Below, piece by piece: positions 1 through 64,000 of a stretch of DNA of 64,000 nucleotides. The translations under genes were made by a program, and so were the position numbers. Below the pieces are notes generated by a model, which was not told where the DNA came from, made no database searches, and saw only the letters and a program-made list of their open reading frames with translations. Source of the stretch: an uncultured Acidobacteriota bacterium (GTDB lineage: Bacteria; Acidobacteriota; Blastocatellia; RBC074); contig CAWCKY010000004.1 of the NCBI GenBank assembly GCA_963796275.1, positions 1,577,431 to 1,641,430 of the forward strand, in the 5' to 3' direction. The number at the start of each line of letters is the position of its first letter. The first letter of the stretch is position 1.

Positions 1-1509
1 GATCAGGACGCCGTATGCGCGCATACCGCGTTCCGCCCTTCTCCTAGACCATTCCTTCTGCGATTCGGGAGAAACATCGCTGATTCCGTCGCTGACGCAG
101 ATCACGTCGGCCTTCTCGAACTGCGATCCGTCCACCAACTCCAGCGCCTTCTCCATCCACGGCTTAAAGACAGTCCCGCCATTGAAGAAGAAACTGGCGC
201 AGGCGATCACCTCGGCGGGCGTGGCTTCGCCTTTCGGAAACAGGTCGAGCCGCAAGTCGTCCGGGCCCGAGAAATGGATCACGGCCAGGTCGCGCTTCTG
301 CAGTCTCGCGATCGAGAGCAAAGCCAGCATCACTGCCTTGGACCACACCTCGCCCGTCATCCCTCCGTAGTCGGTCGTCATTGAACCTGACTCGTCGATG
401 GCGATGATGATCGGCCCCTGGCCTTCTGGCTCGTTGCCGATCAGGTCGTACTGCATCAGGCTGTTTTCGGCAAATTTGAGATAGAAGAGGTCTTCGAGGT
501 CGGTATCGGCCAGCAATGCGATCTCGCTCGGCAGCAGACGTTCAATTTCACAGCCCGTGGTAATCGAAGTGATCTCGTCGGGCGGATGCTTGACGCGAGT
601 CTTCTGTTGCTGAAGCGCGATGCGAGTGAAACGACCGCAGACGGCGGCGATCTGTTGCAGTTTCGGCGACCGACCCACCTGTTGCGCAATGACGAGCTTC
701 TCTTTTGTCGTGAGCGATCGCCCGCTCCCGCCGTTCTCCGTACCAAAGCCGATGTCATAGCCGCCGCCGAAGGCATTGATCGCGTCGTTGGCCTGCTCAA
801 CCTCGGCCATCGCTTCGGCCAGACCTCGTCGGACGGCCCGGCGCACATTCTGTTCACGCTCTTCGGTCGACTCTTCCAGTTTGCGGTTCAGACGCTCCGC
901 TTTCTTCTCTCTCTTTGCGGCGTCTGCTCTCGCTTGCATTGCCTCTCGTTTCAACTGTTCGGATCGTTCCTCATCCGGCGACAGCGCCGCCAGTTCGTCG
1001 AGCGCTTCGGCACGGGCGAATAACTGCTCGACCTCGCCGGCCAGTTCGTGCAGTTGGTTGAGATACTTGATCGTCTCTTTATCGAGGGCGGTCACGGCTG
1101 AAGCCGCACATCCGATTGTCGCCATCGCGCTGGAGAGCGAATCTCCCACCGTGCCGCTCTCACGCATCTCGCGCCATTCGGTCGTGGAGAAGATATGCTC
1201 GATGATCCCACGGTTGATTTTGTGCGCCGGAGAGAGTGGCGCGACTGGAGCGATTCGCGGAACGCGTTTGTGGAAGCTCCAGAACAGGTCACGCAAAAGT
1301 GCCGGGCCGGTGCGGATCGTATCCGCCGTCTCATCAACCGTCCGAGCCAGCCGCGCGTACTCATCCGCCGCCTGCACAAACGTCTCTACATCGAATCCGT
1401 CGTGCGCTATCGCCTGGCTGCCATCAGTAATTGCGCCGGCAACACTTTTGGAGTCTGGCAGGTCGGCGACAAGCTCCGGCTCCTGGATTTGTTTGCTGAT
1501 TGTTTCCAT
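1..1509 (-). CDS. VWA-domain protein (ViaA-like), runs off window start
   Basis: ATG at 1509 (METISKQ) is in frame with the window edge; translation shows MIDAS motif IIAIDESGSM, NGGT and VICVSDG; lies downstream of a MoxR ATPase. Confidence 0.8.
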   Translation of the reverse strand, partial: METISKQIQEPELVADLPDSKSVAGAITDGSQAIAHDGFDVETFVQAADEYARLARTVDETADTIRTGPALLRDLFWSFHKRVPRIAPVAPLSPAHKINRGIIEHIFSTTEWREMRESGTVGDSLSSAMATIGCAASAVTALDKETIKYLNQLHELAGEVEQLFARAEALDELAALSPDEERSEQLKREAMQARADAAKREKKAERLNRKLEESTEEREQNVRRAVRRGLAEAMAEVEQANDAINAFGGGYDIGFGTENGGSGRSLTTKEKLVIAQQVGRSPKLQQIAAVCGRFTRIALQQQKTRVKHPPDEITSITTGCEIERLLPSEIALLADTDLEDLFYLKFAENSLMQYDLIGNEPEGQGPIIIAIDESGSMTTDYGGMTGEVWSKAVMLALLSIARLQKRDLAVIHFSGPDDLRLDLFPKGEATPAEVIACASFFFNGGTVFKPWMEKALELVDGSQFEKADVICVSDGISDVSPESQKEWSRRRAERGMRAYGVLI

Positions 1510-1558
1510 AAGGTCACCTGATCGGATGGTTAAAGGACCAGCGAGGCGATCTCCTGCT

Positions 1559-2752
1559 TCATCTTCCGATGGCCTCGATCACCTTATCGATTCGAGTCGT
1601 GTCGCGCCCCTGCTCGACTGCCTGCTCGCGCAGTTCCTGCAATTTCGCGCCGATCTGCTTGAGTTTCGTGTTGGCCTCGATCGCGGCCTGCATCTTCTGC
1701 TCCTCGCTCTGCGCGGCTTGCTGCGCGTCCATGCATTCACGATGGACCGACGCCGCCTGGTCTTCGTAATCAACGGCCTTGGAGTTGAGCGGATTGCCGA
1801 TGCGGGCGAGCGCCTTGCCGATCTCGGCCTGTTGTTCGGGCGATTGCCACAGGACGTGTTTGAGGAAGAACAAGATCATCCTCGGTCACCGCGTCGCGCC
1901 CTTCCGCGAGCGCGTGAGCCTGCAACACGCCGAGCGCCTGTCCCCATCGCCGGTCGCTGATGATGATTCCCTTGCCAGCGAGATCCCTGCGCAATTGCTC
2001 AATCAGGTCGATCGCCGCGTTCGGAATGGCGACCTGCGCGGCAGCCTGCTGCAAAGCGGCAAGCTCTGACTGCAAGAGCGTCATCGGCTGGCTGCCATTC
2101 GAGTTATGACCGTTATGCTTCGCCGGCGAGCGGCGCGGATGAATTTGGCGAAGCCGGTGTCGGTGACGTAGCCGACACGGAAGCGCAGCAGGAACCGATC
2201 CCAGAGCGCTTCGAGTTCATTGCCCTGCGGCATCTCGTTGCTCGCGCCGAAGAGCGAGATCAGCGGGACCTGCATCTCCTGGTCGCCGTTGTGGAAGACT
2301 CGCTCATTGGCGATCTTCAGCAAGGCGTTCAGGATCGCGCTGCTAGCCTTGAAGATTTCGTCGAGGAAAACGAGTTCGGCCTCGACAAGTTTTCCAGCCG
2401 TGATGCGCCTGTACTCATCGCGCTTAAGCCCGCTGACCGACACCGGCCCGAAGAGTTCTTCCGGCGTCGTGAAGCGAGTCATCAGATATGCGAAGCTCCG
2501 CAGGCCCGAGCCGTTCTGCGGGCCGATGCGCTCGGCAAGATTCGTGATCAAGGCCGACTTCGCCGTGCCCGGCGGTCCAAGTACGACCAGGTGTTGCCGT
2601 GCGAGCAATGCGACCAGAGAAGCGCGAATGACCTCGTCGCGCTCGATCAGCGACGCCGCCAATTCGCGTTCGATGGTTTGCAGTTTATCGAGAGACGGTT
2701 TGATGGATGCGAGATTGAGTGTTGTGGACATAGTGATCATCCTTTCACTCAT
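1559..2752 (-). CDS. MoxR/RavA-family AAA+ ATPase (three frames; probable sequencing frameshifts)
   Basis: GPPGTAKS Walker A, FTTPEELFGP, VFLDEIFKA Walker B, LWDRF; continues in ORFs 1770-2084 (ISDRRW) and 1559-1879. Confidence 0.85.
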
Positions 2753-3717
2753 CTGCGTGCCGCTTCCATCTTTCTGCTCGATGCCGTGAGGAGGTTGGCG
2801 TCGCCTTTTCGTGCGCTGTGCGCTATACGGATACGGATTGGCGGAGGAGATGAATCTCCAGGTGCTTCAGTCAGGGATTCATGCAAGTATCCTGGGCGTA
2901 ATGCAAATTGAAGACTCCACAAAACGGCGAAGTCACGTGATTAGTGGTCAGGATAGATTGAATGCTGGCCTGTCGGTAGGTGGCTGCTAGGATTGTGTCA
3001 GGAACCGCTTGCGACCCAAGGAGAACTTTTGCAACCAGGCAAGGAGCTGTCTGGTCGCGGCGTCGTCAGGAAAGATGCGCACTGCTTCCCGCGCCGTCCA
3101 CCACTACTCGGCAGTTGTTGGCTGCGGTCATATCGAGCGACTTATTAGTTATCAAGTGTTCTGTGACAGGACGGAGTTGGGTTGGGCTCCAGGTTTTGGA
3201 ACTTCAATTGTCTTGAGCGAATCGGATAGATAGAGGGTTTTACATTGATCGCCAGTTGCAATAAGCTTTTGATCGCTTATCCTAAACCCTAACAATGATC
3301 CGATGCTATGCGCTAATAAGTTTTTTGGATTACCTTCAACAGTTGGCTCACCAACATTAACCCACCTATTTACTGTCCCGGTGAACAAATCGGCGACTTG
3401 AACCAAATTAAAAGCCGCAGAGTCTAATGTCCTTACGTCATTCAAACTGACTTGCCCCGGTGAGAACAGGGCTTTAGCCCCAGTAAGTATTCGTCTCTCC
3501 ATCTCAGCTATTTCAAGCTTGTCTGTGTCACTATCCGCATCCTTAGAGATGCGTACAGATATGGGGGGACTGATTCTTCTTGCATCAAACTCAGACTTAA
3601 TACCTTGGAGAACGGTCTCAGCAAATGCATCATATATCGCCTTTGAAAGTCGGTTTGATGGAATACCCTTTCTCTCTATTATGAGCGCGACAAAAGAATT
3701 AAGTTGTGTTTGTATAA

Positions 3718-5230
3718 CTCGACTTTAGATAAACGCGGCTGGGGCTTCCACCACAGCCGCGCCAGGGTTAGTTGTTATGCGTGACCATCAACAAACCAAC
3801 CCAAGAACATATTAATTCACTGACGGACTTTCGTCAGCAAGTTTACGCGCTCTTTGAAAATCAGCACGATGCGTTGTTTGAAATCATGGATGCAGTAATC
3901 CAGACACCGGCCGCGCGCTCCTATGCTGAACTCTCGCTAGCTCCTGCCTTCACCAGGAAGTGGCCTAGCCTTTATAGCGCACTCGCCGACGGGTCGATTG
4001 ATGTTAAAGAGCTGCGGGAGCTATGTCTGAAGCAAATGCCGCGGACGCAAGCGCGAATCCATTTCGCCATCGACGTGATGGCCGTTCGGCGAATGAATTC
4101 GCCAACCTTGAAGGATCGCGTCTTTTGCCACGGGGCGAAACGCGAGGTTTCAGGCACTGGTATCATTATCGGATTGCCGTACTCGATTCTCGCTTTCGTC
4201 AAGCAGCGCGGGGCGAGTTGGGCGCCCTCGCTTCATACGCAACGAGTCAAACCCAGTCAGAGCGCCGTGGATGTCGCAGTAAGGCAAGCCAGTTGGATCG
4301 CCGAGCAGCTGACGGCAGAGACGAGCCCCGAGATAGCTCTGGACGGCAGCTATGGCAATCTCAAATTCTTTCGTGGGATACGCGGCGTGAGAAGTTTTGC
4401 GACGGCCCGAATGCGAAATGATAGGGTGCTCTACCAAATCCCGCAGACACCCGCTGAAGGCGAACCGATGAAGCCTGGACGTCCACCCAAATATGGCCAG
4501 GAATTCCGCTTCGCTGACCCCCAGACTTGGCCGACACCGGATGAAGTCCTCGAGTTTGAAAACGCGCAATATGGGCGTGTCCGTCTGCAATTGTGGTCAA
4601 CCTTACGATTCCGGACGAAAAAGAATGAGATTGTTGATATCCCCGCCGTTGTCCGCTCGCAGATTCATTTGGAGAGGGACCAGCCGCCCGCACCGCATTG
4701 GTACGGAGTACATAATGGGACGACAGAAGAGACCACTCTGGGTCGCGTCTTTGAGTGCATCACGCATCGTTGGCCGATAGAGCCCGCCAACCGATTTCGC
4801 AAAGAAAGACTCTACGCCGAGCTGCCGAAAGTGCGACAAGCCGAGGCCAGCGATCTCTGGCTTCAGCTTCTACAAGTCATCGAGTGGCAACTTTACCTCT
4901 GGCATCCGGCGGCGAATGATGCTCATCTGCCGTGGCAAAAGCCTCTTGCTCTCGAGCAATTGACGCCCGGCAGAGTGATCCGCTCGCTGAGTGAGAATTT
5001 AAAACGAGTAGGCACGCCGGTTTCGGCTGTGCTACCACGAGGAAAATCTCCAGGCTGGCCTTCAGGCCGAGTCCGGACAGCGCCAACGACCTACCTTCTT
5101 GAGTCGATGAAGCGTAAAAAGGCGCTAGAAATGTCAAAGAACGAATGAAACAAATGAAATGTTGAACGAAAGTAGCTCTTTTCAACCTGATGGATAGTCA
5201 GGTTTTGGGAGAGCGTTATCTAAAGTCGAG
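3718..5230 (+). mobile_element. IS701-like insertion sequence
   Basis: Terminal inverted repeats CTCGACTTTAGATAA(A)CGC / GCGTTATCTAAAGTCGAG; 5-bp target duplication TATAA at 3713-3717 and 5231-5235. Confidence 0.9.
3772..5148 (+). CDS. DDE transposase, IS701-like
   Basis: 458 aa; FAID, LDGSYGN, RWPIEPANRFRKE and C-terminal PRGKSPGWP motifs. Confidence 0.9.
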   Translation: MLCVTINKPTQEHINSLTDFRQQVYALFENQHDALFEIMDAVIQTPAARSYAELSLAPAFTRKWPSLYSALADGSIDVKELRELCLKQMPRTQARIHFAIDVMAVRRMNSPTLKDRVFCHGAKREVSGTGIIIGLPYSILAFVKQRGASWAPSLHTQRVKPSQSAVDVAVRQASWIAEQLTAETSPEIALDGSYGNLKFFRGIRGVRSFATARMRNDRVLYQIPQTPAEGEPMKPGRPPKYGQEFRFADPQTWPTPDEVLEFENAQYGRVRLQLWSTLRFRTKKNEIVDIPAVVRSQIHLERDQPPAPHWYGVHNGTTEETTLGRVFECITHRWPIEPANRFRKERLYAELPKVRQAEASDLWLQLLQVIEWQLYLWHPAANDAHLPWQKPLALEQLTPGRVIRSLSENLKRVGTPVSAVLPRGKSPGWPSGRVRTAPTTYLLESMKRKKALEMSKNE

Positions 5231-6307
5231 TATAAGCGACTCTCCGAAAAATGATGCTGCAAGTTTAGCATCATCGTGTTTGCTTATTTCGGAAAAGTGA
5301 AATTCTTTTGTGGTATTTCGTGCGGTTCTCCAGTGGTTGAACCTTCTTTCGAAGAACTCCCATTCATTATGGTTGTAAATCCAATAGCTACCGACAACCA
5401 CGTAATCATGAAGTCTTACCACTCTCGTCGGCAAAGATTGCAATTTCTGAAGCAATCCGCCCTTCAGGAGTAAATGCCTCTCTCGCTTCTTCTTCTAGTT
5501 TTCTCCTTTGTCTCCGAACTTGTGGATCGGCCTGAAAAAGGCCGTACTCATTTTGAATTTTAGCTCTGTAACGCTGCATATCGTAGAACTTTGGAATCTC
5601 GTGAAGAGAGTCCAAAGATAATTTTCCATGTGCGTCAATGAACTTTGAATAGAATGTTTCAACCACACGAATAGAAAGTTGGCGGTCTGAGTTTCGCGTG
5701 TCGGGATAGTGATTGAGTACATATGCAACCTGATCTTGCAATTTTACGATTTTGTTTTCACTCAATGCACTTAGAAGCCTATCTCTAGCCCGTTCAATAG
5801 CTAGCCTTTTTTTCTCGTTTTTTTCTTGTGAGAGGTCAGACGCGACTATCTGATTCTGTTCTTCCATCTGATACTCCCCTGAGGTAGAGAATAGTATCTT
5901 AAATTGCGAAGCAGATTTCGGCACCTCGGGTGCTGTACTGCTATGAGCCGCTACGATTGATAGCCAATGTCATGAGAGCGGAAATCAAGTAATATTTCTC
6001 GTCGCTTGATTCCTTCCAGTATATTTAGTGATCTATTTAATGCAAATCTTTCAACTTTTAATTTTCGAACCGCTTTCGCTCAATAACCACGCCAGCATAG
6101 CTTCTGGAATATAGTAGTAGAGTAGGAATCGAGGGGGATCATTCTCAAGGTGTGCGAGCGTTTGGTTTGAGAAGACCGCGCTAGGTTAGAATTGCAAGCC
6201 ACGGTTTTACCTGGCCAAGGCAGCTGAGATTAGCCTCGAACGAGTCTCGGATTAGGTTGCCGAGGGCGATCGGCATTCGTGATGTCAGCCGTTAGCAGCC
6301 TGATCGT

Positions 6308-6514
6308 TTAGATGGTAGATTTTGGGATTCGGTTCGGTGAACCGGAGGTGTCAGTGACCCATATGAATGAACTCGGCCAAAACCTGTGGGTCAATCGCGA
6401 TGAGGTCTCCCGTCGCCACCAGACGGCGGGACAGAATGCCCGAGCAGCAGCCTGGTCGGTATGCTCCTTTACTTCCGCCGCGACCAGAAAGCCGGTGTCC
6501 AGTAAATGAATCAT
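6308..6514 (-). pseudogene. PIN/VapC toxin remnant
   Basis: MIHLLDTGFLVA start and QVLAEFIH in another frame; overlaps the antitoxin stop. Confidence 0.6.
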
Positions 6515-6759
6515 AATCTGCCTTCCAACATTTCACCGAGAATATCGTCCTCGGCTGTCAGTGGACGCAGCATGACACCCAAGCTTACCGGCGCTATTTC
6601 CAGGATGCTATGCGGCTGTGGGCCAGCTGGCCAGGCAGCAGAAACGACCACGGTTACTTCCTGCCCCTCAGGCAATTGTATGCCGTTGTTGAGCACTATA
6701 ACGCCGTTCCTTACGTGGCCACTGGCAACCATAGAAGATACTCCATGTGGAGAAGACAT
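6511..6759 (-). CDS. Putative antitoxin (AF2212/DUF104-like)
   Basis: GHVRNGVIVL..IQLPEGQEVTVVV motif; ATGA overlap with the PIN gene. Confidence 0.6.
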   Translation of the reverse strand: MSSPHGVSSMVASGHVRNGVIVLNNGIQLPEGQEVTVVVSAAWPAGPQPHSILEIAPVSLGVMLRPLTAEDDILGEMLEGRL

Positions 6760-6920
6760 AAAAACATTTTATCAACCAGGTTAAGCAAGCGAAAGTGAGG
6801 GACGCTTGCACGGAACTCTAACGGTGGAAACTGCCGCGAGCGAGAAGGCTTGAATCAATCTGAAGAAAGTCTCGGCGATTCGCCAGTTGTCTATAGCTTC
6901 ATCTCATTTTAGGCATTTGC

Positions 6921-7181
6921 TCAACGCACCACTCCCGCCAGGGTATCGGTGCTATATTGCGGCTCCATGCCTCGAGCATAGTGAATGTTCCGGTACCCGC
7001 CATTTGGCACAGCATAAAGGAGGTCGAGTACGGGATATGCATCCTTGACAGCTCTCACCCATTTGATCAGGGCGACCTGGTGACGACGCACAAGCTCGCG
7101 CGGCTTGGCTCGCCGCTTGACGCCTAATTTCTCCCGGAGAGCTTCGTCAGACAACTCAGAGACGTGAGTGCGGATCGACAT
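6921..7181 (-). pseudogene. 3'-truncated VRR-NUC nuclease
   Basis: Near-identical to the N-terminus of 62963-63451 up to YAVPNGGYRNI, then diverges. Confidence 0.8.
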
Positions 7182-7699
7182 ATTGGTCCTTGTTAAAGAG
7201 ACGAAGGGCTTGGAACCCTCATTAGATGTAAGCGGGCAAATGGCGAACTAACGAACGAGAGCGTCGCCGCTCACCGTCCCTGCGAGCCGCTTCTGTTTTT
7301 CGAGCGAATTGGGAATGCGGTGGTCTCGGACAGGCGTGTCATCGCGATCTGTCGAAACCGGGGGCCGAGGCGATCGAGCCAGCGCTGGACGCTGATGGAT
7401 GTGATCGGTAGATTGCGAACTGCGGCGTCGTCAACTCCCTTGACCCGGACATCCCACGAGGCAATGCGCGTCGTCGAGAGCGTCCTTTCGCGCTGTATCC
7501 GCCTAGCGACGAGCGCTGCCAGGTGAAAGCAGACCTTCTCGTTTGAATAATGATCTTGATCGAACGCAATCCAAATAGGTCTGCCGTGTGTGAGTTCGAT
7601 GATCGGGCTGTGATTGGCCGTTACGCATGGCGTCGCGACAATATACAACTCAGGATGGATGGCAGAGAGGACATCCGCTTTGAGCACTCCCTCGACGAT
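6984..7699. repeat. Copy 1 of a ~0.7-kb diverged direct repeat (VRR-NUC 5' part + primase 3' part)
   Basis: Aligns by eye with 63254-63955. Confidence 0.85.
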
Positions 7700-8434
7700 C
7701 ACAATCCGGGCATCACGCGGAACATCAGCAAGATGGAACTTGAAATGTAACGGGCTGCCCGAGCCGGACCCGTGCGGCAGATCGGAAGAGGAGAGCCAGA
7801 GGTATCGCAACCCTTTCTTCGAAGCGATCGGCAGTCGAATCTGGCAGGCTTGAATGCGCCCCGAGTCATCGCGCACAGGGATAAGCAGTCTCGGGAGCAG
7901 ATAATCTTTCGGCTTCCAGAGATGCACCCCCTGCCAGTCCTCCCAGAGCCCTGGAATGCCGCGCAGCGAACCAACGCCCGGAAACTGGTCATTTATCTCC
8001 TGCAGGAGCAGCCGCGAGATGCGGTCTCGCTCTCTCGAACCTCCGGCCAGCCCTCCGTAATTGCCGATATGACATTCGTTTAATCCGCGCGCAAGAAGCC
8101 CCGTCTCTCCGGCGATGAGCACGCCTGGATAGAGAGTGGCCGGGCTGAGTTCGATCAGTTTGCCGTAGATGAAGTCGCGAATTTCGATAGAAGCGATCGG
8201 CGACTGCGGAAGATCGGCGGCGAGGCGAACGCCAATTCCCTTCTCTTCATGCGAATCTTCGTGAATGAAGATCGCGCCGCCGTGGCTGTTGATCTTGCGC
8301 GCACCATCGCTTACGCGCATACACACGGAGAGAGTCTCGTCTCGGACAAACACGCACCAGTCCGGCTTTCCGCATATTCGGCAAGGCCTGCGCCGATTGA
8401 CGCGGCAGAAGACGTTTGAAGTCGATGTCGGCAT
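7271..8434 (-). CDS. Primase-like protein (Zn finger + TOPRIM/DUF3854-like)
   Basis: PCRICGKPDWC zinc finger, IVEGVLKAD, IAFDQD and KGVDDA TOPRIM motifs. Confidence 0.8.
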   Translation of the reverse strand: MPTSTSNVFCRVNRRRPCRICGKPDWCVFVRDETLSVCMRVSDGARKINSHGGAIFIHEDSHEEKGIGVRLAADLPQSPIASIEIRDFIYGKLIELSPATLYPGVLIAGETGLLARGLNECHIGNYGGLAGGSRERDRISRLLLQEINDQFPGVGSLRGIPGLWEDWQGVHLWKPKDYLLPRLLIPVRDDSGRIQACQIRLPIASKKGLRYLWLSSSDLPHGSGSGSPLHFKFHLADVPRDARIVIVEGVLKADVLSAIHPELYIVATPCVTANHSPIIELTHGRPIWIAFDQDHYSNEKVCFHLAALVARRIQRERTLSTTRIASWDVRVKGVDDAAVRNLPITSISVQRWLDRLGPRFRQIAMTRLSETTAFPIRSKNRSGSQGR

Positions 8435-8607
8435 GGCGTCACTGCAAACCGCGCCATTTTCAGACCGATGAAGCGCGCCGATTGAGGAGCGCCCTCATTG
8501 ACCGGATAACCAGCAAGACGCCGACGACTTCTCCCTTGAACGGCCGCCGGTCGAAATAACCAAACCGGTCTGGTCGGTAGTTTTTTGATTTTCGTGAGGA
8601 GATCCAG

Positions 8608-9072
8608 TCACCTATCGGGTATATCCCAGCCCAAGCTATAAACAGACTCCTCTCCTTTATAACCGATTATCTTCAGATCAGATTGCCTGATGTAATTTTC
8701 CGAAAGAATGAACGTGGCGTAGGCGCAATGGTCCGGATCACCGAAACGAACCAATGAAGATAAACCACAATCACCAAGAGCGACTCCTGTGCGTGCAGCT
8801 TGGAGATAGACCTCAAGCTCCGCATCGAATAAAACCGTCTTATCCGCGCAGTTATAAATCCGCACGCCCGCCACTGCATCTTCATATTTTGTATAAGTGT
8901 TGATTGCGCCTTCCTTCTGTCCGAAGAGTACGCGGATGCCACCAGCCGGAGCATCGTAAATGCGCACACTATACCCGTCGCGGCTTGGAACAATTTTGTG
9001 TTCGACCATGGCAAAATCCTCCTTTTGCGCACTACCGTCGCCCGCTTTGTTCTTGTATGAGTGCTGAGCCAT
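8608..9072 (-). CDS. Hypothetical protein
   Basis: 154-aa ORF co-oriented with the primase; no recognised motif. Confidence 0.55.
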   Translation of the reverse strand: MAQHSYKNKAGDGSAQKEDFAMVEHKIVPSRDGYSVRIYDAPAGGIRVLFGQKEGAINTYTKYEDAVAGVRIYNCADKTVLFDAELEVYLQAARTGVALGDCGLSSLVRFGDPDHCAYATFILSENYIRQSDLKIIGYKGEESVYSLGWDIPDR

Positions 9073-9200
9073 TTCTTGCTGCCCCTGACTCGTTGCGTGA
9101 TCGCATAAGACCCCGAGCGGCGTTGAGGTCTGCTCTGGCGGATGTCGAAATCTTAAGTCCTTTCCATTGCCATTTTCTCTTCAACCTATTCCGCAAAGCC

Positions 9201-9548
9201 TCACTCTTCCCGCTTCTGTGTGCGGATTTTGCGAGGTGAGAGGTATTGAAGAAATCTCATCACCGGGAATGCGGCTTCGTCCGGCGCTCTATCGACTACC
9301 GAGATACCCGTCAATTCTTTCAAGCGGTAGTCTTCAACCCCTTCGATTACTGTCCTTGTAATCTCAGGAGCGACGTCATATAACCTGCAAGCCTCGACAT
9401 GCCTATTGACGAGCATGAGGACGTGGTCGATAACAGGCGTCTCCAGTTCTTGAGTCTTGAAACATCTTTCGATGATTTTACTTATCTGATCGACAGTGAT
9501 GGTCGGCATCTTCCCTCCTCTTGGCTGGTTAAAACGCGGCGAGAACAA
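9201..9548 (-). CDS. Hypothetical protein
   Basis: ORF with GAGGGA before the internal ATG (MPTITV). Confidence 0.5.
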   Translation of the reverse strand: MFSPRFNQPRGGKMPTITVDQISKIIERCFKTQELETPVIDHVLMLVNRHVEACRLYDVAPEITRTVIEGVEDYRLKELTGISVVDRAPDEAAFPVMRFLQYLSPRKIRTQKREE

Positions 9549-10052
9549 GCTACCAGCGCGAGTGCTGGCTTGCGCTCACAATGCCGACCGCTATCTCTTT
9601 GTGATAAGAAGAAAGGCAATGGTATTTAAATGAAGCAATGCGCACCCTCCAGACCATCCTCAGAGTGCGAATGCGAAATGGATTTCAGTTTTGTCGTTTT
9701 CGGGTTGTCTGCGCCCGAAATCAGAGCAACAGAGGGATGAGCCGGAAAATGTCTGGGTGGTGACCGGAGGACCAAAAAGCCGGACTGAGTTTACGCCATC
9801 CAACTATTGGACATTGTACTAACTGCAAATTCGCCCATGGAACCATTCCTACCCTTGAAGGTATTCACGTTGGGTAATATTGACTTTCCGTGAAATTAAT
9901 TGATGAAAGACCGAATTCAGCCATATCACTATATATAGATGAATGATAAGGGACGTATATGTATATGTTGTATAAAAAGAAAAGTAGGTGAAGGGGCAGG
10001 TAGCTCGTTATACTGCCTGCTCACTCTCAGATTCCCAGGAGATTTTCTGGCA

Positions 10053-10598
10053 ATGGCAAAGACAGAAGAGTTAAGTGTGAAGGCGGATCGGAATTGGCTC
10101 CGGCTTCCTGTGGTCTCGTTGGGCGCTGAATATCTAGTGATGGGCTATCTCATGCGCCGCAACATCCTCACATACAAGGCCCCCCCGAACAACGAAGGCT
10201 ATGACTTGATCTGCATTCATCCCGATCCTAGAAGAGTTCCAAGGCAGGGAGAGCGTGCTCAGATCCGGGTTCAGGTTAAGAGCCGATACGCTACGGATTG
10301 CGACCGAGGCTTTCCTGTGAAAGATGTTTCATTCGAAGCATTCGACTTCCTTATTATAGCTTTTCTCAACATCGGAAAGTTCTACGGGCGGAATGATGGG
10401 ACTGATGGAGAGAGAGAGCCTGAGTTTTTCACGCTCCCAAATGAATTTATCAGAAAACATCACAATAAGAGTTCTTCATGGCAGAAGGTCCACCTTCGTC
10501 ACTTAGAAGAAGAGATACGCCCTTTCGCTGGAGAGGCGGGATTCGAACAGATTGCCAAGGCGCTTGGGATTCTTAAACCGACAAAACTTAGGCTCTAA
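10053..10598 (+). CDS. PD-(D/E)XK-family nuclease
   Basis: GAEYLV...NNEGYDLI...VQVKSR pattern. Confidence 0.7.
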   Translation: MAKTEELSVKADRNWLRLPVVSLGAEYLVMGYLMRRNILTYKAPPNNEGYDLICIHPDPRRVPRQGERAQIRVQVKSRYATDCDRGFPVKDVSFEAFDFLIIAFLNIGKFYGRNDGTDGEREPEFFTLPNEFIRKHHNKSSSWQKVHLRHLEEEIRPFAGEAGFEQIAKALGILKPTKLRL

Positions 10599-10639
10599 AG
10601 GTCACTCTGCTTGGGCAGCACCGGAACTTATCACTTATT

Positions 10640-10695
10640 CGTGAGCTTTCGCTGCGCTAGTACGACAATGGGGGCCAGCGCAGCGAATGCTCATG
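10640..10695. repeat. Palindromic repeat, copy 1
   Basis: CGTGAGCTTTCGCTGCGCT...ACAATGGG..CCAGCGCAGCGAATGCTCATG hairpin; related copy at 11572-11632. Confidence 0.7.
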
Positions 10696-10790
10696 GCGTT
10701 TTGGGAGGGCCAAAGCTGGTCGCAGCCAAAGCGGCGCGCTCTGTCCTTACTCTACCGGCTTGGAGAAAGCCACCTTTTTCGCGAAGTGAA

Positions 10791-11576
10791 ATGAGCAAAC
10801 AACACATTCTACCAAGAAAGAAATATGCGCTCTGGCTTGCGTACAATGGAATCTGCTACTACTGCAAAAAGTCGTTAGATTATGAAGATGTCTGGGTTGA
10901 TCACATTCTGCCAGAGCATTTATTGAACACTCCTGAAAGGCTGAAGCACCTACTGCAAGAGTATGAGTTAGATTCAGCCTTTGATGTTCAAGATTACGGC
11001 AATTGGATTCCGACGCACTGGCGCTGTAATCTTGAAAAAGGCGGCACAATTTTTGATAAGGGCGCAGCACGATACTACCTCAACATCGCCCGGGAAAAAG
11101 TCCCAGCTGCACAGGAACAAGAACGACGAGTTATTCGCAACCTTAAAAGAAGCAAGCTTCTTGGCAGTTTAGAAATCGCGATAAGCGAAGGGTTGTTATC
11201 TAAACAAGCTCTCGCCACTATTGTTATGCAAGCGCCGACGCCAAAAGCGGGAATAGAGCCTACGATTATTACGTTTGGACTGAACTATTATGATTTGTTG
11301 GAAAGCGAGTTGCGCCCTGGCTGGCTGGACGGCTATGATCAATCAGATTATCTTTTTGTGTGCGATTTGCTTGAAAAGGATTTGGTCAAACAATTGAAAT
11401 CTTTGCTGACGTGCGAATTCTTCTACCCGGAAGCATCTGAACGAAATGTTGAAACGCTCTCAGTGAGATTAGCTTTTGTTCAGCTAGATAAAAAAGAGAT
11501 GCGCCGGTTCAAAAGTAATTGGTGGGAAATTCTGGAACTTGCAAGTCACTCGGACATTTACGGTGAATTTGCGTGA
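10791..11576 (+). CDS. HNH endonuclease with C-terminal domain of unknown function
   Basis: CYYC...VDHILP...NWIPTHWRCNLEKG. Confidence 0.8.
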   Translation: MSKQHILPRKKYALWLAYNGICYYCKKSLDYEDVWVDHILPEHLLNTPERLKHLLQEYELDSAFDVQDYGNWIPTHWRCNLEKGGTIFDKGAARYYLNIAREKVPAAQEQERRVIRNLKRSKLLGSLEIAISEGLLSKQALATIVMQAPTPKAGIEPTIITFGLNYYDLLESELRPGWLDGYDQSDYLFVCDLLEKDLVKQLKSLLTCEFFYPEASERNVETLSVRLAFVQLDKKEMRRFKSNWWEILELASHSDIYGEFA

Positions 11577-11632
11577 GCTTTCGATGCGCCGCGCCGGTAC
11601 AACAATGGGTACCAGCGCACCGAAATCTCACG
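11572..11632. repeat. Palindromic repeat, copy 2
   Basis: CGTGAGCTTTCGATGCGC...ACAATGGGTACCAGCGCACCGAAATCTCACG; contains the HNH stop codon. Confidence 0.7.
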
Positions 11633-11769
11633 ATCAAACGAATCAGTAACCGTAGCAGCCGGTTCAGCAACTGCGTGTCTTCCTCGCGAAGCTGTCCCCG
11701 CTTGAGCCGGGTAATAAGCGCCTCAATCTCTGCGTGGTCAATCGAATTGTGGTCAGGATCCTTCTTCAT
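11633..11769 (-). pseudogene. Possible IS66-type transposase N-terminal remnant
   Basis: MKKDPDHNSIDHAEIEALITRLKRGQLREEDTQLLNRLL resembles IS66 TnpC N-termini; stops at the palindromic repeat. Confidence 0.35.
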
Positions 11770-11905
11770 CGGCGATGGTGCCGATTCTACATGGCGCGTC
11801 GCTCGGGGGCGAGAGCGAGCAGGCCTTTTTGCCTTTTTACGCTCGGTATGCCGCAGGCACACTCTGGTGCCAAATCAGAGTGCCAAAATCAATCAGTAGA
11901 CTCAT

Positions 11906-12673
11906 TCAGTTTGAACGCATATCTTTCAGCGTCAAAAGAACATCATCCAACCCATGATGAGCAGCCTCGATACGTTTTGATCGCAGAACGACAAGGTCAC
12001 CGTTCATCTCTGAAAGCTGGAATGGAAAAAAAGCTGGGGTGTTCAGCATCAGTCTCAACGCCGCTTTGCCCTCAGAAATGGCGTGCAAAGCCGCCTCGAA
12101 TAATAGTATCACCAGCTTTTGGTCAGTGATGATTATTGGCAGAGCTTTCTCATAACATCCTTTAAAATCTGAATCTTTCAGTACTCCCCACGCAACAAAG
12201 GAACGGACAACATAGCGCGCGTTTCTGGCAACTGTCTCGCGATCGCCGTACTGCTGTTTCAATCTATTGAATATTTGCGCCTGGGTAATTTGGTCTTGAA
12301 GGTTCAGTAATCGGCCTACCTGCCGGGCAACATTGAACCAAAATGGATAGGCAGCAGAGATGACAGCCCAATGCAGCGGTAACCACATCTCTGGTTGCAA
12401 CTGCCGCGCCATTGACAATGCGTCATCTCGAAACGCGATCAGGTCTTCATTCGGAGAAAACCATGAAGCGAGGATACTGATTGCCATTCCATATGTCTTA
12501 CTTCCACGTTCCCCAATTCCCCCGCTCTGCTTTTGTGTGGACAAGTATTCATCCAGGTTCTCTCGTATTTCCGTTTCAGACATGCCTGCTAATAGCATGT
12601 GAAGAACTCGATCCATCCATTCCTTCTGGATCGTTTGCTTGATTCCTAATTTTTCATGCCGTTTGTCAATCAC
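11906..12673 (-). CDS. brxA: BREX-3 BrxA-like protein
   Basis: Last gene of the BREX operon, overlapping the pglZ stop; LHWAVISAAYPFW and YGDRETVAR..RSFVAWGVL. Confidence 0.7.
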   Translation of the reverse strand: MIDKRHEKLGIKQTIQKEWMDRVLHMLLAGMSETEIRENLDEYLSTQKQSGGIGERGSKTYGMAISILASWFSPNEDLIAFRDDALSMARQLQPEMWLPLHWAVISAAYPFWFNVARQVGRLLNLQDQITQAQIFNRLKQQYGDRETVARNARYVVRSFVAWGVLKDSDFKGCYEKALPIIITDQKLVILLFEAALHAISEGKAALRLMLNTPAFFPFQLSEMNGDLVVLRSKRIEAAHHGLDDVLLTLKDMRSN

Positions 12674-14665
12674 CGCGCTCTCCTCTCAAACTTTACCAAG
12701 GGCACGATGACCTCTTCAATGGCAATGCCTCCGTGTCCGACAAGTGTTTCGTTAGGGTTCATAAATGCATTATTGCCACCGGCAAGAAGCGGGAAATAAT
12801 CCGATGGCAGCCCGACTGGTTGCCACTCAATAGCAAAAGTAAATTTTCCAGCAACCAACGCCCTGAGTTCAGGAGTCGGGTAGACCCGGACTCGTTCTCC
12901 ACGAGTCTCGGCAATGACGCCTTCATAGGGACGCCCCTTGCCACGGCATTCGATATTGCCATGATCGGATGTCAACCAAACTTGAAACCCGGAATCAAGC
13001 AAATAGCCAATAAGCGACGCCAGAAAGCCTCCCTTGCACCACTGTTTTATCTGGTTATGCATCCCGGCTGCACCAAGCTGCAGTGCCATGCATGATTTTG
13101 TCGACCGTGTCAACAACCACCCCGACCGCCCTGGTCCTTCCCGGATGCAGAGTGGAATCCAAAATATTAGCAACGTCGCCATCGCCCAGCCCTCGCTGGT
13201 AAGCGATATCCAAACGCGACAATCCAACTCCTTCCCAGAACTGCTTCCAAAGATTGCCCTCGTTATTGGTCGTATTGATCGACGAAGGAAAGTAGATCGG
13301 AGCCTTTCCAGAAAAAATCGCTTGTCTGGAGACAGAGGTCAGCGTCGGAATCCAGGCGAAGGTCGCAGACTCACGCAATATAAAACTCTGATCCTGCTCC
13401 TGAAGAACCTGACGAATGGTGACCCACTGATCTAAGGCAAGTCCGTCGACGACAATTAACGCGATTCGGCAGTCTTTGGCCTCCTCCATCTCCCGAGCCA
13501 ACCGCCGAGGGACATGGTGCAGCATAGCTGAATTGGCCGGCGGCAAATTAATCAGACTGGCGTAGTGTGACTTAAGCCAATTGGCAAAGGTCACGTTTAC
13601 ATTTATGCCGGTTTGAAGAAAACGGGCCTTGACTTCCGCTTCAGAGCCGCAGTAAATCAAGGTTGCCAATTCAGCCCATTTCAATGCGAATGCGGTCCAA
13701 TCCGAATACCTGCTATCTACCGATGGCAAACCACTCTCTATGAGTTCTAACAGACGAGAGATCCGTACCCCTTCATCTTCTCTTTCAGTTCCGATTATGC
13801 CGCACCGAATCCAAGACTCTGTATCGATCGAGATATCCTGTCTCTTAACGGGTGTGAGTCTTCCCTCAACGAACAGGTTGTCGATATAAACCAGAATATC
13901 CTGATGATCAAATGGCAAAACTGCAGGTCCTGGATACCTGAGAATAACCTCAAAGGAATTTTCACTAATCTGATTGTCGGCATCGAGTCTGTCAAGGAAA
14001 ACGGGCCAGCGCTCCTGTAAGAAAGAAAAGAATGCTTCCCCATCGACCACAATTTCATCCAAAGGCCAATCTTCGAACCCGCCATTCACCTTGAGCGACT
14101 GCACGAGCCGATTAGCCAGAACTTTAGGAATATCAATCTTTTTGTAGTGCAGACGAAGCAATGTCCGAAGCAGATCCACTTCTGTCGTGATCAACTCAGC
14201 CGCAACGCCAAAAACGTGGCGAAGAATGAAATCCCTGGTCGCGTTGTCGCCCATCCGATCGGGCACTGTCTTCTTCTGGGCATCGAACAGCACGTCCAGA
14301 AGACCGCGGTCAAGCTTCTCAATGACTGAATAACTCAGATTTGGGAAAAGCCTTCCAAGGTCAAAGGCTAGTCGTCTACCGGCCTGGAGCAAATCATATG
14401 GAAGCGCTTCGAACGCCGAATCTTGTAAGCGTAGAATGACTACCAGATCGGTAACCCCACCCCGATCCCAGATCGAACGATATTTCGATTCATAAGCGTA
14501 TCGAAACTCAACTGGATCACTGAACTCAATCAGTTCAAAGCCACGCGCCCTCAGTTCGAAGGAAAGTTTCTCTTCGGTCAAAAGGCAATCCGGATCAGCG
14601 ACTAGCGTAAGTTTGCTGACATTAGGAATGAATTCGTTCAAGATAGCGTCTCGCCAACTATTCAT
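12670..14665 (-). CDS. pglZ: BREX-3 PglZ alkaline-phosphatase-fold protein (one frameshift near 13080)
   Basis: IVVDGLALDQW, PTLTSVSRQAIF, LTSDHGN and HGGIAIEEVIVP. Confidence 0.92.
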
Positions 14666-17579
14666 TGAGCGCCTCCTTTAACGATGCGCATCAACAGCAG
14701 TGGCCGAATCTCCGGAACAATCTGCCTTGCAGATTCCAACTCTTTGCGCCATTCAGACTCCTCAGCATCACATCGCACCAGCCGATGCTGGCGCACCTCG
14801 GGCAACCCAACACGATCAATGGCCTTTCGCCGTGAGCTAAAGGCGGTCGTTCCGCGATCTTCTTCCCGAACAATAGAAGCCATGTGCTCCTGCTGCAAAG
14901 TATCAAATTGCTCCCGTCCTACCTGTTCCGCTGCACACATAAGCCGGTCAGAGGCGGCCAGTGATTCATCGTGCCCCATGGCATCCAGCACCTTCGGTTC
15001 CACTGTCTGCAGGGCATCCCAGATATGACGGGCAGTTGGTAGAAATACCTTGCCTTCTTCGCTCAAGAACATACTTAAGTAGCGCCTTCGAACTATAGGT
15101 ATCTGAATCAGGTGGTTCTGCCTGTGCCTGCCAGCTTGTAAGCGGATTTCAAAAAGTCCCCAGTAACCTGACAAACTCAAGGGCACCCCACTCAGGGACA
15201 CACAGGGCAACGGCTGCCCAGCGGTGACTTGCGGCAGGTTGAGCGCCAATCCACGAACCTGGTTGTACTCCAGATTCAGCAAGGTGGCATCCGAAAGCCG
15301 GTCCGCCTCACGGGAACTAAACACGCACTTACGATACACTTGTCCATCCGGCCAAGTAAGCTCCCACCACGAGCGCTTTCGTGTCGCCTTACCTCCATGA
15401 GAGTTCAAATAGCCAACTGTCATCCGCTCCACCCAATGTGGCAAAGGATGGAAACGCAAGCGTTCGGCTACCTGCGCATCAGGCTCATCAGAAATACCAT
15501 AGATGGAGGATGAATCCCGTATTTCGCGGATATCTTCTCGAAAACGGGTCGCCGTCTGCTCCACCGATGATTCAATGCCATCCGGATTCAGTAAGGCTGA
15601 AGTGAAGACTTCCTCGAACAATTCGCCAGCTTGTGCCGAATCGAGCACATCGCCGGTCTTATCGATTCCAAACTCCTCGAAGATTACCGAGAGCTTTTTC
15701 TCCAGAACCTCCCGAACGCGGAATTCGACCGTGTTCTCAAAAACAAAATTGATGGCTTGCACCGTCTTTGACTGGCCGATACGATCCACGCGTCCAATCC
15801 GCTGTTCCAGCCGCATTGGGTTCCACGGGATATCGTAGTTGACGATAATGTGACAGAATTCCAGATTCAATCCTTCCCCACCGGCATCCGTAGAGACCAG
15901 GACACGAGCGTGCTCACGAAAAGCTTCCTGCGCGCGCTTGCGCTCGTCCATATCCATGGAACCGTTGAGCGTCACCACCGAAATACCTCTGGCCTCCAGA
16001 AATTCCCTTAACATCTCCTGGGTCGGTATGAACTCGGTGAAAATAAGCACCTTCAGATATTAGATCGTTCTGGTCAATTTGGAGCCGGTAAATCCATTCG
16101 ATCAGCGCCTCTGACTTGGCATCGGGGCCAGCCTGTTCGCATCTTCTGGCCAAATCCAGCAGGGCGTCCACCTGACCGCCTTCCCTTTTCAGAGTCGATA
16201 CAGGGAACCTCAAAAACTCATCGAGAAGTTCTTGGCCATCAAGGTCGTACATCTCGTCATACCCGTCGACAACACTAGCGCCATTTTGAAGCTCTTCAAG
16301 ATGTAGACTAGCCTGCTGCCTGCTATCAATTAGTGCCTCAAGCCGGTGTTCTAGCGTGGTGCGGATCGCCCGGGTGCTGGAAATCACCAACCGCTGCATC
16401 AGAATCATCAGAAACCCTATGTGAAGTTTCTTCTCTCGTATGGCTTGGTTATATCCATCACGCACATAATCGGTCACGGCATCATAAAGAAGTTGCTGGA
16501 GATGGTGTCGCGCTTCCCACGACACTCCCACCATCTGTGTGCGTCTGGGTTTGAATAGCGGCTTACCATCGGCATCTATGGCTTTCCGCTTTTCAGTGCG
16601 TATCACATAGGGGGCTACACGATCGCGAGAGACGCTATCTAAGTCTGGAAAGGCGTCGTTATCCAGCAGGTTCATCAGACGATAAAAGGCATCGGTTTTG
16701 CCTTGATGTGGAGTGGCCGAGAGTAAAAGCACATATGGAGCAGCGTCTGCAAGTCCCCGACCCAGCTTGTAGCGTGCTACCTGATCAGTGCTACCGCCCA
16801 GGCGATGAGCCTCATCCACTATTACCAGTATCCCAGCCCGCCGTCACCAGATCCTCAAAACGACTGCGGTTGTATTCCGTCACTCGTTGTAATGTCCAGC
16901 CACGCCGCTTGTCCAAGGGCTTTACAGAGTCCAGAGAAACTTCCACTTGATCAAACATCGCCCAAGGATTGTTCCGCAAGCGTGGAGCCTGGAGAGAGGG
17001 GGACATCATGTCGTCCCCGATTCTCACTTCATACTTTACATTCGAAATACGCTGCAGTGTGTTGATATCATCACCCAGAATAAGCTGGAACCGTTCGTTG
17101 AAATGATTCAGCATCTCCGCTACCCATTGCGCAACCACCAGCGTTCGACGCGACAGGCCGCGCAGTTTAAGTTCGCGCATGATAAGCCCAGCTTCAATGG
17201 TCTTGCCTAAACCGACTTCATCAGCCAGCAGGTAACGTACGCGGTCGCCGGAGATGGCTTTAGACAAGGCGTGGATTTGGTGTGGCAGTGGAATGACTTT
17301 CGACTCCATAGGAGCCAGAAGCAGGGGGCCTTCAGAAGCGCTGGCACCACCCTCAAGAACCTCGGCGACTTTTGATGCCGCAGCGACATAGCCAATCCGA
17401 TTGGCTTCAATATCTGGCTGAAGATCAGCGCTCAGCGGCCGAAGCGCAGAGCTAGGAATCCGGACTACAGCATCCTGATTCGGCAACCAAACACGGCAAA
17501 CCGTCTGCCCCCACAAGATATGCTCTTCGATGACTTTACAGGCGCAGTTGTGGATCACGCTATATTGCCATTGATTCAT
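14662..17579 (-). CDS. brxHII: BREX-3 SNF2-like helicase (three frames)
   Basis: LLADEVGLGKTIEAG, DEAH, LSATPHQG, TDAGGEGLNL and WNPMRLEQRIGRVDRIGQ. Confidence 0.9.
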
Positions 17580-17587
17580 CGCTCTGG

Positions 17588-18640
17588 TTATTTCGGTATG
17601 GAAAAGTCATTGTGATAAACAACTGAAGCCAGCTCTATCGTCCCGTCGGCGCATTCCCAGTAATGAAGATGGAATTCTCGGTCGATATCTCGGCGCTGAG
17701 CTTTATCATTCCCACGCATTCTTTGAGGGTCATTGCCTCCTGGGCCTGTTCTGAGCGCATGTACTGCGGCTAGATTCTGGTTTTTTATTGTTTCTACAAT
17801 TGATCGTAATATCCTTGGCGGTAAAGAATCTCCTTGATTAGTACAACAGTTCTGACAAGCCTTAAGGAAGTTTTGGCCGATAGTTGGCACTGAGGCGTTC
17901 TCCCAATCAGGGGCTTCACCTTGCGCAATACTATTCTTATATAAGGCGATCCTGATTGAAAGTTCTATTCCAAGATTGTCAGATGCACCAGTCAGAATAA
18001 CAGGCTCGTCAAGACATTCGATTAATCCTCTGAAGTCGTCACAGGCCAGAACGTCTCCCTCAAAAAATTCTGGAGGGGAGGGCAGTGTAGGAATGTCATC
18101 TCTTTCGTGTTCAAAAACATGAATCTGCGCTCGCACCCTTACCACCTGTTTTGGTGTTTGCCGGAGAATAAGTGAGTGGCCTCCGAGCGGTTGCCAACAA
18201 TGTTTCCGCAGGATTGCAATTGGAGTGACACAGCGGGCCAAATCCGATTGCAATCCTTTATATGTCGTCAACCTAATAATGTCCGGATCAGTTTCAAGTG
18301 GATCTGCCAACACATCTCTCACACGATAATAAGTTTCGAAGGAAGGGGTGATAGTCAGTAGCCGATCTGCAATTTTGGCGACCGTGTTTACGTCGTATTC
18401 TACGATCCCATGCGCATTAAATAACGCTCTAAGATGGTCACGTAGCGGATATAATCCATCTGCAAAAAGTGACTCAGATGCTCTTTCGCTCATATAAATC
18501 GCCACCCAAGGCTCGTCCAGAAGCTTGCTCCAATCTAGAAGTATATCGACGTACTTATACGCGTTCTCGGTAGAGCATGCTCCCTCGGGCACAGCTAGCA
18601 CTGCGGCATCAATTGTTACACTTGGCCTACTTTGTGTCAT
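17588..18640 (-). CDS. Uncharacterised protein with putative C-terminal RelE-like RNase domain
   Basis: Likely start MTQSRP at 18640 overlaps the ATPase stop; C-terminus RRDIDREFHLHYWE..IELASVVYHNDF. Confidence 0.6.
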   Translation of the reverse strand: MTQSRPSVTIDAAVLAVPEGACSTENAYKYVDILLDWSKLLDEPWVAIYMSERASESLFADGLYPLRDHLRALFNAHGIVEYDVNTVAKIADRLLTITPSFETYYRVRDVLADPLETDPDIIRLTTYKGLQSDLARCVTPIAILRKHCWQPLGGHSLILRQTPKQVVRVRAQIHVFEHERDDIPTLPSPPEFFEGDVLACDDFRGLIECLDEPVILTGASDNLGIELSIRIALYKNSIAQGEAPDWENASVPTIGQNFLKACQNCCTNQGDSLPPRILRSIVETIKNQNLAAVHALRTGPGGNDPQRMRGNDKAQRRDIDREFHLHYWECADGTIELASVVYHNDFSIPK

Positions 18641-20549
18641 CTTTCCTCCTGCGGGCAATACGTTTATTGGCTGCGGCACGTAGAATCTCCTCTGCCTGCT
18701 GCTGGGATTGATCAAAAAATCCCTCAGGCCACTGAGGGACAGCGCCGTACTCATTGATAATCACCTCACAGAAAGAAGAACTTAGAGCGGGTTTCTCTAC
18801 AAAGTAAATCTTTGTATAACTGTTAAGTTCGTCTCCTGGTATAGCAGCGGCAATTCTGAAGCGTAGGCGGTCAATAAAATATTCGCTGTGAGTTTCGACA
18901 ATGCATTGCTTATTACACAACGCCATCGACAAGAAAAAGTCTCCCAATAGAGTTTGGACTTTAGGGTGAAGATGTAATTCCGGCTGCTCGAAAACTAAAG
19001 TCGAGTCTTGGTCGGCCAAGAGACACATTACAAGGATTGGAAGAACCTGACTGACGCCGACACCAACGTGAGTAAGATCATATGTGCTTTCTGAATTCGC
19101 CAAACCAACTTTCAGTTCATGTCCCAACTTACCTTGATCCCGACTCTTTACAAAACTGGCTACTCCAAGGTATTGAAGCCAATCTATAACGGCGGATTCT
19201 AAAGTACGCGTTATAGTCTTCCGGTCGATAGTTGCCGATTTGAAATGGGATGATGGGATGTAATTGATTTTTTTATTCTTGTGAAGCTCTAGTATAGAAG
19301 CGGTATGCTCGCCACGTAGTCCGACATCAAAAGGATCTACTGCGGGTGCAAGCGGATATAGTGGCTTGGGGGCATCCCTCAATGGGCCAAGATATTTCAG
19401 GGATGACGAAAAAAAGTCATCCAAATATCTTGAAGCTTCCATTATTTGTCTGGGGGGCAAGGCCTGGATAATTGCATGGTTATCAGACTGTTGAGATGAC
19501 TTTTTTAGTGCTTCTAGAATCCGATCAAACAAATTATCCGATTCACGCAGTACTTGCTGAACCTTAATTCTAGTGCCGGGAGCCAGCGATCTTAATCGCT
19601 CATTCCAAAACCGTAACGATATTGTCTCGTTATCAGCAATAAGGGAAGATTCCTGTTGATACCTTATATTGAAGACTTCGTCGAAATCTATGGTGTCGCA
19701 AAGAATGTCACGTAAAACAGCAATTACCTCTTTAGTGAGAATAATACCTCGGTTCATACTCCTTCTAAGGCCTACTGTTCGGCGCCTGTCATCTTGTAAC
19801 GCCAGAGTTATTGAATTAGCTTCTTCTTGGACGGTATCAAGGCTATAAATTACTCTATCTGGCAGGAAATGCCTCAGTATGCATCCCATTGCCTTTGCGG
19901 AACGAAAATCCTCCCTTACTTCACTCATGGAATGATCATCAAGATCAACATCATATGCTAGACTTGCGCGAAGTTGGTCGTCGAATTCATCCATGGCGTT
20001 CATGCCGTCAATTTGCGATATCGCCTTACTTGAATGTCGTATAGATATCTCTGCTTTTAGGTCGACATTATCCTCATCTCTCGATATGCACAATAACCGG
20101 CTCGCGAAGAGCCTAGGCTGTATCTGGAACAGCTCTCTTTGTGAACTCGATGGGTCAGCATCAAAAGAAATTTCGCAGGAAACCTCACGGAGTTGAGTAT
20201 ACCTTGACCCATAATAGACCGTTCCTCTCGTATATACAGCGGATGATGCTATAGTCGGAATATCTGTATTTGGCAATGGGTTGCAAGTGCATTTGACTAC
20301 AATTTGATCTGACTCACTACCATTTGACTTTAGATCATCAAATTGCCCAAGACTTGTAAGTGCTCCATTCAAAACAACGGAGCGAGAGCTGACTTTGTGA
20401 GATAGCGTTTGGGCTACGAGCAGAATTGATTGGATTAATGTGCTCTTCCCACTGCTATTCGCACCGGCGAATATGGTTAATGGTCCAAGAGACAATTCAG
20501 TTTCTTCACGAATTGACTTAAAATTGAACACTTCCCATTTGGTGATCAT
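18627..20549 (-). CDS. ABC-type (AAA_15/AAA_21) ATPase with DUF3696 C-terminus
   Basis: NFKSI, GANSSGKS, VGVGVSQVLP, FEQPELHLHP, IVETHS and WPEGFFDQ. Confidence 0.88.
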   Translation of the reverse strand: MITKWEVFNFKSIREETELSLGPLTIFAGANSSGKSTLIQSILLVAQTLSHKVSSRSVVLNGALTSLGQFDDLKSNGSESDQIVVKCTCNPLPNTDIPTIASSAVYTRGTVYYGSRYTQLREVSCEISFDADPSSSQRELFQIQPRLFASRLLCISRDEDNVDLKAEISIRHSSKAISQIDGMNAMDEFDDQLRASLAYDVDLDDHSMSEVREDFRSAKAMGCILRHFLPDRVIYSLDTVQEEANSITLALQDDRRRTVGLRRSMNRGIILTKEVIAVLRDILCDTIDFDEVFNIRYQQESSLIADNETISLRFWNERLRSLAPGTRIKVQQVLRESDNLFDRILEALKKSSQQSDNHAIIQALPPRQIMEASRYLDDFFSSSLKYLGPLRDAPKPLYPLAPAVDPFDVGLRGEHTASILELHKNKKINYIPSSHFKSATIDRKTITRTLESAVIDWLQYLGVASFVKSRDQGKLGHELKVGLANSESTYDLTHVGVGVSQVLPILVMCLLADQDSTLVFEQPELHLHPKVQTLLGDFFLSMALCNKQCIVETHSEYFIDRLRFRIAAAIPGDELNSYTKIYFVEKPALSSSFCEVIINEYGAVPQWPEGFFDQSQQQAEEILRAAANKRIARRRKDDTK

Positions 20550-20552
20550 GTG

Positions 20553-23392
20553 CTACTCATCTCCCATTCTTGTCATCGCTAGGTTATACCACATAAGCAG
20601 CTTTGGATTTCTTCGAGCACGTTGTTGGGAATCTTATCAGCTATACCAACGATGGTAGCGTAGTCGCGCTCTTGCCAAGCTTTCTTGAAGCCGGCGCGGA
20701 CGGCTTCAAGGCGAAAGACTTTGAGCTTCTTCTTCGCTTGTCTATACTCCTCGAATTCTCTGAGCAGGGCTTTTTCGCGTAGTTTTTCTAGATCGCCTGC
20801 CTTGTTAGGTATCTGGAACGTACCATCTGTCACGGGCTTTTGCGATCAATGCCGAATTATCTTTCGGCAGGTTACGCATTTCCTTCCAGTTGGTAGATAG
20901 GTAGGAGTGAATCTGTTCCGGCACCGGGCCTTTACCGTCATATCGCAGAAAGTTTTGATCCAACAATTCAGATAGCTCTATGGCTCTCTCATTTTTTTGC
21001 CAGCCCCCCTGTGTTTCACGCATGAATTGTGGCTGAAGATCCTGAAATGTCTGTGGTTTTCTAATCACCTGTTGTTTTACCCACTGAATGGCGGACATTT
21101 CATCAGAAACGAAGAGGTCGAGTTGGAGCAGTTCCCTCGACGTCATCCGCTTACGCTCGTACTCAGCGACCTGATCTGTCAGGAAGTACATGCCATCGCG
21201 CTCGGGAAACCGCTGGGCCAGTCCTTGGTAAAAGTCGCCTGCAGAGAGGGGTACGCTGACTTCGCGCTGTACGTGAAAGGCGACCATGCGGTCGAACAAG
21301 AGTATCTGTTGCCTCTCCGCAATAATTTGCCCAAGCCCATCTTTGATAATGAAAACGGGAAGTTGCCGAAGGTGGGTTCGAATGAAATCCCAGACACCCT
21401 CTTCTGTTCCAGCGTGAAGTTGGAATCGCTTTTCGAGCCCGCCGTTAGGTTTGTAAGCGGAGATGACAAGGTCCTTATCGACTGCCTTGGCGTGCAACTG
21501 CTTCTTGGTCTTCATTCCTTTATCGAGAACGCTGACATCAGCGATGATGAATCCTGCGCGTCCCAACGCCTCCTGTATCGCGGTCCATACGGCGTTCTTG
21601 GAATTGTGAAACTCTATCGTGGCCCACCGGCCTGGCTTTAGGATGCGATAGACCTGTTTCAGGCAATCTGTCATCATCTTCGTATAAATGAACAAGTCTT
21701 TCCGTTGCTTTCCGCTTACCACGGTATCCTGACCTGAGTTTGTGAATACGTGGAGCCACGCCTCCCACAAAAAATTTAACTCGGCGTAGGGTAAGTTGTC
21801 GCCGAAGGGCGAGATCGTATGAACACATAATCAATGGAGTTATCCGGGATCAGTACAGAGGCGAGAGACTGGGTGGTTATGGCTACTGAGGAGCAACATT
21901 TTGGAAGAGCGTTGCCAAATCTCTTGATCTTTCCGGTTAAGACATACGTCGGGCTTGGTTCGCTAACTGTTGAGCCGATGTAGAGTGTGCCACTCAAGGC
22001 GCGGTTAACCTGGGAATAGGCGTTCTTCAGGAATCTATTACGACGGGTAAAGCTCACGACAACACTCTGCAACGTGAACCGCCAGAGCCGCTTCATTTCC
22101 TCTCTAGGCAGGTCATCAATCATTTGCCACAATAAAGAGAACGCGGCAAGTTGGCGCGAGAGGTGAAAATCGTGAGCGCGGCTGATCCCCTCGTGGTATC
22201 CTCTATAAAGATCTCCCCATTCTTCTCCCTCTGACACAAACATCATCAATTCTGTCGGAAACTCGATGGAGTCAAACAGTCGCTCGACTTTCTCAAGGCA
22301 GGCTAGATCGTCACGATCGGGTTTCTTGCTTTTCTTCAACCCTCGATGTCGGTATCGAATCTCCACTGGACGCAAGACTTGACGCGACCGAGTAGCCTTT
22401 ACCGCCTTGTCGTAATAAGTAGTTGTAAGTCTGACAAGATCACGCTTAGACACCTCTGCAGTACAATGAGGACAGGCTAGCTGATCGGCTAACGATCCCG
22501 ATTCTTCATCATAGGCCAAGTCCCAGAACTCCAGTTCACCGGCGCAATGGGGGCAGGAAAAGATATCTGACCAGATGGTGAAGTCAATCGGGCAAGTCTC
22601 CCCTGTCTTGGGATCTCGCGTCTCATACATCCACCAGTATTCTCGGTTGAATTTGTCCAGAAGGTTTTGCGCAAGTTGCGCGAACTCCTTCGAATCATTC
22701 GTTAAGTTATAACCCGCTGCTATCAATGTTGCAGCGGACGAGAGGTCGTTCAGAATGGAAATTCGCTCTCCCAATTTAGAGAACCTTTGCTTATGTTCAT
22801 CCAGAATGCTTCCATCTGCAGTTAGCGTATAACTAAGGGATGCAATTGTGTTTCGGTCCCCGCACATTTGCGCGGCCACGCCAGTCATCCCAGTTCCACA
22901 GAAGCCATCAAATATTATGTCACCCGGCTCGGTGTAATGAAGAATGTACCGCATGATAGCTTTATGCGGCACCTTAGTATGATAGGAATGCGCATTGTAG
23001 ATTGGGTCGTTCTTGCCCTCGCTCACATCAGCGGCAAACGGCTCTCGGTGATATTGGTGGTCTTCAGGCTTTTCCGGCTTTTGGGCTTCCCATTCAGCAA
23101 TGAAATCTGCAATCCAAGGATTCGGGCAGGCGGTGTAATACGGAGGATCGCTCAGATTCAGAATCTCTTCGCCGTTACCGATGGGAAATCCGTCGATGTT
23201 GCGGAATTCCGGATCTTTCAGCTTTTCCCGCAGTTTCTCGGTGAAGTACTTGCGTCGCTCCTCATCGTTGACAAAGGTCATGCCGAGGCAAGTTACAGCC
23301 TCGGACTGCCTCCACGCCTTTCCAGAGATCGTATCAAACAAGCTATTGTTACTCATATCCAAATTCTGGATTACATTTTGTCTCTCAGACAT
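20553..23392 (-). CDS. pglX: BREX-3 DNA methyltransferase PglXI (several frameshifts)
   Basis: HSYHTKVPHKAI, FDGFCGTGMTG, two CPHC motifs, garbled DPPF motif near 21810, C-terminal FRLEAVRAGFKKAW. Confidence 0.9.
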
Positions 23393-23394
23393 TC

Positions 23395-27123
<3,729 letters not shown>

Positions 27124-27127
<4 letters not shown>

Positions 27128-27657
27128 CGTGTCTGCTCCAGAGCCACTTCAGTTCCTGTTTTCGCGCCAACGTCTCCGGCCAGAGCTTCCGGAACGACTA
27201 TCAGAAAATCCTGTATCGGATATCGCTTATATTCAGGGTGGTCCGGCGTTGCATAGACCATATGTTCACGATCCACGGAGCCACTCCAGGATACAACTAC
27301 CGTTTTGTTTCGTGAGACTCCTTGTAAGAGCCTCAGCGGATCCTGCTTGAGCGAGGCATCGAACAGTACCTCAATGTTGTCGAGCAGGATCAGCTCGGCC
27401 GGGTCTGCATTCATGATTTCCAATAAGAGGTGGGGCAACTGCAGCGCCCGCTGGCGTTCGGTAAGTTCAAGCATATGCCTAGACAGTTCAAGGTTGACAT
27501 TGAAAACAGGGGCTCCCGTTCGCGCGTGAAGATATTGGAGTGCAGCGGTCTTTCCCGCACCCGCCGGGGCCACAAGTATGACGAGACGGTTGTAAAGTCC
27601 CGCTGCCTGGCCGATCTTAAGTATGATCCTGTCAGTAAGTGAATCAGGCATTTTCAT
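27124..27657 (-). CDS. brxF: BREX-3 P-loop protein BrxF
   Basis: [27 protein letters not shown] and YATPDHPEY; overlaps the brxC start. Confidence 0.9.
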
Positions 27658-28651
27658 TATCCTTCCAATCTCACGAGTTTAGACAGATAAAGGTAGGCCG
27701 CTCGGCCTACCACGAGGCAAACACCAGCGGTATACTCGTGGTGTGAAAATAGAAAATGCCTCGATGAAAAGTGTACATAAATTCCGAGATACTGTCGCTA
27801 CCAGTCTGGGAGCCGGCGCTGCGATGCTATTAATGCAACCGACGCTTTGGCCATATGGCCACGTCATCGATCCCCAATCGAACGGACGCTCAGCGAGATT
27901 TTTGCCTATGATTGGAGCAGGTTGAATCAGGTGCTACGCATGCCGACCGGCTTGACTTTCATCAAGTTGGCCTAACAACTCTCACACTCGTTCGCAGAAC
28001 AAGGATGATTTGACTGGGCATCTCTGCCAACAGCCGTATCTGCCGGCCCACTCCCGACATCACTTCTTCCACTTCTTTTTCTGCATATCGGATTGGGCTT
28101 TCTGATCTCAAGACGGCAGTTGCGAAGAATATCGGGAAGTCGGTCACGGCCACCAAAATTTCTCCATATCCACTTTAAAAGCTGCTACTTCGGATTCCTG
28201 ACACGTGATGATTTCGCCGGATTACCAGCACGATAGTTCATCCGTTTGTTCGTCCATATCTGTCATCATCGCATCGTAATCATACAGAATCAGAATACAA
28301 GTTGTCTCCTGGTCGCACCCGAGATTTAAGGTTCTTCAATTTGGGCCCTAATTATCTCAAATTGATCTGATTTGTGTCGAGGTTGAATTGGTACACCTTC
28401 AGGGCTTGAATACGCGCTCTCTACGACGCTCAGAGAGGTCGCGATTGACGAGTGCTGCCGCATCATTTGATGCCGCCTATCGATAGTGACAAGCGTCGCA
28501 TGATTGGCTTAGATGTCAGCCACGTGTTCCCACATCCTGATGTTGGATTCCTAGAATTCGAACTGGCTTTGTGAGCAATGCGAACGGGGTTGAGCTTAGT
28601 GCCCCTTATGACGCTGACGGAGCAAATGACGACAGGTTGGCGATTGATTCC

Positions 28652-30000
28652 TCACTTGGTAACGTGTCGCCGCGCCCATTCCAACCAATCGTAGAGAGTT
28701 GTGCGGTTTATTCCCAGCCGCTGAGCCGCTGCCGAATGACTTCCTAATCGGAACCGCTCCCGTTCATAAATCGCCATCACTCCCCGGCAAATGTATTCTC
28801 GCATCGTTTCGCCCTCGCGCAGCGTCCGGGAAACACTCGGTGTTACCTGGCGCGAGCACAGACTGTCGTTCGAGCTCCATCTCGCGCCGCACGTGGTCTG
28901 TCGTGATTATCCGGCCGCTGCCAGCCTTGGCCGCCAGGCGCTCAATAGTTGAAATCAACTGCCGCACATTCCCCTTCCAACTATAGCGACAGAGTAGCCC
29001 CATGGCTTCTTCCTCGAATTCAACAGCGGGGAAATAGTGCCGGATAAGAATCGGGATGTCTGTGGGACGTTCTCTGAGAGCCGGCGTCCGGATAGGGTAT
29101 CCGCACAGGCGATCATACAGGTCGCGGCGAAAGCGTCCCTTCATCGACTTCACGAAGGAGATCATGATTGGTCGCGGCAATCAGGCGTATATCTATCTTG
29201 ATCGCCTGCTGTCCCTCCGACTCGCTCGAGTTCACGTTCCTGCAAGACGCGCAAAAGCATCGCCTGGCTCGGCTGGGGCAGATCACCGATCTCATCGAGA
29301 AACAATGTTCCGCCGTTTGCCCTCTCGAATCGGCCTAGTTTGCGAGCGATGGCTCCGGTGAACGCCCCTTTCTCATGTCCGAACAATTCACTCTCGATCA
29401 AATTGGGATTGATTGCCGCACAGTTGACGTCGATGAAAGGCTTTCCCTGCCCGGTTGCTGGCCTTGTGTATGCCGCGCGCGACGAGTTCTTTGCCGGTAC
29501 CCGGCTCGCCGGTGATGAGGACGCTCAGATCGAGGCCTCGCGGCGATCGCGATATTTTTCCTGACTTCTCGCATCAGTTCGGATTCGCCGACGAGTTCAT
29601 CCATTACCACCGAGTGGCCTTCACTTCCCCGCCCTCCAAAATGTGTACGTCGTCCCTCCTCCTGCCAGTACCTCGATGCGATGCGCGGCCAGATGAGCGG
29701 CATACTCAAGCTCGCTTACAATCGAACCGTCCATTGGTTCAAGATATTTCACGACAAGACGGGTTTGCCCGCCCTCGACGTCGACCGCCAGTTCATTGAT
29801 CCTCCCGGACACGACCCCGGCGTTTGGAAGTTCGAATTCGCGCTCCAGCCTCCCGCGCGTGAACCTGACGCTGCACAGACGGATTCCTTTCTCCGCCGCT
29901 ATCCTTGCGAAGCCATCCAGCACATCTTCGATACTCGCGCTCTGCGCCAGCCTGAGTAAAAGGCTCGCGCCGGCCAGGAGCGCTCTTTTCTATTCGAGAG
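28652..30000 (-). CDS. Sigma54-dependent enhancer-binding protein with atypical N-terminal domain (multiple frameshifts; start approximate)
   Basis: [39 protein letters not shown] and [16 protein letters not shown] across frames. Confidence 0.8.
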
Positions 30001-30217
30001 ATGACGGGGCACCATCGGCCTCCTCTCTTCCTCCAATGAGCAGGCCAGTAACGTCGGGGGATACTATTTGATCGGGAAACCTCGGTGCATGGGTGTGTGT
30101 TGATGCACTCGATGAGTTACAAATCTTTTGAAGCTAGACTTCTAAGGGGCAGGGTGATCCTACACAAAGATCGACGGTTTGTCGGTTTGAAATTGACTCT
30201 GTGAATGGCTGACTCAG

Positions 30218-30943
30218 TCAGAAGCATACCCAACTCCAGGTGGGAGAAAATATCCGATAGCCCTGCTGATCGCCAGGTAGCATTCGCACACGGCGCTCTT
30301 CGAGCCCTGCTCGATTCAGGATACTGATGCGACCGCGCAAATAGTGAATCAGCCCTCTCTTCTGTAATGTTCCCGCAGCCAGGCTAACACTACTGCGGGA
30401 AACTCCGAGCATCTGTCCCATGTTGTCGTGCGTGAGAATCATCGAATCGGAAGAGACGCGGTCCTGCGCGATCAGCAGCCAGCGCGCCAGGCGCTGCTCT
30501 ATAGTATGAAACCAATTGCAGGTAACCGTCAGCGCAATCTGTTCGCTCAATGTATGCGTATACTCAAACAGCAATTCATAAAAAACTCTTTCCTGTCCGA
30601 GCATATTCTGCAATTCCTTCGTGCCGATCTGCAGCGCCTCTCCTGAAATCTGCACGTGCGCACAGAATGACATTCCATTTCTTTTCGTGATCCCCGATAG
30701 GCCGACCACGCCTTCTCGGCCAACTGCCGCGGCCTCGATAAACTCGCCAGCCTCGGTGGTAGTGAGCAATGAGACGATTCCACTGGTGATAAACCATGCG
30801 TGATCAGATGTGGAGCCAATATCGTAGAGCGTACTGCCTGCTTCCAGGCGAACACAATTGAGGCTTGGTATCAAGCGATCATATACGGCAGGTGTAAGGG
30901 CAGCTAACACCCCGTTCTCGTTGGGGATCGGTCTAACTAACAT
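30218..30943 (-). CDS. Crp/Fnr-family transcriptional regulator
   Basis: NGVLAAL, VGREGVVG, HTIEQRLARWLL and LTHDNMGQMLGVSRSSVS. Confidence 0.9.
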   Translation of the reverse strand: MLVRPIPNENGVLAALTPAVYDRLIPSLNCVRLEAGSTLYDIGSTSDHAWFITSGIVSLLTTTEAGEFIEAAAVGREGVVGLSGITKRNGMSFCAHVQISGEALQIGTKELQNMLGQERVFYELLFEYTHTLSEQIALTVTCNWFHTIEQRLARWLLIAQDRVSSDSMILTHDNMGQMLGVSRSSVSLAAGTLQKRGLIHYLRGRISILNRAGLEERRVRMLPGDQQGYRIFSPTWSWVCF

Positions 30944-31143
30944 ACTGCTGCCTTACCCTACGTGAATTACAGTCTCGCCGGATTAGTGCCGCCAGATGAT
31001 TCTTTGTTTAATTTGTTCTGGATTACTGATCTATGAAGGAACACCGAAGATGTCGCGACCGAAACTCTCACTACCGTTAGCCCAAAGTAAAATCGAATGA
31101 GTTGATATCCAACATCACAGATATCGAAGACCGTATCTATCCC

Positions 31144-31717
31144 TTACACCGAACACCTATTCAGTCTGGTTTCTGCTCTATGTTTCGAACACTCCAACCG
31201 TCCTCCAGGAGCGGGACAGTCGCACACGCCGGACCGCCGTCCTTGGCAGTTCCTGCGATGCGCGCCTCCAATAAAACGCCTGATTTTGACAGCGCCTCTT
31301 CGATCAGCTCCCAAGTGATGCCCGAAAGCGGTACCTTGGCATGCCTCGACCAACAGGAATCCGAATGCCCCGCATAGGTTCCAGAGTTGATATATATATG
31401 AATCTGCCGCCTGTAGGGCCTTGCACAAAAGGGCCGCGAAAATTCGGTGGTCCATCAATCTGGTTGTTGGCAATGTTCACAGTGAAATCAAAAGAGACGT
31501 TTTCTCCTGAATCGGAAGTAGGAACAAGATCGTATTTGCCTTGCTGCAAAAAAAGCGGCACGCCAGGTGGAGGCTTAATCAGCGTAATGCGTAGCGGAAG
31601 CGAACGAATCATCTTTGACATATTCGTAGTAGAAATAGTAATGGCGGGCGCTTTCGCTCCCGCCGATTCAGCAGCGTCCTCAGCCATTAGGTATACCGCT
31701 ACGCTGTGCTTTACCAA
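31144..31717 (-). CDS. DUF5990-family protein (frameshifted)
   Basis: LRITLIKPPPGV, FRGPFVQGPTGGRFIYI and downstream DGGPACATVP. Confidence 0.7.
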
Positions 31718-31761
31718 ATACCACCATACGAACGAGACGCCCGAGGATTCTACCGGTTTAA

Positions 31762-32199
31762 TTAAATAAACAACTCCGGTGACACTTTGAAGAATTCCCC
31801 CAGAGCCTTCGCCTGAGCCTTGCTGATCGCGCGCTTGCCATTGACCACTTCCGAAACACGACCACGTGACCCGAAAATCGACACCAGGTCCGTTTGGCGC
31901 AGATGATTCTGCTCCATCAAAAACTGGAGCGTCCGATACGGAGGACTATCAGGGACAGGGAAAGTCCGGTCTTCGTAATCTTCAATCAGCCGGCTCAGCA
32001 GCGCCAGAAGTCTTCTTTCCTCGACTGAGAGATTGTCGTACCCGCTCTTCAGCAGTCGCCCGATCTCGGCGTCTGCTCGCTCGAACTCCTCCTTAGTCTC
32101 GATCACAAGTGGCGCGACCTTCGACACCAGTCGCGAATACCTGCGAAGGTCGAATTTTTCTCTAGCAGTTGCAGTCACCTTTCCAATTGCCTTTGTCAT
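31762..32199 (-). CDS. higA: HigA antitoxin (HTH)
   Basis: LIEDYE...LMEQNHLRQTDL..GSRGRVSEVVNGKRAIS. Confidence 0.9.
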   Translation of the reverse strand: MTKAIGKVTATAREKFDLRRYSRLVSKVAPLVIETKEEFERADAEIGRLLKSGYDNLSVEERRLLALLSRLIEDYEDRTFPVPDSPPYRTLQFLMEQNHLRQTDLVSIFGSRGRVSEVVNGKRAISKAQAKALGEFFKVSPELFI

Positions 32200-32461
32200 A
32201 CTCAGAGTGCGTCAGCACGTAGCGCACGTAGACGTGCCGAACTGGGTAAAGAATAATTGTAATCAATCGGTAGTCGTTCCCTTTAATGTCGAAGACCACG
32301 CAGTCACAGTACACATCCGCGTGGCGAAAAGAGGCGCGCACGTCAGTGAAACTCTTCCAGTCGGCGCGGCTCGTCACCTTGTACCATTCCATCAAAGGCG
32401 CTTCAGCGTCCGGATGCTTTTTCCAGAACTCTCGAAGTCGGCTCTTGCTGATGATCCGCAC
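32162..32461 (-). CDS. higB: HigB toxin
   Basis: (V)RIISKSRLREFW..HPDA, VVFDIKGNDYRLI and LTHSEYD; RBS AGGAG before the GTG. Confidence 0.9.
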   Translation of the reverse strand: MRIISKSRLREFWKKHPDAEAPLMEWYKVTSRADWKSFTDVRASFRHADVYCDCVVFDIKGNDYRLITIILYPVRHVYVRYVLTHSEYDKGNWKGDCNC

Positions 32462-32480
32462 GGGGCGTGCTCCTGTCATA

Positions 32481-32510
32481 AATGATCCCATTTTGGGATC
32501 GCCGTGTCAA
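32481..32510 (-). promoter_or_regulatory. higBA promoter/operator
   Basis: TTGACA followed by the palindrome GATCCCAAAATGGGATC (32484-32500). Confidence 0.65.
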
Positions 32511-32566
32511 TAACTATAGGTATTCTTTTTCAGGGATTAAGCGTCAGGATCTTCTTATCGCAGATT

Positions 32567-33742
32567 TCAGTTGATCAGTTGAGCCCCCGGTAGGTATGGC
32601 TTATCTTTCGCTATCATGCTTGCGATTTCCTCATTCCATTCATCAATTGCATTCGCAGCCGTTTCCAGGGAATCCTTAGTCAGACCAAGATACGTGAATG
32701 TCGTCTCAATATCGGTGTGACCGAGTCGGCGTGCGATTTCGTGAATCGGAACACCTTTCTTTGCCAGTCGCGTTCCAAACGTCCGCCTAAAATCATGGAA
32801 GCGCAAATCCTCAATTCCGGCCAACTCGCAAACAGAGTTGAAACTTTTACTTACATTGTTGGTAATGCCGAAGACTAATGAATCTGGGTTTTTGTCCGAC
32901 TGATCCCATAATTTTCGAAGCTCTTCCCTTAAACGTTTTGACAGCGCCGCCTCACGTTCACGGAGAGTTTTGGTGTTGAATTCTCGGACCGTTGCCTTCC
33001 GCTTTTCAGCAATATTGAATTTTTCGCCATCCCAGTCGAGATCAGACCATTTTAGTTTGAAAATCTCGCCTCTACGCATTCCTGTGTCGATTGCGCAAAT
33101 GATGATAGGTCTCAAGTGTTCTCTCGGCCCATCACAAGCGGCGAGTAGTCTTATCTCTTCTTCCGATTCCAGGACACGTTTCCTTTTTACCTCGTCAGCG
33201 GGATTGATCAAAGGCTTAGGCCCCTTGAATGGATTCAAATACAACCATCGCTCACCGATAGCGATATTCAATGCATGTCTAAGCAGGCTTAGCTCGCGAT
33301 CAACTCTTGCTACAGTGCGTTGTTCGCCGCGTATGGTGGGTGTCTTAAGGCGCAGGCTCCTGAATCTTTCAATCTTGCCCCATGTAATTCCTCGCAGTTC
33401 CATTCGCCCGAACGATTCTCGAAGGATTTTCAGAATACCCAGATCGTCTTTGTAAGAACGTTTCCCCGCGACTTTTCTGCCATTCACATATTCCGGAGGA
33501 ATCAAGTAGTGCTTCTCAAGATGATCGGCGAGGTCATTGAAGGTGGTACCGATGGCATTGAGCGATTCTGGACCATGATCTTCAAGCTCACGGATGAAGT
33601 TGGAGATGACCGTTCGCCCCTCAGTTTTAGTTCTTACTCGCTTTTCTTTGCTGCGCCGTTTGCCTGCGGAATCGGTATAATCGATTCGTGCAAACAATTT
33701 TCCGTCGCGTAGGTGGATTGTGCCTGTTCTAGATCGCGCCAT
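32567..33742 (-). CDS. Tyrosine recombinase/integrase, intact
   Basis: TGMRRGE, TKT, FHDFRRT and LGH..IETTFTY; adjacent to the tRNA fragment. Confidence 0.95.
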   Translation of the reverse strand: MARSRTGTIHLRDGKLFARIDYTDSAGKRRSKEKRVRTKTEGRTVISNFIRELEDHGPESLNAIGTTFNDLADHLEKHYLIPPEYVNGRKVAGKRSYKDDLGILKILRESFGRMELRGITWGKIERFRSLRLKTPTIRGEQRTVARVDRELSLLRHALNIAIGERWLYLNPFKGPKPLINPADEVKRKRVLESEEEIRLLAACDGPREHLRPIIICAIDTGMRRGEIFKLKWSDLDWDGEKFNIAEKRKATVREFNTKTLREREAALSKRLREELRKLWDQSDKNPDSLVFGITNNVSKSFNSVCELAGIEDLRFHDFRRTFGTRLAKKGVPIHEIARRLGHTDIETTFTYLGLTKDSLETAANAIDEWNEEIASMIAKDKPYLPGAQLIN

Positions 33743-33777
33743 ATCAATTTCTTTCTATTGCAAACTCCATTCCATGC

Positions 33778-33853
33778 GACACACGGATTATTGCCCTTAT
33801 CATGACACACGGATTATTTTCCCGGACAAAATACTCACGTAATCACTCACGTA
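33778..33853. repeat. Paired direct repeats, candidate integrase arm sites
   Basis: GACACACGGATTATT at 33778 and 33804; ACTCACGTA at 33833 and 33845. Confidence 0.6.
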
Positions 33854-33953
33854 TTCAACTGCAACGTCGGATGACATGGTGCAACGATATGAACGAAAAG
33901 GCCAATAAAATTGAGGTATTTCAAGAGGCTGAAACTCTGGGGAACATCATTCG

Positions 33954-34002
33954 ACGGACTGAAAATCCGTGTGTCGGCGGTTCGATTCCGTCCCTGGCCA
34001 CC
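33954..34002 (+). other. 3' half of tRNA-Phe(GAA), att site (not an intact tRNA)
   Basis: ACGGACTGAAAATCCGT anticodon arm, GGCGGTTCGATTCCGTC T-arm and CCTGGCCACC; no D-arm or 5' acceptor strand upstream. Confidence 0.9.
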
Positions 34003-34100
34003 TTTCATTACAATCACTTACAAAATCCATTCTCTCAGTCATGTCCGAATGTTCCTTAAACTGTTCCTCAAACCTTCGAAAGAAATCTGAGGCAGACACG

Positions 34101-34403
34101 TCATTCAGAAGTCCCAGGCCGGTGTCCAAAAAATTTCTGCTCATCTGCTTCCAGCTCTCTGCACTTCTCTGCTTGAAACTCCGTTGTTCCAGGGCGTCCG
34201 CGGAACATCCCGCGCACCCGGCGGATGACTGCGGTCTTTGTTTCAGTTGACGGTAAGACGGATTGAGCCTGCTGTATCAGAAGAGATGCGAGCAATAACT
34301 GTTCTCCCTGCGGTAGCGCCCGTGCTTCTCGTAATAGTGTTTCAACGGTCATTTTGCTGCTCCTCTCTTCTGGGTCTTCGCGCAGCTTCATCCCAAACAC
34401 CAC
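34101..34403 (-). CDS. Small hypothetical protein (antitoxin-like)
   Basis: MTVETLLREARALPQGEQLLLASLL..VRGMFRG pattern. Confidence 0.45.
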   Translation of the reverse strand: MVFGMKLREDPEERSSKMTVETLLREARALPQGEQLLLASLLIQQAQSVLPSTETKTAVIRRVRGMFRGRPGTTEFQAEKCRELEADEQKFFGHRPGTSE

Positions 34404-34495
34404 CTATATCCTACATCGAATGGCCCGCAGCCGTGAAGTATCTCGATTGACTCGCACCTGAAGAAGAACAGAGTAAAATGAGGTTAGCCCCAACG

Positions 34496-34591
34496 AGACG
34501 TATTCATTCGTAATCGTTCCTGAATCCACGAACCATTGCTGTAAGAACTGCATTGGGACTATCATTTAGGAATAGGAGTATGAGCGATGCA
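34496..34591 (+). repeat. ~96-bp direct repeat, copy 1
   Basis: AGACGTATTCATTCGTAAT...GCATTGGGACTATCATTTAGGAATAGGAGTATGAGCGATGCA; matches 38599-38695. Confidence 0.85.
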
Positions 34592-34662
34592 GGAAACGGC
34601 ATTGATACTGATGACTGGTCGAGGAATCGATCGGGCATTTACACTAAGCGAGGTATCGGTTT

Positions 34663-35037
34663 ATGACCACGATCACTATCGAAGTCCCTGACGAACTAGC
34701 GGCACAACTTGACCCAAATACTTTATCGGCTCTGTTGCGCGAAATGGTTGCCAGTAAAACAGCCGGGCCGGATTCCGATAATGAAAACTCTCGACAATCA
34801 TCGCCAATTTATCGGGAGATCACCGAATTTCTCTCCGACAGCCCCGCAACCGAGCAGATCATTGCATTCAAGATTTCGCCGCCAGCGCAAGAACGCCTGG
34901 AAGAGCTGCTGTACAAAAACCGCGAAGAAGTCCTCAATCCTGAAGAACGAGCTGAACTCGATACCTACGTGCAACTCAGCGAATGGATATCGATCCTCAA
35001 GACGCGCGCCCGAAGCGGAAAGCCATTGCTGGGATAA
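34663..35037 (+). CDS. Hypothetical protein, antitoxin-like partner of the HNH gene
   Basis: MTTITIEVPDELA N-terminus and QERLEELLYKNRE..L.PEERAELD. Confidence 0.7.
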   Translation: MTTITIEVPDELAAQLDPNTLSALLREMVASKTAGPDSDNENSRQSSPIYREITEFLSDSPATEQIIAFKISPPAQERLEELLYKNREEVLNPEERAELDTYVQLSEWISILKTRARSGKPLLG

Positions 35038-35040
35038 TCT

Positions 35041-35472
35041 ATGAATCGTCCACATATTCCGAATGCACTCCGGCAGGTAGTGGTTGAGAGAGCGAACGGT
35101 AGATGTGAATATTGTTTGATCCATGAGGACGACCGACCGGAAGCACATCAGGTGGATCATGTCATCGCACTCAAACACGGCGGTCAGACAATCATTCAAA
35201 ACCTGGCGCTGGCTTGCGCAGTTTGCAACAACAACAAAGGGTCCGACCTCGCGACCATTGATCAAACGACCGAAGAACTCATCCCTCTTTTCAACCCGCG
35301 AAAGCAAAAATGGAGTGATCACTTCGCCTTCTCAGGTGCGCAGATTGTAGGGATCACAGTAATCGGAAGAGCTACGATCCGTTTGCTGCGAATGAATGGT
35401 CCCGACAGAGTTTTGCTTAGACGTATCTTGAGAGAAGTCGGGCTATACCCGCCCCCAGAGTTCATTCGGTGA
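35041..35472 (+). CDS. HNH endonuclease
   Basis: RCEYC, VDHVIALKHGG, NLALACAVCNNNKG and LFNPR. Confidence 0.9.
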   Translation: MNRPHIPNALRQVVVERANGRCEYCLIHEDDRPEAHQVDHVIALKHGGQTIIQNLALACAVCNNNKGSDLATIDQTTEELIPLFNPRKQKWSDHFAFSGAQIVGITVIGRATIRLLRMNGPDRVLLRRILREVGLYPPPEFIR

Positions 35473-35635
35473 CAGGTCTTCCGGGAAGATCGTTTCTAGG
35501 CGGTAGCGGTTCATCTCGAATAGGTTCAACGAAGCTGCAGAAGAGTTGTACAGGTTGCTACAAGACATAGAATAGCAGGACGTCCTTCATCAATCTAAGG
35601 CACTAGATCTCGATTGTACGCCGAATCACTATGGG

Positions 35636-36847
35636 TTAGACAATCAACGAATTCGCCTGTTCAACGACGTCCGCTGCCTTTAATTTCCTGTCGAACCACA
35701 AAACATTGAGCTCTTCGGCCACTTCGTCGTTGAGCGCCAGATGTTTTGATACTGCGATAATGAGGTTGCGCGGATCGGTCTGTCCGAGTTTCGCAAGCTT
35801 GCGGCTTAGATACTCGGGCGTCCAGAAACCGACAATCTCCAGGTGCACTTCGCGGCGGCCATTGGCGGTTTCAATGCGCAATGTGAAATCAGGGATCAGC
35901 ACCTCATTTCTGATCAAAGGGATCACCGCATCAGCCCGTGCGAGTTGCCATCCATCGTGAACTCGCTCGAATATTTTCCCGAAGTCTGCGGCGAAATCGC
36001 GTTCCAGTCGAGAATCATAAAAAGGAAAGCGGCGAAAATGGGAGACCAGACTGCTCTGATCGTCGAGTGTAAAAATAAGCTGCCGGCCACGCTTGATCAG
36101 CGTCGCTTCCATCCGCCATTTTCGGCAAAGCGCCAGCGCGGGAAGAAAGATTGCCATCTTAATACCGTAACGAAGGCTCCCCTTGAGCAGCGAGAGGGGG
36201 CCGTTGAGATCAATTCGATAACCGCGAGCGCGCCGCTCGATACTATGCATCAGGCGGCAGAGTTTGATGTAACGAAAGATGTCCTGATATGAGTCCTCGA
36301 TATCGATCGTCAGACGTTCGGCCCAGTACAACAGCCCGCGGGCCAGTTCCATGTTGTAACGAGCGATCAAAGCGCCCGGATCACAAACGGCTGTGAATCC
36401 GATTAATCGCTGCCGCCCGGGAAGATCTGAATAAAGCCCACTCTCCAGTTGATCAGGAGTAAGACCGATACAACCGGCGACTTCGCTAAGAATGGATTGG
36501 CGATCGTGTTCGAGCGGCGATCTCTTATCTAGAACGATCGGCCATGCATTCGCAGCCCGCTCGAACACTGTGCTCCGGATCATCGCTGCGTTCCGAGTTC
36601 GCGGTTCGAACTCTGCGAATTTCATCAATATCTTGCCCAGGCCGCGAACGATACGGTAATCGGTTCGGCCCTCTGCACATCTTTCCATCGCCGTTTCTAG
36701 CTCATCGCGCGTCTTACCGACACAGTTGCGGAAGACCTTGAATAATTCACTGACGGTATGCCGATAACGTGGGGAGTCGGGATCGACGAAGGCCGGGCGT
36801 ATCTGATCACCCTCGATCCGATAGCGAAGAAGGTCTTTAGTCAGCAT
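35636..36847 (-). CDS. DUF790 (Bax1-like) endonuclease
   Basis: MLTKDLLR, YN..LA.GLL, YG..MA.FLPAL, IPDF and EIVGFWTPEYL. Confidence 0.9.
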   Translation of the reverse strand: MLTKDLLRYRIEGDQIRPAFVDPDSPRYRHTVSELFKVFRNCVGKTRDELETAMERCAEGRTDYRIVRGLGKILMKFAEFEPRTRNAAMIRSTVFERAANAWPIVLDKRSPLEHDRQSILSEVAGCIGLTPDQLESGLYSDLPGRQRLIGFTAVCDPGALIARYNMELARGLLYWAERLTIDIEDSYQDIFRYIKLCRLMHSIERRARGYRIDLNGPLSLLKGSLRYGIKMAIFLPALALCRKWRMEATLIKRGRQLIFTLDDQSSLVSHFRRFPFYDSRLERDFAADFGKIFERVHDGWQLARADAVIPLIRNEVLIPDFTLRIETANGRREVHLEIVGFWTPEYLSRKLAKLGQTDPRNLIIAVSKHLALNDEVAEELNVLWFDRKLKAADVVEQANSLIV

Positions 36848-36861
36848 AAGTCAGCATATCT

Positions 36862-38328
36862 TCAAAGCCTGGAGATTCTGTTCGCGTGTCCGGCGTACGC
36901 TTCGTTCTGACGTCTTCGCCGGCTCGTTCCGGTCTCTATCGTTGCACGTACCGTTACCTCGTAGAGGACAGCCAGTTTATTAGCTTTCCGGCGGAGAATG
37001 CGGCCGAGCCGCTGCGTATGCTCACGCGACGATCCGCTTCCGCCCAGTATGATCGCGATTTTGGCATCGGGTACATCGACCCCTTCGTTGAGCACTCTCG
37101 AGGTGACAACGGCTTTGTACTCGCCGCATTCGAATCGCTTCAAGATGGATTTCCTTTCACGCGTCTTCGTTTGATGAGTTATGGCGGGAATGAGAAATAT
37201 CTGCGAAATTCTGTAAGCCATCTCATTGCTGGCTGCAAAGACTATAGCCTGATCTGCGGCGTGTCGGCGGAAAATTTCTTCGAGCATATCGAGTTTTGCG
37301 CCAGCCCCGGCAATAATATTGCGCATTTCATACCACGCCTCCAGTGCGCGCCGTGCTCGCAAATCATGGCTTTGCTCGCGCACTAGCAGTTCCAATCGCC
37401 CGTCGTTCTTGTAACCGGACTTCAGCGCTTCACTCGCTCGCCCGCTCTCTCCCTCTCCAGATCTCTCCTTCTCCCGTTCTTCCCTTCTATCCCTCCGGTT
37501 CTCATACCAATACTCCTGATAGTTCGATTCTTCGCGTTCGTATGCGCGACGTTCTTCCACAGAAAGTTCAACGCTGAGTCTGATCACTTCGTAGGGAGCC
37601 AGTCTGGTCCCTCTCAACTCGCGAATCGGTTTCCAGAAGGCGAGGGGACCGATCAAGCGGTTCAATTCCTCAGATGCCCGCGGATCGTAGGTGGCAGTTA
37701 GTCCCAGGCGAAAGGGCGCGATTGCCAGGCGCGCAATCTCCGCCCAATGCGGCGCGGTCATATGATGAACCTCGTCGAGGACAAGAAGTCCGAAGCGCGC
37801 GCCGATCTCACCGATGCAACGGTAGGCGCTCTGATAGGTGATAACCGTCACGTCTCGAATTTCGCAGGTCCCCTGACCGACGATGCCGATTTCGATGCCG
37901 TAACACTCGGTCAGACGATGATACCACTGGTTAAGTAGATCGAGCGTGGGTACGACTATGATCGTGGGGCGTTCAGTCAGATTGATGGCTTTCAGCGCGA
38001 CCACAGTTTTGCCTGCACCTGTAGGCAATACCACGATGCCGCGCCGGTCCTGCAACTGCCAGGCTGTGACTGCTTGTTCTTGATAATCGAAGAGCTGGAA
38101 TGATGTGAAGGGCCGGATACGTAGGGCCGCTGGATCGTATCGCCGCGCCTTATCTATAAAAGGAATTTTATTCTGCCGCAGCCAGAGGACGGTATCACGA
38201 TAGCGAAATCCTTCCGCTCGCCAACTCTTAACTCGCTCATCCCAGATGAAACCGGCGAGCTTTATCCCCGCGTTATAGTCGATGGCGTCCATTAGGAGCG
38301 TACCTTGATCGAAGGAGAGAGTCAGCAT
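36862..38328 (-). CDS. XPB/Rad25-like SF2 helicase
   Basis: [27 protein letters not shown] and QRLGRILR. Confidence 0.9.
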
Positions 38329-38598
38329 ATTTAAGATACTGGTAGGCTTGGGCTGGGTGGCAAAGTAAGTATAATCCTGTTTTCATCAGTCCGGCAATAT
38401 ATCTGCCTGCTTCTGTTGTCCTTTCCCTATGAACTTGATATGAACTTGATTCCAGCGGAAGCCGAGTTGTTCGTGATGGAGAACATCCCGCAGCGGGCTC
38501 CGGAAACGCCTAGATGCTGGATTCGAAAAGAAATCATGTGGCATACATCTTTTCGGACGTTTGTGGTGGGATCAGCCTGCTTATACTATTAACCATCT

Positions 38599-38695
38599 AG
38601 ACGTATTCATTCGTAATTGTTCCTGTAACCATCGAACAATTGCTGTAAGAATTGCATTGGGACTATCATTTAGGAAAAGGAGTATGAACGATGCA
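38599..38695 (+). repeat. ~96-bp direct repeat, copy 2
   Basis: Matches 34496-34591; ends in the RBS and start codon of the DUF2281 gene. Confidence 0.85.
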
Positions 38696-38921
38696 AGCGG
38701 ACTCACTGATTGAAAGAATCAAAGCGTTGCCACCTGAAAGGATTGCCGAAGTGGAAGATTTTGTCGAGTTTTTGTGGCAGCGGACAGTAAAACCGGAACA
38801 GTTTATCGAAGAGGAGGAACGCGTCAGCGAATTGCAGGCAATTGCGGCGAGCATGAGGGCGAATGTCTTCTCTGGCAATCCGCCCCGCTTCACTCGCGAC
38901 GAACTGCATGAACGCCGTTGA
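38691..38921 (+). CDS. DUF2281-like antitoxin
   Basis: IKALPPERIAEVEDFVEFL and C-terminal FTRDELHER. Confidence 0.75.
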   Translation: MQADSLIERIKALPPERIAEVEDFVEFLWQRTVKPEQFIEEEERVSELQAIAASMRANVFSGNPPRFTRDELHERR

Positions 38922-39317
38922 CACGAACGTGTTGATCTACGCGCACGATCCTCGCGACCCGGTAAAAGCAAAACAAAGCCGCTGCCCTAACCGCTTCACT
39001 TACTGACGGCGTGTTACTGTGGCAGGTGGCCTGCGAATACATAGCTGCAAGTCGCAAGTTGGCCTCATTCGGCCTCAATCTACAGCAGTACTATGCTGAC
39101 CTGAAGCGACTACGTGGCGTTTGGTCCTAGCCTAGCCTAGCCAGCCTGGACAGTCCTGGATAAGACTGAAACGCTTATGGCAACTGGTAACTTATCGTTC
39201 TGGGATGCGATGATCGTTGCTGCCTGTATGGAAAACGGGATTCAAACACTCTATACCGAAGATATCGACTCCTCGACATCGTCTCTGACAGGAGTTACGA
39301 TCATCAATCCTTTCTAA
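38908..39317 (+). pseudogene. PIN/VapC toxin, frameshifted
   Basis: MNAVDTNVLIYAHD...LSFWDAMIVAAC...LYTED...IINPF read across frames. Confidence 0.8.
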
Positions 39318-39641
39318 CCGCATTTCTATGGTATTCAAAGTGTACACAAGTCCTTGGATTCAAGGCGGATATCTGCGGTATATTGTAAACATTACGCACG
39401 ACTCAAAGTCCTTCAGAATCAGCGATGTACACAAATGGTCTTTTTGTTTTCAAGGTGAAAGAGCCTCGCGGGAAATATCCGAGTGGTTTTGCTCGCCGAA
39501 TCTAGGCAGGTCGAGGTTAATGTCAGCTTTCAGGTCGAAGCTGCTGTTAACCAATTGATAACCGGCGATCGGCGCAGATCCGCTCAGTAAAATGGCGACC
39601 TTTAAGAAGAAGACTATCACTATCAGCCCCGCCGCAAAAAC

Positions 39642-42047
39642 ATGGCACTTAAGAAATCTGAACTTTACAGCTCACTCTGGGCCAGCTGTGACGAGCTCCG
39701 TGGGGGCATGGATGCTGGCCAATACAAGGACTACGTGCTGATGATGCTTTTCATCAAATATGTCAGCGACAAATACGCCGGCATGCCGTACGCGCCGATA
39801 ACTATTCCCAAGGGGGCCGGCTTCTCTGACATGGTCGGGCTCAAGGGCAAGCCCGACATCGGCGACCAGATCAACAAGAAGATCATCGAGCCTCTGGCCA
39901 GGGCTAACAACCTGGATGAGCATGCCGGATTTCGACGATGCCGCCAAACTCGGCAGCGGGAAGGAGAAGGTGGACCGGCTCACCAACCTTATCGCCATCT
40001 TTGAAGACAGAGCGCTCGATTTCTCCAGGAACAGGGCTGATGGCGATGACATTATCGGCGATGCCTATGAATATCTGATGCGTAACTTCGCCACCCAGAG
40101 TGGCAAAAGCAAGGGGCAGTTCTATACTCCCGCCGAGGTCAGCCGCGTCATCGCCCAGATCATCGGCATTCGCGAGGCCAGGACGACGAACAAGACAACC
40201 GTCTACGATCCGACCTGTGGTTCCGGCTCATTGCTTTTGAAGGTGGCCGATGAAGCCAGGGCGAAGGTCACGCTCTACGGTCAGGAAAAGGACTCCGCCA
40301 CGGCCGGACTCGCCCGGATGAACATGATCCTGCACGACAACCCGACTGCCTGTATCGTGCAAGGGAATACGCTCGCTCACCCTCAATTCAAAGAGAGCGG
40401 TACGCTCAAGACCTTCGACTACGTTGTCGCCAATCCTCCGTTCAGCGACAAACGATGGAGCAACGGCGTCGACCGGCTGAACGATCCATACGAGCGTTTC
40501 AATTCGTTCGGCACGCCGCCCGACAAGCAGGGCGATTATGCCTATCTGCTGCACATCGTGCGATCGCTCAAGAGCCACGGCAAAGGCGCCTGCATTCTTC
40601 CGCACGGCGTGCTGTTTCGCGGCAATGCCGAGGCCGATATACGCCGGAACCTGATTCGCAAAGGCTACATCAAGGGCATCATCGGCCTGCCTGCGAATCT
40701 CTTTTACGGCACGGGCATTCCCGCCTGCATTATCGTCATCGACAAGGAAGACGCTCGATCACGCCGAGGGATATTCATAATCGACGCCGGCGCGGGCTTC
40801 ATGAAAGACGGCGACAAGAATCGCCTGCGCGCAATGGATATTCACAGGATCGTCGATGTTTTCAACAATCTGCGTGAGATTTCGGAATACTCGCGCATGG
40901 TTTCTTTCGAGGAGATCGAGCGCAACGAGTTCAACCTGAACATCCCGCGCTACATCGACAGCCGGCAGGCTGAGGACATTCAGGACATTGAGGGACACCT
41001 GCGCGGCGGCATTCCCATGGCAGACGTGGATGCGCTACAGCCCTATTGGGATGTGTGTCCCGAGCTACGGCGCGCGCTGTTCAAAGATAACCGCCCCGGC
41101 TATCTCGATCTTGCTGTTGACAAGCAGACCATCAAATCCTCCATTTACGAGCACGCCGAGTTTGTTCGTTTCACCAAAAACATGAATCTCCTGTTCGCCG
41201 ATTGGCGAGAAGGAACACTGCTCTGCTTAAGGGCTTACAGACGGGGTTTCACCCCAAACAGTTGATCCACGACCTCGCCGAAGATCTGCTCGCGCTCTAC
41301 TCCGGCAAACCGCTGATCGATAAATACGACGTCTATCAGCATCTGATGGATTACTGGGCCGAGACGATGCAGGATGATTACTATCTGATCTCCGCCGATG
41401 GTTGGAAGGCGGAGACTCGCCGCGTGTTTGTGAAGAACAAAAAAGGCAAGGAAATAGATAAGGGCTGGGTCTGTGATCTCGTGCCAAAGAGCCTGATCGT
41501 GGCCCGTTACCTCGCCGCCGAGCAGGAGGCGATCGAAAAATTTGAGGCTAAGCTCGAGACTGTTGTCGCCAGGATGACCGATATGGAGGAAGAGCACGGC
41601 GGCGAGGAGGGAGTCTTTGCTGAGCTCGAAAAGGTGAACAAGGCAACGGTTGCGGCTCTACTCAGGGATTTGAGGCTTGAGAATGGTGAGCCGGAAGCGA
41701 AAGAGAACGAGGTGTTGGAGCAATATCTGGAACTCTGCGAACAGCAGTACGATCTGAAAAATTTACTTAAGACAGCCCAATCGAATCTCGATACGCTTGC
41801 CTATGACAAATATCCGACGTTGATGGAGGACGAAATCAAGGTGCTGGTGGTGAATGATAAATGGATGGCTGCTCTCAATACAGCTGTCCGTGAAGAGATG
41901 GACCGTATCAGTCAGACATTGAGTCGGCGGGTGAAGGAATTGGCGGATCGTCATGATATCCCGATGCCTCGGCTAGCAAGCCGGGTTGATGAGTTGGAAC
42001 AAAGAGTAGGCAACCATCTGGAAAGGATGGGATTTTCATGGAAGTGA
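39642..42047 (+). CDS. hsdM: Type I R-M methyltransferase subunit (three frames)
   Basis: LWASCDELRG, GQFYTP, YDPTCGSGSLL, VVANPPF and LPHGVLFRG. Confidence 0.93.
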
Positions 42048-43319
42048 GGCAGGGTTACAAACAAACCGAGGTTGGGATGATTCCGGAAGATTGGGAATTG
42101 CGTTCACTACTGACCACAGTTTGTATTGCAAGTGGACAAGTTGATCCAAAGATTGAGCCTTACAAGTCAATGATTTTAGTGGCACCGGACCACATCGAAA
42201 GCTCGACTGGGCGATTGCTTAGTCAGCGAACCGCATTAGACCAAGGCGCAATTAGCGGTAAATATCTCTTCGAAAGGGTGACATCGTTTATAGCAAGATA
42301 CGTCCGAATCTACGGAAGGCTATTATTGCAAGCTTTAACGGGTTGTGCAGCGCGGACATGTATCCACTCAAGCCCACCAGCGATGTTTGTTCTGGGTTCA
42401 TGCTGGCTATCCTTCTTGGGCGTCGCTTTTCAAAGTACGCCGAATCTGTTTCGGTTCGTAGCGGAATGCCAAAGATTAACCGAGCAGAGTTGGCAGAGTT
42501 TATAGTCGCCCTGCCACCTCTTCCTGAACAAGAAGCCATTGCCGAAGTCTTGAGCGACGCTGATGCCCTCATTGAATCCCTTGAGCAACTCATCACCAAA
42601 AAACGTCTCATCAAATACGGCGCCATGCAGGAATTGCTCACTGGGAAGCGGAGGTTGCGTGAGTTTGCTGATACGTCGACAGGTTACAAACAAACTGAGG
42701 TTGGGGTGATTCCGGAGGATTGGGATTCGCCTGAACTTGGTGACATCTTGAAATCTGTGCAGCTAGGCGGAAACTATAGGAATAGTGAGCGTGAATCGAA
42801 CTGGCCGCTAATCAAAATGGGCAACCTTGGGCGTGGCAGCATCAAACTCGATAAGCTGGAGTTCATTGATTCTGCGCATCCCCCCTCTAATCGCGACAGA
42901 CTTGAGACCGATGATTTGCTTCTCAATACAAGAAACGCGCTGGATCTCGTAGGGAAAGTGGCCATTTGGCGCAACGAACTGCCAGAAGCATACTTCAACT
43001 CAAACGTCATGAGGCTGAAGTTCGATGAGCAGCGCGTGTCCTCCTACCGATTCATGAACTACATCCTCAACATGTCGCGTTCCTTAAGAGGATTGCGAGG
43101 GATCGCAATCGGAACGACGAGCGTAGCGGCCATTTACGGTAGGGATTTGGTGAAGCTAAAGATTCCGCTGCCTACTAAATCCGAACAAGAAGCCATTGCT
43201 AAAGTCTTGAGCGACATGGACGCCGAGATTGCCGCATTGGAAACTAAATCGCCAAATATCGCCAAGTCAAGCAAGGTATGATGCAAAACCTCTTAACCGG
43301 AAGGATTCGATTAAAATGA
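42038..43319 (+). CDS. hsdS: Type I R-M specificity subunit (frameshifted)
   Basis: Two [13 protein letters not shown] repeats and two P..EQEAIA.VLSD.DA conserved regions. Confidence 0.92.
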
Positions 43320-43425
43320 ATATCGGCCTACCCGAACGCGCCACCCAAAGCCGCGTTCTCGAGCTCTTCCGCGATGAACTCGGCTATCGCTACCTCGGCG
43401 ACTGGCGAGATCGCGACAACAACAG
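43316..43425 (+). pseudogene. hsdR: 5' stub of type I restriction subunit
   Basis: [36 protein letters not shown], then unrelated sequence. Confidence 0.75.
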
Positions 43426-43909
43426 GGCAAGAAGTTGGCAAAAATAAAAACGATCGCGTGAAGCTGGAATCGACTCAAGTCGAGGTCTTGGAGGTATCCG
43501 AAACAGCGGAGAAATGGTGAGGCTTCGGCAAGTCGGCAGGATTGACACGCTGATAATTTAGTCAATCCCGTCTCCCGAAGGAACGATGTCAATCGAAGCC
43601 TAAAGCGCAATCAAGACCGCGAAAGGATCGAATTATTGGTACCAACTATTTTGCCCAACGTGGTCGTGCGTAGGACGCTGAGGTCCGGAGAATTGTAATT
43701 GCGAGTTGCGCAAGACATAGGCCGCTTCTTGGCGCTTTCCTGCTTCGTTTGAGCGTTTCGTAATTTTCGGCGAGCCGTCCGGATTTTTATCATAAGCAAG
43801 TCGAGACAACTCGCCGAAAGTTCACCTTTCATCGAACCGGAGCGTGACACATGAAATTCCCTGTCTCGATCTGTTTCTCCAGCCAATCCGCGACAGTGGA
43901 CATCCTCCT

Positions 43910-43938
43910 TTGACACCCTATGTAGATTCGGATATAAC
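43910..43938 (+). promoter_or_regulatory. Sigma70-type promoter of padR-ADOP
   Basis: TTGACA-17 nt-TATAAC; RBS AGGAGGAG downstream. Confidence 0.7.
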
Positions 43939-43980
43939 TCGATACCGAGCAACATATGTACCGGTAAGGAGGAGCAACTG

Positions 43981-44307
43981 ATGAAGAATCCCCACCTTTC
44001 GTTCACGATGGCCGTGATTTTGCAGGCGGTCGAAAACGGCTATCGCTACGGTTTTGAAATCCTGCAGGCCACAGGTCTGGCGAGCGGCACGATTTATCCG
44101 GCGTTGCGGCGGTTGGAAGACGCGCTGCTGATCAAATCCAAATGGGAAAATCAGAAGATCGCGCAAGCCGAACAACGTCCGGCGCGCAAATATTACGAAG
44201 TGACGAAGGCCGGACGCGAAGTGCTGGTCGAAGCGCGCAACCGCTTCAAGCTGCTTGAACAAATCGATTCGCCGACCGAACTCAAACCGGCGGGCAAAGC
44301 AAGTTAA
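43981..44307 (+). CDS. PadR-family regulator
   Basis: [16 protein letters not shown]...[13 protein letters not shown]. Confidence 0.9.
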
Positions 44308-44311
44308 AACG

Positions 44312-46984
44312 ATGCGCAACGGGAACCGAAGTCTTTGGCTCTGGCTGATCGCCTTCATCGCCGTAATCGTGCCGCGCCGACTGCGCGCTGACTGGCGACT
44401 GGAATGGGAAGCCGAATTGCAATGGCGCGAACGGCAGCTTGCCGAATTGGACAAGCTGGATGGGAAAAACAAACTCGAACTGTTGTTGTACAGCGTGGGC
44501 GCGTTCGCCGATGCGCTGTGGCTGCAACCGAAACGATGGGAGGATGAAATGATTCAAGACTTGCGTTACGGCGTGCGCACGTTACTACACCGGCCATCTT
44601 TCAGTGCGGTCGTGATTTTAGTGCTCGCGTTGGGCATCGGCGCGACCAGCGCGATTTTCAGCGTGGTTAACGCAGTGTTGCTGCGCCCGCTGCCTTATCC
44701 CGAACCTGATCGTCTGATGGTCTACTCCGCTTACGAGCAAGACAGTCGCTACGGAAGAATCAACGCTTTGACCGCGCCCGTTTTGGTTGAATGGCGCAAT
44801 CGGTGCAGATCCTGTGTGCAGATGGCGGCCTATATTGAAGCCCAGCCGGTCAACCTGATTGGCGGCGCAGAGCCTGAGCGCGTGCGAATCGCTCGGATCA
44901 CGGAAAATTTATTCGCCACGCTCGGCGTGCCGCCGCTCTTGGGGCGAACATTTTTACCGGAAGAGATCGGACGGCCTTCATCTGATGACGATATTCAGCA
45001 AAACAGCAACACGGTTGTGATCTTGAGCTACGGATTGTGGCAGCGGCGTTTCAGTGCGGATCCTTCAGTCATCGGCAAGACCGTCAAAATTGAAGGCGAC
45101 GTTTGCGCCGTCGTCGGAGTGATGCCCGAAGGATTCAAATTTCCCGAGGAGGCTGACGCCTGGTTGCCGATCACGCTCACCCCAATGCGCAATGACCTCA
45201 ACATCATCGCTCGCCTGCAACCACGTGTCACACCAGCGCAGGCCCAAGCTGAACTCACGCTCCTCGCCCACCGCTTGCAGCAGGAAGCATCGCAGAAAAA
45301 TCGAACGCTGAACGCCAACTTGATTCCTTTGCAAGAGCAGATAGTCGGAAATGTGCGCTCATCGCTGCTGATTTTCCTGGGCGCGGTGAGTTTCGTCTTG
45401 CTCATCGCCTGCGCCAATGTCGCCAATCTGTTGCTCGCGCGCGCGGCGACCAGACAAAAAGAGATGGCGGTGCGGGGGGCGTTGGGCGCAAGTCGGTTGC
45501 GCATCATTCGACAATTGCTGACCGAAAGTTTGCTGCTCGCGCTGGCGGGCGGCGTTCTCGGATTGTGGCTGGCGTCTGGAATTCTTAAACTGCTCGTCGC
45601 TTTTGCGCCGCAGGATGTTCCGCGACTCACTACCATCAGGATTGATCCGTGGGTGCTCGGCTTTACCCTGTTGCTTTCAATTCTAACCGGCATCATCTTC
45701 GGCCTCGCGCCTGCGTTGCAAGCATCGCGGCTTGATCTCAACACAGCACTCAAAGAAGGCGGGACGCGAGGGACAGGCGGCGGATCGCGCCATCGTTTGC
45801 GCAGCTTGCTCGTTGTGACGGAAGTCTCGCTGGCATTAGTGCTGCTGATCGGCGCGGGACTCCTGCTCAAGAGCTTCACGCGATTGCGCGAGACGCCGTT
45901 GGGCTTCAACCCCGATCACGTCCTGACCGCGAGTGTGGCGTTGCCTCAAGCCGATTATCCCACGACGGCGAAGGTGAAGACTTATGCCCAGCAATCGCTC
46001 GCCCGCCTCGCCGTGCGTCCTGAAGTGCAAGCGGTCGGTGTGGTCAACTCGCTCCCGCTCAGCCACGACGGTGTGATCATTCGAGGCCGCCTCGGCGTCG
46101 AAGGTAAATCGAAGGATCGCCTTCCCGTGGGGGCGAGCAAAGTGGCCGTGAGCGCGGATTACTTTCGCGCGCTCGGCATCCCGCTGCTTCAAGGCCGCGC
46201 GTTCAATGAGCGCGACACCGCTGACTCGCCCGGCGTGCTCATCATCAGCGAATCATTAGCTCATCAACTCTGGCCGAATGAAAGCGCGCTCGGCAAACGA
46301 CTCGACATTAATCTGCCTGGCGAGACGTGGCGCGAAGTGGTCGGCGTGGTCGGCGATGTCAGACAATCAGACTTGAACGCGCCGCTCGCAGCAGCGATCT
46401 ATCAGCCATATTCGCAAGTCTCCGATAATATCCGCTGGTATCTCGGCGATATAACCTTCGTCATTCGCACGACCTCTGAGCCGCAGAACTTAATCACCAC
46501 TTTGCGAAGCGAATTGCAAACGGTGAATAAAGAACTGCCGCTGCACAATGTAGCGACGATGGAGCAGGTCGTGGCGAAGCAAGTCACCGATCCACGTTTT
46601 TACACGCTCCTGCTCGGCTCTTTCTCAGCGCTCGCCTTGATCCTGGCAGCAGCGGGAATCTACAGCGTCATCTCTTACTCGGTCACGCAACGCACGCATG
46701 AGCTTGGCATTCGCATGGCACTCGGCGCGCAAGCGAAAGATGTCTTACGGCTCATCATCAGACAAGGCATGACACTCGTACTCGTGGGTCTCGCCGTTGG
46801 CTTAGTCGGAGCGCGTGCGCTGACGCGTGTGCTCTCTGGTTTTCTATACCAGGTGAGCGTAACCGATGCGGCGACTTTCGTGTTGCTTTCAGGCGCGCTG
46901 GCAGTGGTTGCACTCGTGGCTTGTTATCTACCAGCGCGGCGCGCCACGAAAGTAGATACATTAGTCGCCTTGCGGCATGAGTAA
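44312..46984 (+). CDS. ADOP (MacB/FtsX-type duplicated orphan permease)
   Basis: [50 protein letters not shown] and [15 protein letters not shown]; no ATPase gene adjacent. Confidence 0.92.
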
Positions 46985-46989
46985 AACCA

Positions 46990-47302
46990 ATGGCTGATGC
47001 GACGCGTACAACTCGCTTTCGTTTCTGGCTCTGGCTGATTGCCTTCATCGGCGTGATCGTGCCGCGCCGCCTGGGCGCCGATTGGCGGCAGGAGTGGGAA
47101 GCCAAGTTGCAGTGGCGCGAGCAACAACTGGCTGAATGGGACAGGCTGGATGCGAAGAACAAACTGGCTCTGTTGTGGTACAGCGCGGGCGCGTTCGCCG
47201 ATGCGCTGTGGCTGCAACCGAAACAATGGGAGGATGAAATGTTTCAAGACTTGCGTTTTGGTTTACGAATGTTGCTCAAACAGCCTGGCTTCACATTGAT
47301 CA
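46990..47302 (+). pseudogene. Truncated second ADOP permease
   Basis: Near-copy of the first ADOP N-terminus, breaking after KQPGFTLI. Confidence 0.8.
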
Positions 47303-47318
47303 AATGGAAAACGGAACG

Positions 47319-47659
47319 ATGCAATGGCATAAGATCATGTTCGCCGAGGGCGAAGAGATTCTGCAGAAACCCTGGCAGATTACGAAACAGGCAAGTCAGA
47401 TCCACCAAGAATCCGGACTGTCCGAGGAGTTTGCCGTCTTTTTAGACTTAGACTTTTCCCAAGGTGGGGTTCGACCCGTTCTATACTTTTCACCGGCCGC
47501 AGCGAAACTCTGCGCTGAGCTGATACGATCTTTCGAAGGAACGGCCTGCTCATTGCCGTCTAATCCAGGGCCTTCGTTCGGCATGGCATATGGCAACGCG
47601 GATGAAGCCTGGGCGTTAGTCGAGCGAGACACACCACAAGAACAAGAAGAGGGTGATGA
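47319..47659 (+). CDS. Hypothetical protein (runs in frame into the next gene; boundary uncertain)
   Basis: MQWHKIM...[10 protein letters not shown]; GAGGGTGA precedes an internal ATG at 47660. Confidence 0.4.
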
Positions 47660-49005
47660 AATGTCAAATCATCTCAGCGGAACGCAGGCAGATGCAGTGA
47701 GTGAAGCACAGTTCATAAGAATTGATCCGCGAGATTTTATCGGCTCTCCATTCTGGCCCTGCCCTAACTGTGGACAAAAGGAATTCGGAGTGCTGGGGAT
47801 ATATGAGACTAGATATATGGCGTTGCCGTGCCTGCTGGCGAACGCAACATTTTGGACTTCCCCAGGTCACAAAGAAGGTGATCTACTTAGACCAGAACGC
47901 GATCAGCAATATGATGAAAGCGCTCAATCCGAAGACCGACGCTCATCGAGACGGTCGAGTAGATCCATTTTGGCAAACACTCTTTGAGAAGCTCGACACA
48001 CTGGTCACCCTCCAATTGATCATTTGCCCCGACTCTCTCACCCACAGTAATGAGTCTCGGGTCTCTACCTATTTCCAGGCGCTGCAGAGAATGTATGAGC
48101 AACTCTCTCATGGAGTCACGTTTCACGATCCCGATACGATCGAAAGATTCCAGATATTTGAGCACCTGGAAAATGTATTCGCTGGCTCGCCGAACGCTCC
48201 GTCGAAGCTCGATGTGCATTCGGTCGTTTCCGGAAAAATCAATGTCTGGACCGATCGAATAATAGTCACAGCTTCAACCGAGTGGAAACCTGAATGGGTC
48301 GAAGACCTGCGACAGTTCCGAGACCAGATATCCACAGCGATCGAGGAGATTTTTCGACGCTGGCAAACAGAGAAGGGGCGAACTTTCAAAGATTGGGTCG
48401 AGGAGGAGGTTGCCGGATTCGGAACCTCAACTGTGGCACAGGCCGCAAACTTCATCACAGTTTTACGAGAAACCCTCGCTGGGCAGCGAGACCCGGATCC
48501 GAATATCAATCCACTTCTGCCGCCAGCGTCGGTTATACTTGTTAACACCATATGTGAACGTCTACGTAGATCTGGCATGGCAGCAGAGAGCGTCTACCCA
48601 ACAGCAGTTGGCTATCTAACATCTGCAGGAATGAAGGAGATTCCATTCCTCAAAATCCGCTCGATGTTGTGGGCATCGGTCGCCAGAAAAGCGGCGAATG
48701 GAGGGAAGCGACCGCCTTCACGCGGGATGAGTAATGATATCAAAACAATTTCAACGATTCTGCCCTACTGCGATGCGATGTTCGTTGATAAAGAGTGCTG
48801 GACCTATCTAAACGAAGAGCCTTTGCGCTCGGAATTGAAGTTCGGGACAAAACTATTCTCTTTAAACAACAAGCAAGAGTTTCTAGACTATCTGGACTCA
48901 ATCATCGCCAGCACCACGCCTGAGCACCTGGCTACGGTTCATACAGTCTACGGCGAGAATTGCCTCATCCCGTATACTTCTATCTATAGCAAGGAAAACC
49001 TGTAA
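47660..49005 (+). CDS. Zn-ribbon + PIN-like domain protein (frameshift near 47820)
   Basis: CPNCG and CRAC in adjacent frames; VIYLDQNAIS, H..ES and NDI..ILPYCDAMFVD. Confidence 0.6.
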
Positions 49006-49482
49006 ACCTCAGAGTCTGCAATATTGCTCCACGTTGAGCTAAGATCAAAATGTAAGATTTAGCTTTAAATTCTGGCCATTGTGTAGCGAATGGGGCTGTT
49101 TGGGCCGCTTTCAAACTAAATCTTTAGTAGATTACCCTCATAAGACAAGGTCTGACGGGATGGCCACCGCGCCGCTCCCTTTCCGGATCGCCTAACTGGT
49201 TGCGGTTGCCTCGATCACTTTGCAGATGTCCGTCAGCATCCAGGCAGAGGGTATCATTCACTTCCTGATATTCGGCAATCCCCGTCTTGATACAGGCAAT
49301 GGCTGACCGGCACCAAGAGAATCGTCAGCTCGGCCTCTATAGCGGCGTTCAATAAAGGCGGCAGTTCATGCTCGACAATGAAGTCGGAGGCTAGAAAATT
49401 CTGACTGACCAGCAGTAGTGCGACTTTGGCGGCCAGTTATTTAGTAGCAGCAAACGCGAATGCCATATCTCAAGGAGGACGC

Positions 49483-50304
49483 ATGGACAAGATAGATTTT
49501 CCCGGTCTCTTGAAATCGATAGGCGAGGAGCTTCAAGCCAGAGTCGACAGAGCGTCGATTTATAAACACCCATCCGGTGTTGGCGATGCCAGAGAAGACG
49601 TGGTGCGAGAGTATCTTCAGCAGGTCCTGTCGCCAAGGTTTATAGTAGATCGTGGGAAAATCTTCGATAGTGATGGAAATTTGTCGCGTGAGTTCGATGT
49701 CATTATTTCTGAGAAGAATGACGTTGCACCAGCGATGAGTCTAGCTAGCCGCAGGATCGTACCCATTGAGGCCGTTTACGGGATCATAGAAGTCAAGTCA
49801 TCCTTGAAGAGAATTGAGTACGAGACTTTTATCAATGCCGTCAATGAACTGAATGGAATGCGCCGTTATTACCTTCCTCTCGATCAGACATTTGATCCCG
49901 TCACTCTGCAGAAATTGCAAAATGGAGTAGGACCTCAAGACGATCTGCCAAATGGAGTGGGATGGATATGGAGCGGGATCATTGCTTTCGATGCACCACA
50001 GGGGGAGGCGTTGTGTGACTATCTGGCCTCATGCTGCAAGGGCTTTTGGTTCATCTGTGTCCCCGACAGAGAACTGGTGACGATGTCATTCAATCCTCAA
50101 GGTTTCAGGGGCATCCCCTTCGGCTCCAGATCTTTGCCGTTGACGATCTGGGTGATCATGGACTTGGTTTCACAGAACATACGTCCCAAATCATTTGCAC
50201 CGGATTTTTCCCGCTACCGAAGTCAAATGTTGAAAGCTCTCGGCGACCACGTAGGCTGGGAATGCAAATTCCTTCCGGATCAGCCACAAGAAGAAAGTAA
50301 TTGA
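49483..50304 (+). CDS. DUF6602/NucC-like restriction-fold nuclease
   Basis: HPSGVGDARE, SREFDVII and PIEAVYGIIEVKS. Confidence 0.8.
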   Translation: MDKIDFPGLLKSIGEELQARVDRASIYKHPSGVGDAREDVVREYLQQVLSPRFIVDRGKIFDSDGNLSREFDVIISEKNDVAPAMSLASRRIVPIEAVYGIIEVKSSLKRIEYETFINAVNELNGMRRYYLPLDQTFDPVTLQKLQNGVGPQDDLPNGVGWIWSGIIAFDAPQGEALCDYLASCCKGFWFICVPDRELVTMSFNPQGFRGIPFGSRSLPLTIWVIMDLVSQNIRPKSFAPDFSRYRSQMLKALGDHVGWECKFLPDQPQEESN

Positions 50305-50398
50305 TAGATTCAGCGTTTACCACAAGAGACAAAGTCTATAAGGTCCCATCAAAAATGGTCGAGCCCTGATATTTGTGGCCCCCATACCAACAAAGAGA

Positions 50399-50446
50399 TT
50401 GACAGACATTTCGACATCTTCTACATTGTAGACTCTACATAGTAGA
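50399..50446 (+). promoter_or_regulatory. Promoter with tandem palindromic operator
   Basis: TTGACA-17 nt-TACATT overlapped by TCTACATTGTAGA (50420-50432) and TCTACATAGTAGA (50434-50446). Confidence 0.7.
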
Positions 50447-50491
50447 CTACATCCATATCAACGATATGGCGTTTCAGAAAGGACCGGACGA

Positions 50492-50824
50492 ATGAAAGGA
50501 ACGAATTTACACATTGGGGACTTTGAAGAGATCGTGCTTCTGGCGATTTTACGACTTCAGGACAATGCTCACGGATCTGCAGTGCGCGAGTTGCTTGAAG
50601 AGGCCACCAGCCGATCCATATCTGTTGGTGCATTTTACACCACGATCAATCGGCTTGAACAAAAGGGTCTGATTCACTCTCGGACTGGGGAAGGCGCTCC
50701 CGAACGGGGAGGCCGAGCTAGGCGATACTTTGAACTTGATGGACCTGGCAAGGAAGCTCTTAAGCAAGCCGACGGGGTCCGAAAGCAGTTGGTCCCCAAA
50801 CTAGCAACTGCACTTAAGTCATAG
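50492..50824 (+). CDS. PadR-family regulator
   Basis: IGDFEEIVLLAILRL, GAFYTTINRLEQKG and ERGGRARRYF. Confidence 0.9.
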   Translation: MKGTNLHIGDFEEIVLLAILRLQDNAHGSAVRELLEEATSRSISVGAFYTTINRLEQKGLIHSRTGEGAPERGGRARRYFELDGPGKEALKQADGVRKQLVPKLATALKS

Positions 50825-50838
50825 AGGTCAAACAAAAT

Positions 50839-51399
50839 ATGGTAGTTAAAACGATCAGCCAATATATCGCCGAACAAAGAGAGCGGTTCAAAGAATATCA
50901 GGCTAAGAAATTCGAACACTGGATGAGTGGATTCTTCATTTGTTCATTACTTTATGCTGGAAGTCGTGTAATGAAGAAACCAGGTTCCGATGAGCCCCTC
51001 ATCGAACAGGATTGGCGCCATCGGCTGGTCTTCTCCTTGATGTTCGCGATGATGTTTGGAAATTTGTTGATCATTTCTCCGGTTGTGTTCTTTCATATCT
51101 GCGTCAACGCCGTCAGTACAATCTTTGCGATACTGTGGGGCGGGTCAACGAAGCCGCCGCATGCCTTCGATTGGCTGCTTTTCCTCTTCTTCCTCCCCAA
51201 AAGAGACCGTGAAACGATTCTCGGCGACCTCGAAGAATCATTCCCCAAATGGATCATGGAGCGCGGGGTGTTTCGCGCAAATCTCCGATACATGTACGAG
51301 ATCATCACAGCAATCTTACCGGTGCTGTTCAGATTTTTAGATGCGATTGGCGTGATGCGCTTGATAAAAGAAGTTATACGAAGGAATTGGCACCAATAG
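50839..51399 (+). CDS. Membrane protein with permease-prefix-like motif
   Basis: Hydrophobic segments followed by PP..DWLL..RETILGDLEESF; 14 nt after padR. Confidence 0.65.
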   Translation: MVVKTISQYIAEQRERFKEYQAKKFEHWMSGFFICSLLYAGSRVMKKPGSDEPLIEQDWRHRLVFSLMFAMMFGNLLIISPVVFFHICVNAVSTIFAILWGGSTKPPHAFDWLLFLFFLPKRDRETILGDLEESFPKWIMERGVFRANLRYMYEIITAILPVLFRFLDAIGVMRLIKEVIRRNWHQ

Positions 51400-52148
51400 C
51401 GTCGGCGAAATGACCCAGGCTCTGTCATTCGGAGAAGTGCCCCACATCTCGAAGGTCATCAGTGAAATGTGACATCTATCCGAGGGGTGGAGTATTGGAG
51501 ACTTGTTGAAAAAGTCGGAAAGTCGGAGGAGACCAGCGCTCATATTCATTCGGCTTTCGAATCGTCCATCACCGCCGTGACTGCATGTATGACGATCGAT
51601 TCGGAGTGCTCAACCGCTCGGCCGAGGACCGGGGCGTGGCCTATGTTGGGGACCGCGATGGGGGCGAGAAATTTTTTGCAGAACTCAAAACCCAGTTCCC
51701 TCGTTCTATCAATGAATCAAACATGAATTCGGAGGACAACATGTTCACCAAACTTTTGATTGCGCCTGGACTCTGAAACCTGCCCGCGTTCAGCATCGCG
51801 GTAATTGCTTCCAAGCAGGCTTTGGGCATCTTGGGACTGTTCGCAGGTACGGAGAGTAGAAGCGGTCTATACCGCTTTACCCGTTCGCGATATGACAAGG
51901 CAGATATGCTGACAAGGTCGGTTGATCTCATCTCGATTTCAATCGGCCTTTGCTTTATGACAGACGAAGCCCTCGGCCGGTGACAAAGCAAACCGGCCGA
52001 GGACCAAGGCGCGCCTTCAATCGGCGACACAGACCGCTCAGATTCGCTTCGGAGAGGGAGTCCATCGCTGATCCGTCAGAGGATGACATGAGCTTGCAAA
52101 TGAAGAGCGGGAATAGCGGACGATACATAGTGGAGGTGGTGGTCTGAA

Positions 52149-53138
52149 TTGGAAGATCAAAGACGAGTCACTGAAGGAAATGATGAGACGCAACCGCCCG
52201 CCAATCACAGCAATGTTTGCGACTGCCTGACGGCTCCAGAGACTGATCGCGAGAGTACAATCGATATACTTGAGAGGATTCGAGTAGAGTGCCCCGCATT
52301 GCGTTCTTTGTTTTTGCCAGATGATATCTGGCCTGAGTTCAAAAGTCGGCAGCGGCACCCTGATACAGATGCAGGGCATCGATCCAGACTACTGCTGGCA
52401 CTGGAATGGGGTCGTCTAGCGCGACTCACGCGCCCAATCCACCGATATCTTATTGAAAACGGCAGGCTGCGATCGGATGTTCGCCAACAATATATGCAGG
52501 ATATACAAGAGAAGTGGATGCACTACGAAGAGCCTCTTGAGCGCCACCAAAAGTCAAAAATGTTCATAGGAAAGGTCACGGAACTGCAGTGCGCGGAATG
52601 GATCGAGACGCTCGGATGGACGATCGTCAGCCTCGACGCCCTGCGTGAGGGGGCGGACGTCGAAGCGACCAAGCCTGACTCGGGCGTAGTCACGACATTT
52701 GAAGTGAAGTCTATTGGCGTCGACGACGATGACTTCGAGATAATGATACGCAGCCTGATGGAAGGGCCATCTGGTGGGGCAAGCTGTCTATATGTTGCAA
52801 TCAACTACCTGATCTTTCGCATCTATCAAGCAGCAAAACAGCTTGAAAGCTTTAACGAGCCGCGGGTCGCTTTGGTGGTTATTGACGATGAGGCGTGGTG
52901 GCGATTCAGGCGTGGCTTGGAGGAGGGATGGCTCGACTTGGCCAATCCAGCCTTTTTCAATTGTCATCCGCATCCCAAATGGGAGGCACTCCTTCGAGGC
53001 CAAGCGGGGCGCTATCCGAATCTCGAAGTTGAATTGGCAGATATGGTAAGGCAACTCGACGCAGTGTGGATAATCAGACGACTACATGGTTATGAATACA
53101 ATTTGGAGTATGAGTTGCACCCATCAACGCCGACTTGA
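52149..53138 (+). CDS. Hypothetical protein, possible PD-(D/E)XK nuclease
   Basis: ELQCAEW...GADVEA...FEVKS spacing. Confidence 0.55.
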   Translation: MEDQRRVTEGNDETQPPANHSNVCDCLTAPETDRESTIDILERIRVECPALRSLFLPDDIWPEFKSRQRHPDTDAGHRSRLLLALEWGRLARLTRPIHRYLIENGRLRSDVRQQYMQDIQEKWMHYEEPLERHQKSKMFIGKVTELQCAEWIETLGWTIVSLDALREGADVEATKPDSGVVTTFEVKSIGVDDDDFEIMIRSLMEGPSGGASCLYVAINYLIFRIYQAAKQLESFNEPRVALVVIDDEAWWRFRRGLEEGWLDLANPAFFNCHPHPKWEALLRGQAGRYPNLEVELADMVRQLDAVWIIRRLHGYEYNLEYELHPSTPT

Positions 53139-53248
53139 TTCGACACTACCACCTACAAATTCATCTAAGCCGCTCTCCTCTCGTTCCCACCGATGCCGCC
53201 CTCCGGGTGCATCGGCGTAATTACTTCCCCCCTGCACTTCTGAATCAA

Positions 53249-53290
53249 TGGTCTTAAAGCGATGAGGGGTCGAATCCCTCACTCTCTGCC
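53249..53290 (+). other. Degenerate tRNA-Ser-like 3' fragment (possible att remnant)
   Basis: GAGGG-GTCGAAT-CCCTC T-arm followed by ACTCTCTGCC, about 125 nt from the integrase stop. Confidence 0.45.
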
Positions 53291-53414
53291 TCTTATTCTT
53301 CCTCTATAGCTGTGGATCCTGTGCATTATGCTCGATTTTCCGCAATGTTTACTATGACCGAAGTCAGACCAAACGCCAGGCGAGCGAGTCGTGTTTTTCG
53401 TGTTCGCATTTATT

Positions 53415-54470
53415 TTAATTGACCAGCTCCAACCGCTCCGGTTCGTTCTGCTGCCCGGTGAGCTCGGCCAGGCTCGAAGCGAGCTCCCATTCGCGCAACT
53501 GCTCGCGTTGCTTCTCGCGTACTTCTTCGGCCATTCGGCGTAGCGCATAAACGTACGTGGATCGGCGTGTCCACTGCGCTTCATTGCAAATTCCATTGTG
53601 CGGCCGCGCAGCAGTCCATAGGTAATACTGGTAGCGCGCAAATCGTGAAATCGCGTCGGTATGGTTATCTCGGCTTCTTTCAGCGCAGATTCCCAGCCGC
53701 GGTTGAAATTGTCCTTGATGCCGAACACTAGGCCGTCAACGTTCTGCGTGCTCCGCTCCCAGACGCGCCTCAACGCGGCAACGGTCAGCGGCTCGAGATC
53801 GATCGTACGCCTCTTGTTAGACTTGGCATTCATCGCAAGGATGCGTAGCTCACCACGCACGAGATCGATCTCACACCATTTCAACTTAAGAAGTTCACCG
53901 CGTCGGCATCCTGAATCGAGCGCGGTTAAATTCAGCGGGAATAGATGCTGGCGGTAATCGTTCTGGCAAGCCTCCAATAGTCTCCGCTGTTCGGCAGTCG
54001 ATAAGCAGCGCTCTCTCGCCACTTCCTGCGCCATTACGATTAAATTTTCACCCTTGCTGAATGGCGAGCGCACCACCCATTCTTTCTGAATGACATAGGT
54101 GAAAGCGCCCGACAACCTAGCCAAGATACGGTGAACGTCGCCAATGCTACGCTCGCGTGTCGTAGTGACGACGCCCGCTTTGTTCTTGAAGACAACCGGC
54201 CGGCCGAGCAGATCATCACGAAAGTTTTCGATGTCGGCATAGGTGATGGTGCGAATGCGTTTCTTGCCGAAATGTACAGTACAGATTTTTAGGCGACGTC
54301 GTGCATCCTTCCAGTCGCGCATTCCCTTCACCTTTTTTTCATTGCGATACTCTGCCGGCACGAGGCGCTTTGCTTCGTACTCTGCAGCCAACTGCAGGAA
54401 GGTGATTTTGCTGGCGTCGAGATAAGCTTCGCCTTGTGAGTCGAGCTCCGCTAGCAAGCTTGGCTTGGGA
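53415..54470 (-). pseudogene. Tyrosine integrase, 5'-truncated paralog of 32567-33742
   Basis: GCRRGE, FHDLRAT, SGH..TFMRY; LVPAEYRNEKKVKGMR matches LIPPEYVNGRKVAGKR; N-terminus lost next to a palindrome. Confidence 0.85.
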
Positions 54471-54499
54471 TGCCGCTGGTGATTTCGTTTTGGACAGCA

Positions 54500-54585
54500 A
54501 ATCAGTACCGCGAGCGGTAGCGAGCGTGGCTCTCGCAAAGGATTTACGCCGGAAGTCACGCTCGCTACCGCTCGCGGTACTGATT
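54500..54585. repeat. REP/REPIN-like palindrome
   Basis: Perfect 29-bp inverted repeat AATCAGTACCGCGAGCGGTAGCGAGCGTG with a 28-nt spacer. Confidence 0.85.
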
Positions 54586-54650
54586 CGCCAGCAGTATCGC
54601 AAGCCTCCGTACTCCGTAGCGATTCATTCAAATCGGCGTGCGATTCTGGC

Positions 54651-54740
54651 TTACACCCGGCACTTACATTCCTTCACGCCGTGTTCGTCAATGAATAGCC
54701 ACCCCAAATCGTGACACTCATTGCATAGTGGGATACAACG
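54651..54740 (-). pseudogene. Zn-finger remnant resembling the N-terminus of DnaC/IstB-like helicase loaders
   Basis: CNECHDLGWLFIDEHGVKECKCR. Confidence 0.4.
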
Positions 54741-55196
54741 TTCTTCGATGCAACGCATGGACGCAGTCATGATCCTCCTTAATCTCCACAGATCATTATT
54801 CAGCAGCCTGCCGATGGGGCAGTCGCTGCCATCCACTTCTTTTTCTCAAGCAAGTGCTAGATAAGATATTGCTCAAATTTAACAAGTCTTAAAGAAACGA
54901 CGGAGTTGAGAGAAGATATCTTATGATCACATTGCAAATTGCGCCCGAGCAGCCAATGGTTTAGGCGTCATAATTGAAATAGAACTATGATTGGCTCTTC
55001 TGAGTGCAAATCTGTTGGCAAGGACGTATGAAATTATGAAAAATTTCGGTAGAAGATGTGGGAGTTTGCGGCCGCCAAGCACCCGCATTCCAGCCGCTGG
55101 AATTGGAATGAACTTTTGAAATGCAAGGATGATCCAACGATCAAATCGCTATTTGGATGGTAATTGCATTTTAGGAGCAGAAAGGTTGAAGGAATT

Positions 55197-55637
55197 ATGG
55201 GTGTGTTTTTAAAAGAAGCTATCAAGGAAGCACAACTTGGTCTAACCCAGGGTGGGATTCCAATTGGGTCGGTACTTGTAATCGATAACAAGATCGTGAG
55301 TCGCGGCCACAACCGTAGGGTTCAAAAAAATAGCGCCATTTTGCATGCGGAGATGGACTGCATTGAGAATGCAGGTCGATTAACGCCAGCAGACTACCTC
55401 CGAGCGACGCTTTACTCCACCTTGTCTCCTTGCGATATGTGCAGTGGGGCTTCGCTACTCTACAAGATTCCGCGAATTGTGATTGGCGAGAATGTCAATT
55501 TTCAAGGACCTGAAGACTACGTTCGTAATAGAGGCGTCGAATTGACTATTGCCGATGATCCTGAATGCATAGAAATGATGGCACGATTCATCAAAGAGCA
55601 TCCCTCAGTGTGGAATGAAGATATCGGCAAACAATAG
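55197..55637 (+). CDS. Cytosine/nucleoside deaminase (yeast FCY1-like)
   Basis: GGIPIGSVL, LHAEMDC, LSPCDMCSG and WNEDIG. Confidence 0.9.
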   Translation: MGVFLKEAIKEAQLGLTQGGIPIGSVLVIDNKIVSRGHNRRVQKNSAILHAEMDCIENAGRLTPADYLRATLYSTLSPCDMCSGASLLYKIPRIVIGENVNFQGPEDYVRNRGVELTIADDPECIEMMARFIKEHPSVWNEDIGKQ

Positions 55638-55879
55638 GTCGTAATCTAACGAGGTCGACAAAGCCGGTCTATAAATTTCACGACAGTCTTTGACAATGAG
55701 TCAATCTCAGTGCTTTTATTTCTACTTGTCGATGTCAAAAACTACAACTTGAACCTCCTGGCACCGATTTAGGATTCGTATGCTGCCCAATTCTATTCGT
55801 GGGATCGAATTGTATCGGGTCCAGCCGAGGCCAAATTGGTTGGTAGACACACTTCGAACCGTCGAAATCGCAAAAATTA

Positions 55880-56370
55880 TATCGCGCACTTAGAGCGATC
55901 CCAGAAGTGGTAAAAGCCGCCGCCGCTAAGCCACTCGGCGATAGCGATGATGGAGGCCGCCGACTTGGGGGAGATGACCTGGCCTTTTTGACTGAGGTTC
56001 GACTTCTCGTTTATGTGGGGAGTTGTGAGCTAACGACTGATGCGGTCTGGCCTCGTGATAATAATAGAATATTCGGACAAAATATGACGTAAGTGATTTT
56101 CATTGATGATGATCAGGTGGTCCAGACACTCTCTCCGGATACTGCCGATGACCCGTTCGGGAAAAGGATTTTGAAAGATGCCGAAGGGCTGTGACCACCT
56201 GTTCGATCCCCATACCTTCAACGCGGTCTTGGAAATACTCGCAGTAAATGCTGTCGCGATCGAGCAGCAAGTATTTGGGAGCCTCATCATCGGGAAAGGC
56301 TTCGATGATCTGCTGCGCAGTCCATTCGGCGGTCGGATTGGTCGTTACGGTGAAAGCACGATCTGCCGCT
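55880..56370 (-). pseudogene. rve/integrase-core transposase remnant
   Basis: QNPFPERVIGSIRRECLDHLIIINENHLRHIL; fragmented. Confidence 0.75.
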
Positions 56371-56417
56371 GATCATGAAGCGCCACGATCTCAGTCGTTT
56401 GATGGAGATGCCACACT

Positions 56418-57392
56418 ATGAAAAATCGGGTATTCGCACCCACTTTCCTCTTCATCCTCGCGGCCTGCGCCGCCATTGCCGTTTTGGGACAACGAGAGTC
56501 GCCTGCTCCTTTTGACGAGATGGATAAGGTGGTGAGGAGTCAGGGCGGATGGGCGTTTAACACCGAGTCTCTGGTGAAACTGTTCAATATCGAGCGCAAG
56601 AGGCTTGGAGACCAGTTCGAACAGGAGCTGATGAAATATCTGGGGCAGGACCTGGAGAAACATTATTGGATATCTACATTTCTGGAGGCGGAATATTATC
56701 TGCGGGGAGCGACGCCTCTTCCTCAACTCTCGCTGCTTATCAAACATCAGTCCCTCGCGCTCCTCGAAGGGAAAGAGGATTTCGCGAGCCTCTCGAATGT
56801 AATGCGATTCAGCGTGTCGGCGGCTGTGCTGAGCGAACGGCTCGGGTTCTACCAGTTAGCGGTCTCCCACAAGATGCGTGCTGAACGGCTGGTTCTGAAG
56901 AATCCGGATCTTAAAACCTCCATACCTGCCATTACTGTAGAGGAGCACCAGCTTTATGAAGCGCTTCCCATCTCGTACACAGAGCCGGATGAGAAGAGAT
57001 TGCAACTGGCGAAAAAGGCGGATGAGGCGGTGAGGACTGGTAGGCCGAGCCAACCTTCCGGAGTCAAGCCCGCCGTCCCGATACCGACCCCGAGCCCGAG
57101 CCCGAAAACAATCCAGGTAACGAGCGAACTGTTGAAGAGCAAGGCCATCAAGAAGGTTCAACCGTCATATCCCCCAGAGGCAAAAAAGGCCCGGGTCTCG
57201 GGAACGGTTAAAATTCAGGTACTGGTCTCCGAGGAAGGGAGAGTGATCAAGGCGACCTTCATTGAAGGCCCAGAACCGCTCAGCGAAGCCTCGCTCGATG
57301 CGGCCCGCCGGTGGGAGTTCAAACCCACCATGCTTAACGACGTACTCGTCAAAGTATCAGGCATACTGACTTTCAGTTTCACGCTGCGGTAA
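56418..57392 (+). CDS. TonB C-terminal-domain protein with N-terminal extension
   Basis: Signal peptide, Pro-rich linker and KKVQPSYPPEAK..VSGTV...AARRWEFKP. Confidence 0.85.
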   Translation: MKNRVFAPTFLFILAACAAIAVLGQRESPAPFDEMDKVVRSQGGWAFNTESLVKLFNIERKRLGDQFEQELMKYLGQDLEKHYWISTFLEAEYYLRGATPLPQLSLLIKHQSLALLEGKEDFASLSNVMRFSVSAAVLSERLGFYQLAVSHKMRAERLVLKNPDLKTSIPAITVEEHQLYEALPISYTEPDEKRLQLAKKADEAVRTGRPSQPSGVKPAVPIPTPSPSPKTIQVTSELLKSKAIKKVQPSYPPEAKKARVSGTVKIQVLVSEEGRVIKATFIEGPEPLSEASLDAARRWEFKPTMLNDVLVKVSGILTFSFTLR

Positions 57393-57653
57393 CGAAATGG
57401 CTAGTGAGATGTTATTGCCAAAATCTGGCATGATCTTTAAGCCCACATTGAGGTCTACCGCGATAAATACTGCAAAAAGCGAGGCAGGCGAAAAATCGCC
57501 ATGTGTGTGCCGAAGACGTGGGGGGACGATCAGAGAAACAGATAAAGAAGTTTTGCGTGAAATTATCGATGACGAAGAATATTGTGGATATTAGCCCAAC
57601 TCCCTGCAGATGCGATAGCTGCTTCCCCTTCCTTTCCTTTGAACAACTGTCAG

Positions 57654-59088
57654 TTATGCAACATCATCTTTTTTCGCACGTCTAAGCCGTGTCAGTGCGC
57701 GCCTCTTCCAGTTGGCAAGCCCTGCCCTTCCTAATCCGAGCCTCTGCGCCGCTCTGGTGTTATTCCCTCTAAATTCCTCTAAGACCAATCGAACGATCTC
57801 CAATCCATGCCGATCCAAGTGCTGTTGCAAAGTCTCCTCATCGTTCAACACGCCTGAGTATTCGATCCGACCTATTGCCCTCGATCCATCCAATATCTCG
57901 GGCGGCAAGTGAGTAGTCGTAATGACTTCACTATCTTCCAGCGTAATGGCGTGTTCTATGGCGTGAAGCAACTCGCGCACATTGCCTGGCCATAGGTATC
58001 GACGGAAGAGCTCGATTACTTCCTGGGCCAAACCCTTCACCCGCCGGTTCATTTTCTTGTTGAACTCCTCAATGAAGTGATCGGCGATCAGAAAGATATC
58101 ATTGCCTCGTTCGCGCAATGGCGGCAGTTTGATGGTGTAGCCTGTTAAGCGGTAAAAGAGGTCTTCCCGGAATCTCCTGGCATCGACCTCGTCACGAAGA
58201 TCGCGGTTCGAAGCCGCAATCACGTGTGCGTCAAAAGCGACCTCTCCTTCTCCACCGACTCGCCGAAATGTGCGCTCTTCTAGGGCGCGCAGCAGTCTGG
58301 ATTGTAATGGCAGGCTCATCTCCCCGATCTCATCGAGGAAGATCGTTCCGCCTTTGGCCTGCTCGAAGAGGCCCGCCTTCCGTTTTTTGGCATCGGTGAA
58401 GGCCCCCTGCTCGTGACCGAACAACTCGCTCTCAATCAGAGATTCCGGGACCGCCGCGCAATTGATCGCGACGAAAGGCTTTCCGGCGCGGGGCGAGCTA
58501 TAATGAAGTTCCCTGGCGATCAACTCCTTTCCGGTTCCACTCTCACCCAAAATAAGCACTGACGAGGGTATCTCGCTCGATGATTCTTAAAACGATCTCG
58601 CTGAGTTTTTTGATATATTCCGACTCGCCTCTTAATCCCTTTATAGCTGGCGCCGCGATGGCCCTCCCCGTCAGATGAGGCAATACTCCCAACCTCGCCT
58701 GCAGATCGAGTCGATCGATCAGGTAGGCAGCCATGAGCGCAGTATCGTCCGCCTCCTGCCAGTTCGGCACGCTCGCCGACGAGCTCATGGTCGCTAAAAT
58801 CCGCGTTTCCCCGATCTCGACAGCGACGTCGCACTTATGGATATTTCCCGTCACTGCATCGGCGAAGGTGAAATCCCGTTGTCGTTTGCCGCAGATCAGT
58901 TTAACTGCGCATATAATGATTCCCTTCTCCTCCTCGATCTCCCTGAGAGCGTTGAGCACATCTTCGGCTGTCCGCGCCCGCGCCATTTTTCTGAATAGGC
59001 GCTCATCACACACACGATCCATAGTGTGCGGAAGGACGTGTAATGAAGCCCTGTTCGATTGCGATCGACGGGAGTAGTCCGATGACAT
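57654..59088 (-). CDS. Sigma54-dependent enhancer-binding protein with atypical N-terminal domain (one frameshift near 58560)
   Basis: [37 protein letters not shown] and [11 protein letters not shown]. Confidence 0.88.
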
Positions 59089-59186
59089 AGCAATCTTCTA
59101 TTGAGCAACACAACATCCACGCGGGGTGGCATTGCGCGGTGGCGGTGATGCCGGAGAGATTAGGGGGCTTCTCTGGTGCATACACT

Positions 59187-60023
59187 CTATACCGATTTCA
59201 AACATCCTGTCTGTCGGAGCTTCCGACAAATGTCGTGGGACGACTTTGTCGCCGGCTTCGACATTTCTACTCGCAATACCCTGTGATTGCGACCTGTGCG
59301 GGATCTCACGGCGGCGCACTCAAGGACGAAAAAATTTTCGCGACTGACAAAAGTATGGCAACTGCAGGCGGCATACTTGAGTTCCCCCCCCTTAATGACC
59401 GTAATCCGATTACGCTCGGCTCCGACCCATCCCTCTCGACGGAATTTGAGCATGGTCTCGGTGACTACACTGCGGGCGACGCCAATCGCTTCTGCAAGGC
59501 TCGCATGCGTCACGTGAAAGGAGTCAGAACGCATGCACTTTTGCATCAGCAGAAGCTTGCTTGCCAAGCGTTGCCTCGTGGAATGGAACCGGTTGCAAAC
59601 AGATAAGAGCGCGAGCCGTCCGAATAGACCATTCACATAGTCGAAAATCAGATCATACGCTTCGCCGTTTTGTCTGAGCACTTGATGTAAGATGCGGACA
59701 TCGATTTCGAGAGCCTCCCCCTCGATTTGCGCTTGGGCGTACAGAGGAATGCTGTTGGCCCTGGCGATCCCCGATAGGCCAACCGCACCTTCACGCCCGA
59801 TCATGGCGGCCTCGATAACACGATGTCTGACATTGACAAACAACGATACGGCGCCTCTGGTAATAAACCAGACCCGGTCAGGCGTTTCGCCGACGTCGAA
59901 TAGTATGGTGTCTTTGTTCAGGAAGACTCTCTTGAGATGAGGTACCAGGCTGTCGTAAGCGGTAGGGAGACGGGCTGCCAGAACGACCAATAGATCGTTT
60001 GTTTGAGTTGGATACTGCGACAT
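59187..60023 (-). CDS. Crp/Fnr-family transcriptional regulator
   Basis: IGREGAVG, CNRFHSTRQRLA and VTHASLAEAIGVARSVV; the tail after AACSCH may be read-through. Confidence 0.88.
   Translation of the reverse strand: MSQYPTQTNDLLVVLAARLPTAYDSLVPHLKRVFLNKDTILFDVGETPDRVWFITRGAVSLFVNVRHRVIEAAMIGREGAVGLSGIARANSIPLYAQAQIEGEALEIDVRILHQVLRQNGEAYDLIFDYVNGLFGRLALLSVCNRFHSTRQRLASKLLLMQKCMRSDSFHVTHASLAEAIGVARSVVTETMLKFRREGWVGAERNRITVIKGGELKYAACSCHTFVSRENFFVLECAAVRSRTGRNHRVLRVEMSKPATKSSHDICRKLRQTGCLKSV
59212..59263. promoter_or_regulatory. Cluster of TGTCG-N-CGACA palindromes
   Basis: TGTCGGAGCTTCCGACA (59212-59228), TGTCGTGGGACGACT and TGTCGCCGGCTTCGACA (59247-59263) upstream of the activator gene. Confidence 0.55.
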
Positions 60024-60329
60024 TTCTACTTCTTCTCTACTCTCTTTTTTTCTCCTCCTTGCCGTGCATCAAAAGCCATCAACTCCAGTCGAATGAAGAC
60101 TCGCTTGCGCCGGTCGCAAACCCGTCGCGTTCGCTCTGAACGCCGGCCTGCCATACCGGTCTGTCGGATGGCTCGCCTTTCCGTTTGAGTCTACGCTACT
60201 TGTGGCATTAGTAGATTTAGAATGCGCCTCGGTGAGCTATACATATACTCTTTTTATTACCTCTTATTACGTCGCTATCGGATGGCATCCAAAAATATGT
60301 ATTTGCTTGAGGAAAGTCGATTATGATCT

Positions 60330-60763
60330 GTGATTATTTTACGATCAGGAACCGTGACGCGCGCGAAGCTGGAAGCCCGCCGTGACGCGATGATCGAGGC
60401 CATCGAGGATTCGCTGGTCGAAGGATATGAAGAACTGGATACGACCATTACGCTGCCTGATGCGGACGATCGTCACGTCCTGGCGGCTGCGATCAAATCC
60501 GGGCCACATTGATTCTGACAATCAACCTGAAAGACTTTCCCCGGCAGACGCTCGCCGACTGGAATATCACAGCAAAACATCCGGATGATTTCACGACCGA
60601 TCTCCTCCGAACCGATCAGGAGGCCGTCTTAGCCGTCCTCAGAGAGATGAGGGCTCGGCGAAAACGACCGCCGATCAGTGCCGAAGATTTTCTGGCTCAG
60701 TTAGAACGGCAGGGGTTGAAGAAGTTCGTCGCCAAACTGCGAAAGATCGGCGCTGAGATTTGA
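60330..60763 (+). pseudogene. PIN-domain protein, 5'-truncated and frameshifted
   Basis: LPDADDRHVLAAAI, ILTINLKDFP and HPDDF. Confidence 0.75.
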
Positions 60764-60926
60764 AATATGCGCAATGAGCGACGCCCACCTGCGTCTGTCG
60801 GAATCGTCTCCTGATGAGAGTTGGTGAGCGGCGGTCGGACTAAAGAATTCGTCGCTGCTCAACTACCCGGCGAACAGCCTATGTTTTTTGTTTTTGGTGA
60901 ATTCAGCTTGAAGTCTGATCGGGATA

Positions 60927-61348
60927 TCAGACGGTCCAGTCTTCAATCTTAAGACCGGTAATCTGTTCGAAATCGACTCGATTGCGTGTGACTAAGTATT
61001 GCGCCGTTGGCGATGGCGATGGCGGCTATTCGCAAGTCCTGGCTGCCAACGCGAAAGCGCTGTCGTTTCAATTCTTCAAAAATGGTAATGCCCGCGGAAT
61101 TGAATTCAAGGATGTTCAGCTTCGCCAGATCGTAGATCGCTTGGCGAAAGCTTTGGTGCGCTATGGCCAGTGCCTCTGTGGTTGACGCCTTTTTGATTTG
61201 CGCGAGGCGTCCGCGTAACTGTTCTTCGGCGGTTATGGTTGTGGTCGCTATCTCATCAGGAGAGGTGGAGGGTCAATTAATGCAGCACCTGTGAATTTCC
61301 CCTGAAATGTAAGGTGACGTGATCAGTATCCAGCACGTATCGAATCAT
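60927..61348 (-). pseudogene. VapC/PIN toxin, frameshifted (absent from the ORF track)
   Basis: Manual translation MIRYVLDTDHV...ITAEEQLRGRL...GSQDLRIAAIA...VTRNRVDFEQITGLKIEDW. Confidence 0.8.
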
Positions 61349-61662
61349 GGTCGCGACTCCGCGTCATCAACCTCGCGGCGGTATTTGCCGATTTCTTTCA
61401 CCCAATCATCGAAGGTCGGATCGTCTCGTAGGGAACCGTGAGTCTCCAGCCAGGGGTTGGCAACCACGCCGGCGGGCGCCCCCTCGACTTCGATCGTAAA
61501 CAATCTGCCGACGGCGAGCCGCTCTTTGAGCAAGGTTTTAGCCTTGTCCAGAGCCTCTTCCTCGGTCGCGCCTTCGGCGACTATGTCAGGAATGCCGATG
61601 ACGAAAGCCGAGAACAATCCATCCGGCAAATTTTGTACGAGCACTTGATACTGCATTCTCAC
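61345..61662 (-). CDS. HicB-like antitoxin
   Basis: IPDIVAEGATEEEAL and DDPTFDDW; ATGA overlap with vapC. Confidence 0.75.
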   Translation of the reverse strand: MRMQYQVLVQNLPDGLFSAFVIGIPDIVAEGATEEEALDKAKTLLKERLAVGRLFTIEVEGAPAGVVANPWLETHGSLRDDPTFDDWVKEIGKYRREVDDAESRP

Positions 61663-61830
61663 TCACCTCCACATATTCATTATCGCATAAAGCGTCTTCA
61701 ACTCGAATATTTGCCGACTCCGCCCGATTGTTGTCATTCTGACCGATCTCTTGCGCGCCTTGAGCGTAGTGACCCGGTTGTGGAGAACACACACTTTCAT
61801 GGAAGAGTTATTCATCTCGCTTCGAGCCTA

Positions 61831-62971
61831 AGTAAGTAGCCAAAATTATTGGCAGAAATCTTTAAGCCAAAAGTTCTTTGACAAAACACCAGCTTTACAT
61901 AGAGCTTGGGTCCTGGTTAAGCCGAGAACCCACTTTTCGGCATGGAGAGCAGCCTGATCAATATTCGCATACTGACGATTGGCCGCTATTTTGCCCTTCA
62001 ACTCACGCCAGAGATGGTCCATCGAGTTGAGTTCCGAACACTGCTTTGGCAGCCAAATCAATGTTATGTCGAGTTCGGCTGCCAGTTGCTGACTGGCCTT
62101 CGCTGTATGGCAAGATGCCTCATCCAGCACCAACCAAATGGGCCGTCCTGGGTAGCGTTGCCGTAGTAAACGCAAAAAGGCTTGAAAGGCTTCCTGCCGC
62201 ATACTGTGAGCGCGCATCACAATCCGGTGCCCAGTTCGCGGGTTGATCACACCGAACAAGACTCGTTTAGCATTCTGCCCGGTAATTGGCACAACGGCTT
62301 GCTCACCACGCAGCGCCCAGCAAGCTCTCAACGGAGGAAATAGACGGAGTATCGTTTCATCCTCGATCAAGAGCACAGCGCCAACGGACATTTGTTTCAG
62401 TCGTCTGACAATTGCCCCTTTTTCTGCGCGCGGTGCGGATCTTTCGTGACAAAGACGTAACGCGGACGTTTCCAGACAAGCCCAATCTCCTTCATCCGTC
62501 GTCGCAACGTACGTTCAGTGATCGGGCATTGGTAGACCCGACTCAGCCGATGCGCCAATAAAGCTACCGTCCACACGTTGGTGTTATAACCGAGCTTGAG
62601 CGGGTCACGCCGCAGTTCGCTCAGAATACGTGCTCTGGTGACGCGCTTTGCCACCTCCGGGCGGCCAGCACCTTCACGGTGTTCCAATGCCGAGACCGAA
62701 TGAGTTGCAAGATATTTCTCAACCCATCGGTAAATGGAGCGCTCGGCTGCATGAGTCAATTGCGCAACATCGGCAACTGTGTGCCCTTGCGCAACGAGCC
62801 AAACAGCTTGAAGACGGCGATATTCGCTCGCTTTCTTGGTGCGTTTCATTGCCGCTGCAAGCCGCTTAAGGTCTTGCTTTACGAAACCCATTTCTGCTGG
62901 GCTGATGCTCTTCCGCATAAGCCCAGCGTAACTTCAAAGATCATTTTTGCCAAAAAAATTGGCTACTTACT
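61831..62971 (-). mobile_element. IS630-family insertion sequence
   Basis: Inverted repeats AGTAAGTAGCCAAAATTATTGGCAGAAAT / ATTTTTGCCAAAAAAATTGGCTACTTACT; TA duplicated in a CTAG target. Confidence 0.92.
61846..62918 (-). CDS. IS630 transposase in two ORFs (likely programmed frameshift)
   Basis: HTH ORF ending at AAAAAGGGG (QKKG); DDE ORF with EDET, VLDEASCH and ELNSMDHLW. Confidence 0.88.
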
Positions 62972-63451
62972 TAGCAAGAACTGAGCCGTCTTAATCACCG
63001 ATGCCGGCTCACGATCGCTGATTCCGATATACCATGAGATGGTCGCGCGTGCTTCATCAACTCCCTCGGCGATGACCGCGCAATAGCCCTCTTCCAACAC
63101 GCCGCGAAGAAAGGCTTTTTGCTCTTTCGTGGCGACGCCCTCTTCCGATTTCATTTCAAGATAGAGGCCGTGATAGCCGCGATGTGCGGCAGGCAAACAT
63201 AGATCGGCCACGCCGGCCCGTACGCCTTCGGCCTTAAGTTTTCTCGCGACATAAATGTTCCGGTATCCGCCATTTGGCACAGCATAAAGGAGGTCGAGTA
63301 CGGGATAGGCATCCTTGACCGTTCTCACCCATTTGATCAGGGCGACCTGGTGCCGACGCTCAAGCTCGCGCGGCTTGGCTCGCGGCTTGACGCCTAATTT
63401 CTTCCGGAGAGCTTCGTCAGACAACTGAGAGACGTGAATGCGGATCGGCAT
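62963..63451 (-). CDS. VRR-NUC nuclease (last codons replaced by IS630)
   Basis: YAVPNGG, EGVRAGVADL, LYLEMKS and EQKAF. Confidence 0.88.
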   Translation of the reverse strand: MPIRIHVSQLSDEALRKKLGVKPRAKPRELERRHQVALIKWVRTVKDAYPVLDLLYAVPNGGYRNIYVARKLKAEGVRAGVADLCLPAAHRGYHGLYLEMKSEEGVATKEQKAFLRGVLEEGYCAVIAEGVDEARATISWYIGISDREPASVIKTAQFLLSK

Positions 63452-63955
63452 ATTGTTCCATAAAGGGAGAAGGCTTTGAAATCCTTCTTCAACGTAAGTG
63501 GGGCGGACAGACGAACAGGATCGTCGCCGCTCACCGTCCTTGCGAACCGCTTCTGTTTTTCGAGCTAATGGGAATGTGGCGATCTGGATAGGCGCGTCAT
63601 CGCGATCTGTCGAAACCGCGGACTGAGGCGATTGAGCCAGCGCAGGGCGCTGATGGATGTGATCGGAAGATTGCGGACTGCAGCGTCATCAATTCCCTTG
63701 ATTCGGACATCCCACGAAGTGATGCGCGTCGTCGCGAGCGTCCTATCACGCCGCAGCCGCCTGGCGACGAGCGAGGCCAGATGAAAGCAGACTGTCTCGT
63801 TTGAATAATGGTCTTGGTCGAATCCGATCCACAGGCCTGCCGTGTGTGAGTTCGATGAGCGCGTCGTGATTGGCCGTTACGCACGGCGTCGCGACGATAT
63901 ACAACTCAGGACGGATGGCGGAGAGGACGTCGGCCTTGAACACGCCCTTAACGAT
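63254..63955. repeat. Copy 2 of the ~0.7-kb diverged direct repeat
   Basis: Aligns by eye with 6984-7699. Confidence 0.85.
63531..63955 (-). pseudogene. 3' part of primase-like gene, paralog of 7271-8434
   Basis: KADVLSAIRPELYIVATPCVTANH; similarity ends near 63955. Confidence 0.8.
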
Positions 63956-64000
63956 TCGAACGAGAGCAGTCCGCGACTGCGATGGTGTGTCACATCGAAT

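Follow-up and report, generated by a model that had tools for sequence, protein, structure and literature searches.

A conserved gene pair, encoding an OLD/NsnB-type ABC ATPase and a candidate effector, within a type 3 BREX operon of an uncultured Acidobacteriota bacterium

Modules that combine an ABC ATPase with a nuclease, and that are embedded in BREX loci, are described as back-ups in the accessible text of two studies (bioRxiv 10.1101/2024.01.29.577857; PMC12839542). Related arrangements occur in Menshen. In the part of the Menshen survey available to us, NsnB-type ATPases are paired with NsnC effectors bearing C-terminal domains of the RelE/YoeB class (BECR), preceded by an N-terminal adaptor domain (PMC12065111). 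The BECR superfamily accounts for 9 of the 15 NsnC effector families, and YoeB is cited there as one of the related BECR families whose RNase activity is validated. In predicted NsnB-NsnC models, the DUF3696 tail of NsnB clamps the NsnC effector (PMC12065111). HEC-03, as outlined in the accessible preprint text, pairs an ABC ATPase with a VapC-like PIN protein and depends on both genes for defence (bioRxiv 10.1101/2024.01.29.577857). In PARIS, the OLD-type ABC ATPase AriA gates a separate toxin, AriB, and the available reports place PARIS-like modules inside BREX loci as countermeasures to anti-restriction proteins. PrrC, in EcoprrI, is described in the sources at hand as an ABC-type ATPase-gated RNase that sits within a restriction-modification (R-M) operon and is silenced by it.

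The window, i.e. the whole stretch of 64,000 nucleotides that was analysed, derives from contig CAWCKY010000004.1 of an uncultured Acidobacteriota bacterium. All six genes of a type 3 BREX set are present in one operon and in the canonical order (brxF-brxC-pglXI-brxHII-pglZ-brxA). Unlike the canonical operon, the window has two added genes between pglXI and brxHII (Table 1). Five of the six BREX genes have PADLOC matches. The remaining gene, brxA, has no Pfam match and was placed by its similarity to related loci alone. The brxC product is 86% identical to BrxC of locus L002 and others. Gene order and PADLOC matches agree with the initial annotation, which had recognised a two-gene module of an ATPase and a protein of unknown family at this position.

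Table 1. Coordinates of the BREX-3 operon, the embedded gene pair and their sequence features in the window.
Feature	Coordinates	Strand	Details
brxF	27124..27657	-	177 aa, intact; PADLOC BrxF 5.1e-67
brxC	23525..27127	-	1200 aa, intact; PADLOC BrxC E=0, 2039 bits
pglXI methyltransferase	20553..23392	-	PADLOC PglXI 9.7e-171 and 3.3e-160
pglXI frame segments (n=4)	21776-23392, 20805-21830, 20579-20845, 20553-20633	-	
ATPase gene, OLD/NsnB-type ABC with DUF3696 tail	18627..20549	-	640 aa, intact
Walker A, GANSSGKST, residues 29-37	20439..20465	-	G29 and N31-S36 invariant, 33 homologues
Walker B / D-loop, residues 517-529, ..LVFEQPELHLHP	18963..19001	-	E521-P529 invariant, 33 homologues
DUF3696 C-terminal helix region, residues 578-621	18687..18818	-	PF12476 1.7e-09
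Partner gene, no family in four libraries	17588..18640	-	350 aa, intact
Partner N-terminal region, residues 1-252	17885..18640	-	Few conserved polar residues
Partner C-terminal region, residues 253-350	17591..17884	-	Candidate YoeB/RelE-like (BECR) RNase domain
brxHII helicase	14662..17579	-	PADLOC PDLC02500 2.8e-102, 1.2e-127, 7.1e-206; consecutive profile parts
brxHII frame segments (n=3)	16812-17579, 15914-16819, 14662-16050	-	
pglZ	12670..14665	-	PADLOC PglZ 7.7e-246; Pfam PglZ on both pieces
pglZ frame segments (n=2)	13055-14665, 12670-13227	-	
brxA	11906..12673	-	255 aa; 47-66% identity to post-pglZ gene of related loci

The pair is tightly packed. The stop codon of the final pglXI frame (TAG) lies at 20555-20553, and three bases separate it from the ATPase ATG at 20549. 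The ATPase gene, with its stop codon (TAG) at 18629-18627, overlaps the partner gene by 14 nt, and AGGAGG precedes the partner ATG at 18640. Downstream, the partner stop codon (TAA, 17590-17588) is followed after eight bases by the brxHII ATG at 17579. These distances, read on the minus strand, are exactly those first proposed, and the ATPase and partner genes are translationally coupled. For the partner, the start at 18640 agrees better with homologues than does a 388-aa ORF beginning at 18754; among the 120 matches listed, homologue length was mostly 346-352 aa (range 327-363). The pair had also been called AT-rich. Consistent with this, GC content was 0.42-0.47 over positions 17600-20600 and 0.50-0.53 in the flanks.

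Three BREX genes are frameshifted in the window. Frame changes were mapped in pglXI (four frame segments, against the intact protein of L002), brxHII (three) and pglZ (two). In the same assembly, rpoC is represented by 8 matched pieces and rpoB by 10, with internal stops. The assembly is thus indel-rich, and the frame breaks in the window are most likely assembly indels. It follows that the unbroken state of the pair, noted in the initial annotation, is without biological meaning: both ORFs are indeed intact, but this is uninformative where rpoB and rpoC are fragmented.

The ATPase is a member of the OLD/NsnB-type ABC family. Pfam models AAA_15 (2.6e-25), AAA_21 (5.8e-19) and DUF3696 were matched. 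In PADLOC, the best match was NsnB (4.9e-73), as expected for the DUF3696 ATPase of Menshen type that had been suggested, followed by HEC-03B (9.5e-49), PDC-M55A (8.8e-41) and AriA (5.6e-29). The nucleotide-binding motifs, including the H-loop, are invariant among 33 homologues and, of the chains with a solved structure, 6p74 from an OLD-family nuclease is the closest (1.9e-09), in keeping with an OLD-family ABC protein. In classical OLD and GajA proteins the ATPase is fused to a TOPRIM domain. Pfam detected no TOPRIM fused to the ATPase, and the same is true of NsnB and AriA. The acidic pair of Walker B is non-canonical. According to the accessible Menshen text, the Walker B and signature motifs of NsnB are likewise non-canonical (PMC12065111), as they are in the ATPase described here.

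The likeness to Menshen extends to gene order, since both systems have the same ABC ATPase with a DUF3696 tail and an effector gene directly downstream. In the available survey text, Menshen effectors combine a long N-terminal region with a short C-terminal domain, which in our partner is of possible BECR/YoeB type; the position and size of the partner fit NsnC, reported as an inactive PIN plus a C-terminal effector domain. The same text links around 28% of Menshen operons to BREX, R-M systems or methylase genes. Unlike Menshen, there is no NsnA (DUF262 plus ParBDB) in the operon or genome. A search of the whole genome, which is 94.7% complete, gave nothing for PF03235 (DUF262) at E<=0.001, bearing out the absence already noted, and the 3 nt after the pglXI stop leave no room in the operon for an NsnA gene upstream of the ATPase. 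The ATPase also differs from the NsnB model in holding approximately 220 extra residues between two matched stretches. Nor is the partner significantly similar to NsnC: a comparison with 8 NsnC sequences using hhalign gave P=0.043 over 37 columns, and there was no PADLOC NsnC match.

HEC-03, which is embedded in Hma systems, and the PDC-M candidates, which come from BREX, DISARM or R-M loci, are likewise two-gene ABC-ATPase and effector units in a methylation-based operon. The HEC-03B and PDC-M55A models match the C-terminal half of the ATPase. Unlike HEC-03, the host system is BREX-3, rather than Hma, and the partner has no PADLOC match. No PIN was found by Pfam in the partner or 85 relatives; residues 1-252 may have a very divergent PIN-like fold. 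The AriA match is limited to ATPase residues 444-559. Unlike PARIS, the partner has no TOPRIM/DUF4435 domain detectable with Pfam or PADLOC, and the ATPase is of the DUF3696/NsnB branch. PrrC is a single fused polypeptide and an anticodon nuclease, whereas here there are two genes that are also found without BREX. The class, an ATPase-gated effector module in BREX, is already published and the pair is of a known kind. The initial description of the module as undescribed is therefore overstated, given the embedded ATPase-nuclease modules (bioRxiv 10.1101/2024.01.29.577857; PMC12839542) and the NsnB-BECR effectors (PMC12065111). In the portions of the embedded-module literature available, we met no name for the partner family or for the eight-gene BREX-3 lineage. 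The Menshen survey, as far as its accessible text goes, started from DUF262 homologues, so pairs lacking NsnA fall outside it (PMC12065111).

The reading that we favour, with a probability of about 0.58, is that the two genes are self-contained and form an ATPase-gated toxin module of the type known from Menshen (NsnB-NsnC), HEC-03 and PARIS, without NsnA. It is best read as an ATPase-gated abortive-infection back-up. The ABC ATPase would oligomerise and keep the 350-aa effector inactive via its DUF3696 tail. A phage cue, which could be a BREX-attacking protein or a signal from BREX itself, would shift the nucleotide state of the ATPase. Once freed or switched on, the effector would act through its C-terminal domain, most likely an RNase of the YoeB/RelE class, to halt translation and abort the infection. 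For physical binding, RNase activity, the trigger and abortive infection, we infer from models of NsnB-NsnC, Septu and PARIS.

The strongest competing explanation, though still unlikely, is that the pair is a working arm of a BREX-3 lineage, with the BREX core (BrxC, PglXI, PglZ and BrxHII) as a DNA sensor that signals to the ATPase in place of NsnA and the partner as executing nuclease. The absence of an NsnA-like sensor gene and the tight translational packing with neighbouring genes would suit such an arrangement. The distribution of the pair bears on this directly. We ran the neighbourhood survey that had been proposed at the outset and collected 41 loci, using patterns derived from the partner itself; the fraction with BREX is hence no unbiased estimate. 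BREX-3 genes adjoin the pair in 34 of the 41, which come from at least 10 phyla. The order seen in the window is kept on both sides in 25 loci, and this constant slot favours a working arm. Another three, from Chloroflexota (L036, L037 and L039), are ordered brxC-pair-pglX; here the linkage to BREX-3 has survived rearrangement, again as a working arm would predict. Five are one-sided, owing to short contigs, and one is degraded. In 7 of the 25 loci brxHII is lost or a remnant, yet the pair persists, which points the same way. The ATPase is immediately upstream of the partner in all 40 judgeable loci (L033 begins inside the partner gene and was left out of this count), so that adjacency of the two is invariable.

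The pair also diverges together with its surroundings. Identity matrices of the pair correlate with those of BrxC and PglZ (rho 0.95-0.97) nearly as well as BrxC correlates with PglZ (0.98), a further point for a working arm. Such strict co-divergence with BREX is, however, equally compatible with an integral and a passenger role. Across 105 pairs of 15 loci, median raw pN/pS was 0.29 for the ATPase, 0.24 for the partner and 0.28 for BrxC, with pS around 0.8. Both genes are under purifying selection. Several intact copies come from cultured strains, among them Thiobacillus denitrificans DSM 12475, Aerolutibacter ruishenii, Sphingobium lactosutens and Bradyrhizobium vignae. Within one widely transferred BREX-3 lineage the pair thus keeps a fixed position and is a conserved trait, not a local insertion or one-off.

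Conversely, pair and BREX-3 can each occur without the other, and this counts against a working arm. There was no BREX gene in the available flank of 7 of the 41 loci; four of these are on short or cut contigs, and three (L027, L038 and L040) have 8-10 kb on both sides. One BREX-free locus adjoins a GmrSD gene and one adjoins a second pair, of AAA_15 and PIN. BREX is therefore not required for retention of the pair, a point that bears on the guard first proposed, which would fire upon inhibition of BREX. In a same-phylum sample of 401 genomes, none of the 7 other BREX-3 loci had the pair. Three have different ATPase modules directly after pglXI (an AAA ATPase with an S8 peptidase, a PHP-ABC ATPase and an AAA_15 ATPase), two run from pglXI straight to brxHII, and two from pglXI straight to pglZ. 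The presence of unrelated modules in the same slot again argues against a dedicated arm. Mapping presence of the pair onto a PglX tree takes 6 changes, and well-supported branches force at least 2. The N-terminal part of PglX is just 42-50% identical where BrxC is 86%; PglX recombines, and so its tree may overstate gains and losses. The pair is thus a conserved, exchangeable add-on, not universal in BREX-3. Type 3 is also treated as a six-gene system in the accessible portion of PMC12839542. The specific proposal that, in the eight-gene lineage, the BREX-3 core replaces NsnA and directly gates the NsnB-like ATPase, as a built-in RNase-based abortive arm, we regard as rather unlikely.

The partner, as initially annotated, is a protein of about 350 aa without a known family: neither Pfam, PADLOC (E<=10 included), NCBIfam nor PHROGs gave a match. 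There are 668 relatives in a 90%-clustered collection and 642 representatives at 50% clustering. Among 85 diverse homologues, R316 and W328 are the sole invariant residues. Both are in the C-terminal tail, the best-conserved part of the protein, in which H294, R297, R309, H326, Y327, E336 and H343 show conservation of 90% or more. In residues 1-252 only P18, L58, P65, E102 and P119 reach this level. Conserved His and Arg residues are typical of metal-independent RNases. A BECR domain spans some 85-95 residues with conserved catalytic Arg and His/Tyr positions; in the tail, R316/R317 and H343 are conserved. Aligned with YoeB using hhalign, the tail gave P values of 0.007-0.015 over 78-80 of 86 columns, at a probability of just 3-5%. 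The score was matched by 4 of 300 column shuffles, and the reversed alignment gave P 0.33. Residues R316/R317, H324/H326, Y327 and H343 align with W-S-R-R, H-R-L-V-Y and the terminal Y-H of 13 YoeB sequences. In an HMM search, 7 of 13 YoeB ORFs ranked within the top 15 of 849 ORFs. In the ESM Atlas, every named neighbour of the tail belongs to a RelE/ParE or YoeB cluster; these are leads at most, as the score of 0.77 is under the tool's own lead threshold. Residues 253-343 are collinear with the whole YoeB domain at marginal significance and share its Arg, His and Tyr stretches. Unlike YoeB and RelE toxins, the domain is attached to a preceding region of 250 residues and has no YefM-like antitoxin. 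The tail may, tentatively, be a YoeB/RelE-class (BECR) RNase domain.

Other comparisons leave room for a partner that is not a nuclease. Against a 28-sequence ParE alignment the tail gave no signal (P=0.24; 62 of 200 shuffles equal or better), whereas the same method connects YoeB with ParE at 5e-06. The RelE, ParE and YoeB Pfam models matched 0 of 85 family members at E<=1, the Pfam YoeB model run over the genome did not find the partner gene at E<=10, and a PDB search with the partner profile gave nothing at E<=10. Across the wider family, the site corresponding to the YoeB glutamate varies and lacks a conserved acidic residue. Of the RelE-like tail first proposed, the YoeB resemblance stands at marginal strength and the ParE comparison is negative. 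These negatives, with the marginal YoeB statistics, would fit an adaptor, DNA-binding or regulatory protein whose resemblance to YoeB is chance. However, in the accessible text of the published survey, the proteins paired with NsnB-type ATPases are effectors (PMC12065111). The concentration of conservation, including both invariant residues and several His and Arg, in the tail, the near-complete collinearity with YoeB and the uniform Atlas neighbours also speak against it, and we judge a non-nuclease partner quite improbable.

Least probable is that the pair behaves like a toxin-antitoxin addiction module and keeps the BREX island stable, with the ATPase just neutralising the toxin and sensing no phage: the AAA_21 match (described in Pfam as 'putative AbiEii toxin, Type IV TA system'), the type II toxin-like tail and the horizontal spread of the cassette over at least 10 phyla are in its favour, but an ABC ATPase of 640 aa whose catalytic motifs are conserved throughout far exceeds the needs of an antitoxin, the characterised relatives cited in the literature available are all phage-defence systems and, although addiction modules are common on plasmids, 72,556 plasmid records contained 0 matches.

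To our knowledge, the mechanism by which BREX blocks phage is not yet understood, and type 3 has received the least attention of all its types. The concept of an embedded ATPase-toxin module is not new, and so the gain is incremental; what is new here is the conservation of this pair across at least 10 phyla, its co-divergence and purifying selection, and the BREX-free and pair-free loci. There is also an annotation gap. The partner, with several hundred detectable relatives, has no model in four libraries, and thus current defence-system finders would miss it. Gating by the BREX core, if true, would link a BREX system with a specific protein that executes its response and would explain both the co-divergence of the pair with BrxC and PglZ and its persistence after loss of brxHII. 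Taken across many phyla, the eight-gene form, the six-gene forms, the stand-alone pairs and the other modules in the same slot provide a natural experiment, which makes it possible to ask whether ATPase-toxin modules embedded in another system communicate with that system or simply ride along.

The initial annotation described two extra, tightly packed genes within the type 3 BREX operon, and its observations are confirmed as a whole. Direct reading of start and stop codons reproduced all the spacings. Thus, the TAG of the last pglXI frame (20555-20553) is followed, after three bases, by the ATPase ATG at 20549. The ATPase stop codon (18629-18627) and the partner ATG at 18640, which is preceded by AGGAGG, define a 14-nt overlap. 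Eight bases separate the partner TAA (17590-17588) from the brxHII ATG at 17579. As had been noted, the pair is more AT-rich than its neighbours, with a GC content of 0.42-0.47 compared to 0.50-0.53 in the flanks. A longer, 388-aa ORF starting at 18754 was considered as the partner gene. This is unlikely because most of the listed homologues are 346-352 aa long. Beyond the operon, the window contains a DDE_5 transposase (3772-5148, + strand), a weak DUF3854-like ORF (7271-8434, - strand) and two ORFs without family, of 219 and 321 aa, converging on brxA (9939-11576, + strand). These neighbours suggest a mobile or island setting for the BREX cassette.

Coordinates of the BREX operon, the embedded pair and the modules that occupy the site right after pglXI (the slot) in related loci of other genomes
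Feature	Location	Strand	Remarks
Type 3 BREX operon	window 11906-27657	-	order brxF, brxC, pglXI, two extra genes, brxHII, pglZ, brxA
ATPase, 640 aa	window 18627-20549	-	first extra gene
Partner, 350 aa	window 17588-18640	-	second extra gene
AAA ATPase (361 aa) and S8 subtilase/peptidase (868 aa)	L090:4333-8011 (genome G167)		slot
PHP and ABC ATPase protein, 940 aa	L091:3-2822 (genome G381)		slot
AAA_15 ATPase	L089:2-1351 (genome G143)		slot; contig end

The ATPase matches the Pfam families AAA_15 and AAA_21 and, at its C-terminus, DUF3696. Its top PADLOC model is Menshen NsnB (4.9e-73), matched in two stretches of which the larger spans residues 282-624; HEC-03B, PDC-M55A and AriA follow. The nearest solved chain is the OLD-family nuclease 6p74. 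Among 33 homologues, the Walker A motif, the Walker B and D-loop stretch, and the H-loop show no variation. The ~220 residues between the two NsnB-matched stretches have no family match; NsnB/OLD-type ATPases carry variable inserts in this region. Residues 306-636 also match phrog_21420, a phage protein family of unknown function (3.2e-106). The homologue in a Hoeflea metagenome-assembled genome (L026:8062-9984) has one internal stop codon, which may be genuine or stem from a sequencing error.

The partner had no match in Pfam, PADLOC (E<=10 included), NCBIfam or PHROGs, and none turned up among 72,556 records of plasmids and 50,697 of phages. The family is nonetheless large. A 90%-clustered collection contains 668 relatives; at 50% clustering there are 642 representatives, and 124 of these fall under 1e-30. 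Across 85 aligned sequences with identities as low as 24%, the conserved positions cluster in the final 60 residues. R316 and W328 never vary there, and H294, R297, R309, H326, Y327, E336 and H343 are each kept in at least 90% of rows. Residues 1-250 of the same alignment have almost no conserved polar residue.

The C-terminal tail (residues ~253-350) had been likened to RelE-fold RNases. We compared it with 13 YoeB sequences taken from genomes. Using hhalign, residues 253-343 were collinear with 78-80 of 86 YoeB columns (P 0.007-0.015); 4 of 300 column shuffles equalled the score and the reversed alignment gave P 0.33. When 849 ORFs were ranked with an HMM of the tail, the first 15 included 7 of the 13 from YoeB, at E-values of 0.7-7; these ORFs are kin rather than independent. 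In the ESM Atlas, a 289-aa 'YoeB family' cluster was listed as a neighbour of one whole homologue (0.92), and the neighbours listed for its tail were RelE/ParE and YoeB clusters only (0.77, under the lead threshold). Other comparisons were silent. Pfam searches of 85 partner relatives (E<=1) returned 28 families, each from a single member, and none was RelE, ParE, YoeB or PIN. The Pfam YoeB model, run against the window's own genome (E<=10), gave one unrelated match and did not find the partner. A PDB profile search (E<=10) returned no chains. Alignment of the tail to 28 ParE sequences gave P=0.24, with 62 of 200 shuffles equal, by a procedure that joins YoeB to ParE at 5e-06, and hhalign of the partner with NsnC was not significant. 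Short stand-alone relatives of residues 250-350 amounted to 34 matches, each a piece of the partner family itself and without a Pfam domain. At locus L047, a 285-aa open frame that ends in YoeB looked like a bridge but was rejected, being a plain antitoxin-toxin pair from a GC-rich genome. On these sequence comparisons we lean towards a RelE/YoeB-class fold for the tail. The marginal YoeB alignment, the HMM ranking and the Atlas leads favour it, and the Pfam, PDB and ParE comparisons count against it. The assignment is plausible rather than established.

The following background is drawn from the accessible parts of the papers cited. In Menshen, NsnA combines DUF262 with ParBDB, NsnB is an ABC ATPase with DUF3696, and NsnC joins an inactive PIN domain to a polymorphic C-terminal effector (PMC12065111). 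Nine of 15 NsnC effector families have a BECR fold, and YoeB is among the related BECR families with validated RNase activity; in models, NsnB tetramers clamp NsnC by their DUF3696 tails (PMC12065111). 'Guilt by embedding' was introduced in bioRxiv 10.1101/2024.01.29.577857, with 145 candidates from embedding in BREX, DISARM and R-M loci. The same work reports that HEC-03, an ABC ATPase with a PIN protein, requires both genes, and discusses PrrC- and PARIS-like guarding. Type 3 BREX is described with six core genes and in 919 taxa, with BrxHII in 77% (PMC12839542). OLD-ABC ATPases accompany TOPRIM, HNH, REase or PIN nucleases within BREX loci, the non-TOPRIM pairs coming from 594 taxa, and such ATPase-nuclease pairs are interpreted as a back-up layer (PMC12839542). 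Therefore, the class of system and the idea were already known (PMC12065111; bioRxiv 10.1101/2024.01.29.577857; PMC12839542), and calling the guard 'undescribed' overstates the case. The accessible text of PMC12839542 makes no mention that we found of RelE or BECR partners. We did not find the partner family, the NsnA-less NsnB-effector pair or the conserved 8-gene BREX-3 lineage named in the accessible parts of PMC12839542, PMC12065111, PMC12914056 and bioRxiv 10.1101/2024.01.29.577857. The pair may already appear in Supplementary Data S4 of PMC12839542 or among the PDC tables of the bioRxiv work, for example as OLD-ABC and PIN.

Partner-derived patterns identified 41 loci in species-representative genomes, onto which the window's proteins were then mapped. 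Record titles and tree origins place these loci in Pseudomonadota, Verrucomicrobiota, Myxococcota, Bacillota, Rhodothermota, Latescibacterota, Thermodesulfobacteriota, Actinomycetota, Chloroflexota and others. Across these neighbourhoods, the partner is immediately preceded by the ATPase in all 40 judgeable loci, and 34 of 41 have the pair flanked by BREX-3 genes. The window's gene order is kept on both sides in 25 of the 34, and in 7 of these 25 the pair is retained where brxHII is absent or a remnant. Three Chloroflexota loci (L036, L037 and L039) have the order brxC-pair-pglX, five have a one-sided flank on short contigs, and one BREX locus (L019) is degraded and followed by an IS66 transposase. 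At L019 (11315-17501) the transposase is followed by a PLD-helicase-DUF3427 protein. L037 and L039 each have two tandem pglX copies, and their brxC and ATPase were matched in several pieces. Seven of the 41 loci have no BREX gene in the available flank, four of them (L030, L031, L032 and L042) on short or cut contigs. At L027 a GmrSD type IV restriction gene (6257-7939) adjoins the pair in divergent orientation, and at L038 a second AAA_15 ATPase and a PIN-domain protein lie directly downstream (11340-13192). The two neighbouring ORFs scanned at L040 match non-defence families only (HlyD, DNA alkylation repair). Stretches with no window-protein match occur between brxHII and pglZ at L021 (~1.1 kb, 13935-15086) and within the pglX N-terminal region at L011 (~1.5 kb, 4762-6269); these may be further inserts.

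Within a same-phylum sample of 401 genomes, seven others have full PglXI and none of these seven loci carries the pair. In two, pglXI leads straight to brxHII, in two straight to pglZ, and in three another module sits right after pglXI. An AAA ATPase plus S8 peptidase pair, as in one of these, goes by the label 'IetAS-like'. The slot acts as a hotspot where defence genes become embedded. For the middle region of PglX, a quick maximum-likelihood tree was computed from 39 rows; 30 carried the label 'pair' and 9 'no pair', two of these 9 being outgroup methyltransferases. Pair-less loci are nested among pair-bearing ones. The label requires 6 changes, with at least two forced by branches of at least 95% SH-aLRT, and 18 of 500 shuffles were as low. 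This tree may overstate turnover of the pair because PglX recombines. The N-terminal part of PglXI (window 21776-23392) is 37-50% identical where BrxC is 71-87% identical (related loci L002-L035), which fits a swap of the target-recognition region of the methyltransferase within one cassette lineage.

Selection was estimated from 105 pairs of 15 loci. Raw pN/pS was 0.29 (ATPase), 0.24 (partner) and 0.28 (BrxC), with synonymous sites near saturation (median pS ~0.8) and pN of 0.21-0.23. Identity matrices of the pair correlated with those of BrxC and PglZ (rho 0.95-0.97; BrxC against PglZ, 0.98), the pairs compared not being independent. The GC content of the pair falls 3.5-10 points short of that of brxC in 11 of 14 loci. 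Thus, AT-richness is a property of the cassette and not a mark of recent insertion here.

The reading we favour, with a probability of about 0.58, is an ATPase-gated toxin module akin to Menshen, HEC-03 and PARIS that works autonomously, has resided for a long time in one BREX-3 lineage and can be swapped for other modules of the slot. The interpretation in the initial annotation is partly supported. A bolder and much less likely reading is that BREX-3 takes over from NsnA and itself gives the ATPase its input.

Decay of BREX around a preserved pair is rejected, since rpoB and rpoC are equally fragmented in the same assembly (9.46 Mb, 7 contigs). Relative to the intact proteins of L002, a related locus, the window has three frame changes in pglXI, two in brxHII and one in pglZ. 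Outside the window (contig C6:1266086-1274588), the match to rpoC is split into 8 pieces and that to rpoB into 10, and TGA, TAA and TAG stops occur inside them. The assembly thus appears rich in indel errors, and the frameshifts are best read as such. Consequently, neither the apparent decay of BREX nor the 'unbroken' state of the pair carries a conclusion; both frames of the pair are indeed intact, but this is uninformative. In five public soil-metagenome runs, at most 0.08 of the words sampled from the region were present, too few for reads to decide on the frameshifts. Any apparent pseudogene in the window may likewise reflect such errors.

Were BREX-3 to stand in for NsnA in feeding the ATPase, this would be the interesting outcome.

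Follow-up and report, generated by a model that had tools for sequence, protein, structure and literature searches.

In a 64,000-nucleotide window from the genome of an uncultured Acidobacteriota bacterium we found two copies of a two-gene cassette, in which a gene for a Crp-like protein is followed on the same strand by one for a sigma-54 enhancer-binding protein (EBP). The pair is a rare, lineage-restricted version of a well-known type of regulator, comes from soil Acidobacteria and lies in DNA rich in mobile and defence genes. It probably constitutes an accessory regulatory module restricted to a lineage of the Blastocatellia, in which a Crp/FNR-family factor would act on the gene of an EBP with a GAF-like sensor domain, and the EBP in turn on sigma-54 promoters.

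Both cassettes were located on the minus strand, at 28652-30943 and 57654-60023, the order and positions given for them in an earlier sequence-only reading of the window. In copy 1, the Crp-like ORF (30218-30943; 241 aa as assembled; Pfam HTH_Crp_2 1.1e-15, cNMP_binding 1.1e-7) is followed by a spacer with conserved operator-like elements (30016-30217) and by an A-type EBP gene (28652-30015), whose N-terminal domain (N-domain) is encoded at about 29640-30015, upstream of the AAA+ domain and of a helix-turn-helix (HTH) at 28652-28810. In copy 2, the Crp-like ORF (59187-60023; HTH_Crp_2 1.1e-9, cNMP_binding 2.9e-7) is frame-extended to 278 aa; the part of the spacer beyond the assembled ORF covers 59089-59186, and the spacer proper extends as far as ~59325. 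The B-type EBP gene of this copy (57654-59088) is assembled as an N-domain ORF (58543-59088) and an AAA+/HTH ORF (57654-58559).

Comparison of the two copies bore out most of what the reading had described. The peptides it quoted from the N-terminus and tail of both EBPs were found in the translations, the N-terminus of about 100 aa common to both was 32% identical over 99 aa (E 2e-9), and a Pfam search of the N-terminal regions gave no receiver domain and no other family. The Crp-like proteins were 42% identical (E 3e-50), and tyrosine integrases 34% identical to each other (E 4e-49) were found 1.6 kb from copy 1 and 3.0 kb from copy 2. All these likenesses are far above chance, and identities of 32% and 42% agree with the view that copies 1 and 2 are diverged and do not stem from a recent duplication. 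The same genome carries a third cassette with unbroken frames (contig C1, 19684-22069) and, on contig C7, a remnant of a fourth. Unlike copies 1 and 2, copies 2 and 3 were 91% identical in DNA from the Crp gene through the spacer and into the EBP gene as far as codon ~45 (88% between the Crp-like proteins), a stretch that, judging from its identity, represents a recent duplication or conversion.

The domains expected of an EBP, namely the AAA+ sigma-54 domain with its GAFTGA and Walker motifs (fifth-position variants included) and a C-terminal HTH, were all present. Pfam Sigma54_activat (PF00158, cut-off 20.2) scored 212 bits in copy 2 (4.9e-63), 214 bits in copy 3 and 99 bits in a fragment of copy 1. 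When the pieces of EBP1 were searched, they matched Sigma54_activat (2.4e-28), AAA_lid_14 (2.2e-15) and HTH_8 (22.1 bits, cut-off 22); EBP2 likewise matched AAA_lid_14 and HTH_8 (22.8 bits). The full-length EBP model ended in three C-terminal helices (residues 421-480). With motif definitions that we take to be the standard ones, Walker A, GE(S/P)G(T/S)GK, and Walker B, FLDEIG, were readable in the EBP translations, and the loop motif was GAFTGA in copy 1 and the C-type copies, GAFTDA in copy 2 and GAFTNA in P0001, a relative 91% identical to copy 3. EBP relatives with unbroken frames (P0001-P0005) measured 456-482 aa, and the host genome contained rpoN (198 bits).

The N-domain escaped the sequence models. 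No Pfam GAF family (PF01590, PF13185, PF13492) was matched at E <= 0.01 for the two window regions or at E <= 10 for eight N-domains searched singly, a profile of the domain had no hit in the PDB sequences at E <= 10, NCBIfam gave no match, and PADLOC matched none of five N-domain sequences. An AlphaFold model had a core at residues 30-135 with pLDDT of about 90 and four predicted strands, and its secondary-structure elements were repeated in the full-length EBP model. In VIA-align this model matched the GAF domains of KdpD (Z 10.5, rmsd 3.1, 106 residues aligned), Nlh1 (Z 9.1), 3cit (Z 9.0) and NifA (Z 7.4); the alignments with KdpD, Nlh1 and 3cit covered ~100-106 of the ~108 core residues. 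The PAS domain of DosP tied with the best GAF domain (Z 10.5), and 12 of 50 titles among the matches listed named a GAF domain. Foldseek against the PDB returned no match at E 1e-3, its best being the DosP PAS domain (3.5e-3) and the Nlh1 GAF domain (3.1e-2), so the fold assignment rests on VIA-align. In the ESM Atlas, clusters of GAF-bearing sigma-54 regulators ranked 2, 4 and 6 with scores of 0.79-0.82, which serve as leads only. From these models the N-domain is predicted to be a compact GAF-like fold of ~105 residues, and the VIA-align scores of 9-10.5 to KdpD and Nlh1 fit the earlier guess of a degenerate GAF. The domain was rightly called unnamed insofar as no Pfam model matches it; its predicted fold, being GAF-like, places the EBP among the GAF-AAA+-HTH activators exemplified by NifA and NorR, as a divergent member and not as a new architecture.

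The predicted domain order is indeed that of the GAF-bearing EBPs (NifA, NorR, FhlA and Aquifex Nlh1/Nlh2, PDB 4g3k): a GAF-type sensor, an AAA+ domain with a GAFTGA-type loop and a Fis-type HTH. Two of these, Nlh1, itself an EBP, and NifA, contributed GAF domains to the structural matches above. The best NCBIfam scores of the EBPs were to nifA, AtoC and NorR, all under the cut-offs and covering the AAA+ domain and linker from about residue 117-150 onward. Canonical GAF domains have ~150 residues and differ in this from the N-domain, with its ~105 residues, four predicted strands and absence of a GAF sequence-model match. The EBPs also resemble RtcR (CARF-AAA+-HTH) and PspF-type EBPs, sigma-54 activators in stress and defence settings that PADLOC lists as CRISPR/defence-associated regulators. 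EBP3 matched the PADLOC model PDLC01995 'RtcR_PspF2--CARF_AAA_HTH' at 3.2e-100; the match was carried by the AAA+ domain and HTH, whereas the N-domain is predicted to be GAF-like and not a CARF domain, which we take to be Rossmann-like.

The upstream gene encodes a member of the Crp/FNR superfamily (CRP, FNR, NtcA, CooA). Both defining Pfam domains, the cNMP_binding barrel and HTH_Crp_2, were above the gathering cut-offs in Crp1 and Crp2; in Crp3 the HTH was above and the barrel slightly below its cut-off (25.2 vs 27.5). Crp1 was 66% identical over residues 1-216 to its counterpart in the related locus L013, and the NCBIfam match to NtcA was weak (28 bits against a cut-off of 245). The position that we take to be the R-[ST]-A of the phosphate-binding cassette read, by eye in the alignment, PLYA, SFCA, AFRA or KLRA, and the arginine and serine expected in a cassette for cAMP were not evident there. 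Since on this reading the cassette arginine appears to be missing and the residues look degenerate, the term 'cyclic-nucleotide-type sensor' used in the sequence-only reading describes the fold only. Three cysteines were conserved in the Crp-like proteins, one before the HTH and two in a C-terminal CxC, which differs from what we take to be the cysteine pattern of FNR. In Crp1 the CxC of the other copies was absent from the assembled frame, whose tail runs out of frame after ~30297. The genome also holds five further Crp paralogues which, unlike the genes studied here, have no EBP within 6 kb, and the idea that such a paralogue is always paired with an EBP was discarded.

Relatives of the N-domain were few: 39 clusters or matches among 1,835,955,588 representatives. 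The family occurred in 9 of 401 genomes of a class sample (Blastocatellia), in neither of two genomes of the same genus and in 2 of 401 genomes of a phylum sample; two scans of viral contigs and two tblastn searches of plasmids found no relative. Scans for related loci gave at least one locus in metagenomes and at least two on genome contigs, counts that are not a census. Within one bacterial family and its metagenome relatives, a Crp gene of the same subfamily lay directly upstream of the EBP gene and in the same direction in all eight testable loci (copies 1-3, L006, L012, L013, L032 and L024). In a second bacterial family, the EBP had no upstream Crp gene in four of four loci and adjoined a sigma-70-like/zf-HC2 gene pair instead. 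The proposed linkage to Crp thus holds at every testable locus of the first group and at none of the four in the second family, so that the EBP does not depend on having this partner beside it. Some of the related loci were disrupted: in L032 a TnsA/TniB/TniQ transposon splits the EBP gene, L030 is in three pieces, and the Crp gene of L012 has an internal gap.

The spacers between the two genes contained conserved DNA elements. In copy 1 these were a block CTGACTGAGTCAG (30209-30221) and an imperfect palindrome TGTGTAGGATCAC (30154-30166), the adjoining spacer of a Crp-like gene thus bearing a palindromic site of the TGTG-N6-CACA type, as in the Crp/FNR superfamily. Both L013 and the more distantly related L006 conserve these blocks, which were also found in L032, L024 and the C7 remnant. 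The palindrome had one exact match in the window, where 1.66 matches are expected at one mismatch or fewer. The spacer motifs of B-type copies differed from those of the A- and C-type: a GG-N10-GC element, TGGATGTTGTGTTGCT (59104-59119), and a palindrome, GGCGAC-N3-GTCGTC (59225-59253, inside the frame-extended Crp2 ORF), were conserved among copy 2, copy 3 and L012. The reading of TGGATGTTGTGTTGCT as a -24/-12 promoter is weak, the predicted transcript start being ~6 nt before the ATG. Conservation of the spacer palindrome suggests that the Crp-like protein may control the EBP gene. The conserved blocks that concern this step are shared among fairly close relatives, L006 alone being distant.

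The strict adjacency of the genes in eight of eight loci of one family would also be consistent with a direct contact between the Crp-like protein and the GAF-like domain, the former acting as an anti-activator or co-sensor and not through the EBP promoter. By analogy, partner proteins control EBPs that bear a GAF domain or have no sensor domain, as NifL controls NifA. We consider such a contact improbable: specific evidence for it is lacking, the EBP occurs without this Crp in all four loci of the second family, and the Crp-like protein keeps a complete HTH next to conserved spacer palindromes, which points to DNA binding. A complex prediction of Crp3 with the N-domain of EBP3 gave scores of 0.00 and 0.00, which speak neither for nor against binding.

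Copy 1 lies inside an island of ~111 kb, between an intact tRNA-Phe at its left end (contig C4, 1500350-1500425, ARAGORN) and an attR-like direct repeat of the last 49 nt of that tRNA (33954-34002, plus strand; blastn 98% over 49 nt); no tRNA was found by ARAGORN within the window. At the attR end is the tyrosine integrase Int1 (32567-33742, minus strand; Phage_integrase 6.3e-29). The island also carries a TraG/TraD-type coupling protein (TraG-D_C) and an SLT transglycosylase, and no match was obtained with the VirB4 Pfam model. Directly downstream of EBP1 is a BREX locus on the minus strand (11906-27657, PADLOC and Pfam), with BrxF at 27124-27657, BrxC at 23525-27127 and BrxA at 11906-12673. 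In the assembly PglXI is in two pieces, BrxHI in three and PglZ in two, with an inserted NsnB-like ATPase; the set (BrxF, PglXI type) is complete, since BrxF, BrxC, PglXI, BrxH, PglZ and BrxA all matched PADLOC models. Near copy 2, the integrase Int2 (53279-54631, minus strand; Phage_integrase 2.9e-15) has a start over-extended across a dispersed repeat. Beyond it is a gene for a 329-aa protein (52149-53138, plus strand) with no Pfam, PADLOC or NCBIfam match, a 58%-identical homologue of which adjoins the EBP in the metagenome locus L012; by this comparison Int2 appears to have entered between EBP2 and an older neighbour. Other defence genes were also found near the cassettes, and the neighbours of the relatives included transposases and genes with SIR2-like, PLD-like and Mrr-type nuclease domains.

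These surroundings raise the possibility that the cassette is an element-borne switch for island excision or transfer or for expression of cargo, which for copy 1 would be the BREX operon. Copy 1 is 1 kb upstream of brxF, in the same direction and in an island with an integrase and a coupling protein, GG-N10-GC sites precede the start of Int1 by 17 nt (33759-33774) and, in a weak form, brxF by 235 nt (27892-27907), and members of the family in relatives also lie among defence and mobile genes. We nevertheless regard such a switch as unlikely. The neighbours change at every locus, BREX being adjacent only once, and the stretch from EBP1 to brxF contains a hairpin resembling a terminator as well as sigma-70-like hexamers. 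The 11 other loci, searched as 12 records because copy 3 has two, contained no sequence like Int1 or Int2, so that integrase linkage is a trait of the two window copies and not a conserved one; of the 'conserved element-borne' character claimed for the cassette, what stands is a pair conserved in one family and found in accessory DNA, with copy 1 in the tRNA-Phe island. Two other coupling-protein loci of the genome are on contigs without a match to the N-domain profile.

Promoter-like sites, moreover, occurred at chance frequency. When the window was scanned for TGGCAC-N5-TTGCW at two mismatches or fewer, 32 sites turned up where 31.4 were expected. Weighted GG-N10-GC scans covered the window, seven cassette loci and the genome and yielded no convincing target, with nothing conspicuous near the cassettes or in the island; of 180 sites in the genome at one mismatch or fewer, four fell within the terminal 141 kb of contig C4, a segment that comprises the island and the remainder of the window. 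With counts at chance level no sigma-54 promoter could be assigned, and nothing shows the control of mobility or cargo that the first reading had envisaged. The arrangement resembles that of the BrxR/CapW-type (WYL) regulators, which are likewise encoded immediately upstream of BREX and of other defence operons; here, however, the protein families differ, a single locus has BREX beside the pair, and the searches yielded no link through an operator or a promoter. In the literature listings and the opening parts of abstracts we found no relevant account linking BREX with sigma-54 or enhancer-binding proteins, and none joining enhancer-binding protein, sigma-54, genomic island and integrase.

Both window EBP genes were frame-broken in the assembly. 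A frameshift-aware alignment of EBP1 to P0010 and to the EBP of L013 ran end to end with no in-frame stop and with seven sites of extra letters, one of 2 nt (~29976) and six of 1 nt (29656, 29538, 29447, 29209, 29139 and 28823). Contigs of relatives were without extra letters at 28823, 29135, 29210, 29442, 29536/7 and 29978 and omitted one letter at 30297/30299, in Crp1. EBP2 had one break near 58569, where tblastn with P0002 matched both frames, and in Crp2 an A-run near 59338 was 1 nt shorter than in copy 3, which lengthens the ORF. The seven breaks in EBP1, one more in Crp1 and one in each gene of copy 2, together with the disrupted copies elsewhere (L032, L030, L012 and the C7 remnant), could mean that both cassettes of the window are true pseudogenes, functionless remains of an accessory module in decay, of which only the copy on C1 could be active. 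This seems to us rather unlikely. EBP1 read through its breaks has no stop, and all of the ~9 differences from the contigs of relatives were extra letters in the window, none missing. The essential rpoB/rpoC region (contig C6, 1265800-1274600) was also riddled with breaks, having no open frame longer than ~370 aa, so that the breaks need not be biological. Those in both window EBPs are, for this reason, most likely assembly errors, and the organism itself may carry intact genes. Against this stands the uneven spread of the breaks, dnaE (1188 aa) and BrxC (1200 aa) being intact in the same assembly. Two public sequencing runs with small shares (0.06 and 0.05) contained relatives at ~85-95% identity and not the source organism, and for that reason cannot decide whether the extra letters are real. 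With clustered indel errors even in rpoB/rpoC, pseudogene calls in this genome need confirmation at the level of reads.

In the regulatory module that we favour, a dimer of the Crp-like protein would bind the conserved spacer palindrome (TGTGTAGnnTCAC in the A- and C-type copies) and set transcription of the EBP gene. The GAF-like domain may then gate assembly or ATPase activity of the AAA+ ring according to a further signal, in the manner of NorR and NifA, and the active EBP would open sigma-54 promoters. The module travels in DNA rich in mobile and defence genes, for copy 1 an ICE-like tRNA-Phe island beside BREX and elsewhere regions flanked by insertion sequences (IS) or defence genes, and lies outside the core of any one element. 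It is conceivable, as a long shot, that it is a portable two-signal switch of the Blastocatellia that puts parts of mobile and defence islands, such as BREX or island transfer, under sigma-54, the miniature GAF domain sensing a small molecule of stress or infection and the cysteine-bearing Crp-like protein sensing redox state or metal. In that case the WYL- or CARF-type defence regulators would have in it a counterpart that works through sigma-54.

The practical value of these findings is modest until a target promoter or ligand is in hand. If our reading of the pair is right, a small GAF-like sensor that is an orphan in sequence would join the known input domains of sigma-54 activators, and such an activator would be seen in a fixed association with a Crp-family regulator, one that has not been described before and that has a candidate operator in the spacer. 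The pair would also exemplify the movement of sigma-54 regulators within the pool of accessory and defence-island genes of Acidobacteria, a group in which regulation has been little studied.

The window carries two cassettes in which a Crp-family gene precedes a gene for a sigma-54 enhancer-binding protein (EBP), both on the minus strand. In copy 1 the Crp-family ORF lies at 30218-30943 and the EBP runs from 30015 down to 28652; in copy 2 they occupy 59187-60023 and 57654-59088, respectively. Both Crp proteins matched the Pfam models HTH_Crp_2 and cNMP_binding and both EBPs matched Sigma54_activat (4.9e-63 for copy 2), AAA_lid_14 and HTH_8, a Fis-type domain that scored barely over the cut-off; ORF coordinates and domains thus confirmed the gene order noticed twice in the sequence-only reading. 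Pfam detected no receiver domain in either window EBP and no family in their N-terminal regions (hereafter N-domain), which were 32% identical over 99 aa (E 2e-9); the peptides quoted in that reading were found in the translations, so its claim of a shared N-terminus lacking a receiver also holds. The two Crp proteins were 42% identical (E 3e-50) and the tyrosine integrases near copy 1 and copy 2, Int1 and Int2, 34% (E 4e-49). The genome also contains rpoN.

The window is the terminal 64 kb of contig C4 in a 9.46 Mb genome of 7 contigs, and an N-domain search revealed a third cassette on contig C1, with an EBP of 481 aa and a Crp gene, both in unbroken frames and in the same order as in the window. 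The DNA of copies 2 and 3 was 91% identical over a stretch that starts ~230 bp ahead of the Crp gene, spans the spacer and takes in the first ~45 EBP codons, past which the EBPs diverge (N-domains 63-66% identical); judging from this pattern, the two copies are a mosaic that a recent duplication or conversion produced. Contig C7 holds a fourth remnant, a Crp HTH fragment with spacer motifs, between an NRPS gene and a WD40 fragment. Five other full-length Crp-gene paralogues had no EBP within 6 kb. The six further Crp-like matches to the cassette Crps, which include these five and range from 27 to 55% identity, were located at C1:4252 (partial), C1:65088, C1:169656, C1:1307415, C4:518401 and C6:1774, several of them near contig ends.

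The N-domain proved to be an orphan at the sequence level: eight N-domains scanned singly matched no Pfam model even at E 10, the profile matched no PDB sequence, and PADLOC and NCBIfam gave no match. A profile of six N-domains searched against 1,835,955,588 representative proteins retrieved 39 proteins at E ≤ 1e-3, of which 19 also passed E ≤ 1e-10; many of the 39 are fragments, and the full-length ones are EBPs of 450-492 aa. One match, P0006, is most likely the window's own product, and a repeat protein, P0042, is probably spurious; alignment A3 (42 rows) was built without these two and without P0003, P0005 and P0040. AlphaFold predicted a confident core at residues 30-135 (pLDDT ~90) in the order helix, helix, four antiparallel strands and long helix, and the same elements recurred in a full-length EBP model whose pTM of 0.53 makes the domain packing unreliable. 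Foldseek gave no match at E ≤ 1e-3, the best being the DosP PAS domain and the Nlh1 GAF domain. When the model was aligned with 48,161 chains by VIA-align, the GAF domain of KdpD (Z 10.5, rmsd 3.1, 106 aligned) and DosP (Z 10.5) ranked level, scores only moderately higher than the best Z of 7-8 common for unmatched models; the GAF domains of Nlh1 (Z 9.1), 3cit (Z 9.0) and NifA (Z 7.4) and LuxR-type ligand-binding domains (Z 8.4-8.6) followed. A GAF domain was named in the titles of 12 of 50 rows, and many others were phytochrome or phosphodiesterase sensor modules. From these predicted structures we read the N-domain as a trimmed, divergent sensor of the GAF/PAS class, and hence the whole EBP as a putative GAF-AAA+-HTH activator of the NifA/NorR/Nlh1 kind; the degenerate GAF fold guessed from sequence was a good one, given the KdpD and Nlh1 scores.

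The family is rare and patchy, like accessory genes. In a sample of the phylum the N-domain occurred in 2 of 401 genomes, the window genome and one of the same family, and in a sample of the class in 9 of 401: by family, 4/86 in f1 (the family of the window genome, itself excluded), 4/53 in f3, 0/220 in f2 and 0/41 in the remaining families. Both genomes of the same genus, only 73% and 87% complete, showed no N-domain, and there were no relatives among IMG/VR viral contigs or PLSDB plasmids. At least 13 loci carry the domain. All eight testable loci of f1 and its metagenome relatives (copies 1-3, L006, L012, L013, L032 and L024) had a co-directional, same-subfamily Crp gene immediately upstream of the EBP; in L012 the Crp has an internal gap, and L024 is cut by the contig end; L018 is identical to L013, and L008, with just 399 nt upstream, was left unscored. 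The expected linkage of the EBP to Crp therefore stands for f1 and these relatives but fails in f3, where none of four loci had an upstream Crp of the cassette type. Instead, three of the four (L028, L029 and L031) had a divergently transcribed gene pair, in L028 with sigma-70 region 2/4-like domains below the Pfam cut-offs and zf-HC2 above them (L029 and L031 were equated with L028 by eye), and two of the four a different, convergent Crp-family gene downstream of the EBP. The partner set at these three loci, which differs from that of the window, comprises a ~360-aa sigma-70-like protein and a ~445-aa zf-HC2 protein resembling an anti-sigma factor.

A conserved linkage to integrases, also proposed from sequence, was not found: tblastn detected no Int1- or Int2-like sequences at 11 other loci (12 records, two for copy 3, including 38 kb around it), so they adjoin only the two window copies. 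In L012 a convergent 339-aa gene (3653-4672) directly follows the EBP and is 58% identical to window ORF 52149-53138, which is separated from the EBP of copy 2 by a 4.5 kb block of Int2, a deaminase, an IS fragment and a TonB-like gene; from this comparison Int2 looks like a later insertion. The 329/339-aa family matched nothing in Pfam, PADLOC or NCBIfam; it is single-copy in the window genome and by eye has a D...E-x-K nuclease-like motif. At ~54500-54590 a dispersed palindromic repeat of ~90 bp over-extends the 5' end of the Int2 ORF; BLAST matched it ~120 times across the contigs, in some cases at 92-100% identity over 114-143 nt. In L013, from a Blastocatellia MAG, the cassette is ~850 bp downstream of a tRNA-Pro(CGG) gene (4228-4301), near recJ and pilus genes, with no integrase within the 7.9 kb contig.

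Copy 1 lies in a ~111 kb island (C4:1500350-1577430 plus window 1-34002) that extends from tRNA-Phe to a 49-nt copy of its 3' end at 33954-34002, beside Int1; the intact gene lies 111 kb further left on contig C4. The island contains an integrase, a TraG/TraD-type coupling protein, an SLT transglycosylase, a weak DUF3854 match, IS elements, a HigBA pair and a complete BREX gene set; a search for conjugation genes gave no match to the VirB4 model, and as far as the evidence goes the island is ICE-like. The BREX locus (11906-27657; BrxF, BrxC, PglXI, BrxHI, PglZ and BrxA) begins 1 kb downstream of the EBP of copy 1. Between PglXI and BrxHI it has two insertions, the gene for an NsnB/AriA-like ATPase (18627-20549) and an uncharacterised ORF of 388 aa, and PglXI is split into two ORFs, BrxHI into three and PglZ into two. 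To the right of the repeat are HNH, a DUF790 protein with an XPB-like helicase matching PADLOC PbeA models (35636-38328), a type I R-M system (39916-43281) and a DUF6602/NucC-like nuclease (49426-50304); the DUF790 and helicase pair, the R-M system and the nuclease make up a second cluster of defence genes, which lies beyond the tRNA-Phe repeat. Neighbours in relatives encode SIR2-like, PLD-like and Mrr-type nuclease domains, a Strawberry-notch-type helicase, CHAT-TPR proteins and transposases, and in L032 (G599:C430) a ~6 kb transposon at 708-6441 (TnsA-like/Mu-type transposase, TniB, TniQ) splits the EBP gene, leaving its C-terminal piece at 126-446. Two other coupling-protein loci of the genome are on contigs without an N-domain match, and no single element has the module as a core component. 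Copy 1 can thus fairly be called "element-borne", and in general "accessory-island-borne" is the fitting term.

The spacers between the two genes keep distinct blocks. In A-type copies, to which copy 1 belongs, and in C-type copies these are a palindrome CTGACTGAGTCAG, a second ACAGAGTCA unit and, ~145 nt ahead of the EBP start, the imperfect palindrome TGTGTAGnnTCAC(A), which is of the TGTG-N6-CACA type. Copy 1, L013, L032, L024 and the C7 remnant retain these blocks, and L006, a more distant locus, retains the TGTGTAGnnTCAC(A) element. The window contains the exact palindrome only once. In B-type copies, which include copy 2, the conserved blocks are different ones: GGCGAC-N3-GTCGCC and TGGATGTTGTGTTGCT, a GG-N10-GC element. 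The Crp-like protein, judged by eye, appears to lack the arginine of the cAMP-binding cassette, and a cysteine before the HTH and a C-terminal CxC are present in four of five sequences with an in-frame tail; the protein is no less likely to sense a redox, metal or other ligand than a cyclic nucleotide. We suggest that a Crp-like dimer would bind the spacer palindrome and set EBP transcription, that the GAF-like domain would gate the AAA+ motor and that the EBP may then activate sigma-54 promoters. Sigma-54 promoter-like sites in the window were at chance level (32 against 31.4 expected), and the surroundings of the cassettes, the region upstream of BREX and the island yielded no site that stood out. 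A fair GG-N10-GC match, TGGCCGTGATTTTGCA at 44009-44024, lies ~230 nt upstream of a gene for a 909-aa MacB/FtsX-type permease (44255-46984). The sequence-only reading was right in its observation; with promoter-like sites at chance and integrases only beside the window copies, its idea of an integrase link and mobility control is unsupported.

Among known systems, GAF-type EBPs and ordinary Crp/FNR regulators come closest. The cassette differs from them in its miniature sensor domain, a sequence orphan, in the fixed Crp-EBP pairing within one bacterial family and in its accessory-island habitat. In the part of the literature covered, neither a pairing of this kind nor control of BREX or of genomic islands by sigma-54 came up.

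Both window cassettes have broken frames. The EBP of copy 1 aligned end to end with the unbroken P0010 and L013 EBPs in a frameshift-aware alignment, with six 1-nt skips, one 2-nt skip and zero stop codons; in copy 2 the EBP has a single frame break near 58569 and the Crp gene an A-run 1 nt shorter than in copy 3. In a public run, contigs from related organisms, at 85-95% identity to the window, were one letter short at 28823, 29135, 29210, 29442, 29536/7, 30126 and 30297 and two letters short at 29978, and none of those compared had a letter extra relative to the window. That the window copies are true pseudogenes is an improbable reading: this one-directional pattern, extra letters only and free of nonsense codons, is unlike gene decay, and the essential rpoB/rpoC region (C6:1265800-1274600, outside the window) is broken too, into frames of at most ~370 aa. 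In the same assembly several genes of >1000 aa are open, among them dnaE (1188 aa), BrxC (1200 aa) and that of a TamB/Omp85 protein (2194 aa). From these observations together we conclude that the assembly carries clustered indel errors; the breaks in the cassettes are very likely artefacts, as probably are those in PglXI, BrxHI and PglZ. Pseudogene calls in this genome consequently need read-level support.
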